From the NCBI GenBank assembly GCA_973895155.1, contig OZ316895.1:5211181-5275180 (forward strand): a DNA stretch of 64,000 nucleotides, read 5' to 3'. Made by a program: the position numbers and the translations under genes. Below the pieces are notes generated by a model. The model was not told the DNA's origin. It did not search any database and saw only the letters and a program-made list of their open reading frames with translations. The stretch is from Marsupella aquatica. Lineage: Eukaryota; Plantae; Marchantiophyta. This document shows positions 1 through 64,000 of this stretch, piece after piece. The first letter of the stretch is position 1; each line of letters opens with the position of its first letter.

Positions 1-474
1 CCGTGGAGGTGCCATTGAAAGTGAACTAGGACGAGAACAAGAAGCGCGAACAAGAACGTGAAGGAGGACAACAACGTGAACTAGGACGAGAATGAGAAAT
101 GAGGACGAGAAGGAGAACAAGAACGTGCACGAAAGCCAAAAAGAACAACTGGGCCCGAATGCGAGAACGGGAACCACGCGCCCAAAAGATGAGCCACAAT
201 TGCGACTCAGTAAAGAATGGCTTGACAATGAGGACATTGGAGGAGAACGACTAGATATAAGGAGAGTTTGCACTTGGTCCTGGCTGCCCACTTTGAAGAG
301 GACCCTCTGATATAACTTTCAGGGATGCTTCCTCTCTGACACATTTGGACCCGGACGGATCGGATTCGCGAAGATCCAGTGGAGATCTTAAAGTGTGCCA
401 ACTTAATGACTCGTACTGTATCGCATTATCGTACTTATCCTTCCATTGAATGTTTTCAAGTCCATTGAAATAGG

Positions 475-618
475 TAGCGCCAGGCGCTATTATTTATTGC
501 CTTCGTACTCCTCACCCAAGAATGTTTGCACCCAGAGGTAGCGCCAGGCGCTATTATTATTGGCATTCATAGTCCTCACCCAAGGGTGTTTTACACATAG
601 AGATAGCGCCAGGCGCTA
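475..618. repeat. Three ~64-bp tandem units, each carrying the palindrome TAGCGCC-A-GGCGCTA
   Basis: Copies at 475-489, 539-553 and 604-618; variants recur at 2834, 2891, 2994 and 4710. Confidence 0.9.
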
Positions 619-793
619 GTAACTATGAACCCGAATCCTGCCGTTGGTAAGACGACAAAACGTCATTGATGGAGTGCGTCCAAATCCATAACGACTCTAT
701 AATGAGAATGGAACGTTTACTTCTCGTACTCGAATCTCATGATAAACATATTTCATTTCGCGTGGGGCAAATGCATATCCCTCTTTTGAATCC

Positions 794-3700
794 ATGGCTC
801 AAAATATCGTTGTCATGAGGAAGGACACTCTGGATGTAATCACAATTCCCGTTCTCAAATCATCTGAATCAAAGCGTGTTTCAGAGGAATATTTGGGAGT
901 GAGATTTGATGTCACCAAGGAGTCTATTTTAGCGATCTCGTTAGTGTCGGTTTGTTTGGGGGAGACTCCAGTTTTCTATGATGTTGTTCATGGTCTAAGA
1001 TATTGGACTCTGGAGGCTCAGAAAGAATATGAGGTTTTTGTTTTGAGAGATTCTGGGGCCTCCTATACTCGTCCTCCCACAGTGGCTGAACTCGATGTCA
1101 TCGAACTCTCGGAAAGTTCTGGAGATGATAAGCAAGCGACAATTACTCTCGGAGAGAAGATTCCAGTTTACCCATCCGAGGTTAAAAAGGAGTCTAATGC
1201 GGATCGAGAAATGATTGTGCCTTTGACTGTGTACCGACAGAGTGCAATGGATACAATCTTGAAATCCAAAGGTCATAGTGAATTGTCTCGGTTTATAAGG
1301 GGGAGTGATTTTGTTCATCACGTAGTGCCTAGTCTTCCCACATCTTACAATGGGAATGTGGTTTTTGAGTTACCCCCGGTAGACTGTGTGAACGCAAAAG
1401 GTGAACGTTTGAAAGATATGGATCGTGGTAAGGATTGTTATTATTGGACTCAGATTGTGAAAACGTCTTCAAATGTTCTTCCGAAGAAAATGTGGGATTT
1501 CGGGAAAGTCCAGTGTACGGGATCGCTGCAGTGTCGAAATAATGCTTGTCCGTGGTGGAAAGACAACAAGTTTCGAAATAATGAGATGTGGGCAAGAACC
1601 CCAAAACTTTCGGGCCCATTCAGAGTTGGGGAATTGATCTCCGAAGGTGGAGTTGTTTGTCACCATTGCTCCGAACCTCCGATGTGCGTTGAGGCCTGCC
1701 CTGCTCTAATGTTCTACATGTATCCATCTGCAAAAGTTGACGTTAAGTCTTTGGCCCACATGTCGCGACTAGCTGTTCATATGGGATTTCACAATCATCC
1801 CAGTGAACGGGTCTTTTCGAGGGAGGCAGAAAACGTTGCAAAGTCTCATCTGGAGAAGGGATTCACTGCAAACCCGATGGCATCCCCAGTAGGGATTAAA
1901 AATTCTGCGATTGAGACACTGACGAATACATTTTGTGAGGCCTCTGTTGAAGAAATCTCTCTTGAAGAAGAGAAGGAAATTTGGGAGTCCCTGATGGTCA
2001 TCGCATCTCCTCAGAAGTTTGCATCCGTGTTAAGGAGTGTCCGTCAAGATCAGAAGGGGAAAGGGGAACTGGAATTTCTTATGAGGATGCAAAAGTGTAT
2101 CCGACTGCCTTTTCTTCATAGGTTCTTGCTCCCTGGTCAAGGCTGTCGGGACGAGAGTGCTCATATCTTTAAAATGACCGTAAAAGGTGACGGTAGTGGT
2201 CTGGACCTACTCCAAAGAATGAAACCTGGTGGGTCGTTAGAGGGTTCATGGGTAAGTTTTGACGTGATGCATCGAAGCACGGCAGATTGGCTTACTTTCA
2301 GTGCCCATGTATATGATCATCATTATCGGGCACTTTGCACCATATTCACTTGTGAGCTAAAGGCCGAAGATGCAATATCTTTGGAGAGAGCCTGGCATTT
2401 GATGTTAGAGGTTGCCGATGAAAATGGTTTACAGGATGTTACAATTCGGGGATTCATGGCGGACAATGCTCAGGCTGGTTGGAATGCTGTTTGAAACGTG
2501 TTCTTTGACGGTGTACCCGACCCAGAGCGAGAAAGATCATATGCCTTTCATTTTTTCCAATCTTTTCATCGTCATTCCCGAGAAGGTGTAAAAGATGGAA
2601 AGCACGGAGAGCACAAGGAGATGTGGGATCGTCTTCGGAACGCGCCAACTTTCTTGAAAGCATATCGAATCTCTAGGGAAATCGATGACTAGTGGAGGTC
2701 TGGCAATTGTCACTCAGGCAAACTTCGGATGCTGCAAGGGTGGCTGTCTTGGTGGGTTGTCCGATGGAGACAATGGGGGAACTTCATAAGACTGGTGAGT
2801 TATACACTTCTCTAGGATGCATGTTCCCATTAATAGCGCTCGGTGCTAGTGAATCATGTGTGAGATAGAAGGGTTCCTTATCTGCAATAGTAGCGCCGAG
2901 CGCTAATAATCCATTTGGACTATGAGTGATGTAAGGACTACCTTTATTCTGTGTTAAACGGTTCTTTACATGGAAATATCATCATCAGTTTATTAGCGTC
3001 TGGCGCTACTGTTATTTCCATTGTGTTGCCACTTTTGTGTGCAATTTCTTACATGTACTAAACCCTTGCGTGCAACGTTTCAGAGCAAGAGTGCCGAAGA
3101 GGCTGGGATGATTCCTAATTGTACTGGTTCGGAATCTAGGCATGCTAGAATGAAAGCATGGCAACAAAAAAAAAGGTTGGTCTATTTGAAGGATGTAAAA
3201 CGGACCAAAATAGAGCGGTTGCTCAAATTGCTGCTTATACTGCATACAAAAGGGGATTGAGCAGAGGAACTGGCCCAACTATTTTTGAGCTTGCCTTCAG
3301 ATCGGCGGACCTGGCGGGGTCACCGCGTCTCTTTGAGGAAGCCACCAATCTCCTCCTGTCGAACGCTGCTGAGTTTGATTTGGAAAGAAGCGTTCCATTG
3401 AATGGTGATGTTATAACTCGATCGGTGAAACAAAAAGGACATGCAATTGGGAACGTCTCGGCAGAAGACTCGCACAGACATGATACCATCCTTGTTACTT
3501 CACCAAATACAAAAGGTTTGAAAAGGAGAAACCTGCATTCCACTGATTTCGAGAAAATGCCTTCTACGCCTTCAGCCGGTGGAATTGATGCGGTCCATAA
3601 TTTGTCAGAAAGCGATGCTTCTGACGAAGTTGTGGTCATTGACACACCTACACGTCGAGCAACGAGATCCTCTGTCCCACCAGTGACGCCTGCAAGACCT

Positions 3701-4609
3701 GTCGAGACTGCATATTGTCATTCAGTTTCCCCAATGGAAAGTGAAGTACCTCTCGGTGCCTGGCAGTTGCGTCGGACCTCAAAATGGGGTGCGGGTCCAG
3801 TGTGTAACGGAACCCTTGGACGGGGAGGTAGTCGTGATGAATGTCGAAATCGAGTAAAGAAGGTTGGTCTTCCGAATCCAGATGGTGTTGTTGCAATTTC
3901 CGTGAGAGGATGCAGAATGTTCAGGGGGCAACCTTATAACGATCAGATATGGTTTTGCCCCAACAACCACTGTCACTGAAGCACAACAAGGAGAGGAGTC
4001 TCGAACATTCCCAATGTTCCTTCACATCTCCCAATTGCTAGAGGGACCAATCTTTCTGGAGCAGAGATTCAATTTTTGAAAGAACAAGGACTTATTCTCT
4101 CCGAAGGCCGTGGAGATGAAATCGAAGCACCGTTGCCTTCTGCGTTACGGATTGATGTCAATCTTTTCCCGGAGAGGATCAACCTAACTGACCCATCTGT
4201 GAGGTGCACTTCAAGGAACGGGAAGAAATGCTTGCAAAGAGTGCATCTTACCCAAACGCATTTGAAGAGAATTGAAGCCTCTGAAAAAGAAGTGATGAGT
4301 GTCATTGGAGAGAGAGTGATCACGAGTGGAAATGCGTCGGGGAAACAGTTTTGTATCCGGACCCATGAACATGAGAGATCAGTCGCCTCTTATTGGGTTC
4401 AGATCTGTTGTTTTCCATGTTGCTCTTGCGAGGATTTCTACCGTCGACATACTTATCGGAAGCCTTACATGCCTTGCAAACATGTGTATTGGGTGTTCAA
4501 GAATGTGTTCAAACTGGATGTGCTCGAATCGACATTATGTAGCCAGCCAATTCTAATGTTGGGAGAAGTCCGTTACATACTTGATAGCCAGTTGGGAACG
4601 AGAACGTAG
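794..4609 (+). pseudogene. MULE transposase pseudogene: GCM/WRKY-like zinc finger + DDE core + C-terminal SWIM zinc finger
   Basis: D1 WVSFDVMH (GAC 2261), D2 FMADNAQAGWNAV (GAC 2462), MULE CxxH decayed to YAFH (TAT 2540), E in PNCTGSESRH (GAA 3132). SWIM-type CSCEDF..PCKH at ~4420-4485. N-terminal CTGSLQCxNxxC..CHHC..C..HMGFHNHP at ~1510-1800. Phase-0 intron GTGAGT 2795 to CAG 3083. In-frame stops at 2492, 2690 and 3977, and one frameshift near 3155-3175. Confidence 0.85.
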
Positions 4610-4899
4610 ATTGTTGCTTGATTGTTGAACAGCTACAACTGTAGTTTGTCTTTTCTAACGGGCAGAAGTGTGAGTTCTTCAAGTGTTGTTTTTTTGTATA
4701 ATACTATACTAGCGCCGGGCGCTAGTATTGTATGACTTTGTTTCGACTTCATATTTTGTGGCAATATATTGGAGTCCTTGTGTGAAATCGTCGAGAAATT
4801 TCCTCTAATGTTGTACAATGGTGGGACCCACCATAATATTGTCCACACAATTATTGCATATATGGACGCTACATACCGTGACGAGAAGAAACTAAAATG

Positions 4900-5051
4900 C
4901 ATACAAGAAAAAAAATACTCATACAAGAAAACAGAAACTCATACAAGAAAACAGAAACTCGTACGAGTAAATAGATATGCTCATACGAGGAACTTGTTTA
5001 CTCGTACGAGACAAAATTTTGCTTGTACGAGGCAAAATTGGCTCGTATGAG
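4900..5051. repeat. Subterminal repeat array (CTCGTACGAG palindrome and transition variants)
   Basis: ctcgtacgag at 4958 and 5001, ctcatacgag at 4980, cttgtacgag at 5022, ctcgtatgag at 5042, plus ctcatacaagaaaacagaaa twice. Confidence 0.85.
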
Positions 5052-5091
5052 AATATCTATTTACTATTTGCTAGCACGGTGGTTATACCCC

Positions 5092-6095
5092 TCCTGGTCG
5101 TCTCCCCAAATCCACTCCTGATCCAACTTAGTGAGTATAGTTAAAGGTTTAGCAAGCTGGCTAAATCCTTTAACATACCTCCTATAGTAGCTCGCCAATC
5201 CCAAGAATGCACGAACTCTGCTCACATCAGTAGGACAAGGAATCTGTGTAATGGCCTCCACCTTAGTTTGTTGCACACCCAATCCTCCTAGGTAGATAGT
5301 GTGGCCCAAATACTCAATCTTCTCTTGAAAGAACTTACACTTGCCGGGATGGAGCTTCAATCCATGTTCCCTCAATCTCTCAAACACAATCTGCAAATGT
5401 CTCTGATGTTCTTCCACAATAGAAGAATAAACCAAAATATCATCAATATAACATCTGACAAAATCCAAACCTGCAAGGATTCGATCCATGACTCTCTGGA
5501 ACTCAGCTGGTGCATTCTTCAACCCAAATGGTAAGAACAACCACTGGTACAAATGATCTTTGCCATAAGAATCAATCCCCCAAAATGCTGTCTTGGACCT
5601 GTTAGAATGCCTAATTGGTAACTGATGGTACCCCGCCCTGAGGTCCAACGAACTAAAAATCCTTGCATGCCCCACTGCATCAAAGATCTCCTCCGGTGTG
5701 GGCATGGCATATCGATCAGATTTTGTCTGACAATTAATAGGCCGGTAATCACTGCACATTCGCCTATCCGTGTAATTGCCATGCACATCCTTCTTGGCTG
5801 GCATCACTGTGGCAGATGCATACTCTCCGTATGAAATCTCCACCAAACTAGCTTCCAACAAATCCTGAGTTCTACTCCGGATCAATGCCCTCTCCATATC
5901 ACTATATCGATATGGTCGTCGAAAGATTGGCGCATCACTAGCCAATTCAATCTGAATACCAGGGCCCTTCAATGTTCCCAAATCCTTCATGCTAAATGCA
6001 AAACAATTCCAATAACTCTTCAAGAATTGATACATTCGACGTCTCTCATCCCCTGTCAACTTAGGGCCAATTTGTGGCTCCCAACTCTCCATCAA
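5092..6095 (-). other. Reverse transcriptase domain (gypsy type); ends before RNase H
   Basis: YIDD at 5439-5450 with the conserved RT blocks around it; similarity stops at EWIWGDDQE. Confidence 0.95.
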
Positions 6096-6339
6096 AGTTG
6101 TGATGTCTTCCTTTGGGGTTGAAGAGATAGTCGGTGGTTGCTATTTAGCAACAATTTGAGCAGTCCCAACCTGCTCAACAATCTGTCCTGTCTTGGCCAA
6201 TCCCGCCATAGGTCCATGGACTATCTACTCGCCCCCAGTTGTGGTCGCTACTGTCTCAGTAGACCGCAAGCTCACCAACGGACGATCAGTAACACCAAAA
6301 GAGCGCATCCGCAATTGTTCAGCTAATCCCAAACTGATA

Positions 6340-7290
6340 ATCCAAGTCAAGCAATTCAAATCCATGGCTTGACCAAGGACCTGGCGGCGTGAACTCTCTG
6401 ACATAGAAGCAACTGCAGTAGTGCTTGTCAAAAATCCCATAGCACGCTCTTTTTCATCAGAAGTAGGTTCCACTAACTGCTGTAGAGCTGTATCCCATAC
6501 AAGTCCAGGCCCACCTGCTCTGAATGCATATGAAGCAGAATGGCTCACAAAAGTGGGTAATGCACAACGTGGGCGACCAACTACATTGACCACTGCCAAT
6601 GGAGGTCTGTCAGGCTGGGTCACACCTTGTGCACGACGCCCTGGATCCAAAATATCATCCACCACCAAGGCTGTTGAGCAAGGAATGCTATCAAATGCTC
6701 GCTTCAACACCTCACAAGGTAACAAATTAGTCCACCACAAGCGTGGACGATGTGCACGAGAACCCACACGTGCAGCATCCAATAACACAACAGGTCCAAT
6801 CCAAGACTTAACCTGATGAACGCTGGCAACAAGTCGATGATGATCATCACCCAATAATGGCACATTCTCCAAAATGTAGGCAGGGGAATGTGTCTGATGC
6901 AACTGAAGATGACGCAATACCCATAATATCTCCCAAAACAATACAGATCTTGGATCATGAAGTCCATGTCCAACTCCAGCTCTAGATTGACCCTGACATG
7001 GCCAACCCGCAATCACCAAATCAATGGGGCCAACGCGATCCAAATGATCCGCCCCCACCAATGAAATATCAGTTGGCAATGCATGTTGATAACCACAAAC
7101 GGCATCCACTGGCAATAATTGTGGGTAACGTTCAACCAACAATGCCACATGACGTAATGAGACTCTACGTGCTGTCTCATAAGTCTCCACATACAAATAA
7201 CGACGCACAGGAATGTCGGCTTGAAGAACGGTAGCCAATCCAGTGCTAATTTCACCAAATAAATCCAACAAACAAATACCCTCATGTGGA
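6340..7290 (-). other. C5 cytosine DNA methyltransferase domain (DNMT3-like, non-permuted)
   Basis: Motif I LDLFGEISTG (~7240-7270), motif II YVE, motif IV IDLVIAGWPCQGQSRAG (PCQ 6993-7001), motif VI YILENV (6861-6869), motif VIII AHRPRLWWTNL (RPR 6741-6749), motifs IX/X EKERAMGF..SRRQVLGQAMD. Confidence 0.93.
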
Positions 7291-7699
7291 TATTGCCATG
7301 CAATAGGAGTAGTATCCAGTGGTGAAAGAGTCACTGGTCCATTTGCAGTTGATTGCTCTGCTCCTGATTGCGGTGTAAAAACATGACGCCATGCATCATG
7401 TATCAATCGGGCCGCACTTTGTGGCAAGGCCTGTCCAGGACCCCATACTGGTGTCATAACACTATCAATGGGCAATCCATGCATGAAGTGTTCCTCATGT
7501 GCCTCCTCCACCGTAGGGACATCTGTTGCATGTGCGTTACCCTCAATCAAATCATCAGCCCCAGTAATCAAACTACTGAATGTTGCCAAAGATAATGGTG
7601 CAGATTTGGGGCCTCCAACAGGTCCACTAAATCGCACGGGCAATTGACTCAATCGAGCATCTCTAGATTGCCAATCAGGTCGGTACGACACTAATTCAT

Positions 7700-8010
7700 T
7701 CCAAAAATCAAGAACAAATTCCATAGGATAGAGAACTGTACATCCCACCAAGACATCATATGACTCAGTCTTAGTCAAAATAGCTCGAGCCTGGATCCGT
7801 GAGTTATCCTTTGAATGATCCTCCTGAATCCTAAGTTCAAGTGCTCGTCGAGTGATATGTTGTGTGGGTGTAGGTCCTCCCAATGAAGTCTGAATGGGAA
7901 AGGGACACTCCTCCAAATCATCAGGACGCAATCCCAATCCTCTTATCGCAGACTTACCCAACATCAAGGGCTGAGCACCAGTATCCAGTAACACTCGCTC
8001 TGGCTGGTAT
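7700..8010 (-). other. Retroviral-type aspartic protease domain
   Basis: VLLDTGAQ (DTG at 7977-7985) and downstream YDVLVGCTVL (hydrophobic-Gly motif). Confidence 0.85.
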
Positions 8011-8879
8011 ATTGTTCCAGAAGGCCCAACTAATCGGAAGATACCACTCTGATTATCCAATGATATGACGCTAGGTTTAAACCTAGTCCTCTCATAAGCA
8101 GGGCGCGTTGGTAAATCTATCAACCTTGCCGTTGCTGCATGCCATGTTTCATTACTGGCAATAGGTGGATTCAACTCCACTACTTCAGAATTGGGCGTTG
8201 CTTCTGCACGTGAAGCAACAGCTGGAGTGTCCTCACATAATGTGGCCGCCAATCTGAACACCTCTGTTGGACTAACTCCCAATGTCAACATATCCGTAGC
8301 TGAAAATAATGGCGGGCGTACTATAGTAGTGGCCGCCCCCAACAGGGTACTTGTCATCCCTGTCACAACATCACTTGAATCCGCCAACTTACCCCCACCT
8401 GGGTTAGTCCGAACCGGATTCATAGAGGTAGTTTGAACTGCCTCTAACAATGTAAACAATTGGGGAAGCTTCGTTTGACGACGAATATCCCCTCTCTGAG
8501 GATCCAACTCTACCACTACTCCTCGTGGCTCAAGGGCTTTAACTGCTCCTCGAGTCAAAGCTGCTGATGCATCAACATGCGCAATGCCACACATAAATCC
8601 CATGGTGGCAAGATCTCCATCAGCTCCATAAGAGGTTGAAGCTCCATAGGATGTAGAAGCCCCATCACTAGCAGTAGGTCTAACTTGAGAACTAGCCATT
8701 GCAGCTAGTTGTTGCTCCAATTTAGCAATCTTTGCATCCTTAGGATCTGTGGTAACGGTAGGAGCAACATCACCTCCCTGTCTTCTTGCATGTGGCATGC
8801 CTCGACCACGTCCACCACCTCTACCTCCTCTTCCCTGATCATATGCACGTGGTCCTCCCCGTCGTAGTTCAGGATGAAG

Positions 8880-10112
8880 TACAAAACACCTATCTTTGGT
8901 GTGTCCAGAAACTCCACAATGATCACACTGTCGTTGATCAGGTGTAGATGCCCCTCCTTGCCCCCTATTATCTGGGCAATATCTTTGTGCATGATCCCCA
9001 CCACAAGTCCAACATCCTGATTGTTGTCCAGCATAAGAAGGCACAGGTCTCTGACTAGTAGATTCCAGTGTTGTAGGCTTCTCTCTCTGGCTCTTACGTA
9101 CAGTAGGTTGCGGTGTGGTCGTCAATGCAACCTTTGGTGCTTCCTTGGCAAATCCAGAAGTCACCACCTTCTCATTCACTATATTGAGCTCAATGCGCTC
9201 AGCAAGTGCAAAAACTATAGCCAATGTGGGATCTGAATCCCTCAATAGAGTGGCATCTCTCACTCTACGACGCAACTCCCTATCCAAAATTGCATACCAA
9301 AATTGGACCGCTTGGGCCTCTATCACTCCTTGTGTGACCGTAATCAATCTTCGCATACGAGTGTATGCCTCACGTAGGCTCTCTCCAGTCTTGCGCTGGA
9401 ATTCCTGAAGACCCTTCAACTTATCGGTTCTCACACCCTGGTAGTTCTGCTTCAATACTTCAAAGAACTTCATCACAGGGTTAAATGTTGGCGCAGCTCC
9501 ACTCCCAACCACAATCACACCGGTAGGAGTAGCGGTGGATGTTGATGGAGTGCCACTCTGGCTAGTGCTGCTAGAAGAAGCCGCAGCTGTAGCAATGGGT
9601 TGGGCAACCGCACTTGTGCCATAAGTGATGGACACATAGTTTGGTGACCAATGCTGTCTCCATGCCTCAATATCCACTAAATGAGCCTTTCAAAACTCAT
9701 GGTAGTCATCCATGGGTGGCCCCTCCAAATGTTGAAACAACCCTTTCCAAGCCATGAAAGGTGTGAACAATGTGGCATTACGCATTGTCTGCATATCACA
9801 CCACGTATCAAACTCTTGGATGACATCATCCAAATCAATCGTGCCAACTGCACCAGAGTATCTCCTCGGTCCTTTCGTGGCCCCATACATCTCTTCCATA
9901 TCCCACAACAATGGCACAATCACTTGATGTCGAGGAGAACTGGCTACTAAGTTCTCGTCAGAATCACTATCCGAAACCCCACTTGTAACCACTAACAATG
10001 TCGTCGGCCAAAATTGCACTCCACTCCGAGTGAAACCAGACCGTCGTCCCTCGGGTAGCCCCGTATCACCAGAGGACTCCGTGATGACCAATTTTCCCTA
10101 AATGGTCACCAT
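8880..10112 (-). other. Gag domain with two zinc knuckles
   Basis: Retrotransposon gag-like segment LQEFQRKTGESLREAYTRMRRL; knuckles CWTCGGDHAQRYC (~8977-9015) and CDHCGVSGHTKDRC (~8886-8928), followed by an RG-rich tract. Confidence 0.85.
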
Positions 10113-10301
10113 CAACTCACCACTATCAATAATCAATCGATTGGTGAAACGGTGTTCCGCGGATACCCATCACTCAATCGCGGAACGGTTCCGTCAATTT
10201 GCTTGGAGATCGCGATTTTGGCGGAATTTTTGCGGAACTCCGCAAATCGCAACTCCAAACGAGCAACTCAACAACTCAAAGCTCCGCATCCACTCGAGCT
10301 T

Positions 10302-10312
10302 TCTCAACACCA
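10302..10312 (-). promoter_or_regulatory. Primer binding site TGGTGTTGAGA (non-iMet; possibly tRNA-Leu)
   Basis: Lies 3 nt inside the LTR end and begins with TGG (complement of tRNA CCA). It differs from the iMet PBS TGGTATCAGAGC. tRNA identity is tentative. Confidence 0.6.
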
Positions 10313-10315
10313 ACT

Positions 10316-10722
10316 TGTAACGGATCGAGATACCAGCGATCCGTTCAACAACAAAATGAAGCTGATCAGAATTCGAAGCTGATCTTTCAATGTAATCTTC
10401 TTCAATAGTGCAAATCGAACAACGATCAGAGCTAATCTAACAACGATCCCATCCGACGCGATCACACATGTATGTCAAGCCCAACGCACCTTGTGCTTCA
10501 AGGAATCCACGTTACATGCACACAACCTGGTCAGCCACACCATAGCCACCAAGCTCATGCTCAAAGGCTCAACATTGAAAGATGAGGCCTTTGAGCCAAC
10601 ACAAGGGGATAACTATCCCTCACACCAACTCAAACTAAACATAGTGCTCATGTAGCACACATACAAAACCTCTATACCTAGATAGTACGATATACTTTAC
10701 TACCACTCTAAATGGTGTGACA
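10316..10722 (-). repeat. 5' LTR (~407 bp) of the gypsy element
   Basis: Minus strand starts TGTCAC (10722) and ends GTTACA (10316), i.e. TG..CA ends with a short inverted terminus. It is followed after 3 nt by a TGG-initiated PBS. The partner LTR is not in the window, so the outer boundary is inferred. Confidence 0.7.
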
Positions 10723-10849
10723 AATGAGACTTGTACAAGTAGTTGTGTCTAACTAGTGTACAAATTGGAGACCAGGCTAATAATTTGAGACCATTCAAAA
10801 GCTCTTCTTTTTATCAAAAACTGTAAGTAGAGGTCCCCCTATTTCTATG

Positions 10850-11260
10850 CTTTCAGTTCAAGTTGTGAAAGGATTTTTTGCCCATAATGATATGGTAATA
10901 GGACCTCAATACACTCAAAGGCGGCCCTAAGGAGATTTTTATTTTTACTAATTTAGTAAAACTAGAGGAGAAACTCACTAAGGAGGTGATCCAAATCTTG
11001 ACTTGGCCCTTGAAAATACAAAGAGAAAAGTCAGGATGGGCATTAACTAAAGAGGACTATGCTATATACTCAATGCCCTTCATGATTTTTCCCTTTCATA
11101 GTTTTCAGGACATGAATGCCTGGGTCCATATTTGTTGGAAGGTTCTCCTCTACTTTTACTAAGCTAGAAGGGATAAAGCTCTCCCTGGCTTAGTGTAATA
11201 AGGTCAAGTGTGCCAAGCACTAAGGGCAATAATAGCCCTTCACAACTAGAGCTGAAGCTC
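10850..11260. mobile_element. Degenerate fold-back / MITE-like element
   Basis: The arms pair along their length: ttcagttcaagttgtgaaagg (10853) with cccttcacaactagagctgaa (~11237-11257); ttagtaaaactagaggagaa (~10953) with ttctcctctacttttactaa (~11143); gggcatt with aatgccc near the centre at ~11055. Confidence 0.7.
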
Positions 11261-12009
11261 TTGTTTTTTGGGCATTATATCCCATAATGCACTCTAAACA
11301 GGACTTTGCTTTATGCACACACCACTTTGGACACTTTAGTTGTATAAATTACTGAAAAGGAACAAGAAGCGAGACATGATCCCAAAGGTGGGCCCCCAAT
11401 CAAGGGAAGGCAAGCACAAAGCCAAGAGGCCAGAGAAGCCAACCCAGGAGAGCCCAACAAAACAAACCAATAACCAGAGAACTACCTAAAACCAAACCAC
11501 AAGAAAACAAAACAAAAGAAAAGGAAAGAAAAGAAAAGAAAAATAAATTAAAAATAACCTACCTAAAACCTTACACTTTCCCTTTGAAAAAAATAATTTT
11601 AAAAAATTAACCTACCTAAAACCCTACACTTTCCCTTTGGTTTTCTACTGTAGTCAAATTAGATTGGGGAGACAGGTGTTATGAACATTTCATAATACAT
11701 AGACAGGGCTGGGGATGCGTTATGAGGATTCATGCTCAGACAGAAGGGCAAAATTGTCTCTATCACGTATCATGAAGTACCTTCAGATATTTACTCCTTC
11801 TGGTTCTGGAGTGAATGTGAGAGAGACTTGAACAGAAATCCGTAATTTAGGCTTTCCCAACAATGGTCTCTCTCTCGGCATGCAGTGGAATCGAACAAAG
11901 CAGTTTCTTCGGTTGCCTTCTCGCAGTTGTAGATTGATGGAGACAAACTACTTGCATTGTCTCGAGCAGGCCATTACACAATCCGAGGTCACAGACTGAG
12001 GCTCCGAGA

Positions 12010-15000
12010 ATGCTGACATTTTGTTCTTCTTTCAGATCATGCCTCAGCACGGCCATTCGAAGTGGAATGCGGACAGCGCATGAGAGTTTCACAGCCAACC
12101 ATGGGATTGGCGAGTTTCATGAGAAAGAATTAACATCTTTTTGTCTCAAACTTCTGAATAGAAGTCACGGGCTCTGTAGAATTTCTGCTTTAGATTTTTC
12201 CTGCAAGCGAACCGAGGCGAGTAATCCTGCTTGTTCAACTGGTAGGTCAGATGGAGCGGAATCGCTTCTCGAGAATTTTGAGAAGAAGTCTCCCCGTAGA
12301 CACTACACCAGCCCTAAACAATCATCCGCTTATCGCCCAAAAGCAGTCGGAGGTGATGATCTTACTCAACTTTTGCAAAAAAATCACGTTCTTATGTTTC
12401 TCCTAAAATGCGCCAAGGGTGGGTTCAGGTTTTAGGGTTTAGGGTTTAGGACTTGTTAGAGGAGCTCCGAGAGGACCTTCAGCTTCAAAACGAGTAGCTA
12501 CAGGTACCGTCATTCTCTGTGAACAATAATAGTGTAATTGCTAGAGAGGAAGCCGCATTTTGTTCTACCACTTAATATTCCCAAGACTGCGTTCTGCCAA
12601 TTGCTTATGGAAAAAACAGTTCTGGAGTGAAATTGAAGCTTGGAAGGGGACGTGAGTAACTTAGTTTGAAAGTGAATCAAATTCCCATAATTTTTTCTCA
12701 GAAGTTCCCACAAATGTCTGTTTTACGGAGTAAGTTTTGTGAATGAATTGTTGGCCTTGTTGAACCTGCAGCTGCAAATGCTCATAATTTACATCGTCAC
12801 GGCTGTAATCGAGAGTATTCGAATTTCGAAAGTTTGGATTCGAGTGGGCAAATTATAGAAGGGGCGGAACGAGCAGCAACAGAAATGGCTTGGAAGGATA
12901 TGTTGCTTTCTTCTCCAGGTTAGCACAAGATTTGCTGCCACCTCGATGATTTACAGTTTGTACGATTCCGACGATTTACTTTTGCGCGATTTAACTTGCC
13001 ATGTCCAATGTACGAGTTTGAACTGTCCAAGTGCATGTAACCAAGTCTAAGATATAATTTCTTGACGAGCTTTGTTGTTTTTGGCTGATCTGAATAACTG
13101 TGTCAGTTTTGGTTTCGCTTGATATTATAGGTGCCATTTCTGCTGACATCGAAACGCAACGTTTGTTCATTGCTGATACGAATCATCATCGAGTTATAAT
13201 TGCAGATGGAGATGGCAAAATTGTTGACTGTGTACGTGCTCCCAAGTCAAGATGTCCATCATGTTGAAAGCTATTGGCTTGTATGATTTGTGATTGTTTT
13301 CCGTTGTCTGCTCTAGCAGCGTGTCTTGATTTATTTTATGAATTTACCGTAGGTGGACTGACAACTCAACAAGCATTAGGCTTCCAATGTAAATTTCAAA
13401 AGTCTATGGGAGGTCTAGATTGAATTTAACTGCTCTGACTTCGGAACCAAATTGGAATTTTCTGCCATTTTAGATTGGTTCCTCTCCCGGCATGGAAGAC
13501 GGCACTTTTGAAACTGCACAGCTTTGCTACCCAGCATCTGCAGTATTTGAAGCAGATCGGAATTTTCTCTACATTGCCGATTCTGAGGTATTTTAGTGAT
13601 TAAACTCCCTCATATGGCTGCTTTCTTCCTCATACGTTCTAGAGGATGAATACGTAGGTTATCATTCTATTCCGGCCTCTGGGTTGGAGTCTATTGACAC
13701 AGGGGTTGGATTTGAACAATACGCGTCGGAGTCACCAAGACTCTGCCTAGAAAAGTTGTTCTTTAAGCTGCCACCTAAGATGATTCACATTGCGAAGAAC
13801 CAGTCTTAGCTTTCATACTGAGCAAATGAAAAACTCCTGAAGCACCTAGCCACGGGTTCCACTTCAAATATGTCTACATCTTACCGCCTTCTAATGCATT
13901 CTTTGTTAGGGCATACACAGAATCATGTCGTTCGGAGGGCAGATCTAAGCACGAGAACCTTGAGTACAATTAAACGCCCAAAGTTGAACAGTGAAAGCTC
14001 AATATGGGGAAGGTTTTCTAGGTGGATGGGAGTCTCTCAACCAGCTGAATCCGAAGAAGAGTCTGAGAAGGCAGAAAATTGTAGCATTTTGAGAAATCCA
14101 TGGCACTTGAAATTCACACAAGAAGGATTGATTCTTGTCGCTAGTCGCTGGTAAGCCTTGTTTCTGCCTTTTTATGCCCTGTTGCCAAAGTTATCCAGGT
14201 CTATCAGTGTGTGGTAATGCCACTCTAGGATACAGAATACCCGGTTTACTTCCAGAACATCCCTATGCAGCATTTGATGCACAGTGCTGAATTTCACATG
14301 GGTTGTAGAGGGTTCACTTGTTTACATTGCGAAGCTAGTGAAGGTGTTTTTGATATTGCTTGAACTCGGTATCCAACATGGTTACATTTTGGGAAAGTCC
14401 AGTTTTGCCAAATTCTAATTTCATTTATGTGAGGCTCAAGCCTAGTCTGTTATTTTGATAGTGGAAGTTTAATGTTTTGAGGTGGGGTTGCCATGTGAAT
14501 TCTAAGTGGATGGCACGAATCCCTTGTAATCGCTTGGACTCATTTTCTTAGGAAGACATAACTTGGCTTTCATTCTAACTTTTAGATATGACTTGGTTTT
14601 TTGGTTAGCTTTGAAAATATCTGTGCGTTGGATGCAACTTCGGGAGAGGTTACTGAATTTCGGTTTCAAGGTAGTATGAAGGTCACTAAAGTTTCCAGTA
14701 CAGACACTGTCTTACAGTTTATCCAATTCATGATTCTGAAATTTGAATAGAATTTGAATGCGATACGATTATGGGGCTTTTGCCTTTGGAGTCCACCATA
14801 TGTTTTCACATTTTTGGGTGGTCTGCGGATGGAGGCATGTCAAGATCATACTCTTTAAATAGCCGCTTGGCCAGATCTCAAGAGCGTACTTTCTTTATAT
14901 AGGGCCTTTTCTTTGCAAAGACATAATGTTGCTCTGCTTTGGCTGCGCCCTTGCTGTCAGACTCTGAAGTTGTATCGGAAGAATTCTGCAGACAGGCCAC

Positions 15001-17345
15001 TGATGTGAAAGAGATGGAAGATGTATATTCCCTTGTACTTCATGAAATGAAAGGAAATAAGTCAACAGTAGGAAATCCCTGGCAGATCAGTTCAGTAACG
15101 GATCTTGTCTCTCGGGTAGTAAGGCTGGACAACAAACTCTTTTTCGTAGACACAGGTGTGTAGTTCTTTGTCAATTCAAGAGTCTCCAGTAGTTCGTGTC
15201 GTTGTAGAAGTAAAGCATGACATACAGGATATTACTCTCAAGTAATTATTTATTCGAAGCAGAAAGTAGTTAATCTAGGAGTGGGATTGTATGAGTTGGA
15301 GCTTTCTTCAACTGAGTCATCTGTATCATAGTGTGAAGGTTCCCGGCGATGCATTTGTTAACCATGGGGACTTTTGCAGAGGGCCAGATGATTCGTAACT
15401 ATAACTTGGACACTGGAAGCCATGACACTCTTCATCTTTCCAATCTGGGCCTTCTCGGCTTACCTTATTGGTGGTCGCTGCCTTCACTGAGTATTCAAAG
15501 TCCCAACTTGTAAGATTCATCACTCAAACAGCGTTTCTTATCAATATCTCATCTGAAATTCATTGACTGAAACAGTACAAAAATCTCCAAGTGACAGTAT
15601 TTGTTTTACTATGCATCAATTAATTATATTGTCGTTCCACTGTAGGAATGCTCACAATAAATGCAAGACGTTAATTTCTCTGTATTTTCAGATTGAACGA
15701 GAGTGACAATTTGGCCCAGTCAACGGTGGGAGAGGCTGACAAGCTTGAGAATCCAATCCATATTCAACCAGGTAGTCAACGATGCACCTCTCATTGCAGG
15801 TTGTAAAGTATATGTTCACTAGGGGCTTGAGTCCTTACATAAATGAGGAAACATCCAGAGTAGTGCTTGAGATGTACAAGTGAATGACGCTTGTAGGGCT
15901 CTTCTTGTTTCTGTCGTAGCATAAGACTGTAGATTTTGTCTCTGTTTTCAACTGGTAAAGTCGCCGCAAGATAATCACTAGTTACAATGACTGTTTCATT
16001 TCTGAATTTTAACAACCTACAAACTTGCATGGAAGAGCAACCAGCTTCAATCAACTAGAGTTCTCAGTTTCACACTGCAAATACAGACTACAAAAAATGG
16101 CATACCAGAATACAATGTGAACACTAATAGATACGGAGACGAGAAATGCAAACTCAGTGGGTCAAGTTTAGCGGAACGTTACGTTTGTCAGTGGATCTCT
16201 TTTATGCCAGGGTGGTTGAGTTGTGTCACGAATGCTTGTGGAATCTTCCACTAGATTGACATTACTATTTGCGCTATGATTCAGGAAGGTGTCTTTTATG
16301 CATTTACCCTGTACTCCCAGGGGGAATGGTGGCTGCTTCTCCTATTGAGGATGGTTCAATTTGGCGGCAAGTAAAGGGGAGTGTTGTGGAATTGAGCATG
16401 TTGGGAGGCAGTCTAATATCACACAAGGTTATCATACAGTACCTACGGAACATTGACAGACTCTCGGCGTATTTGTTGAGCTTTGCTTATTTCTGACATC
16501 CCCTTAGTATCTTACTGTCATCGTCTGTAAATGATATGATTTTTCAGTTTGCACGACAAGAAAGTGGAAAGTTGTGTTGAAAAATGTCTAGGCCACCTTG
16601 ACTAGGAGACCTCAGAGCCACTTCTATGGAACAGAAGTTGTATGACCGTGAAGGGAGATATGTTATGTGAACTGCCTCTTGTCTTTAACTGATATTAAAC
16701 TTGTTATGTCGCAGATATCTAGTGCCCAACAATGGATTGATGACCTAGATGAGCTAGATGACCCCAATCCTGACACTCAGGAGACCGAGGAGCTAACACT
16801 TCCCCTCAAATCTGAGAGTGGAATCCCTTTTTACACTCTGTTAGACGCCAGCCTTGGAGCAGGCGAGGTAATTTCTCACCGCCATTTGTAGCCCATGTCT
16901 GGATGATGGAAATCTTCTTTGAAGAAGATGCAGCTTGATTTCTAGCAGCTTGTGTAAAAGGAGTAAGTCTAAACACCTATCTTGAAGACCCTTGGGCATG
17001 TCCTGACCTGGACCGACTAAAGCTTTGCTAGAACACCTTTAGAATAACACGTGGAAATACTTGCGTGGGTCTAAGATCACAGGGGGTCGTGTTCATTGGC
17101 CCACATAAAAGTGCATGAAGGTGTTTGGAGTCCTGATTTTGTGTAGACTGTGGTACGTGCAGGTTATTGTTGATGCAGTTTTATACCTCAGAGATGCTTA
17201 TCCCCTAGAGTCCAGGGCAGATTTTTCTGGTGCTGTGCAACGGAAGGACATAATTTATTTGAAGCACTTACAGGTTAAAGTCAGGCTAGAAATCGCAACT
17301 AGTGCTCCCGAAGAGAGAACCAAGCATATTTCTGTACTATTATGA
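12010..17345 (+). CDS. NHL-repeat (beta-propeller) protein, multi-exon; SOQ1/NHLRC2-related NHL family
   Basis: Exons read PG-AISADIETQRLFIADTNHHRVIIADGDGKIVDC (~13131-13231), IGSSPGMEDGTFETAQLCYPA..LYIADSE (~13473-13587) and NHVVRRADLSTRTL..LRNPWHL (13921-14150). Later exons run to TGA 17343-17345 with GT-AG introns. Start codon and first exons are approximate. Confidence 0.8.
12431..12450 (+). repeat. Short interstitial plant telomeric repeat / telo-box (TTTAGGG)n
   Basis: tttagggtttagggtttagg; related telo-box-like motifs at ~18280-18295 and 24001. Confidence 0.7.
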
Positions 17346-18467
17346 TTTCTGAAAGGAAGCATCAATTTTCTAGTCCAGGCATATTTGTTCCTTTGTAAAT
17401 ACTAATGTTAGCATTCTAAAACAAGGCGTCTCACTGTGTTGTACACGTTGCCCTTCGTTGTTTTTGTGCTCGTTTTTCTGTTGCCACATGAGTGAATCTC
17501 CTGACGGGTGTCTAATTTCAAGGACATGTATTTCAAAACCCCTGGAATCCCTGTGCATTTTGAAGCAGCTTCGCATTTCCTTTGAACTTGGCGCGAAAAG
17601 AATTTTGTTTGTTGATGCAATGCTGGGGTTGCATTTGTCGAATTGATTGCTTGTATCTCCCATTAGCCTTGATATCCTGGTCTCTAATAGGCGTAAAACA
17701 GCTCCCCCCCTTAAAGTGGGAAATTGCGCTAGTTTCCTATGTTGCATTGCTTGAATCCTGTGAAGGACAATCAGCCATATCTCAAAATGGATGCAACATT
17801 ACAAAGTAAAAGTCTAGACAAATGTTTAATTTTTCTAAAACCTTTCCAAGAAAATTAGTTCTGGGGGTCTGGTGTGTATGTGAATCCTTCTCGATTACAC
17901 AATAGGTCTCCTGTTGTGCCATACTGATACACAAGCTACACAACTTATCGAACATTTATTTTATAGTTTCACTAAACGATACACCACAGCACAAGAAGAC
18001 ACGGTGGTTTTCCCCCACAAAAGTTGGCTAGTCACTTACAAGTACAGTGGATGAAATAACTCTGCATTCCCACACAAAAGTTATCTTTGGACTGACCACC
18101 ATGTTCGACCACCTAAAAGGAGAAATGGAGCCAACACTTTTACACAACCAAAACATGTGAACGTTCATGCAAAGAAAATATGTCATTTAAGTGAATTATA
18201 ATGGTCCATGGGAGTTTAGATAGTCCATCCCGAACCTTGTCAAAAAGAAGGTAAAAAGGACCAGTTTTCTAAAACCCAAAACCCCAAAACCCTAAAAGGG
18301 TAAATTGGTCTAATAAGAGATACGAATTTCGCTGTTGAAAGGCAAGGAAGGGTTAGGGTTCAGGGTTGAATGAGCAAGAAGAACCGCAGGGTTTAGGGGT
18401 TTGGAGTCTCTGTCATCCATTGCCAATGACCTGATGGATTCTGTTCAAACCTTAAGTGTCAAGTTAC

Positions 18468-18950
18468 TCATCCTGAGAACTGAGAGCGAATTCCTTCAAG
18501 ATCCGTGATTATCACTGCAGAAGATTAGTGAGGAAGCGGATAGTCGTTGCACAGAAAGTGCTCACTTGGGTCATTCTCAGAACTCTCAACGCACTTTTGA
18601 TAGTGATTGTGACTGCAGAAGATTGTCTCTGTAGAAGAGGAGAGTCTTTGCAAATGAAGTGTGCATTTGGGTCATCCTGAGAAGTGTCAATGCACTTGAA
18701 TCCCAGCCGTGATTGTCAGTGCAGAAGATTTGTCACTGGACAAGAGGGGAGTCGTCGCAATGAATTCTGAGAACTGACAATGACCTTCAATTCCATCCGC
18801 GATTGTCACTCAGGATTGTCTCTGGAGAAGAGGAGAGTCGTCGCAAATGAAATGTTCATGTGGGTCATTCTGAGAACTGTCTATGACCTTCAATCCCATC
18901 ATTGATTGTCACTTCAAAAGATTTGGCATTAGAGACGAGGAGAGCCGTCG
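18468..18950 (+). repeat. Degenerate ~100-bp tandem repeat, about 5 units
   Basis: Recurrent tcat(c/t)ctgagaactg .. gattgtcactgcagaagatt .. gaggagagtcgtcgca, with units starting at ~18468, 18571, 18672, 18765 and 18865. Confidence 0.85.
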
Positions 18951-19096
18951 CATTCGAATTCTTGCACCACCGGAAGGGAGGGAGACCCAGTTCGCAGCCA
19001 TGAACGGCCGAGGCGGACATTCATGACATTGGGTTCGTGCAGCTGTGACAATCCCACATGCACAAGGTACGAGGTGCGATGACGGGTTGCGCGAAG

Positions 19097-22000
19097 ATGG
19101 TGTGTGTCTGTCAGCCGTCATTGGTTCTCTCCCGCTTCACTCCACCCGTCGCCGCGTCTCTTTCCAAGGTACCTGCCTTAGGGTTTCCGCTGTCAGCGAT
19201 GCCAAATGGATATTTTGTGAGGATTCGACCACTTAACCCTTAGCCCAATTGTCCTTAAGAACTCTATGCAGTTTTGCGTTTTCATCTATGAATTTAAAAC
19301 CCAGGGTAGGACTTGCATGGAGGACTAGACAGGAAATCAGGGGAGGACATTCACGCAGTCTGTTTTTTTCTTTCTTTCTTTCATAATCTTAAAATTTGAG
19401 TTGAGGACTAGACAGGAAATCTTTCAGCCATGCGGTATCCTTAGTAGCATGAACTAAAGATAAATCATGAAGTATATCTTTGATTTGTTTTCCTTTGGAA
19501 AGGCCTGAAGTCTGTGTTTGATATCTGCAGTTGCAATGGCGTGCACCAACGTACTGTGGTTTGCCACAGGTGAGAACTCAACCATACAATTCTCTATCGC
19601 CAAGAATGGCTGAATGGAAGGAGCTGCCCAGCGAAACTCCGGAAAGTCGTTTAATTCTTGTGGATGGGAAAGCATTAGTTTATCGAGCCTACTACAAAAT
19701 CTCTGGTAAGTTTTAGTCCCAGTTCGGGAACTTGTTGGCTTCTGATCAGATTTGTGTACTCACATCATGGTTACTCTTTTGCATCCCAGGGTGGGGAACA
19801 TATGACCAACGCTAGTCTCTAACTATTTGATTCAGAAAAGAATATGACAGCCACGGTTTGGTTCCCTTGTTGAATTTCCAATGAGGTATAGATGTCAATG
19901 GACAATAGACATACTATTGCTAGTTGGTATAAGATAGAGCTGAGAGAGTGCATTGCTGGTGAACAATGAAGGGTGCCAGACTACTCGCAATATAAATCCA
20001 GCCAAATAAATTTGCGGTATACATGAATCACTAATGTTTTATGGCAGGAGCTTCCTCTCTCTAAAGCCAAGATATATCATGGTTCCCTGAGGAAGATGAC
20101 GAGCGAAGATTTGCCTGAGAATTCATCCTGGGACTCAATTATGACAACTGTCGTCGCTTTGACAGAAGTGGGTGGCCTCCTGCCTGCCAGTTTTATTTTC
20201 GTACCCTAGTTTCTCCTATTGTGGTTTAATTTGTCCTAACCTTTCTTCACCCAGCGAGAGTTTATCATTATGTACATGATGTGTGTTGGCAGATATTGAG
20301 CCTGTTGGAGCTTCAGCCTTCTCATGCTGCGGTGAGTTTTGACTCACGCTCCGTTACAGTATCTGTTATCTTTGGACGTTGAACTGAAAGACAAAAGTTA
20401 TTTGGACACTAATCTGGATGACTCGGTGCTGTGCTTTTCGGGGAGCAACTCCAGGTGGTCTTCGATTTCCCAGGTATAGTGATATTTTCCATACAATTGT
20501 TTTACTCACTGAATGTAAGCACTCTTACTCGTGTGTTTTGAAATCTCCGTTGCAGTGTTTTAAGATACATCCCCAAGTCTATAAGTAAGGCAGAAGTGAC
20601 TCTTATGTCGATTATTTCTCTTAACCGAAGGTGTGTATAGCTATCTAGGATGAAAGGAGGTATGGCATATAGTGACACTGGGATGAAGCAGTCCTTCCTT
20701 ACGAGCATCTTCAGTTTCCAAGACTTAAGAGTGATAACTATGCAACACAAGAGATCACAAATCTGGGTGTTGCCTTGAATTTTATTAACTTTACAGGAAT
20801 CATTTGTTGTAGTCTATACTGGAGGAGGGTACGGGAATTCGTCACGAATGCCTTGGAACCAGTTTTGACACTTTTTGGGCAACGAATGCTGCAGAACCTC
20901 AATGAAATCCTGAAGTTTGATCATTGAGATACTGGGGATTTTGCAGGGTTAACGTTCAGGCATTATGCTTTTCCAGACTACAAGAGTCATCGTTCAGTAA
21001 CTCCTGACACAGTAAGACACGCAGTGAGGGATACCAAACATGCGCTCCTGGGAATGGGTGTAAAGGTTCTAGAGGTATGTTCCAGTCACTGCATAAATGT
21101 GAACCTTCTTATGGCTTTTGTCATTTATGCCCCTATTCTTACGCTTATCTTTGACAATTGCTAAGAGGAATTGTCTTTGATGGTCAACAGGTTCCTGGTG
21201 TAGAAGCAGATGATATTATTGGAACTCTTTCTCTACAAGCTGTGGACGCGGGGATGAAGGTGTGGTTTGTGATGTTGTGATGTTTCCTGTCCTTCCATCT
21301 TGACTTATTTCCTTGAAGCGAGTATGCATTTGCTCTGCACGTCCTTGTGATTTTGTGCCGTGAATTTTCACGAGTTCCAAGTCCTTTCGTATTGGCATAT
21401 CCAACCATCCATCCGGCTGAGGCCGTCTTGTTTTAGACACGAGTTTGTATACCCGTTGTACTCTTAATCCTAGCCTGTCTATCTCCTCAGGTAAGGGTGG
21501 CGTCACCAGACAAAGATTTTTTCCAAATACTTTCTCCTCAACTTCGACTTTTGCGATTTCGACCAAAGGGGTCTGGGTATTGATTTCTTTAGCTTTAACC
21601 TTTCTATCTGTCAGTCAGTATAGTGTTATGGGATGTGAACGGGCTCTTTGAATTTCAGAACACTCACCCACTTCTTACACCAAGACAATGGCTGCAATTT
21701 TCTGGTGAATGTTGTTTGTAGAGATTTTTGCCAAGGTTTTATGAAAGAGATGTTTGTAGTGTGATTTGGGTACAGATGTATGTAGTTGTCATTAATGGGA
21801 CTTTCGATACATTTAATTCACGCTGATTCAAGCTTCTCGGCTGTAAATTGTACGCTGATTTACTTTTCGCCTTTTCAATAGGTTCTTGTCGTTTGGTGTG
21901 GAGGAATTTAACGTAAGGTTTCCAGGTCTTCAAACCTCGCAGTTTGTTGACATGCAGGCATTGGTTGGAGATGTAGTTGACAATATTCCAGGTCGGTCAA

Positions 22001-23583
22001 AGATTCATTCCAAATGATCAGGCCAGTTGAATTTGGGACCAGAATCATCCTTTTGTGTTTCATATTGTGTGTAGCGTTTCGGTTTCCTTCTGCTATTTTA
22101 CACTCTGCACTTAGCGGTCTTCAAAAATAGGGTCTTTGATGGTTTATAAGTCACTCAACCAAAGTTTCTCTCAGAAATGGAATAGAACAGGACCATTGTA
22201 GACACCTTTCATCTTCCTGATGTTTAAGATAAGGTTCTCAGAGATTCTACGTTGTCGCAGGTGTGAGAGGGATTGGAGACGTAACTGCCAGGAAATTGAT
22301 TATTCAATTTGGTGAGTTTGCCCACTCGCCTCCCTCTTGTTATTCTGGCACAAAGAAGGTTGTGGTGAAGTTTGACTGATCGCATGTGAGGTTTGATTAC
22401 TCTTAGCTCAGAGTTAGAAGACTCTGTAATGCATTTGTCGTCTAGGAGTCCTCTGACTACTTCTGCTTGCTGAAGTAGTTATGTCTTGTAGTTGTACGCG
22501 GCAGTGTACTCGTATAACTTAGTACATACGAGGGTTCTCTACATATGAAGTCCAGCTTCGGGTTGTGGCTGTGTACGATAAAGATGACTTAGCTATAGGG
22601 TTTAACAAAGCGCATGAGCGAACATTCTGATTGTGAAATTCCCAAGGATACAATGTCCGTTCTTATCACCTAAAATGACATTAAAGGGCTTTGCAGGTAC
22701 GCTGGAAAATCTTCTTGATCTACGCAACAACATAGCTCAAACACGGGCTCGAAATGTGAGTGCTGATAGCTGCCTTCTTTTGTTGTTTCGGCCATAATGG
22801 CTCCAGTTCTATTTTCTTCGTTCTGCTTTCGAGTCATGCAACTATTGAAATAACCAGGAACTCCATATGCGTATTTTGACTCTGACTTTTGGTCAAAATA
22901 TGCTGTGATAATGCAGAGCTTATTGGAAGACAATGGCCAAGCTCTTCTCAGTAAATATTTGGTAAGGTTACTGTGTTATTTATCACAACTTGCGTTTAAC
23001 TGTAGATAATTACTTGTTTTCTTCTTACCCAGGTAATGTTTTGTTCGTGTTCACTTAGTTCTGGGAAGCATACTCTTGTCTTTGTTCAACTCTTTGTGCA
23101 AGTTGCCTTTCAGAGCGCAGCCGGAATGCCTGAAATAGTATGTTAAATAAGTTTGTCTTTGCTGCAGTTATTACTGAAGCTAAATATTCCAGAGTTTGCA
23201 ATTGGGTGCACTGTGCAAAATTTGAGCTGTCAGGAACCCGAGGTGAGCTATTGGAAAATAATTCATATAGTACGATTCGATCTGTGGTTCGATAAATGCG
23301 GTTTCTGTATCTGGCAAACAACTAGTGTATGTCAAAGAGGGAACTTTTTTGAACGTTGTCCTCTTTGCTAGAAACTTTTTACTCGAAGTTCACGGAAGCT
23401 GTTTAGGTTGTAGAGTTTCCTCGACTGAAGTTATCTTGTAGCTGATAAACTGGATACACTGTTAATTGGCAGGATGGAGGAAGATCTTTTTCTGGATTAA
23501 TACACGCATTTAGTGGAATTGTTGGCCGGGATGTTGGGATTGATATATTAGAGCGGACATTTGAGTATTGGAGAAAGTTATAG
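19097..23583 (+). CDS. Organellar 5'-3' exonuclease (Pol I N-terminal/FEN-like; OEX1-like), multi-exon
   Basis: Exons encode RLILVDGKALVYRAYYKI, PSHAAVVFD, TFRHYAFPDYKSHR..TPD, VPGVEADDIIGTL, VRVASPDKDFFQILSP, LVGDVVDNIPG-VRGIGDVTARKLIIQFG-TLENLL. The last exon ends YWRKL-TAG at 23581-23583. Start at 19097 (transit-peptide-like) is tentative. Confidence 0.88.
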
Positions 23584-25093
23584 GGCCATGTTAAATGGCC
23601 ACACTTCAAAAGTTCTGACTTCTGACCGCATTCTTTTCTCGGTTATCTCTTAATGTCATGAGGTGGCAACGTTCCACTGAGAGGTCTTTCTCAGTACTGT
23701 GAACATGATAGACAGGTGTAGAGAAGTGAAGCCCATTTTTTTTGTAGAATTAGGGCAAGTGTGTTGCGCTTGCATCCAGCAAACATGAATAGCAACCCTG
23801 CGCATGTGTAACAATTGGATGGTCTCGCATTCTATGAGACTGCTTTTATTCGAACATCACAAATTCTCCCTTGATATCAGATATGATTCTTGTTGAAGTG
23901 AACAACTCGTCATTGCATGTGGGTAGATCCTTTTTGTGGTTGTCCTGTTTTTAACAAGCTCAAATTAATGGAGAGTTTAAAGTTTGAAGTGTTTTGGTGT
24001 TTAGGGTTTAGCTCCTGATCTGTTATCTCCAACCAGACAGTGATTGCTAAAGCGCCCATTGGTTTTTACTCTTGACCACCTTGAAATGGCAAGACGTGCA
24101 CAGCTAAGTCGTCTTGGTTTGCTGGCATAACCACCCAACGACTCTTCTACTCGCCAGGATCGAACTCCTATGGATGGGTATTTAAGTGCATCACAATCTG
24201 AATTGTTAGCAATCCTCAGAGCAACACACTGCCCTCGTGTTGCAGCCCCGAGGACTGGGCTTCCCCCCCAAAAGTGTCGTGGCATAGGCATCTAACTGGG
24301 TTGGAGAGTCCAGGCCTACCCTCCATGTGCACGTAGCCTTTGTGTGTTGTCTCCTAAAGTCAGGTAGAAATACTTGAACGGCATTCTGTGATCCTGTGGG
24401 GAAGAGATTGGAGATGGCCAACCGAGAAAATGAGGAGCTTCAATGCGTGCGCTGTTATGGCAAAAATTGATGATTGAACTATATTGCGTTTCAAATTTTC
24501 GCACCTTAAATTGTGGAAGGGAGCTGAAAAGAGAAAGAAAAGTAGTTGCCAAAAATGAGGAAATGAAACAATCTAAGAAAATTTGGCTGTGTAAACGACT
24601 GCCCGATTAGACTACAAGCCAAGCACAAATTCATAATTGCTAGCTCAAGAGTTTTCTCGATGGACGTAGCAACACAAGCCAAGTCAAATTGTCGCAAGAA
24701 ATTGTAAACGGCCACCACTGTGCAATGCTTGTGACAACCCGCCAGGAATCTCTGCCCATCGTCTAGCACGCCAGGTTACAAACTTGGCACAACTTTGCTT
24801 CCCGGGCAATGAAGGGTGTCGCTAAGCTTACGTTCACTACTAACTGGCCAAATTCAGCTTGTAAGTTATGAAAAGTTGGCCTTCCTTCAAGAGCAATGTC
24901 CGTAGGCCTAGTGACACAAACGGAGGGAGAAGAGATCCACTAGTGTTGATATCCAGGTAGAAACTTGGGCTTGGGATCTGAGCATTTTCCAGTCGTATGT
25001 GCAGGAGCTGAATTCGGATGAAGAGAGAGAGATGGGGACAAGGCAGAGACAAAGAGGGAGAAGAGTTGGAGTAAAGCAGTGAGAAATCTAGAT

Positions 25094-27024
25094 ATGAATC
25101 CTGTGGGATCTTCTGAGCAGGATCTAGGGCCTGCAGAGGGAGAGCCGGTCACAAGAGTTGTCATGGACCGAATAGAAACGGCGTTTGAAGCTTTGTCCCA
25201 AGAGGTTCGAGAGCTGTCGCTGGGTACAACCGGGGAGGTGGAGCGAGTCAAGGGGCCGCTGTCACCGGTAGAATTTTTGAGGAATTGCGTGTTGCCTGGC
25301 CGGCCCTGCATCATCACGGGTGCTCTGGACCACTGGCCGGCTCTTCAGAAGTGGTCCAATGACTATTTATGCTCGGTGCTGAAACAGCAGAGCGTGAGTG
25401 TGCATTTCACCCCGGACGGTCGTGCTGACGCCCTTGTTGATCCGTTGCACATGCTCGCCACTTACAGTTGCCCCATTATTGCTTCCTCCTCTGAGGCCCT
25501 CTCAAGTGCACTTGAGAAGGAGACCCACAATGGAAGTAATTCTGGTCATGAAGTAAAGCTTGTAGATGGTACGTCAGACCCCACAAGATTGCTTTTTGTG
25601 AGGGCCTACGTCGAGAAATTGCCGTTTCCCGAGGCTTTGAAGCTGATACTGAATGGGTCAGGAGGTGGAGGAGAGATGAAGGGAGGAGTGGCATATGCAC
25701 AAGAGCAGAATGGTTGTTTTCTGTCGGAGTATGGGGAGTTGACGGGAGACGCTGAGGTGCACATACCGTGGGCCACAGAGGCTTTAGGGTGCATGCCCGA
25801 GGCTGTCAATTTGTGGATCGGAAATCAAGATGCGGTGACGTCTTTTCACAAGGATCACTATGAGAATCTTTACGCCGTTGTGGCCGGAGCTAAGCATTTT
25901 ACTCTGCTGCCTCCGGTTGATGTGCACCGAATGTACATTAACGCTTATCCTTCTGCTCAGTACGTCCGACTGAAGGTCTGCTTTGTCCGTGTTGTTATTC
26001 CCTGACTCGTCTTCCCCATTCTGTCTTCAACACTGCCATGTGAAGAGTGTTCTAGAGAGGGTTTACGGTTTAATGATTGCACTTTCGTAGGATCTGCTTT
26101 GGAAGTAGCAGACAGTGGACATAATGCCAGATCTTGGCAAATGATACCCAGCTGTTGTTTTGTTATCACGATAAAAGACGTTTGTGCAAGACCATGCTGC
26201 AGATGGAAGTATGTGATGTCACTCTTCTCGAGTGTATAGCTACATTTATCTTCAGGTTTTGGACTTAAAATTTGAACAGAGACTTGGATGGTAGTGAGGG
26301 GAGGCACTGTCGGAGTTGCAAGAACCTTTCAGATGGATTGACGGTAGCCAGATTGCCTGTGAGCAGTAGGGTCTGCCATTGTTCAAGCTGTGGAAGAGGT
26401 CATTTGGCTGTAGCTCAATTTTGATTGATATGTCATCGCTAACAAAACCTTCATCCGAGTGTTTCCAGAATAGCAGGAAGTTTGGCATTGTTCTGGATGA
26501 ACAACCTTCCATGGTCCCATGGGTGAGTGTGGATCCCTACCCGGAGGATGATGAAGGAACAGAGACCTTATTTCCGAGATACTTCGATGGATCTCAACCA
26601 TTTACCTGCACCGTGCAAGCTGGAGAGATTTTGTATCTGTAAGTGCATTTTGTTGCAGCTTCTTGGCTTGAAAAGTGTCTTATTCCGATTTTCGTAAGAC
26701 TTTCAACCTGTTGGAGACGAATATAAATTGCCCTGCCCTGGCTAGCAGACCCAGCATGTGGTTTCATCATGTTCGCCAATCTCCAGACTCAGAAGGTCGA
26801 ACCATTGCTCTAAATTTCTGTAAGTATTTCTATTCTGAGGCCTCCTGCAGGCATCGTGAGGAGCTGCCAAACAAAGTTGAAAACATACAGTTGTGAACAC
26901 ATGTTCCATAATTATGGTGTCATCTTTCTTTCCCTATATCGCCTTGTGGATTTTTGATGCAGGGTATGATATGCAGTTTGATATTAAATACGCTTACTTC
27001 AACATGATGCAGGCTCTGCTTTGA
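25094..27024 (+). CDS. JmjC-domain 2-oxoglutarate oxygenase, JMJD7/JMJ32-like, 4 exons
   Basis: PEAVNLWIG..TSFHKDHYENLYAVVAGAKHFTLLPP (HxD), then VPWVSVDP..GEILYL|PSMWFHHVRQ..TIALNFW|YDMQFDIKYAYFN; TGA at 27022-27024. Confidence 0.92.
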
Positions 27025-30000
27025 CTTCATCTCCAAGTAAGTTATTCAAATTTGAAGCTGGAGTTCCTTGGCATTTTAGCAAAGCTGAAATTCCTTTTCT
27101 GTATATCTTGGGGCACTAAGATCTCAATCCTTGGTTGCGAAGGCTTTTATTTTCCCAGCTCTGAAGAATGCCTGCACAAGGAGTAGCGGACTTGTTTCTT
27201 TCAGTGGGCAATTGTATCATTCGTAACGGAAGCCACACTAATTGACGATTATTCAGGAGCCCTCTGAATCGCATAGATCTTCTCCACCCTGGCTAAATTT
27301 ACTGTTGACAGATTTAGCTGCATGTTCAGGACCAATTAGTCCTGAAAGGAGAATTCTCCTCTCTTTAGAAGGTGTCACAGAAGTTGATCCTATGGGCAAT
27401 ATATTCTACTCCCAGTCTCGCACATTTAAAGCTCCCTCCTTCCTTGCATACCCGTTCCCTCCCCACAAGAATGTGCTACGCTACACTAGTGTCCCACCCG
27501 GGTTTTCTTTCATTTTCCTACCTCACTCTGTCCTCCTCCCCCTTACAACGTGTGAATCTCTGCCGCTAATAATTAGCCCCCCCAGCATACATTTTGTAAA
27601 GCCACCCTTAGACTACATGACTATAAAAACCATAAAGAATTCTTCGTTAGAGAAAAGAAAAAACCTCTTCAGGAGGACTGTTTAGAAAGAGCTTTCTTTT
27701 AACAGGAATACTGGCCAGCTGTCTCAAGTCCCAAGGATGACAGGATTTTGCAATGACCTTTCCAGGAATAATGATTTTTGGGCCTCGTGTGCACGAGATG
27801 AAGAGATCGGAAGGATGTAGAATAAACTGGTAGTGACGAAGTCTGCTTCCAACACAGTTTTGCGTAAAGATCCATATCACAACCGAAGTGCTTTGCCAAA
27901 TTCAAAGACCTGAAACGACCTGCGGAGCTGCAAGGAATATGTGAAGTGAGATCTCTTGCAGGGTTGCCTACATTTGAAGGACCATATAAAGCCAAAGGAA
28001 GTAAGAGACCAGAGATCTGTTAAAATGCCTTGCAAGACCCTTGCAAGACCCGTTTGCTGGAACTCGTTTCTCGATGAGAATCAGTGAACTAGGGAGCTTT
28101 TGCAAGCACTGCTTTACAGCCACCAAAAACTCTACTGCGGTTGGTTGTTCGATCGTATGAGCTCTTTGGTGCTGCAAGCCAGGTGGGAAAAAGTTTTCTC
28201 AAATGAACTAGGTTTCTGAACCCTCATTATCAAATGGCTTACTGCCATACACCTTCCAGACAGTGTGATGTTCTCTGCATCTGGTTGGGAAAATTCCTTC
28301 TTCTGGTTCACAACACCGCTCCCTTCAATCTGTTCGGTTTCTAGCTGAATAGGGGGAATTTCGAAAGAGGGCAATTGCCAGATGCCAGTGATTGCTAAGT
28401 ATCTCAATCTGGGTCCACGAGCCCTTACCTTGCTTACCTTGCATACGCTGACTGGCATATTCAATGATTTGATGTCCTTAAAAAGGTTTGATTTTCTCCC
28501 GTCAAACTAGAACAATTTGACGATGTCATATAAACGGAGGCACTGGAGTCACACATCGAAGTACTGAGAAAATTTGAGAGAAATCCTACCAAAATCTATG
28601 AAGAATGTCCAGTGGTTGTATCACAAAAAGGGATTTTTGAAACAAAACGGCAAGAATTGAGTTTGGACACGGTTCTGAAAGAAAGTTATTACTGATTGAG
28701 ATGAGATGATGGCTTCACTTCAAGCTAGTTTGATTGCCTGGCGGCTTTGTACGTGACGAGGATTTTATGGGAAAATGTCGCAACAATGGATTGAGATTAG
28801 GGCGAGGATTTATGGGAAAAATGTCCACCTAGCAAAGAGCTGAACACATACCCTAGAACGGTCGTTTTGATCCTCTTTCCCACTTAACTTCTACCTCCCT
28901 TGCTATTGCATTTTTTAGTAATTATGGACCCCACTAGAGGTCCCTTCCAAAATTCCTGGCACCACAGCGTGCCACGTCAGCAACAACCGCAACAAACAAG
29001 AATGGTCATGTTTGCGCAACGAATAAACTCCTCTCCATCTTGTTTACGTCGCTTTTCGTGTAATTTATGGACGCCGTGCCGTCAAAACATAATGTAAAAG
29101 TAATTAAAAGTAATTCATCCAAATCTATTGATACAAAGGGTGAGATTAAAAACATTCACCCATATTCTCTTTACTTAAATTTATAAATGTTTTTTTATAA
29201 AAGTAAATAGTGCTCAACATTGAAAATAACCGTATTCCTGTGTAACTGCCGAAATAAAACCGTCAGAACAAAAAAAGCAAATCAACATTTTGGACAGGAG
29301 GCTAACGTTGCTGGAGCCGAGGTGCTAACAGAACAACCAGCGAAGGCAAAACCAGTGCGCATTGGATTCATTTTGGGCAAGATTCTGCAATTGTTTCCCG
29401 AATCCCCTCATGAACTTCTAATTTACTTTCCACAACGGATAATGGAACACCACAGATAGACTAGGTAACATATCAAGCTTCCTCGAGCAATCCCTCCACC
29501 AGCCAAGTACGACCAGTCTTCATGCTGTTCAGACTCCTTCAGCCTCCCTAGACGAAGCTACCGTCCTCGCCTCCTTCGACCTAGCAAATGTCCGAGATCT
29601 CGAGAGAAGCAGAGAATTCAAGCAGCTGTCGAACCACAACCCGAGTCTCACACACAGAGCAGCCGTCAATTAGGAGAAATTCCTAAGCATGTAGGAACGA
29701 ACACACTACCTCTTTCCCGAGTGCCGATTGCCTCGCTCCCCTTCCTGAAGAGCCGTAGACGAGATGAGCACTAACTGTGAAGGAAACTGGCGTACAAGTC
29801 GTGGCATCCGAACCGAGTAGGCGTCCACCACCGGCTGCCCAAACTAGCACGCAAACAGAAACAGCATCACAGCCGGACCACATTTGCGGAGGGGGAAACG
29901 GTGATGGCGGATGGGCATTTTTCCAATTTTCTGGAAACCCCAGTCAGATTGTCAAGGCAGTCAAAATGCAGGTGCATTTGAGAATTCGCATGTATTCCAA

Positions 30001-30872
30001 AACCAAAGAGGTGGAAAGGACATTCTATCGTACCTCAGGGCCAGAGATCTGAATTTCAAAAAAGAGGCGCAACACATCTTAATCAGAAACAAATAGATCG
30101 AGCAGAAAGAAGTAGAAGCAAAGAGAATTGATAAGGACATTGACAAGATCGAGAGAAAGCCTTGCATAGAAGAGCAGAAAGGCAGCGACCTGAGCAGAAG
30201 AAAAAGGCAAAAGCAGATCGATCGAGATAGAAAGAAAAGTGAAACTGAACCCCGATCTAAGGCCGAAAACTCACAAGCAAAAGAGAGAATTGAAGCAGCA
30301 GAAGTATCGGGAGGCACTGGCGAAAGAGATTTGACAAGGAGATTTGAAAAGCATATAAAGGCTCTGAAAATCGAAGAACGAGAAATAGAAGCGCCGGCCC
30401 CGGAAGGAACTCAAAACTGAAATCGAACAAGGTCAACTTTCATTGTTGAACTCTTTTCTTGATTCTGACTTGTTAAGGCTTTTAAGGATTCTATTCGTCA
30501 GACTCTTGCTTCTTGTTGTACTTTTTTAGTAGGAGTAGTGGTCGTCATCGAATTCCTGGTTGTAGTCATTTGAGTGAAGGACGCTTTTGAACACTTGTCT
30601 GAACTCTAAGCAGTTGCAGGATTATGTACTGAACAATTATAGCACATGAGGAAACTGAGTCAGTTTGCATTTAGCTTGCGATAGGATGTCTTGTTTTGTT
30701 ACTATTCGAAAGTTTCTGTGTTGGTGCTGGAAACGAAAATGGAATTATAGATCATCACGTTATAGAGATAAATGGCCGAGAGGGAGAGAACATTCTGTTT
30801 CCAACCTTATGCCGCGCGTATGTGAGAGCTATTTCCTGGACCACAGAATCAACGCACGGGACTCAAATGTGC

Positions 30873-31050
30873 ATTTTTGTTTCCCAGTTAGAAAGGGCTC
30901 ATCAATTATTTGCCGTAAGTTTTAAGATCCTATGACATAGATCATCCCGAGCTCCTTTGGGATTTTTGTTTCCCAGTTAGAAAGGGCTTATCAATTATTT
31001 GCCGTAAGTTTTAAGATCCTATGATAGAGATCGTCCCGAGCTCCTTTGGG
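30873..31050. repeat. 89-bp tandem duplication
   Basis: 30873-30961 and 30962-31050 are near-identical (atttttgtttcccagttagaaagggct..cccgagctcctttggg). Confidence 0.95.
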
Positions 31051-31558
31051 GCCGGTAAGCCAGTCTCTCGAGGACTTTTTTAGTAGGAGTAGTCGATGTT
31101 TGAAACAAGGCCCCGAGAGCTCTCTGAATTCTGACCACAAAATTCAAATTCCGCATTGGCGCTCCCTCCTCGGAATCGGCGGTCGATGCCACTGGACTAT
31201 CCTTGGATGTCAAGGGCTCTGCTGCTAGGCTATTGTTTGTAACCCAACTTTTCCTGTCATTCCTCTCATCCCACTTTCGTGATTCACCAAACGAAAACGA
31301 TTTGGGCCCCGCAGCTGAAAAGCATATCGCCTGCCTTTGAACCAAAAAAACAACTCTAGTTGCTCCTCCTGCTGTTTCTTCAGGACGCCTTTTCCCTCCC
31401 ACAACTTTCACCGATCTCTTGGCCAGTCCACTTACATTATCCCCCGAAAATACAGAGGAACCCAATAGAGACTCGGAATAGGCACTTTGCCCTGTCGAAA
31501 CACGCCATTGGGCAAGAGCTGTCATCGTGCGTGCTTGCACGCCCCGTCCGCCCTCCAC
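31019..31558 (-). other. Orphan ORF with a transit-peptide-like N-terminus; possible pseudogene fragment
   Basis: Ser/Arg-rich 179-aa ORF ending inside the 89-bp duplication. Its TTPTKKV-encoding sequence recurs at ~30520-30540. No recognisable domain. Confidence 0.3.
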
Positions 31559-33720
31559 TAAAGCACACAGCCAAGCTGGTGCCTCGTCTTAAATCTCTCC
31601 TTGTCATCCGTGTCCTACACCATCTAGCAAATTTAAATCTACACTAACCGCACTTCAAGCGCACTACTCAAATTGAAGAAGAATCATGACAGGTCAAACT
31701 AGCCAAAGGCACTGCCACTGCAAGGAGCGGCTTGACATCAAAACAGTTCAGTCATCCATTCACTAACTCAGTGAAACACTTCTCCCATCATAGCACAACC
31801 ATTCTCCCTCAGTGTAGCAAACCAACTCCTTCCATTTAAGCCTTTCCCTTCCAGAATGTCTAAGATATCGGCATCCCGAGTGGATGTTCACTTCAGGCTC
31901 GATCAATGAACAAACGCCATCGGGACCTAGGCCCTCCAATCTACTGCACATGTACCCTAATTCCTCAAGCGCGGTGCAACACCGGTCCCGCTGAAAGATC
32001 CTCCCATGCCTCCCGGCTCCGTTACTCCTTCCCCTTCATCTCACTCACTGACCTCCCTTCCTTCCTCCTCCTCTTCCTCCTCACCTCGTACCTTGCTACA
32101 TCAAATTCCACCGCGCCAATGCTCCCAAGCTCTCAACTACAATCCAATCCAATCCGTCCTCTGTCTCACTCACTCTACGTCTCCCTGTCCTACGAAATTC
32201 TATGTCTATGGACGATGGCGTGGAAGCACTTCAATCAAGCAAATTCAATCAATCAATCGATCCATCACTCGATCAATCAATGAGGGGAGACGAGAAACAC
32301 AGAGAGCTACAAGACGAGAATATGAAATCCTCAAATTGCGAGTGTCGACAATTGTCACTGCTCCTCCTCCACGAGACTGAAAGGCGAATACGAAGTGAGC
32401 ATTTTTGTTTGGAGCTTCTTGGCGGCCCAATGAGAAGTCTCCTGCCACTCGTTTAAAAAGTGTTGCTAGGTTCCATTGGTGAAACTCGGGCGACAAACAC
32501 TGCCGACTTTTATTTGATATACACATAGAATCTTTTATTTATATTATATTATATTATTTTCCCTTCCGTGGCCAGTCATCGATACGAGCATCTCCAGAGG
32601 TGACTACTATAGGGATTTATTTGTAAGGATGCAAAGAGTATGGCAATTTAAAACATTGTAACTTCTCTGCTGAATGCAGGAAATGCTTAGACTGGGATCG
32701 AATCACAGACCGAGAGATCGAGAGGTGAAAGACTGAAAGCTGGACATCATGTGACCTATAATTAGAGAGACACCTTAAATAAAGTGAGTCAAGCAACTTA
32801 CACTTAGAGCCTATAATTAGACTGAAATTTATAATTAGATTGACACCTGAAATAAACTTAAGTGAGTTACAATTTTATGTGAGATGTATTTTATAGGCTA
32901 AGCTATCTTACTAATAATTTGCAAAGCTACTTAAGGCCTATGGTCTAGAGTTGGCAACTCCCAATAAAGACAAAACTGATAATGAGTCTTTAATAATCAC
33001 ACAACTTAAAAAATGAAAAAAAAGTATGGGGGAGGGTGGACAAAGAACTAGATTGGCACAGACGAACCCAAATTAAAGCATACTTAGAATTGTTTCCGTG
33101 TTAGTCAGGGTGTTAGTGTAACTTACTAGAGGTTTAAAGTTTGTTTGGTACTCACACAAGTCTTCTTGCAGAAAGGGCAGGTGTGTCGGCTGACTTACTT
33201 AATGGTGTTCGGAAAGTTGGACGTGAGTTTTCAAGTTACCTAGAGAAGAGAAGCTTCGGATAAGTTAAACAGCGCTTCTACATACAGGTTTGCTGTCTCC
33301 TAACATCAAGTTCTTCCTGCTTTTTGTGTGGTCCCTAACATGATTATTGAACCCTAATTTCCTTACTATTTTCTAATATAATTTTTGGTTATTTAATTTG
33401 GCATTTACTCTGTTGCGGTCCTTTTAAGACGGTTTAGTGTGCTTCGAATCCGGACCAACTCCAAATCATAGCCATGTTTGAATTGCTTTTTGTCATTACA
33501 ATTTTGAATTGCAACAAAGATCCTCACTTTGTAAAGAACATGAAGTAAAAAAAGTTTATATATACAAATATATCTTTATATTGACTGAGTATTAAACTTA
33601 TATAATTCATTAGATTAGATTACAAGGTTCTATAGTTGCCTGTACCATTAGCATATTGTCCAAATGCAAGACTTGATCCCGGTTGGGATCATCGTCTTGG
33701 ACAAATTTCTTGATTCGGCT

Positions 33721-34213
33721 TTAGGGGTGATACCCAAAATTGGGAGAACTATGCCTTGACTTGGTACAAGTCTTGGAAGAAGTCGCAAGAGGACTCCTCC
33801 TTGCCGTTAACTTGGGAAATCCTAGTTGAGGGTCTTCGTGCTCATGTCACCACTAAGTACCTAGAGCGGCACGCTTAGAGATGTGTAACGTAAATGAGCT
33901 TTAGGGGTGATATCCAAATGATCATCACTTATTATCAAAACCAGTTGGTGTGTATCCCGACGGGGCAAGAGACACTACATACACAACTGCACAACTTTCT
34001 AGTGATTCACGAGTGGCGCCATGGGTCATCATTGTAGTAAGGATTGTTCCACCAAAGGTGGCAAGCCGAGCGGAGATGGAGGGCAGAAGGGCATTAAGTA
34101 ATGCTCTAACCGAAATACCTAGGAGAACTATGCCTTGACTTGGTACAAGTCTTGGTAAATGAGCTTTAGGGGTGATATCCAAAAGCTCATCACTTATTAT
34201 CAAAACCAGTTGG
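33721..34213 (+). repeat. Mosaic of direct repeats upstream of the RepHel gene
   Basis: ttaggggtgata(c/t)ccaaa x3 (33721, 33901, ~34166); gagaactatgccttgacttggtacaagtcttgg x2 (33744, 34123); atcacttattatcaaaaccagttgg x2. Confidence 0.85.
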
Positions 34214-34494
34214 AAGTTAACGGCAATCACTTATTATGTCACAAGTTCTAACGGTAATCTGGGTGTTGCGTTGGTGGATACAGGCGCGGCCGCCTGCTTC
34301 ATGAGTGGCATGACTTTGAAGAGGTGCTTGGCGCTCTGCTAACTTGGGCTGGAGCCAAGCAACCAACTCTTCTTGGTAACTACGAGATCGCGATAAGCAA
34401 GTCTCGTTTCTGAAATTTGATTGAGCAAATTTTGGATGGACCCTAGCTAAGAAAACTGACGAGTTCATAATCCTTTGCATAGGTCTCCCCAAAA

Positions 34495-37400
34495 ATGTCA
34501 CGGCGCACAATGTCCGAGAAGAGACATGCCGCACGAAGGCGTGCAATAAACACCTATGCCGAGTCACTAAGTCCGTTATGTCAAGGATGGGCCTCAGCCC
34601 CATTGTATCTCCAAGAATGGAGAGAAGTCTGCCAAAAGACAATCCAAGGCATGAAGGTGTGCAGGATGTGCGGACTAGTTTGATATAGAAACACTCCGAG
34701 GATCGACAAGACATTCACCACCGTACCAAAGGTGAACATGACGCCGTACGGCATATGCAACACATTTGTCAACCAGTACATTGAGAACCAAGATGGAACA
34801 ATCAACGTGTGCGTGACTTGCGTGCGAAACCCCGCCCGTATCCAGATAAACTCCTTCATATCTCTGCAATATGCGATCGACATCCTAGCCGCGAAGCCGT
34901 TGTACATGCAATTGCTCTCGCTAATCGACTGTCGACTAGGCATCATACAAAAGTACAATGGCTTCCACTCTGGCTTCTACAAAAAGGAAAGCCTCCTTGA
35001 CAACCCGCTCATATCCTGGAATCTCGACACGCTAGAGTGCAATAATCGAGAGGAGATCATGCGACAGATATACAAGGTCATGGAACTCAATTTGACGACC
35101 AACCAACTTTTCAAAAGATACGTTTCATTGGTCGAACTACCAGACCCGTAACTGGGACTGTGCATCCTAAGTTCCGACGGAGTAGAGAACATCATCAAAG
35201 ACAAGAGGGCAAAGGGAATAACCACGAGATCCATGAACTTTGACCCATTCGACCCCGACCTGCACATCCTCCAAGATGTGCATTACAGGATCCCGACTTC
35301 ACACAAGCGCAAGTACCAGGTCTTTCATTCCGGCACCGTGTACGACCACAAGAGAATGTGCTCCGAAGAGAGCGTCAACACCGACGCGGAAGGACTGTCG
35401 AACGATCCACATTTGACATTGGAAAATGCAATGTTTCCGTTCTTATTCGTCCACTCGAGGGGTTTCCATCGAGGACAACTCAGCTTGATCGACTACATGA
35501 AACGGAGGACACAATAGTTGTTCAGCATATTCACTTTGTACAAGCCGTACATGCTTATCATGTACCAATTGCGACAGGCCAGCCAAGTAGCAAGCATGAG
35601 CAGGACTATAGCAATCGACAAGGAATACATGCAGATCAAGGAGAAATGCCCCCACTTTAGCGAGAAGGAAATATACAAAATGCTGATAAAAAAGACAATC
35701 ACGCAGGCCATTCCTGGGAGCCCGGCGTGGCACGGAAGACACCTCGACGACCTCAAGTGCATGGTAAGAAAATGGGGACTGCCCCATTTCTTCCTCACGC
35801 TCACTTGCGATGAGCTCAGCGACACCCGTTGACCTGAGATCGCCGACCTCGAGAACATTGTGAAGAGGATGAATCCGACCTTCTCATGGAAAGATTGTCT
35901 TGTCGAATGCGCCGTGCTCTTCCATGAACGAATCCAACGTTTTTTCAAGGATTACATTTTGTCAAAACGCGCCATAATCGGAAATGTGATCCACTACGTC
36001 ATCAGGTACGAGTTGCAGGGCCGCGGATCACTCCATGCCCACACGATGCTATGGGTCAAGGATTGCCATGTCGATCGAGTCACGAACGAAATTGCCGCAT
36101 TCATCCCTGGAAAATTTGACTCGACATCCGGCAGATTCGAAGAGCCGAATGGACTCAAAGAATAGACCCTGTATCGCAACGTGGTGACGAAACAACTTCA
36201 CTACTGCAAGGAGGGCTTGTGCTTGCAAAGGCACTCCCAAACCGGCCTCAAGTACTGCAAGTTGGGTTTCCCCCAAGAAACTCATCTCGACAAAGATGCG
36301 GCCATCGACCCCGCCACGGGGAAATGGAGGTACCACAGGCCAAGCGACCACCACCGAAATGTCGTGCCATACCACCCGCTCGTGTTGCTGTTGTGGGGCG
36401 CGCACATGAACCTGCAACGCATCACAAACGCGGCCTGGTCATTCTATTTGCTCAAATACGCGATCAAATGCGAGCCCCTGGGATCACTCCAGCTCAATGC
36501 GAACGATGCGCGCACTCTAGGACTCGAGGACCTGTCTGAAGTCCAACTCAAGCTTGTCAGCGGAGCCGTCCTGTCTCGGAGCGTGTGCGCCACAAAGGCG
36601 GCCTTGACATGCCTCAAAATCAGCATCATCCATCGCTCGGAGACAGTGGCGTTCATGGACTCATCGCCTCCGGAACTAAGGTCCGCCATCTACCGTAAGT
36701 CCTCGGGGATATGTTTGCATCCCACCAGACTCTACGCACAGAGGCCCGAGGACATGTTTGCAATGTCCTTCTACGACTACTTCACCAACCACGAGGTCCT
36801 CACCAATAAGAAAAGCACCACCAAAGACTACGTCGGCAGGGATTTGCAAGGCAATTTCGTGTATCGGATGGATCGGCTCGTGCGGTTTTCGGAGTATCAT
36901 CCAGTATACAAGATGAACGGCTTCTTCTACAACTACCTCCTGAAGGTCATGAGATTCCGTGCAGAAGGCGAGATTCTTCTCAGGCCCATAAGCGAGACGT
37001 GGAGCTACTTGCACGAGTGCATACACCGCAAGTTGATAACCAGCGTCGACGACGTGCACAAGTTGGTGCTTCAGTATTGTGCATCGCACCTCTACTCCAC
37101 CCACCACACATCCCACCTGCTGTAGGAGCTGAACGAAAAGCTTCCCCACCAAATTTTCAACGACGCGGCCACATTCCAAGCGGTCCCCACTGTCGCCGTA
37201 GAGAAACCGATCGGCGCGGTGCTCAACGAAAAAACTCTCCCGACCATCAACTTGACTCCGGACCAAATCAGAGTGTTTGAGGCACTCAAGGATGTCAAGA
37301 GCGGTCTGTTCATGATCGATGGAAATCCAGGATCCGGCAAGACTTTCTTCATCTCTTTCATGAACAAATACTGGACATATAAAGGGAGGAAGGTGAAGAT

Positions 37401-38619
37401 GTGTGCCACCACGGGCGCGGCTGCCATAAACCTTAACGCCGACGCGGTGACAATGCATTCCTTGTTCAGCATTCCAATACACGGAGAGCTCAGGCCTCTG
37501 CACATCATCAGTCCCCAATACCACATCTTGAGGAACAATGACGTGTTCGTCATAGACGAGGCGAGCATGCTGACACCCAAACTGTTGCGTTGCGTCTCCA
37601 CAAGACTACACGAGACACTCCAAGATGAGGACCGCTCGTCCGACCCATTCCAAAATAAGACGGTCATCCTGGTCGGAGACATGTACCAATTGCCTCCGGT
37701 TTGCACCCACCACACCAACGACATATGCAAGTCGTGCCACCTCTTGTCCTCGCCATATTTTGAGACCATGCGGAAATTTCACCTCAGCACTGTGCTCAGA
37801 CAGAGCACAGACCGGAAGTTCATGGAGTTCCTTAACAACATCCGCACAGGCCTCCCTACCCAAGAATCAATCGATGAGTGCCTGGGACGATGTTACGTGT
37901 CCAAACAAGAAGCCCATGATTTCATCGACGCCTCGACGACCGTGATATGCACACATAGAGAAACAGTCGACAACTACAATGAACGGGCATTACGGAGATA
38001 TTTTCCACGCCAAGAGATCGTGCCCGTCCCAATACTCACCAATGCCCCTTCAGACGAATCCACCCGGCCTTGGATACAAGATCCCTCCTTCCACACACTG
38101 ACGAACGTTGCAATCAGATGCAAGGTGATTCTCACACACAACATCGACCTCTCCAAGCAGGCTGCAAACGGCAATGGAGGAATCGTGGAGAAAATCACTA
38201 CAGAAGTCGAAGGCAAAATGTCAATTTTTGTGAGAATGTCTTCCAACCACTGCCTCGTAAAGATCAACCGCACGGTTCACGAGAACAAGTTCATCTCGGG
38301 ACAGCAAACCCATCGGAAATCCACTTTCCCTCTCATGCTCGGATACGCCATAACAGGTCACAAAAGCCAAGGTTGCACACTAGCGGGCAAGGTCGTGCTA
38401 GAAATAAACAGTGCATTCACACCGGGACTGGTGTACGTTATGTTGAGTAGGGTCACAAATAGAGCATCCATGCGCATTGTTGGAGATCTTACGCCACCGG
38501 ACTTCAAAGTGTTCCACTTACCAATTCGTCGTGTTCAACAAGCAGATGTCGACCACCAAAGGCAACAAGGCAGCGAAGGCATCACAACAACAATGAGAAA
38601 CAATGACAGGCGCAAATAG
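34495..38619 (+). pseudogene. Helitron-like RepHel (HUH endonuclease + PIF1 helicase), one intronless frame with 6 premature stops
   Basis: Rep motif 1 FFLTLTC, motif 2 RYELQGRGSLHAH, motif 3 YLLKYAIK. Helicase motifs GNPGSGKT, IDEASM, GDMYQLPPV, VLRQ, YAITGHKSQG, YVMLSR. All pieces are in one frame, with stops at 34681, 35149, 35515, 35830, 36163 and 37123. Confidence 0.93.
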
Positions 38620-39415
38620 CAATCCGACGAGCGCTACTCCTACAACAGTTTAGGTAAACAGTGTCCACATCATACTTCACCTTGTTGATGCAAGCGATAT
38701 ACAATGAAATGATGATACGAAAGTTGCAAGATTCATTAACATTGACGGGCACTATTGTTCTAACACATTGTTCACGTCTTTCCTATGCAGCCCATGACAG
38801 CCGTGGAGATGGCAAGGATGATCATGAGAGAGCTGCCGTCGGATGACTTCCGGACTGACGAGGAGGTAACGGCTAAACAAATTGCTTTCGGCAACGGTCT
38901 CGGAATCGAGACAACTGAGATGGTGAACGGGATCAAGAGGAGAGATCTGTCGAAGATGATCGAGGAGAGGAAAGTGTTCAAGGCAGACTTCTACGATCAT
39001 TACGGAGATAAACCGGCGACTGGTAAGCACAAAGAGAAAACCCCCAATAAAAAATGAATTCAACCATCTCATGCACACATTAAGCACTAACTCCGTGTTG
39101 AAAACAAATGCAGGTGTCATGAAGGAGATTCTTAGGTACATGGCAGTTCCGTTCGAGGAAGACCAGCTCACTTACAAGGACGGGATGCGCGAGTACATCC
39201 AGGTCACAAAGGGAGCTCGTCTAGAGCAACTGACCAGATTGAGGCATGATTTCAAGATGCCACTTGATATGTTGGTAGGGCTGACACATCAGCAATCCCA
39301 GTCCCTGATCGACAGGCTGAGGAGGAGCAGCGACCAGGGGCTGCTATCTGACGTCCCTGCCCAAACAACAACGGAACAACCCACCACATCCAAGCGCAAA
39401 TTCAACGCGATGTGA
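38546..39415 (+). pseudogene. Spliced accessory gene of the Helitron-like element (exons 38546-38653, 38791-39022, 39114-39415)
   Basis: GTAAAC..TGCAG and GTAAGC..TGCAG introns with CTAAC-type branch points join ORFs 38785 and 39071 in phase. Exon 1 carries two stops (TGA, TAG). Confidence 0.6.
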
Positions 39416-41879
39416 CAGTTGTTTCCATGATGTAGTACAAGTTTCATTTTTCAGAACAATGTGGTGTATCATGCAAAAACAAATTATGACATGTCCCAAT
39501 AAAGATACCCATTGCCGGAAACATATTTATCTATATCAAAAATAACTATCTACTTTTTAACACATTTTTTATTTGTATCAATAACTATCCACTTTTCAAT
39601 CTCAATCGAATAAAAACAGGTGGGGGTCCACGAACTAATTTCCCAAATTGTGTGACAGGCAAGTGCTAGAATCTTCCTGAGTTTCTTGTATGTTCCTTTT
39701 CTATACAGTTATATCATTTCTTTTCTATGCAGTTATATCATTTGAATAATATTTATTCATGGTAACTCATTTCATCTTATTGTGAGCCACTTATTTCTAG
39801 CTACTTATGATGATCTAATGACTTGGTAACCTGAAACCACCAAGCAAATGGGAGATAATCTTATCACGTGTTATAACAAATCAGCTTATCTATGATTCAA
39901 AGACTCTAGCTTTGGAGGTCAAGAAAAAAGAGTGCCTAAATTGATTATAGATCATATCCCTATTGTCCGTGTGCATTGCACTCTTGTAGTTGTGACCAAG
40001 TTGTCCTTGGTGTGACAATATCCCTTCTTGACACTAAAATTGTAAGATAATGAAATGAATTGCAAGTAAATCAAAGAAGTATTGTTTACCATAAAACTAA
40101 AAATCTTCTCTTTTACCCAACTTTTCATCTCCTCCCCCACGGTCTTTTTGTTGGTTGTTGGACCTCTAGGGCTTTTTGGCTCGTGGATGTTTTTGGCCCT
40201 TTGGTCTTCTTGATTTATTCCCTTTTTTCCCTCATTTATTGCGTTTTGTGCTTTTGGGATCCTCTCTCCAAGTTTAGCTTTTTTGTTCTTTGGTAGTATT
40301 ATATATTGACGGTCTTGCTGGGCTTGCTTTTTCTTTCCAACTCTGTTCCCACCTCCCAACGAAACCCCTTCCAGAAAAAGAAGGAACCATTGATTTGCAA
40401 AGTGAAGCCCTCTCACCATGGCATTGTCTTCAATAAAGCTTGACATCTGTGTTGTTCCAAGGGGACATATGTGTTGTTCCAAGGGGACATTGCCCTCATG
40501 AGAGGGCTTTCAGGTACTTGGTGTCTGAAAGGGCTTTGGGGCGCCCTGAACCCTTTAATTTAGTTACTGCACCCAACTTTTGCTTCTCCTTCTAAAATGT
40601 CCTTCTGGACTTTGCTTTTCAACTCTACTGCCCACGTACCTCCCAAGCTCTTCCAATACTAGTAAGCCTTAGCTTGTATAGTAAACCCTCTTACATTGGC
40701 AATAACATGCAGGATAAATCCTGAGGGCAGGGATGGCCAAGGTGATTTGAGGAAGATGCCAGCTGCAGTTGGCTTTACAAGAAATGGGGGCCCATTTGGG
40801 TATGGTTTTTAGATCTTACATGGCAAAGCAGTGGGCCCAAGTAAATGCTGATGCGGTGGAGTGCTGAATTTTTCTAGAATTTCAGGGTGGCTTTTCAAGA
40901 TGCCAGGCATTGACTATTTGTTTCCTCACAAATTGTGCGGCCCTTCTTGTTTTAGGATAGCTAGACACCATACCTGAGTGGCCCTATAGTTCTTGTAATG
41001 GCAACTATAGCCACTTCCATGGTTCAGATTAATCCGACGTGGAAATATAACATATCAATGACCGCCCAGTTCTTGTAAAGCCAACTGAAAAGCCATTGTT
41101 TCTTCTTAGTACCCAGGCCAGGGTACTTAGAAGAAACAATGGTCCCCCAGTTCCTGTACAAGTCACTATCCCCATATCCGCAGTCTAGATTTAATGTCAG
41201 AAACAATATGCCCCTAAATGACCTTAAAAGTTCTTGTAATTAAAGCAAACTATAGCTGTTTCCATTGTCCAGATTTAATCTCACAGCTAATTAATTAAAA
41301 CAATGGTCTCGGTCGACATTTAATCTCGAAACTAAAGCCCCGATAGACGTGCACTTTGTCTATGAAACCCACATGGACTGGCAAAGCTTGGATAACATTT
41401 TTACACTTTTGACTGAAGTGTGACCGTCTGCAGTTTGTTTCAATAACATTATCGTACCAGTTTCTTTGGTAACTTGACGACCTGACTACCTTCAACCTGA
41501 AAGATGTCAATATGTCATGCCATTCTCCGGATCACCTGATGTCTTGACTACTTTCTCCCAAAGGTAATCAAAATAGTCAGCTGCTATCCATGACCAGTTA
41601 TGTCTTCTTTTAGATGTATGAGCAACTATAGCTGTATGCAGTCCATGGGGATGGACAATGTCTTGGTCCATAAGGGGCTTTATATTATTATTAGTCTGAA
41701 TAAAAAGAAAGAATTGTCGCAGTTTTCAATCTCAACTACAGCAGTTGTCACCTTGCAGATTTAATGTTAGATTCCACATTTAATGCTAGATTTCATCTTA
41801 GAGATGGAAAAGAAGCAGGGGCCGTAGTTCTAGTAAAGCCACCCTTAGGGACTCTGCATTGTCTCTTTGTCTGTCTCCG

Positions 41880-42630
41880 CATGAACGAATCAATTCCATT
41901 CCATGGCACTACTTCACTGTGCTGGCGACAACAAGAGGGCGGCGGGTCCCGTTCCTGCATGTGAGGCAACTTTCTAAATTCTCTTCAGCTGATTAGAATC
42001 TTCGATTGAGAGCGAATGAATTCCATTCCACTGCATTGTGCTTGGGACACAGAGAGGGGCGGCGGGTCCCGTGCCTGTAATACAACTTTCGAAAATCTCT
42101 TCAGCTGCAGATTGTAATAGTCGACTGATAGCCAAAAAAAGGCATAGATTGATTCAAAGAGTGCGATCCGAACAATGACGAGGAAAGGAGTACGAGGACT
42201 TTGACGAGGGAAGGAGTACGAGGACCTTCTCAAATCTCTTCAGCTGATTATGATTGTCGACTGACAGCGCACAAACGGGTGTCGATTGATTTAAAGAGGG
42301 CCATCGGCAGCACCGAACAGTGACCAGGGAAAGAGAAAGAAGATCCCCATCTACAGCGGGTCCAGTTCCTGTGAGACAACTTTCTAAAATCGCTTCAGCT
42401 GATTATAATTGTCGACTGAGAGCGAAAAAACGGGTATAGATCGATTGATGTAACGAGTGCCATCGACAGCACCGAACAGTGACGAGGAGAAGAGTAAGTC
42501 AGAAGATTTCCAACAAGAGCGGGTCCCGTCCCTGTGAGGCAACTTTCCAAAATCTCTTCAGAGCGAAAAACTGCGTAGACTGATGCAAAGGGTGCGATCT
42601 ACAGCACCGAACAGTGACAAGGAAAAGAGG
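41880..42630 (+). repeat. Degenerate tandem/modular repeat array
   Basis: gcgggtccc..caacttt..cttcag at ~41940, 42060, 42355 and 42520; ccgaacagtgac.agga-type blocks at ~42170, 42310, 42470 and 42602. Confidence 0.8.
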
Positions 42631-45594
42631 AAACGAGAAAAAGGATCGATTGAGGAGGCAATGGAAAGTTAGTTCATCATGGATCACTCAGCGCATGTCG
42701 TGGTCAGTGCAGCGCATCGCAACGTTTGTTGGTTGGGGTCTGTCTGTCTGCTCGGGATCCCATGGGGAGCTTTTTTTTTTCTCCTCAGCAAACGTTTTAA
42801 CTTGTATTCCTGGCAAAAAGGCAGCACTCAGAACAAGCTAGGGGCAGCTCACGAAGGGGGCAACGGATGGAGAACCGCGAACCTTCGATTCGTAAAATGG
42901 TCACATTTTTGGGTCTGAAAAGCGTCTCGGTCCATCCTACAGCAGTTACATGGTTACACATTGTGATCGATCGGCGGCTCATGATGGGAATCCTAGCATT
43001 GGGATCTAGCTGCAGAAGTACTTATCTTGGATTTGAAATTTATTTGCAAGTATTGAAAGCAATTGGAGAGCATTCAAGTTTTAACTCATTTTGTGGTAGT
43101 CCCCTAACTTTTGTACCTATCTAAAACATTTTGTTTTCTTAGCAAGGACCTGATTTCCGTTCACCTAAATAAAGAACTTGCAACACAAGATCCCTTGTTA
43201 TTTCCCTTTGCCTATATCTCCTTTTTTGTGGGCCCCCATCCCTGTTTTTTTTGGCGCCCTCATTTTTAATTTTGCCTTTAGTTAGAGTCATGGTCTAGAT
43301 GCTTCACTTTACACTGACAATAGTCAAGTGGTTAATTTTTGATTGCAATTATATACTTATAGGTTTCACCATTAGTTCATTACATGGATCTAGAATTCAA
43401 TGGTTGAAATTGAGTAATAGCCTTGAGTGGTCTGCAAAAGCATCTCAGCGTTGGGAGCCAGATGTGAGCATAGGTCTGATTTAATCTGGCAACAATGCCA
43501 CGCATGGCTAATTTTAACAGCACACCCATCCTTGGTTAATTTAAGCAACGGACCCATGTTGGCAAGTGTGACACTCTAGCCAACACATGCTCAGCTTATT
43601 TTATAATCATGCCATGGCTGAAGATCAACGAGATCTTGACCTAGTCCCTATCAAAACAAGTCTTTTCATATTATGGAGGAATGGTAAAAATTACAAAATT
43701 GTTGAGGTTGATATGGAAAGTTGTGACTCCTCTCAAAGGGGTGGTGTAACAGACATGGAAACCCCTGGTGCATATTTTTTGTGGTTTTGGGGATGGTTAC
43801 GAGACATTACATATGCTGCAGGGCTATGAGCCACGGAACCCCTCTGCCAGCCTGCCCTGGGCTTTCTCAAATTTGAATGAGAACAGAGGACTGGTAAGTT
43901 GCAAAAGTGAGGTAAATGTTTCAGAAATTCACTTGGTAACTCATCACTACTTGGGGATGGGTTACCCTAGTATACCATATTTTGATGGAATTATCCCATC
44001 CCATGCTTGGACAGATGGACTTAAGAGGAACAAAGAAGATTGGTTCAATGTTCTTATGACCAAAGCACTCTTTGCTTTGTGCTCATGTGTGGTTTGGCCT
44101 TTCATTATCTATTGGAGTTTGCTTGGAATCACCTGATGATCGAATAAAGCATTCCATTCTAGACAAAGTGCTTTATTGCAAGCTCGATCTATTGCCATGG
44201 ATCTGGTCTATATCCCAATATGTTATATGTTTTGAGGTAAAAACTAAAAAATCCCTGAACTTTGGGGGTTCCCAACCAAATTGAGGGCACTCACCTCCTT
44301 GACCACCAGCAGGGGCACAAGAACGGGCCCTCCAAGAAACTGGAGGTACTGTATGTACAGTGTAATTCCATGCAGCTACAGTAGATGACACGGGACATGA
44401 CAGGCTGAGGTATTTGCCCATGTTTCAAACATTTTGGTCTGCTCTTTGTCCTGGCCCTGACCTAATATTGGGCAATATTGTTTGGAGAAAAAAAAAGCTT
44501 GACATACTGGGGATCCCCACAACATCTAGGGCACCCACCTCCCTGCCTGCAGACACCAAATGTTGATAGTTGTTGGGAAAATTGTTTATTATAACTCCTG
44601 GGGTCCGGGCACTCTTAGATGGGCCCCTAATTATGTCAGTTTGCATTTATGTGATAATTAAGAGAATGACCTCCAATTTTTTCTGAAGTGTTGAGTATTG
44701 TACTTACATGGCTTTGGTGATCGAACCCCACTTTGGGATAAGGTTTGTGCAAAAGCTTGTGATGCATGAAGTAGGTTTGCATTGCAATTATTTAGTCAGA
44801 TACCCTCTTGTGTCTACACCTTCTATGTACAATGGCAGGGCAAGAGCAAGGTTAGCATTGCATGGTAGGACCCAATAGACAAGGCACGAGAGTGATAATT
44901 GCACAATCATCAAAATGTGACATTATACACTGTAAAATGAACAACACTCAATGATTTAATGATGAATGACACTCTAAGATTTAATAATTGGGTTTGTCAT
45001 GGCATGGATCGAGTGAAATAATTACACATTGCATATTGACACATTTTGATGTGCAATTACAGGGACGCGGTGTAAGATCTGCTAGCATTGAATGGCAGGA
45101 CCTAAGGGCAGGACCTAATAAACAGGCTAGAGAAAGAAGGGACCCAATAGTCAACAATAAATCAATTTCCCACTTTGTGAGGACCTCATGGACAAAGCTA
45201 GGGAACGGCAGGACCCAATAGACAACTATCAATCTGTTTCCCACTTTGTGAGAGTAAAAAGTATTCTTCAAGAACTTCAAATATTCCTTAGTATATACGG
45301 TGTACTAGATGGACATGCAACTACGGAGATGACGGAGGTATTTGCTCATATGCCAAATACTTTGGACACATATATATATGCCTTTACACCGTCCATGTGG
45401 AACGTGTCGGGATCTTACGTATATATCTGCCTTTGCATGTCCGCTGGCGATGAAAGGCATCCAAGTTCCCTATCCTTATTGTGCTTTGAACGATTTCATC
45501 AGTGAATTTCATTCACAGAAACTGCATATACATCTCGGGCAGAGCTCGAAATGCGAAAAGCGCCTCTCAGATGCAAAACTTGCATACAATTTAA

Positions 45595-45800
45595 TAACTG
45601 CAGTGGAGATCTTAGGTGGAGAACCTTTGAGATCATGGTGACCACGGCAACTTTTTGAGATTCTGGCGTTTTATTACCTGCAGTTGGGATTTTCAGTGGA
45701 TGACCTCAGAAATCATCGTGTCAATCATGAAAACTTTTTGAGATTCAGGCGTTTTAATAGCTGCAGTTGGGGTTTTCAGTGGAGGACCTCTGAAATCATG
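45595..45800 (+). repeat. Short tandem duplication (~83-bp units)
   Basis: actttttgagattc.ggcgtttta.ta.ctgcagttggg.ttttcagtgga.gacctc.gaaatcat at ~45650 and ~45733, plus a partial upstream copy. A separate duplicated ggacccaatag..tttcccactttgtgag lies at 45139 and 45211. Confidence 0.8.
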
Positions 45801-48800
45801 GTACGTATCATGAGAAAGCGTCACAATTCGAAACTGAAGTCACAAATCGGCCGAAATTCCCATTCTACCCATTCGCAGAAACGCTATATCCATCTTGGAC
45901 AACGGATTGATTCTTTATTTGGATATGGATCAATCGAGACGGTACGTGGATGCTTGCTTGCTTGCTTGCTGCCTGCCTGCTGGACAGCATTTATTATACT
46001 ACTGAAATTGAGGATGGAAACTGGAAAGGGCAATGCAATCAGTGGAGTGAAAGTGGACCGCAACCAGTATCGGTCGTTGTCATGACTGCAGTGTCTGGCG
46101 GGCCTGGTAAACCTTGCCATGGAGATTAGATTTGCTTCACTCAGCCTCGCATCGACTGATCACTGAGTCGCCATCCGTCAATCGTCACTGGCACCCTTAT
46201 CCCTCAAATGGCTACCGGAGAGCCTTGTCAAGAAATTCCTAGTCTCATGAACACAGCGGTGGTGTCAGATCAAGCCTGGGAGATCATACAATGCTACGCT
46301 CGCTCGACCTATGAATCGGCTGTGTGAGAGGAAACACAAGAATCATGTTGGCCGGTGGAACGTATCATTCTACGATTGGTAGAGTCTACCCGTGAGTACC
46401 TCCCAATTCCAAGCTTTCAGGCTAGAATGATTGGCGTGAGAAAGGAAGATGGTCATTGTACGTCTGGTCAGTTTTTGCATCAGAATTAAGAATAGAAGAC
46501 TGACTTGGATGGGGATTAGACTGTACTACTGTAGCTTTCGCAATCAGATTGGGTAGCAATGAAGAGGTACGGGGGGACATCTAATGCTAAACAGCGAAGT
46601 TGAACAGCCAGTTTTGATTTTTATCTGTAAACTAAAACAATTGTCTATCGGACGACATGTGCTTGCCTTCCCGTGCACGGCTAATGTCAATCAGTAAAAG
46701 AATGGTCAACTTTTGCTCAAACTACTAAACCAATCAATTTCATAGCTCAATAGCCTAATTTAACATTATGGATTTTAGATCGTGTGCATATTGCATAGAA
46801 TTCACGACATCCTAGAGAAAAGAAATTAATACCTGCAAGTTGAGTGCTAAGAAACAAGGATCGGCCGTCAAGCTTGGTGAGCAACGTTTAGACGTAAATT
46901 TCTGAGAGAGTGAACTAATCCTTTTCTGGAAGCCCCTGTACCGTGGTCCCACTTACTTAGCAGTACACTGCTCCCGTGGAACAGATTTCTTCTTTCTTGC
47001 TGAGAGACTTGGGTCTGAGGTCCACTGCCTACTGGCCAATCGATCTAGCGATCCACCTTGCTGTGCATGTTTATCTAGAAGGTGTTTACAGTATTCTGGT
47101 CCTCACTGGGGATGCAGACTGCTGTCCAGCTGAGCACCATTGCACTTTGTAGCCATGGCCTATTAGGTGTATTTTCTGTCGAGAGCAGCAGCACTGCAGG
47201 TGCCAGAGTGACCTTCCGTTACAAAGATTCACACGTATTTCGAATCTTCTGCCTTAGGAGAAACTATGAATGCTCCACAGTCTACTGTACATCGGTCGTA
47301 CCACCAACGAACGTATACTTGTAACCATCCTCAGATACGAGGACATACGTACCACTGTATGTCACAATGACAGAAAAACAAATGGCGACCGTATGTACTT
47401 GTGACGTAACCAAATTATACATCCTTAGTTTAAAAGGCGATGAGATTCCCTTCTTTGTGAGTGTATACTTGTCGCGAACTTAAAACGAACAGATTCTGCA
47501 ATTGGGAGGCACTTTTTGGTTCTTGGGTGCCAGTACGTCCTTCGAGGTCCTCGATCAGACAAGGTTACCTTCCAGAACTTCGGATGATTCCATTCCCATT
47601 GTATCTTCGTGGTGGTCCACGCAAATTACGTAGGCTATGGAAAGTGATCATCAGGATTTATGTGAGTACCTGACATGATGTCATTCTAGCTTGTTCCTGG
47701 CGCAACAACCTTGCTGGTGATCGAACTGAACTCAGTCTGTACCAGAACTACAGAAGGCACGCCAAGACATATATTCATGGCTCCAATCCACAGGACATAG
47801 ATTAGCTCTACAATCATAGGTTACGCTAGGGAGTTGTTGAGCGAGCTAAGACTCACAGCAGCGTGTCTTCCACTCATCCTTGCGCGGGAGCTTTGATTCA
47901 GAAAGATGCTGGATCCCTGACCAAGTTTCAGATTTAGGCACCGTCCTAGCATGGTGATGTCTGGACCATCCATCAAACCTGCTTTTCGTCTGCTTTTTAC
48001 GCCCTCGCGACTTTCCTGGAACCAGGATCAAACATTTTCGTAGCTGATTCGAACTTTCAATGGAGACTGTAGCTGTGGTACTTACGTAGATTACAGAGCT
48101 ACCTAATTAGGCTAGTGTGGTGTACTGTAGATAGCTGCGTTGACAGCCTTATCGAGAGTAAAAGGACGAGGTTTCTTATTACCGTGTATTGGCAAGCTAG
48201 TCACTTTCTGCACCTCGGAAGATTCCCAATTAAGTATCGTTTGATCGCTCACAAGACAGTGAAGCAATTTCACGGTCTTTCAAATTGGGACTCTACTCTT
48301 AGTCCTCATCCCTATCTGACTTCTGAACTTTTGTCATTTCCCTGACTTCCTGCCCTCCTGGATGGGTTTCCAGCGCTTTCTCACGTCATGTATTTCGTCG
48401 ATTCTCGTGGTCGCTATCATGTCCAGATCTCAAGGCCGAATAGGGTCGCTGGCCTTGGCATGGGCCGGATCAGTCTCATCTCTGGCGCATGCAAAAGCTG
48501 GTCCGAGGTGGACTCAATAGCAACGTATCACCGATAATTGTGTTCTTTCGTACATTGTCAATCAATCATAATATACGATCGAGACCTGCACTCTACATCT
48601 CAAACATGAGTCATACGGGAGAGTGCCTTTCGTGACCTTTGACGTGTTTCAAACATCGTCTGAATGTACGGGGCTGCTGTAGACGACATTTAAAACTTAA
48701 ATATTAGTAGAGAAATCTGAGATTGCAAGGCACAGGTTGCCGTGTTTGTTTACGACAATTAAATCCAACAATCTGTGTACTGACGTCAATTGAGACCTTC

Positions 48801-51800
48801 AGCTGCGCGCATCGGTTGGCAGCTTAGGTCCTACTCCTGCAACATGCATGTACAAGCCAGGTTGCATGTGATGTACCTGAAAGCTAGCTTCAAATTTTAG
48901 CTTATCAACTCGATCGATCGGTGGCCCAGATCGTCTGCAGCCAGGTTACCGTATCGAATAATGCTACCATCGTCCTCACCACAGAATTACATTACACAAT
49001 CGGATGTAACGTGTCTGCCTTGACAAAGAACTTGGGCCAGGCACTGACTTGACGGGCTTCCTCAGACGGGTTGCCTTGACTCGCTCCCGTTACACACTTG
49101 CAGGAATTTAAACAATTTCGCTATTGGGTGCACGTTCTGTCCGGAATATGTTTTTGCCATTGTGCCCACAATTCCCACTTAATATTCTAATGCGAAAAGT
49201 CGTTATAATTTGAATGAGCAAAGTCAAAAAAGCTGAATGTTCCTTGCAACCCGTAAAGCTAACCAATCTCTGAACTTTGTTCCAGCATTGGAGGGTGTGG
49301 CAGGGATTTCGCTTCAGAGAACAATCATTAAGATACCTTGATCAATTTGGACTGGGCAAGGCAAGTTTTCCACACTTCACTTTGCTGTGTGAACTATGTA
49401 GATGTGTGAACTACAGTACATTTCCAACGTGAGAAGGTGTGGATCAACTACGCGGTCATAGAATGATGTGCTCTGACTCTAGAAGGGTTCTTGAAAGAAC
49501 AGTCCAACAAGAGTAGCAGTACGATATATCTCTCTTCAAAGTGACATGTCGGAGGCCCTGCGGGAGACTTTTCACTTCATTGACTGAAGCAGTTCCTACA
49601 CTCATGCTTGAACTCTCCTCTTGCTTGATGGGACGTTTGAACGTGTGGGAAAGCCGGGCAGATGAAAAACTAGAAACGAGTGGCTGAAACGAATCAACAA
49701 GACAGAAGTCCAGGCTTTAAGAGAGAAATCGTCTACAATGTTGGTCTTGGGAATTTAGAAGCCTTACTGTTGATTGAACACTTTGAACCGGTACTGTGGT
49801 TCTACGCCTTCTTGTCACAGTAGGCTGAAAGCTGTGATGTGGCACATGAAACGGTGGATCCCGCGTCTCTCCCGACTATTGCTGCAAAGCTAGAGTCCTC
49901 AATGTTCGACTCGATCCAGGCCAGGGCAGAGCCTCCTTTGATTTTGCTGCGGCAATTCTTGCCTGGGAAGAATCGAGCGAGGGATGTGCAGTAGCTGTCT
50001 GTCAGTAGCTGGTACTTGAGCCGTCCTACCGTGCACATGCCTGCCCTTTAGATGAGCTGTTTGTAGGACAGCTACGTGGATTCAAACAGATACTGTTCCC
50101 GCCGTGAGAAAATTTTACGACATCTCTCAACCTGATTTGGACAATCGATCGATACATAGCTCATCACTTTGGCAGACTTGAAATGCGTCACAGAACTCTA
50201 TCGTCACACGCTAACGTCGAATCTTTCTAGAATACCAGACCAGTGATGACAGACTATCAAGCCGCTACCCTAGCATTTTAGCCTAGATCATAGCTTTTGC
50301 AACGCGATGGCCTCCACGAACGAAACGCAGATACAGTTTTCGAAGAGTTCATAAAGCCACTTTCTTAATTAACTTTTCTTTGATGCGTCAGAATCCACGA
50401 TATGACATGCGACGGACCAGACATCTTCGTCTCTACCCACATAAACGATAAAATGGGCCCCGGAACTACTAGGTGTCGAGGGGTCAGAGGATCATGCATT
50501 CCCAGCGAAACGAGTGGCGGACAGTCATGACACATGTGGGTGAGAGATGACGATCGAGCCAGAAGCCAATACGATCATAACGATGATAAGTACGACGGGT
50601 CTGTGATTCATGGGCAGATATCGTTACAAAGGAGACAATCGACTCATCATAACATGATACAATAGAAAAAGCACTCGAGATTCTTGAGAGTTCACAAAAC
50701 TTGTGGTCGACAACAAATTCCCAGAATAAAATCGTTAAGAATTTCATCTTCTCTTCCAAAGTCTCAAACATGAATAATCAACACGATGCTACATGTAAAA
50801 GGATGATCAACGAGCTATTTAAGCTGGCCACAACACAAGCGAGCTTGACCTGCGGACGCGCAGGTATTGCCAGACTAATGTACTCCAAGAGAGCTGAGAC
50901 TGCGGAAAAAAGGGGTCCAGCAGTGGAGTACGTCCGGAAGCCGAGCTTGAATCGGGAACTTCAAAAAAACTGCTCCTTCCTGTGGCAAATCTAAACTGAT
51001 ACGAAGTTACGAAGAAAATTGGACCCACCCGATCAATCGGGCATCTCCAGTAAACTCCCTAGTGTACCTATTGATCATCTATTCCAACTCGTCTACCTGA
51101 TTATGAAAACTCGACTAACTTAGCTTGGTGCCAGCGCTCGGCCGATCAGAATCTTACTAGCTCAGATATACAACAAGATATCTACCACCGGCCGACCAGC
51201 GTATGTAGCAACGTACCAAGTGTGCAAAACTCTGCCTTAAAACTTCTCGCTGTACATTGACAACGAGGAGCAACAAGGAGAAGGACTAAACTAAGACCTA
51301 AGATCTGAGAAAGGCCAACTTGCAGTGCGTGTGCATACACTAGTGACTGACCTGCGTGCTAGATAGGTGCTAAACTAGCCTAGCCTGATTCAGAAGCTGA
51401 GTGTGTGTGTAATCAGCGTGACCGAGGGCATCACCTGAACAGATACAACTTGATTCTAGATAAACTGCTCAGACGATGTTCAAACCCTCAAGTGTGGCTG
51501 ACTGTGTTTGTGTTTGTGACTGTATCTAACATCTGTACAAAAAACAGTGGGACGAGGCATCGCCAGATCAGAACCCACGAAATCGCCAGCAATATGCTGA
51601 AAGAACTTGCCAATGTTTTGGTGTACGAAAAACCTAACTCCTCAGACCACCTCTCAAGCAAGCCGACCTTAAAATTTGCGGCTAGTGTGAGAAATACGAG
51701 GCTCTGAGTGTATATTGGGAGCTCCTTCAAGCCCGAAGGCTGCCTCCGCTTCGTCGCTTCACTTGTTGCAGAATCCCCACTCCGACTCGAGCACTAATGC

Positions 51801-51986
51801 TTGCCTGCTACCATGCTCCCGAGTTTCCAAACTTCTTCTCGCGAACGATACTGCGCACTAAAGAGTGTTTAATCGAATAGGTCCCATGCAATTTCCGCTT
51901 GCAAGGCCTTCCCACGGCATCAAACTTACAGCTACTTCCTGGACGACCTCAATTGGCCAATCCAAGGATATGTAATCGCGAGATTG

Positions 51987-54044
51987 CTACTTGCAATCTC
52001 TCCAGACATATAGCTGTCGAGTTAATGACATTGTGGGAAGGGTGGCGGAATGCGGTTGGGGCATCATCATCGATGACGACACTCTTGACGCAAGAACATC
52101 CCAAGTTAAGTCTGTCACGTCGAGATTGGGAGCATTGCTGAGCAGATTCTCATCAATATCTGCCCACATTGTACTTCCTTCGAAGTTGGCGGCACTACTT
52201 AAAGTGTCACACTCGAGCTCGCTGGATCTGCAGGGAGAGAGCGCTGATCCTGACTCCCCTGCAGAAACCAGCATTGGAGGACTGTTGTCCATGAAGTCGG
52301 GACAATCCCGCCGCCTCATGAACTCCACCTCTGCTGCTGCCACGCTATCGCGGTAACTTACCTCGGCTGCTTCTCCTCCACTTGCTGCTGACATTCCCGC
52401 AAGATCACTCGACCCGCTCACCATATTATTCTGCGAACGGGCTCGAGTCGCACCTAGAAAACTGGCCGAAGTATCTGTGACATGTTGCTGTTGCACAGAG
52501 GTTTCTACACCACTGCTTGACATGTCCTGTGCACAACCTGTGTCGCCTTCACCACTGAGACGATCGCTGTTTACTGCTGTTGCTGTCGTAACTCCTGATA
52601 CTCCTACTGATGCTGCTGACACCGACGGCCCTACTGCTGATGCTGCCGATGAAGCTCGCTGCTGTTGCGCTATGGATGATGAAAACTCTCGATGATCTCG
52701 ATTCGGATTACTGTTGTGAAGAGCAATAGCTTGAAGTTTTGCGTCGAGAGTAGAAGGCAGCGGCCTGATCTGATCAGGACCTCCTCCTCTCCACCCGTCA
52801 GTAGATCCTCCCGGATAGAATCTCACAGGATGCTGGATCTGGGGGAAATTAAGCCTAGCATACTCACCCCGCAGTTTGTAAGCCGCCTGATCGTAGGCAA
52901 ACGCGGCCTCCTCTGCCGTGTCGAAAGTGCCGAGCCAGAGACGGGTCCGATTGCGAGGGAGACGAATCTCCGCCACCCACTTTCCCCAGTGTCTCTGCCT
53001 GACTCCTCGGTACAGCTTCGTCTGCCTCGGACCAGCGCGCTTATCATTTTTATGGAATTTCATACTCTGCCCTCTCGGGCTCAAATTGACTGACTCGCTC
53101 CACGAGCTGTGCTGCCTGAACTGTGGCTGAGCTGCAGAGAAATTCTGCCTCGACTGCTGCACAACTTGAGCCTGCATCTGAAGGAGATGCGAAGCCTGCA
53201 ATTGCTGGAGTGCAAACAACTGTTGATGGTGAGCACCTCCATCATGAAGATCGCAGGAGGAAGGATGTAACAGCTGCTGCTCCACCTTTCCGACGGCCTG
53301 GACACGTCCTAAGAAACCATGATCTACATCCACCTCCTGCAACACGTATGGTCGAGATTCACCGGACGTACTGAACAGATCGGAGCTCGAGAAAAGCCCA
53401 GCTTGCCCGTCCGGCACTGGAGAGCTACACCAACTCGCGGGTAGAGAACCCGCAGTTCCGGAGTCATGGAACTTTCCGCAGGTACCCATATTCGATTGAA
53501 GTACGTTGGTATACACCGGATGTGCTGCATTGGGACCAACTCCTGCAGCAACAGGCAACAACGGTGGTTGTATTGACAGAAGATGCGTTGCAAGGCTTAG
53601 ATGCAAGTCGCTGCTGCTTGTACCGGCTCCAGTAAGCTGGCTCAGCATCGACGTCTCGGTCATTGGTTGCCCTCCAGTTGCCAGCCTCTCCGACAGATCT
53701 CTCGAAGGTTCGTCCGCACTTCCCCATCCTGATTCTCCGTAGGACGACGAATTCGAGCTCGAGTTCGATTCTGGGCTTTCCGGCAGATTCAATCTCGCCA
53801 GTGCTGACGCATTGAGGTCTGGAAAAGGCTCAGCCAGCTTCAGATAGCCTGCCTTACTTGAAGGAAAGGACAACTCGGACATACAAATATTGCCTTCATC
53901 AAACTGCAATTTGTTGCTCTTAGGTCCAGTAACGAAGAAATCCGTATGTCGAAGCGGCTCGATTCCAACTGCTACTGCTGCCATGTGGATGTTCTTGAAG
54001 TCTTCAACGTTGTACTTATCTTCCATCAACTGCTTCTCTCCCAT
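51987..54044 (-). CDS. AP2/ERF transcription factor, group I / DREB A-6 (RAP2.4/WIND-like), single coding exon, 685 aa
   Basis: AP2 domain [59 protein letters not shown] (~52840-53015). Group-I accessory motifs [21 protein letters not shown] and a C-terminal P..D..WDVL. Confidence 0.95.
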
Positions 54045-55072
54045 CGAAATTTACCTGCAGCGGATCGCGCCCCAAACGGTTCTCGAGTTGCAAGAACGGA
54101 AGGCGAGCTCGTAACAGAATCGCCGTGTACAACTCAGCGGCACCGAACGGAGGTGAGCGAACTCAGAATCAAAAGGGATGGAAGGGATTAGACTGGATGA
54201 AGGATCGAGACACTTACTAGAAAAAAAAAAATTAGAAACACAAACCCCCTTTTCGAAAACTGAAGGTTGATAAAAGACTTCAGCTTTGGAAGCAACAGAG
54301 TTGAACAGTTCTGTGTACACAGATCTCGACAACTTCGTGCTGGACAAGGCACAAGGACCAAAATTGCGCGCTTGGTTGAGGGGGGCCTAAAGGACCCTCA
54401 CTTTCGGAGCAAACTAAGGACTCGGACGAAGGCACGAGACTGCGGGAACTCGGTACACAAACCCACTAATACACAAATCACAGTCCAGTCTTCTGTCTAT
54501 TCTCTAAGACCAAACTGTGAAGTACAACTCACACAGAGGGAATAGGAAGACAGTCTGAGAGAAAGGAAAACGAAAACGTAGAGATCGACGAACACAGGAA
54601 CGCGAGAGACAATGCAGCTGAGAAAATCCCACACAAGGCCGTGACAGCTATCGTGCAAAGAGAAGAAAGGCAGCTAAAACGGTTTGGGAGGGAGGGAAAA
54701 GGAGATCAAATTGATTTGAGTTGCTCGCCTTCAAATGCTGCGCCGTTCCTGAACTGAGTGTGGCACGTTGATTGTCGTCATCGAAATCATGTCTCGCGAA
54801 TCGTTCATGAGCTCATCAGTTTGGCTTGCGACCCGCTCGGTGCAGATTGAGAACCGAGAGAGGAAATCAGATGATCCCGCCGAAGATGGAAACCAGCAGA
54901 TCGAACCTCTCCAGATCCCTTGTCAGAGATGAAGTTAAACCTTCGAAGACTACACTCGATCTCCACTCTCAGAGCTTCGATCCAGGTTGCTTCTTAAGGT
55001 AATTGGTGCTTGCAAACTCGACTCAGATCGATGTCAAGCTGCACGAAAGCACACGAGATGTACACGCACACG

Positions 55073-55112
55073 GGGAGAGAGACGAGGGAGAGAGAGAGAG
55101 ATAGAGATAGAG
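55073..55112. repeat. (GA)n/(CT)n microsatellite upstream of the ERF gene
   Basis: gggagagagacgagggagagagagagagatagagatagag. Confidence 0.8.
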
Positions 55113-58100
55113 GACACAGGAAGGTGCGTTCGGTGAGATGGGAGCTCACGCAAGGCAGTCTACCCAAACTACGATCCGGAAGCCGAAAACAAAAGAGTGG
55201 TGATCCAGGATCAGACTTTGTAGGCTGCAGCACCAAAAGCCAAAAGTAGTAAAGGAGCCTTGGCTTGGGCCTGGAGAGTGGATTCAGAGGTGCAGCAGAA
55301 GGAGATTGATTGCCGTCACCCTCCCCCACAAAGGTACTGACGGTTGCTTACACCTGGTAGTACAACCCGGGCCCCCTCCCTCTCTTCTCTCTCTGCGAAA
55401 GTACTGTCCGTCCTCCTTTTGCGATGAATCTCGTCCCGAACCTCACTCACTCCCCAGAACACCTTCTCTTGCTAGTGTTGTTGTGAAGTGCAGCTCTCTT
55501 TAACCACTGATACCACTACCCGTATATCCGATGCGGTAGACTGTCAAGCGACCCGACAACAGCTCCCACAATCGGAAGTACACATTTTCGCTCCGTTTGC
55601 TTTTCTATCCAGCGACTCGTGCCATCATGGGACCGCCCACCAAACTGCTTCTGCCACGGGTGCCGCAGCTGATCGAGAGCACGAGCACTTCATGGATGGC
55701 TGCTGCTGTTGCTGCTGGCTGCCAAAGCGAAGCATCCAACTGATGAAGGATGGCTCGTCTTGTATTGATGCAGGAGTAGATTTCGTAGTACGCTTGTAAT
55801 GTTTGCAGGCAGGTAGCACGCGAAATGGCCGGAAGCGAATCAGGAGAGTGAACGAATGATCAGCAGAGCAGCAGGGAGCATAAACAAGAGCGCGCTCGAG
55901 AGACAGTCCGTGTTTTGCTGATGCATAACTCGTTGATTGATTGAACGCTTGAATGCTTGATTGCTTGACTGATTGAAGTCGAGAGAAAACGCTGCGCCCG
56001 GACACTCTTTTGAGCATGTAGGCCGGCTCGGAATTTGCGGCGTGGCCCGCTGCCCGAAACAGTAAAAGGTTTTCTTCACGGACCCCTTCAACGTGCGCTG
56101 GTCTCCAGTATCCCGACACGTGTTTCTGGCGGTCCCATTTCTTTGTCGTCTTTAGGGCAGACAAGTCTCTCTCCCCCGTTCGCCGCCGGTTCGTTCCTGC
56201 CCGAAACCCTGCTGGCAGCTGGCGGGGACAATTATAATTTATAATTTATATCCCTGCCCGCTGCCCTGCCCGGGTCTCGGGCAAGCTCACAAAAATCTCC
56301 CTGACACGCCGCCGGTTTGACGTCTGCCCGTAGCCAGGAAGAAGGTTCACGGCAAAATTCGTCCGGAGAAGCGGGCCGACGAAAAATTTTGCACGGTTTT
56401 TCAGGGGGAAGCCCGCGGTGGCGTCTACAGAATTGGCAGCCGAGTTATTTTAATTGGAGAAAAGTTCTAGAGTGGATTGATTAGTGCGTCATTTATAATT
56501 CTGACTCCTTTTCATTATTAAGTGGTGGACGTAATATTTTCTGACATAGAATTTATTATTGATATTTATTTGATTGGCTCATTGGCTGAGAGGAATGACA
56601 AATAGCTACTGTGGGACTGCCAATTAACTGGCCTCAGAAGCGGTGGCAATCTCATGGATCAGTGGCTTCGGAGCTGTGGTGATCTCTTGCTCACCCAAGG
56701 TATGTTTTTGGGCAGCAGTTAGATTAGTCTATATGGATGAAATGACTTCATGTTTAGGGTGTCTATCACAACATTTGGTGAGTTCAGCGGGCAGCATCTA
56801 AGAAGAAGTGAGGAGAAATTGGGCCAGGTAAACGTTGTACAATAATTCTTTGGAGAGGAATTGAACCCCTCCATGCTTCCAAAGACACATGCTGCCAAAG
56901 CACATTCCCACACCCCACCCCCTCCAACCTCCCAAACTCCATGGCACCCTCCAAAGTGCTCAAACACCCAAAAGGAAATCAAGGAAGACAAGTACTGATC
57001 CCAATCAAGAGGTACAGAACACAAAGGTACAAGAGGTGGTGAGGAGGTACATATCATTGGAAGGACACTGTTGATTGAGGCACCAAGTGTCTTGAGAGGG
57101 TTTTGCTAGCTATTAGTGTCAATTGTAAGGAGTTGTCCTTACTACAAATATTGTCTCCTAAGAATTTGCCTAATATTTTGAATATTTATAAAGGAAACTC
57201 TTTGTTATTGCCCCAATAAAAAAAGGACTGACACCTATAACCCATTCCTGGCTAGGGCTATGAAGTTTGTGAGGTTACTTCACTAGTGTAACTTTCAACC
57301 AAAAAAGTGTGTATGCCAGGCTTTGGCTTGCAATAACCAGAATGGTTGTCCATGATTCCCTTGCATTGCAAATAGAGCAGCCTGCCCTGCCTGTTCCTCA
57401 CCATGCCCCAACAATCCTACATTCAACAATGGGGCCAGGTAATTGTTGAGCATGGACGACATTCACAACGATAAGCCCATGACACATTCAACACACAAAT
57501 AGTCGACATAAGAGATATGTGCTTCACCACCTTGAGGCTAGTCCACAGGACCACACAAGAGAGCTTTATTGAACACTAAACTTGTCGGTCATACCGAGTC
57601 TCCAAAGTGTAAGCACTCTATCTCTTAAGTGACTTTGTAACAATGAGCTTTAGTTCCACTTATCCAAGCAAGCACTATTTAGTATATAGTGTGCAACTTA
57701 GTTAACTTAATCATATCTCCAACTATGGTTAACCTAACTATAGTTACATATCTTAACCCTAGACTTAAGAGTAAATGCCTAATAGTAACCCCCCTAGGAG
57801 CTTACTGACCTCCCTCCTGCCTAGTCATTCACATTCAAGATTGAATGTGAGCACATCATTCTCATGGCTAGAGATGGTTGCATGAAACTTAATGAACATA
57901 CTACTTCAAACAAGCAAACCAGTGCATCCACTCTTGAGACAGGACTCAACACAACAGCTCGCATGCCTGCTCACCTAGTTCAACATTTGAAAGGCGTGTG
58001 GTTTTGGGGTGCACTGGTGGGAATGCTCATGCAGCCCTCCATGCCAAAGCCCCCTAAAAATCTGGATTGGCTACTGAGCTCAGTTAAGTAGGTTGCCTTT

Positions 58101-58133
58101 TTGTAAAAGTAAGAGTGTGCAACTACTTAATTG

Positions 58134-58189
58134 AGCTCACATCCCTAGGTAGCCTATGAATTAAGCAAGCTACCTAGGGATTATGAGCT
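58134..58189. repeat. Inverted repeat / hairpin
   Basis: Perfect 13-bp stem ATCCCTAGGTAGC (58141-58153) / GCTACCTAGGGAT (58169-58181), extended by agctca/tgagct. Confidence 0.8.
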
Positions 58190-61140
58190 TTGACTCTGGG
58201 TATGGTTAAAGTTGCAAACTAAAAAGGGAGAAAGTAGACAAGAGGGGCAGGACAAAGGAGTTACCACCACCTGTCCAAGAGGATTTGCCCCTAGGATAGT
58301 TCTTGGGAAAAGGTAAAAAGTGCCTCCCACAACCTGAAGGCATCAACCTTGCTGCCAATTTTCTGCCCACTACCTCAGCCCCAAATTCTCATCCTACAAT
58401 GTCTTGCATGTTATTGGTTGAACATTTGCCTTGGGGGCCTCACTCCACATGGTCCCATATCACGTGGAACGGTTTTACTTAGGTCAAAAAACAAAATACC
58501 ATTGAAACATATTATCAACCAGATTATGCATTTCTCTTTTTTTTACCAAAGTTTTAGAAAGCACAGAAAGCTAAATAAGATGTTTCTAGCACAAAAGTGA
58601 ATGATATTGGTTATTTCACATCTATCATGAAAGAAACTATGTCAGTTAGACTTCATATCATTTGCATTTAAAATAGGAATATCTCCAATATAGGTTCTTT
58701 ACTAAATAGGTGAACTGGAATATTAAGCAAGGACAAATTGCACATAAAGAAAACACTAAAGTAATACTTGGGAACAAAACAGAGAAATTGGAGTCATGGT
58801 ATCAATCAAAAGGTGACAACTAAATCTGTAGACAAAACAACATTTAGTGATGTAAAAGAACAATCATGTTTATGGTAATGTGGTGGAATGTGTTCACCCT
58901 TTGAGAAGTTGCCACATATTGCCACATAGTATAATTATACCCTATTCTTTTGGATATGCAATAACCAGGAGGAGAGAAAATAGCAAGACTGGAACCAGTA
59001 TGTGTTACTCCCTGACCCCTAGCAATAGCAATAATGGATTTGACATGCAAATAGCAAAAGGGTGCAATAAATCAAAATTTTGATTGATTTTTATCATCAA
59101 ATTGTAAAGAACAATCTCGGGGCCGCCTTATATGGAGGCCTCCCCATCATCTACAACGTGTTTAGGCCTCAAATCTTTTAAAATGCAAAAATATTATTAA
59201 TGTTTTGCAAAAAATTGAAGAAAAATACATTAATGGACTTAAGAGTCTCAAAATTGGATTTAAAAGACCCTATTGTTCTTCTAACAAAATTAGTAAGTCT
59301 TCCTTTTTGAACCAATAAAATAACCTTATCCTTCATCGCACCTGATGTTCTATTTTTGTGGTAGTGAAACCCCCAAGAGATCTAGAGGCAATTTTATATG
59401 GTGACCCTTTAGAACTATTACATGGTGATATCAATGCGACCCTAATTGATTTGCCCGATGCAGGGTGCAAATACCTTGTGCCATGCGTCATGCCACCTTA
59501 GTACATATGGCAAACTTGGTTAGTCTCCAGGGGTTGACTACCAAAAATCTTAGTAACCACGTGCATTCCAAAATATTTTTTATCTAAATTAGCTAAATTC
59601 TTAAAAAACATAAGAGACAAAAGAAGATATTATAAACTAACATTTATAGAATGTTCTCTAGTATTTACCTTTTAAAAAGTAAAATTGAAAATAGAGAATA
59701 TTTTTGGAATATTCATTTATAAAATAGGTGTATTTATATTAGGCTAGGATTGTGATACCCCAAAATATACACTAAGGTAACCCCCCGAGTGGTTGGTACA
59801 CGTGTCCCATCCCAAGGGTATGTTTAGGGTTAAAGGGCATTACTAGGGGCATTACATAGAATGTTTGAGTATGGACAAGGGTTTTAGGTGGGTTTTGGGA
59901 TGTAAGGTGACCCCAAAGCCTCAAAGCGATATGAGGGCGGGTACAAGGGTGAATACAAGTTTTTGGGTGGGTTTGGGATGCACACTAAGTAACCCAAAAC
60001 CCCAAGGTGGATGCTGGCAAAGCCTGAGGCCAATCCTTATGGCTTTCATTGTGGCTTTGATGCAGCCACCACTCAGATTTGGCTATGCGATGTTGGTGCA
60101 ACCCGGGAATGCTGAAAGCTTTGGAGCTGTGTGAGGCAAGATATAGGGTTGCGGGATTTTGGCAAGGAGCTATGCTACATTTGTTCAGGCATACATGTAA
60201 AGTTGAGGATTTGTTAAGACCTTAGTCAAGGCATACATTTTGTTGCAAGTTTTGTGAGGCAGTAGAATGATTGTAACATGCATGCAAAAGTTTATAACCT
60301 GGTTTCAAGGCCTTTATACATGGTGTAAGTGTGGATTTATGATATCTCCAAGGGGTAAATTTATTCTCTAAACTAAGTTTTAAGAATAACAAGAGAAATT
60401 TTTCTAGGCTCCCCAAAATAATGAGGGGTATCTAGGACCGGGGTGTATGCATGTATGACTCTTTAGTTTACAAAGGCTGGGGGGCCAGGGTGTTTACTAT
60501 TATATAGGTGAATTTGAATTTTAAGCAAAGGACTACTTGTACATAAAACTAGCTTTATACCTGATAACCCAACACAGAAAATGGGGTCATGGTACCTACA
60601 CATCAAAAAGTGACAGCCTGATAATTATGTAGAAAGAATAAAATGTTGATGTAAGCAAATAATTGGGCGACAGCCAAATAATTAAGCACGAGAGGCAATC
60701 TCGAGGCGGATCAATGCCTCTAATCGTACCAAGCCGGGCAGGTTGGTGATTCGGGCAGTTTGTGGTGACACATCGCCACAAATCAGTGAGGGACAAGGGA
60801 CAGGCCTTCATGATGGAGGCTGTCCCTCCAGCTTTTGCCCTGCCCCTCGCGCTGGCGCCGAGGAGTACTGTCCCTCCCGCAGCACCCGTCCCTCCCGTCG
60901 CTGCCATCCCGTCGCCACCATCCCGTCGACCATGTTGCGCCCATCGCTCCCGAACACCCTGTCCTCATCGTATTCACCGTAAGAACACCCCGTATTCACC
61001 GTATGAACAATTTGGGCGGGGTACACATTCAAAATGATGGCCCATGGCGCACAATTGATCCACAGCCCCGGATTGTCTTTGTTTCACTGTGTGTGCTCTC
61101 ATGTTTTCTTCGAGCAATTTAGGGGCAAGCCTTGCACACC

Positions 61141-62066
61141 ATGGCCAACCCGAATCCACTAGGGAGTGGCCAGGATTATAACCAGAATCCTATGCCGACA
61201 CCGACACCAGTGTATGTGAAGGATGCAGTGTTTACAGGGCCAAACACTTTTGCAGATTTGCAAGAGAGGATGCGATTGTTTCGAGTGGCATTCAACAATG
61301 CGAAGGACTCAGAAGGAGGCAAACGGGATATGAGAAAGGATACCACATTCACGCAGTCTCTGCAGGACAAGTTCAATGACATGAATGTCAAAGATGATGC
61401 GAAGGCACCATGGAATTGTCCGGATCGCCCCATAGCGCAGCTCAAGAAATGCTACCATGAAAACAATCAGTGTGATAGAACTCAACATCCGCCGCCCGGT
61501 GAATTTGATAGTAGTCATTTGCAATGGTTTGGGACCAGGAACGACTTTGCCTGGATTCCTAAAAACCGCATGAATGATTTTATTTGGGGAGAAAACATGA
61601 GGGACGGATTTCATACGCAGTTCTCAGTAAGGAAGTCCTTTGACCATAAGATTAATCGATCAGGGCCTCTTGAGAAGACAATGACTTGGTACAACTGCTA
61701 GTTTGGTCCGCAAGACAAGCGTCACTGGAAGGACCTCATGGGTAGCCAAGTTCCAGAGATCTTGAATTCAAAAGAAGGTGGCGTGTACCTAAAAAATAAA
61801 ACAATCACAGGTGAGTTGATAAAAAAGTCCCCATGCAACATGACATTCTGCCACAAATCTGACATTGCACGTTCCACGGGATAAAGGACAATGTATTTGC
61901 ATTTTTGCAGGATAGTGTATTTGAAGTTGTCACTTGTGCTACGTCTGTTCGAATCAATCATCTCACATAATCACTATCTGCTAATCTAATGTGATTATGT
62001 AATGTGCTTATTGACCAGGACACTCCATCAAGCGGGGCTGCAAGTGTAGTTTCACTGCAACAAAAA
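61141..62066 (+). pseudogene. 5' part of a second MULE/SWIM-family transposase-like gene, interrupted by a CACTA insertion
   Basis: AWIPKNRMNDFIWGE..F..YNC*FGPQD, intron 61778-62018, then GHSIKRGCKCSF. This resembles the N-terminus of plant SWIM zinc-finger/MULE proteins (IP..R..DFI.GE, WC.FGP.D, KRGC.C.F). TAG at 61699. Confidence 0.7.
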
Positions 62067-64000
62067 CACTAGTACATTTTATCGCCCTTTTCCGACAATG
62101 AAAGTATCGGAACCCTTCGGCAACTTGCAACCAGATTTTTGGACCTTCCGATTACCACAACATCAGAACATGCCATTTTCTGCACATCGGATATAGACCA
62201 TCGGACAAGTATCGGAACTACCGATATTACCTTCATCGGACTATCCGTAATTTTAAATATCGGATATTTTACTATCCGATGCCGGAAGTGTCGGACCACT
62301 ACTTTGTCGCCTGTTCTGTTTAATTTGTGTCCAATTATTGTCCGTTTGTTAAGACATCGAAATATCCGATATTATTAGTTTTGCAAGTTCCGATGCGGTA
62401 AGATTCGGAAGATCCGAATGTTCTGGAATGGGGAAGTCCAATACAAAGTGCATCGGAAGGTCATGGTTTTGGTTGGATGGAGTGGGATGATTTAAGTATC
62501 GGAATGGCATCGGAAAGAGTGCTTTGGGAAGCGGGGATGCCACGCTTATTAGCATATTTAGTGGGTTAGGGTTAGGTGTAGGGGTGTTTTGGAGGCATTT
62601 TGGAGCTTATTGAAAAAACCATGCAACATAGATCTAATTCGAACCCATGCATGGCCAAAAAGGGTACTCAAGCCCCTAAAATGAATATATACATATAGAC
62701 CCCAATATGTACAAGTGTGATCCACTCGGATCAAATAAGAAATAGCAGCGTGCCCCATATGGTCTACACTTTGTGCCCTAACACACTAGGCTTCTACTCT
62801 GCATATGCTGGTCAACTATCTGACTTGCTACCAGCTCAAAATGGAGCATGTCGTCCCTTCCTCTTTTTGGAACGAGTCCGTGGAGGTGGGGGTGGAGAAG
62901 CCTCGGTGAATGTGGTTTGGTCCATATTGGCTTGGTCCAGGTCGTCTGTCCCAAGTGTAGAGGCAACATGAGGAAGTGGACCAACCCCACCACCACCACC
63001 ATGGGAAGCCCCTGAGCCATGAGAGGGCACACCCTCTTCGCTACCTCGGCAAGTATGAAAGGAAGCTGCGGGACCCCACCCACTGGTCCCATCAGCAGTA
63101 GAACGTCGTGACTCACCACCACCACCACCACTCCCTCCTGACTGGCTAGGGGCACCATGACTAGCTGCTGGAGGACCTGAGTGGTGAGAGACCCCACCAC
63201 CACCGCCTCCACTCCCTCCAGACGTGCCAGAGGCACGTCCACCACCCCCAATGCTGCTTGCATGCTGAGAGACACCACCACCACTGCCTGCACTCCCTCC
63301 AGACTGGCCAGGGGCATGTCGACCACCCCCAGTGCTGCCTGCATGCTGAGAGACACCACCACCACTACCTGCACTCCCTCCAGACTGGCCAGGGGCATGT
63401 CGACCACCCCTAGTGCTGCCTCCATGGTGAGAGACACCACCAACACCGCCTGCACTCCCTCCAGACTGGCCAAGGGCATGTCGACCACTCCCAATGCTGC
63501 CTCCGTGGTGAGAGACTCCACCACCACCGCCTGCACTCCCTCTAGACTGGCCGCCTCCAGTGCGACCAGAGTGCCGAGACCCTCCACCGCCGGCTGCACT
63601 CCCTCCAACCTGGCCACCCCTAGTGCCGCCAGAGTGGCCAGAGCCTCCAGAGCCACTCCCAACTACGCCTAACTGCTGAGAGCCTCTAGAACACCCTTCC
63701 CCGTGGGGCTCTAATCGGCGAGACCCACCAACAGCATGTCGTGCAACAACATGTTGCGGGCCCTGAGTGTCAGCTCTACCACCAACCCCTGATTGGCGTC
63801 GGCCACTAGAACCAACCCCTATGGCTCTCGACTGGTGTGCGCTAGGGGCCCGACTAGCACCACCTCTGCTGGCCCTACTTCGTGATGCTGGAACACCATG
63901 ATCCTCACCCCGTCGAGTCGAGTGGCGAGGACCACTAACACCGTCCCTAACTGCTCCAGACCGGCGAGATGTGGGTGCGGTCACAATTGCCTCCTCTGGG
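62067..64000 (-). mobile_element. CACTA (En/Spm) transposon terminus, continuing beyond the window
   Basis: Begins CACTAGTACA at 62067, exactly where the MULE coding sequence breaks. Dense TCCGA/TCGGA subterminal repeats in both orientations at 62090-62520. Confidence 0.8.
62836..63984 (-). CDS. Gly/Ser-rich 3' portion of a CACTA-internal ORF with 26-aa repeats and a basic NLS-like end
   Basis: RHA(L/P)GQSGGSAGSGGGVSxHxxSxGGG repeats from a 78-bp DNA unit (~63190-63560); C-terminus PPPPRTRSKKRKGRHAPF. The 5' part is probably outside the window. Confidence 0.5.
   Translation of the reverse strand: MTAPTSRRSGAVRDGVSGPRHSTRRGEDHGVPASRSRASRGGASRAPSAHQSRAIGVGSSGRRQSGVGGRADTQGPQHVVARHAVGGSRRLEPHGEGCSRGSQQLGVVGSGSGGSGHSGGTRGGQVGGSAAGGGGSRHSGRTGGGQSRGSAGGGGGVSHHGGSIGSGRHALGQSGGSAGGVGGVSHHGGSTRGGRHAPGQSGGSAGSGGGVSQHAGSTGGGRHAPGQSGGSAGSGGGVSQHASSIGGGGRASGTSGGSGGGGGGVSHHSGPPAASHGAPSQSGGSGGGGGESRRSTADGTSGWGPAASFHTCRGSEEGVPSHGSGASHGGGGGVGPLPHVASTLGTDDLDQANMDQTTFTEASPPPPPRTRSKKRKGRHAPF

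Follow-up and report, generated by a model that had tools for sequence, protein, structure and literature searches.

Organization of the element

The window, a 64,000-nucleotide stretch of DNA from the liverwort Marsupella aquatica, was found to carry at positions 5092-10722 of the minus strand a dead copy, cut short at its 3' end, of a liverwort Ty3/gypsy retrotransposon family with high copy number. A minus-strand frame extending from 10097 to 5064 encodes gag, protease (PR), a C5 cytosine methyltransferase (MTase) and reverse transcriptase (RT), in this order and without introns, and is interrupted by three stops (TGA at 9690-9692 and TAG at 6225-6227 and 6141-6143). RNase H (RH), integrase (IN) and the entire 3' end are absent from this copy. 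Relatives run on beyond RT into RH, IN and a PHD finger, and loose read ends at 5091 (runs X3 and X4) represent other copies that continue past the break.

The gag region (8820-9899; all features are on the minus strand) likely starts at the codon at 9897-9899, based on its match to the ORF1 start of Marchantia. Two zinc knuckles were located at 8976-9014, with the spacing C-x2-C-x3-H-x4-C, and at 8886-8927, with canonical spacing. The stop at 9690-9692 is a premature break of the window copy in gag, as relatives are open at this position. The aspartic protease (7650-8069) includes LLDTGA at 7974-7991 and is followed by the MTase domain (6315-7289). The stop at 6225-6227, in the ORF1 tail, is likewise a break of the window copy; P0003, the closest relative (85% in the MTase), has no stop at this position and terminates at the following one. 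ORF2 (5092-6140) encodes RT with a YIDD motif at 5439-5450 and ends before RH.

The motif positions thus confirmed the gag with two knuckles, DTG protease, MTase motifs, YIDD RT and intronless structure reported in a first-pass annotation of this DNA. Of the Pfam matches anticipated for the window copy, those to DNA_methylase (E 2.1e-9) and RVT_1 (E 2.3e-33) were recovered, but that to Asp_protease_2 (E 0.005) was below its cut-off and zf-CCHC gave no match despite both knuckles. Retrotrans_gag was matched weakly by relatives (E 0.005-0.008). Assignment to gypsy, also made in that annotation, is upheld by the Ty3/gypsy order of PR, RT, RH and IN, with PR then RT in the window and continuation into RH-IN in the relatives L025, L032, L017 and L008.

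A DNMT3-like methyltransferase under purifying selection

Motifs I (7239-7268), IV (PCQ, 6990-7022), VI (ENV, 6861-6875), VIII (6732-6755) and IX-X (6432-6455 and 6363-6389) occur in canonical order and, with the catalytic Cys, identify the window domain as a C5 cytosine MTase. DNMT3A/B/C accounted for 29 of the 31 PDB sequence matches. An AlphaFold model (pLDDT 92.8) was compared to known folds by VIA, where ranks 1-37 were all DNMT3 chains, the best of them with Z 28.7 and an rmsd of 2.6 over 273 aligned residues; a bacterial CpG MTase reached Z 24.5 and HhaI 24.1. The top Foldseek ranks were likewise DNMT3. By sequence and predicted fold, the domain is DNMT3-like and unpermuted, as had been proposed at first pass. 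The viral contigs searched yielded only 6 MTases, all of them distant and phage-type.

Motif I of the window copy reads LDLFGEI, with Glu at a position where 112 of the 122 domains aligned have Gly; at position 7252 nearly all read depth in four runs shows a letter different from that of the window copy, and the change is assigned to this copy alone. Across all 122 domains the catalytic Cys, the ENV Glu and the leading Arg of motif VIII were invariant; the set was chosen by MTase profile and thus favours kept catalytic residues.

Between subfamilies the MTase dN/dS was 0.10-0.29 in the 11 pairs that yielded a value, most of them with dS close to saturation; the sole unsaturated pair, L025-L026, gave 0.13. 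On these ratios the MTase is under purifying selection across the family, as the first-pass account required. The decayed paralogous copies L008-L005 had ratios of 0.70 (MTase) and 0.60 (RT), as expected following insertion. The CpG observed/expected ratio was 0.56 in the element versus 0.66 in the rest of the window, a slight lowering that host silencing explains equally well and that fits methylation by the element or by the host alike.

A conserved stop codon between MTase and RT

The first-pass annotation had placed the MTase inside a gag-pol polyprotein read in one frame, and this part of its account did not hold. An in-frame stop was found 11-19 codons ahead of the RT reference point in 32 of 35 loci, and a stop followed by CARYY in 30 of 35, with full CARYYA in 8 of the 35 rows (window copy included); these loci are not independent, comprising about five related subfamilies, one of which gives most rows, with duplicates. 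The background for this stop context was 0.75% of 21,008 stop triplets. In the window copy, the conserved ORF1 end (6135-6143) consists of UAG at 6141-6143 followed by CAA CCA (CARYYA) and is preceded by two adenosines. The largest subfamily has CAA CCC (five of the six letters, CARYYC) and then ATG. The second codon past the stop varies among P, L and S, yet its YY is kept. L025 is open in both frames, with 1369 codons, TAG CAG TTA and 1047 codons of RT-RH-IN-PHD. A stem-loop downstream of the stop was weak in 5/5 loci (z -0.7 to -2.1). Loose read ends at 6156 (runs X2 and X4) keep the stop and its context.

Judged from these frames, ORF1 is a Gag-PR-DNMT3 unit that ends at a conserved stop, and RT-RH-IN-PHD is likely reached by readthrough of this stop. 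Since the MTase lies ahead of it, enzyme output would match that of Gag. CARYYA readthrough occurs in some plant retrotransposons, and Gao et al. in 2003 reportedly dealt with gag-pol recoding in LTR elements. UAG-CAR-YYA is also the type I leaky-stop motif of tobamoviruses (PMC3542737, PMC2194720).

Split terminal repeats and predicted self-priming

A 5' terminal repeat of about 330 bp, termed A, was mapped to 10394-10722 (inner end approximate). It starts with TGTCA, five letters that are shared with the A repeats of L032, L008 and others. Read depth drops to flank level past 10787, and fragments of other copies come to an end at 10393-10399. An alternative layout, with a 231-bp LTR and a tRNA-Gly primer site at 10479-10491, was dropped, as reads and relatives end A near 10394. 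Directly after A, a primer-site-like stretch (10382-10393) is complementary to 12 nt inside A (10572-10583), a perfect match that was reached by 0 of 500 shuffles. Self-priming of the Tf1 type is predicted from this pairing, with the RNA 5' end (transcript start) at 10572-10583. Equal geometry with different sequence was detected in L032/L027, over 17 nt, and in L025, over 16 nt; of ten A repeats, two (L017 and L010) gave no clear pairing.

The family departs from the canonical Ty3/gypsy plan of an equal LTR pair with a tRNA-binding primer site: its repeats are split, and its putative primer site is self-complementary. The full arrangement, A-coding-B-A-B, was found in one locus, L032, where A spans 342 bp (92%) and B spans 113 bp (94%); others have A-coding-B, and the window copy has A only. 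Each of the five loci that could be examined at both ends (L032, L043, L012, L023 and L017) carries a 4-bp target duplication.

Distribution and relationships of the family

That the MTase is family-wide, as first supposed, was borne out by read depth as high over the MTase as over gag and RT, at 100 to 1000x flank in 4/4 runs, a measure that is summed over copies and gives no copy number. In addition, 57 metagenome loci of the family were found, all fetched by MTase motifs, such that members without the domain could not appear. Among named organisms, relatives were found in Marchantia, Calypogeia, Sphagnum, Closterium and Klebsormidium. In Marchantia polymorpha several ORF1 copies (Mp4g09160, MpVg00370, MpVg00540, Mp5g06330 and Mp5g06860) are open, about 1280 aa long and annotated as hypothetical proteins.

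The Klebsormidium protein GAQ93235.1, which presumably belongs to the published KnitGypsy-Dnmt3 set, has zf-CCHC, protease and DNMT in the order found here and is 37% identical over 328 aa; Closterium proteins are likewise gag-PR-DNMT in order. The RT and MTase trees grouped the same bryophyte-type subfamilies. In the MTase tree (unrooted and built from element domains only), bryophyte and Klebsormidium domains both fell among element domains, and in the RT tree (references without Tcn1) the element did not group with seed-plant gypsy RTs. The family would most likely be the KnitGypsy-Dnmt3 branch that land plants inherited from streptophyte algae. The land-plant lineage proposed at first pass stands with regard to its liverwort host but is too narrow a description, given the Klebsormidium and Closterium proteins; MTase-bearing gypsy elements have been known since 2018 and are most likely not a land-plant invention.

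Proposed mechanism and alternatives

We consider it probable that the element combines a Gag-PR-DNMT3 ORF1 with a likely leaky UAG, produces MTase at Gag level and likely methylates its own new cDNA. Most ribosomes would stop after the MTase, and readthrough of a few per cent would provide RT, RH and IN. The protease would free the MTase inside the particle, reverse transcription would be self-primed as in Tf1, and the cDNA would be methylated before or during integration, at CG if the enzyme behaves like DNMT3A and SymbioDIRS-Dnmt3. The PHD finger of the integrase may read chromatin at the target.

ORF2 could instead be expressed by reinitiation, from an internal start or from a shorter RNA, with MTase still at Gag level and never joined to RT or integrase. 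An in-frame ATG is located 2-5 codons past the stop in the largest subfamily, L026 and L028, and several predicted ORF2 proteins begin there. By contrast, the window copy, L007, L040/L041, L025, L029 and L046 have no ATG in the 13 codons next to the stop, and reinitiation would not require the CAR-YY letters, yet these are kept; we regard this route as rather improbable. Alternatively, the bulk of the enzyme could act mostly in trans or after integration on host flanks, sister copies or rivals, either limiting copies or reshaping the methylome. With the MTase in ORF1, the enzyme would far outnumber the one or two cDNAs of each particle, and the family is very abundant in its host. The Klebsormidium methylome, however, is described as plant-like (PMC5890265), and we judge predominant action in trans to be unlikely, if deserving of some weight.

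Retention of the domain for a non-catalytic role in the particle, be it structural or in nucleic-acid binding, would agree with the inactivity of the Klebsormidium domain in yeast, a result its authors call inconclusive (PMC5890265), but it is very improbable given the catalytic Cys and Glu in 122/122, and the motif I Gly in 112/122, of the profile-picked sequences. In favour of a chimera, contigs spanning the 10722 junction have just 28 letters in the element, below the 31-letter threshold. The identical PR-MT-RT order recurs, however, in many unrelated contigs and in named liverwort and moss genomes, in keeping with the earlier assumption that the junctions are genuine, and a liverwort-type host gene is present in the same window, which argues against contamination. 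A one-off host-gene capture, assembly chimera or contamination is hardly credible.

More tentatively, and as a possibility that we would not favour in full, the element may represent an old streptophyte gypsy lineage, persisting in liverworts and peat mosses, in which DNMT3 moved before the recoding stop. Every particle would be MTase-loaded at capsid level and self-primed. Integration would proceed by a cut inside the element's LTR, where a circle opens at the B/A junction to leave A-coding-B-A-B or A-coding-B, and would deliver PHD-guided, pre-methylated DNA; in bryophyte genomes the element would then act as a mobile supplier of de novo methylation.

What use a transposon has for a silencing enzyme has been an open question since 2018, in part because the algal hosts lack genetics. 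The open ORF1 copies of M. polymorpha render activity, expression and effect on the methylome testable in a model land plant, and the position of the MTase before a likely leaky stop allows enzyme dose to be predicted clearly. In bryophyte annotations, such copies may also be misread as host DNMT3 genes.

Comparison with known systems

The stop and six following letters of the window copy match the tobamovirus type I motif (PMC3542737, PMC2194720), but the predicted site here is in a retrotransposon, past a protease and an MTase, and the largest subfamily has CARYYC. As in Tf1/sushi elements and plant Tcn1, the predicted primer site is complementary to a stretch of the 5' repeat, which would take the place of a tRNA (PMC7175516, PMC6317226); these elements differ from the present family, which has split repeats, no chromodomain and a PHD finger at the integrase end (in L025, ORF2 gave no Chromo match and ends in PHD, E 2.6e-10). 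EpiLTRs are similarly LTR elements with a cytosine MTase and a chromatin reader, but have their own DNMT, sister to DNMT4, with DAM and a chromodomain, and the preprint describes this DNMT as distinct from streptophyte Gypsy-DNMT3 (bioRxiv 10.64898/2026.05.21.726589). SymbioDIRS-Dnmt3 of Symbiodinium is also a retroelement-borne Dnmt3-type domain, which methylates CG de novo in yeast; it differs as a DIRS element with a tyrosine recombinase and the DNMT in the ORF of RT, an independent capture according to the paper (PMC5890265).

The closest system is KnitGypsy-Dnmt3 of Klebsormidium nitens, the DNMT-bearing gypsy described in 2018 by de Mendoza et al. (PMC5890265). Both are gypsy elements with an intronless, unpermuted Dnmt3-like domain under purifying selection, and the DIRS-like split repeats A-coding-B-A-B reported for it are seen here in L032. 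The published DNMT is in a Pol ORF with RT and RNase H, compared to the Gag ORF here, and its host is an alga, compared to land plants. The main text of that paper has 0 occurrences of PHD and names neither readthrough nor self-priming. Relative to KnitGypsy-Dnmt3 as described there, and on the frames of the loci compared, the present family is a variant, since a stop separates DNMT from RT in 32 of 35 loci.

Conserved stop codon between methyltransferase and reverse transcriptase

The Ty3/gypsy element of the window (5092-10722, minus strand) was found by Pfam and motif coordinates to carry the intron-free frame described in the first-pass annotation, with gag (two zinc knuckles), protease (PR), a complete C5 methyltransferase (MTase) and reverse transcriptase (RT). 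Its reading as one gag-pol polyprotein frame was not upheld, as a conserved stop codon divides Gag-PR-DNMT3 from RT. Judging from its relatives, this stop (6141-6143 in the window) is not damage: the ORF of the closest relative (protein P0003, 85%) ends at exactly this position, all full relatives in alignment A1 stop shortly past the MTase, and the nearest relatives of the RT are stand-alone RT-RH-IN(-PHD) proteins.

The stop was surveyed in the 34 of 57 metagenome loci with an alignable RT start plus the window; the other 23 loci ended, were deleted or matched in part only. By this approach, an in-frame stop was detected 11-19 codons upstream of the RT reference point in 32 of the 35 rows, which represent about five subfamilies including duplicates and not 35 events. 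The three rows lacking it were distant (34% RT identity). The stop was followed by CARYY in 30 rows and by CARYYA in 8 (background 0.75%), and two further stop rows resembled decayed versions of this context. The second codon past the stop varied (P, L or S) with its two pyrimidines kept, which points to constraint on these letters at the RNA level. UAG-CAR-YYA is described as the type I readthrough motif (PMC3542737, PMC2194720). Locus L025 preserves an intact layout of 1369 codons, TAG CAG TTA and then 1047 codons of RT-RH-IN-PHD. Thus, the conserved stop and the L025 layout place the MTase in the Gag frame, and the enzyme would be produced at Gag level. Reinitiation stays a rival to readthrough for translation of ORF2, since an ATG lies two codons past the stop in the largest subfamily.

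Methyltransferase domain, retention and selection

The MTase is DNMT3-like and unpermuted, as first proposed, judging from PDB sequence matches (DNMT3A/B/C in 29 of 31, HaeIII in the other two) and on a structure model built from 47 sequences (pLDDT 92.8). DNMT3 chains matched this model best and colinearly over residues 1-326 (Z 28.7, rmsd 2.6, 273 aligned), compared to Z 24.5 for the best bacterial enzyme.

The possibility that other family members lack the MTase was not borne out, as its read depth equaled that of gag and RT at 100 to 1000 times the flank in all four runs (two studies); this depth is a sum and does not measure copy number, and the window itself may derive from one of the runs. 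Relatives comprised the 57 metagenome loci and 52 proteins from a protein search, including numerous Marchantia polymorpha models as well as proteins of Calypogeia fissa and Sphagnum fallax. The MTase was under purifying selection, with dN/dS of 0.10-0.29 between subfamilies (RT, 0.05-0.10; most dS near saturation) and 0.13 in the sole unsaturated pair; two decayed paralogues gave 0.70 and 0.60. FastTree trees of the RT (59 rows) and the MTase (122 rows), both midpoint-rooted, gave the same bryophyte-type subgroups.

Window copy, host and other sequences

The window copy is dead: it has premature stops at 9690-9692 and 6225-6227, it lacks RNase H, integrase and the 3' end, and its motif I contains Glu where 112 of the 122 domains aligned keep Gly (at 7252, almost the entire depth of the four runs had a different letter). 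Two runs showed loose ends at 5091, indicating that other copies extend past its end. The host is a liverwort, as the AP2/ERF gene at 51987-54050 was closest to Calypogeia fissa (70% identity over 99% of length) and then to Marchantia (51% over about half).

A repeated element at 746-5091 adjoins the truncated 3' end and may have caused the truncation. Its long ORFs contain Cys/His motifs that, by eye, we take to be SWIM- and Mutator-like; no convincing Pfam match was found for them up to E 5. Read depth was high at 4600-5041. In all four runs, a contig linked the neighbor's end (5088) to element position 8333, with 30 letters on the short side; the same neighbor may lie in another copy of the family. 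Elsewhere in the window were a PIF1-like helicase ORF (37126-38619, E 1.4e-23), possibly a Helitron, a Cupin_8 ORF (25022-26005), and an 81-bp tandem repeat within an open frame (63095-63643) with no convincing Pfam match.

The MTase domain matched 492 clusters (50% identity) at E <= 1e-30. Among the best 150, the commonest full layout was RT-RH-DNMT-IN-PHD (37), named once (chlorophyte Hariotina reticulata): a far more numerous group of algal-type elements carries the MTase at a second position. P0058, from a transcriptome of Coleochaete scutata (RT-RH-IN-PHD, 64% identical to the window RT), may be a vertical relative, a transfer or contamination. A Tetraselmis copia-type protein (P0054) matched the MTase domain weakly (E 3.7e-6). 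Family member P0246, filed in NCBI as uncultured cyanobacterium, is likely plant DNA in a bin.

Terminal repeats and proposed mechanism

Locus L032 is complete, with terminal repeat parts A and B arranged as A-coding-B-A-B and a 4-bp target duplication; four further loci have the A...B form, each with 4-bp duplications. In three subfamilies unrelated to each other in sequence, the stretch directly following A is complementary to a stretch in the middle of A. The pairing spans 12 nt in the window (10382-10393 and 10572-10583, A being about 10394-10722; 0/500 shuffles), 17 nt in L032 and 16 nt in L025. Across A repeats, 8 of 10 tested paired at <=2/500 shuffles. L032 (10238-10805) has a purine run ahead of B1, a terminal CA in A in front of the primer site, and a palindromic B/A junction; this junction is common to L025 and L029, and the full repeat form occurs in one locus. 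These few loci suggest that B and A together make up the true LTR produced by reverse transcription, and that the inserted forms are circles that were opened where B meets A. Recombination between two B copies, with loss of A, would explain the short A...B form equally well.

Alongside the anatomy, conservation and selection observed, we consider the following scheme most likely as a whole. Gag-PR-DNMT3 would be made in bulk and RT-RH-IN-PHD by occasional readthrough, with packaging and cleavage of the products; reverse transcription would be self-primed, new cDNA would be the substrate methylated by an active MTase inside the particle, and integration would be guided by PHD. The observed/expected CpG ratio was 0.56 for the element and 0.66 for the remaining window sequence, which is not decisive for this mechanism.

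Relation to known elements

The pairing of A has the self-priming geometry of Tf1 (PMC7175516). De Mendoza et al. 2018 (PMC5890265) report that gypsy elements of Klebsormidium (KnitGypsy-Dnmt3) carry intronless Dnmt3 domains within their Pol ORF, acquired in that lineage, with the A-coding-B-A-B pattern of L032; Marchantia is unnamed in the main text as available. The result is restated for 'streptophytes' in the later papers PMC12344493 and bioRxiv 10.64898/2026.05.21.726589; further related work includes PMC10952607, 10.1101/363937, PMC12885004, 10.1101/2021.11.30.470311, PMC6317226 and PMC8708638. The literature searched, with most subscription journals outside its coverage, yielded no description of these elements in land plants (supplements could list bryophyte copies) and no paper on CARYYA readthrough in retrotransposons. 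K. nitens GAQ93235.1, recovered by profile search, shares the order zf-CCHC, protease, DNMT (MTase 37% identical), and Closterium proteins have gag-PR-DNMT-RT within one predicted protein. Thus, the land-plant lineage first proposed holds for its bryophyte hosts, and these proteins would extend it to streptophyte algae. Compared to KnitGypsy-Dnmt3, with Dnmt3 in the Pol ORF, the MTase here lies in the Gag frame; new are the land-plant hosts, this altered position within the expression scheme, and the open copies in a model liverwort.
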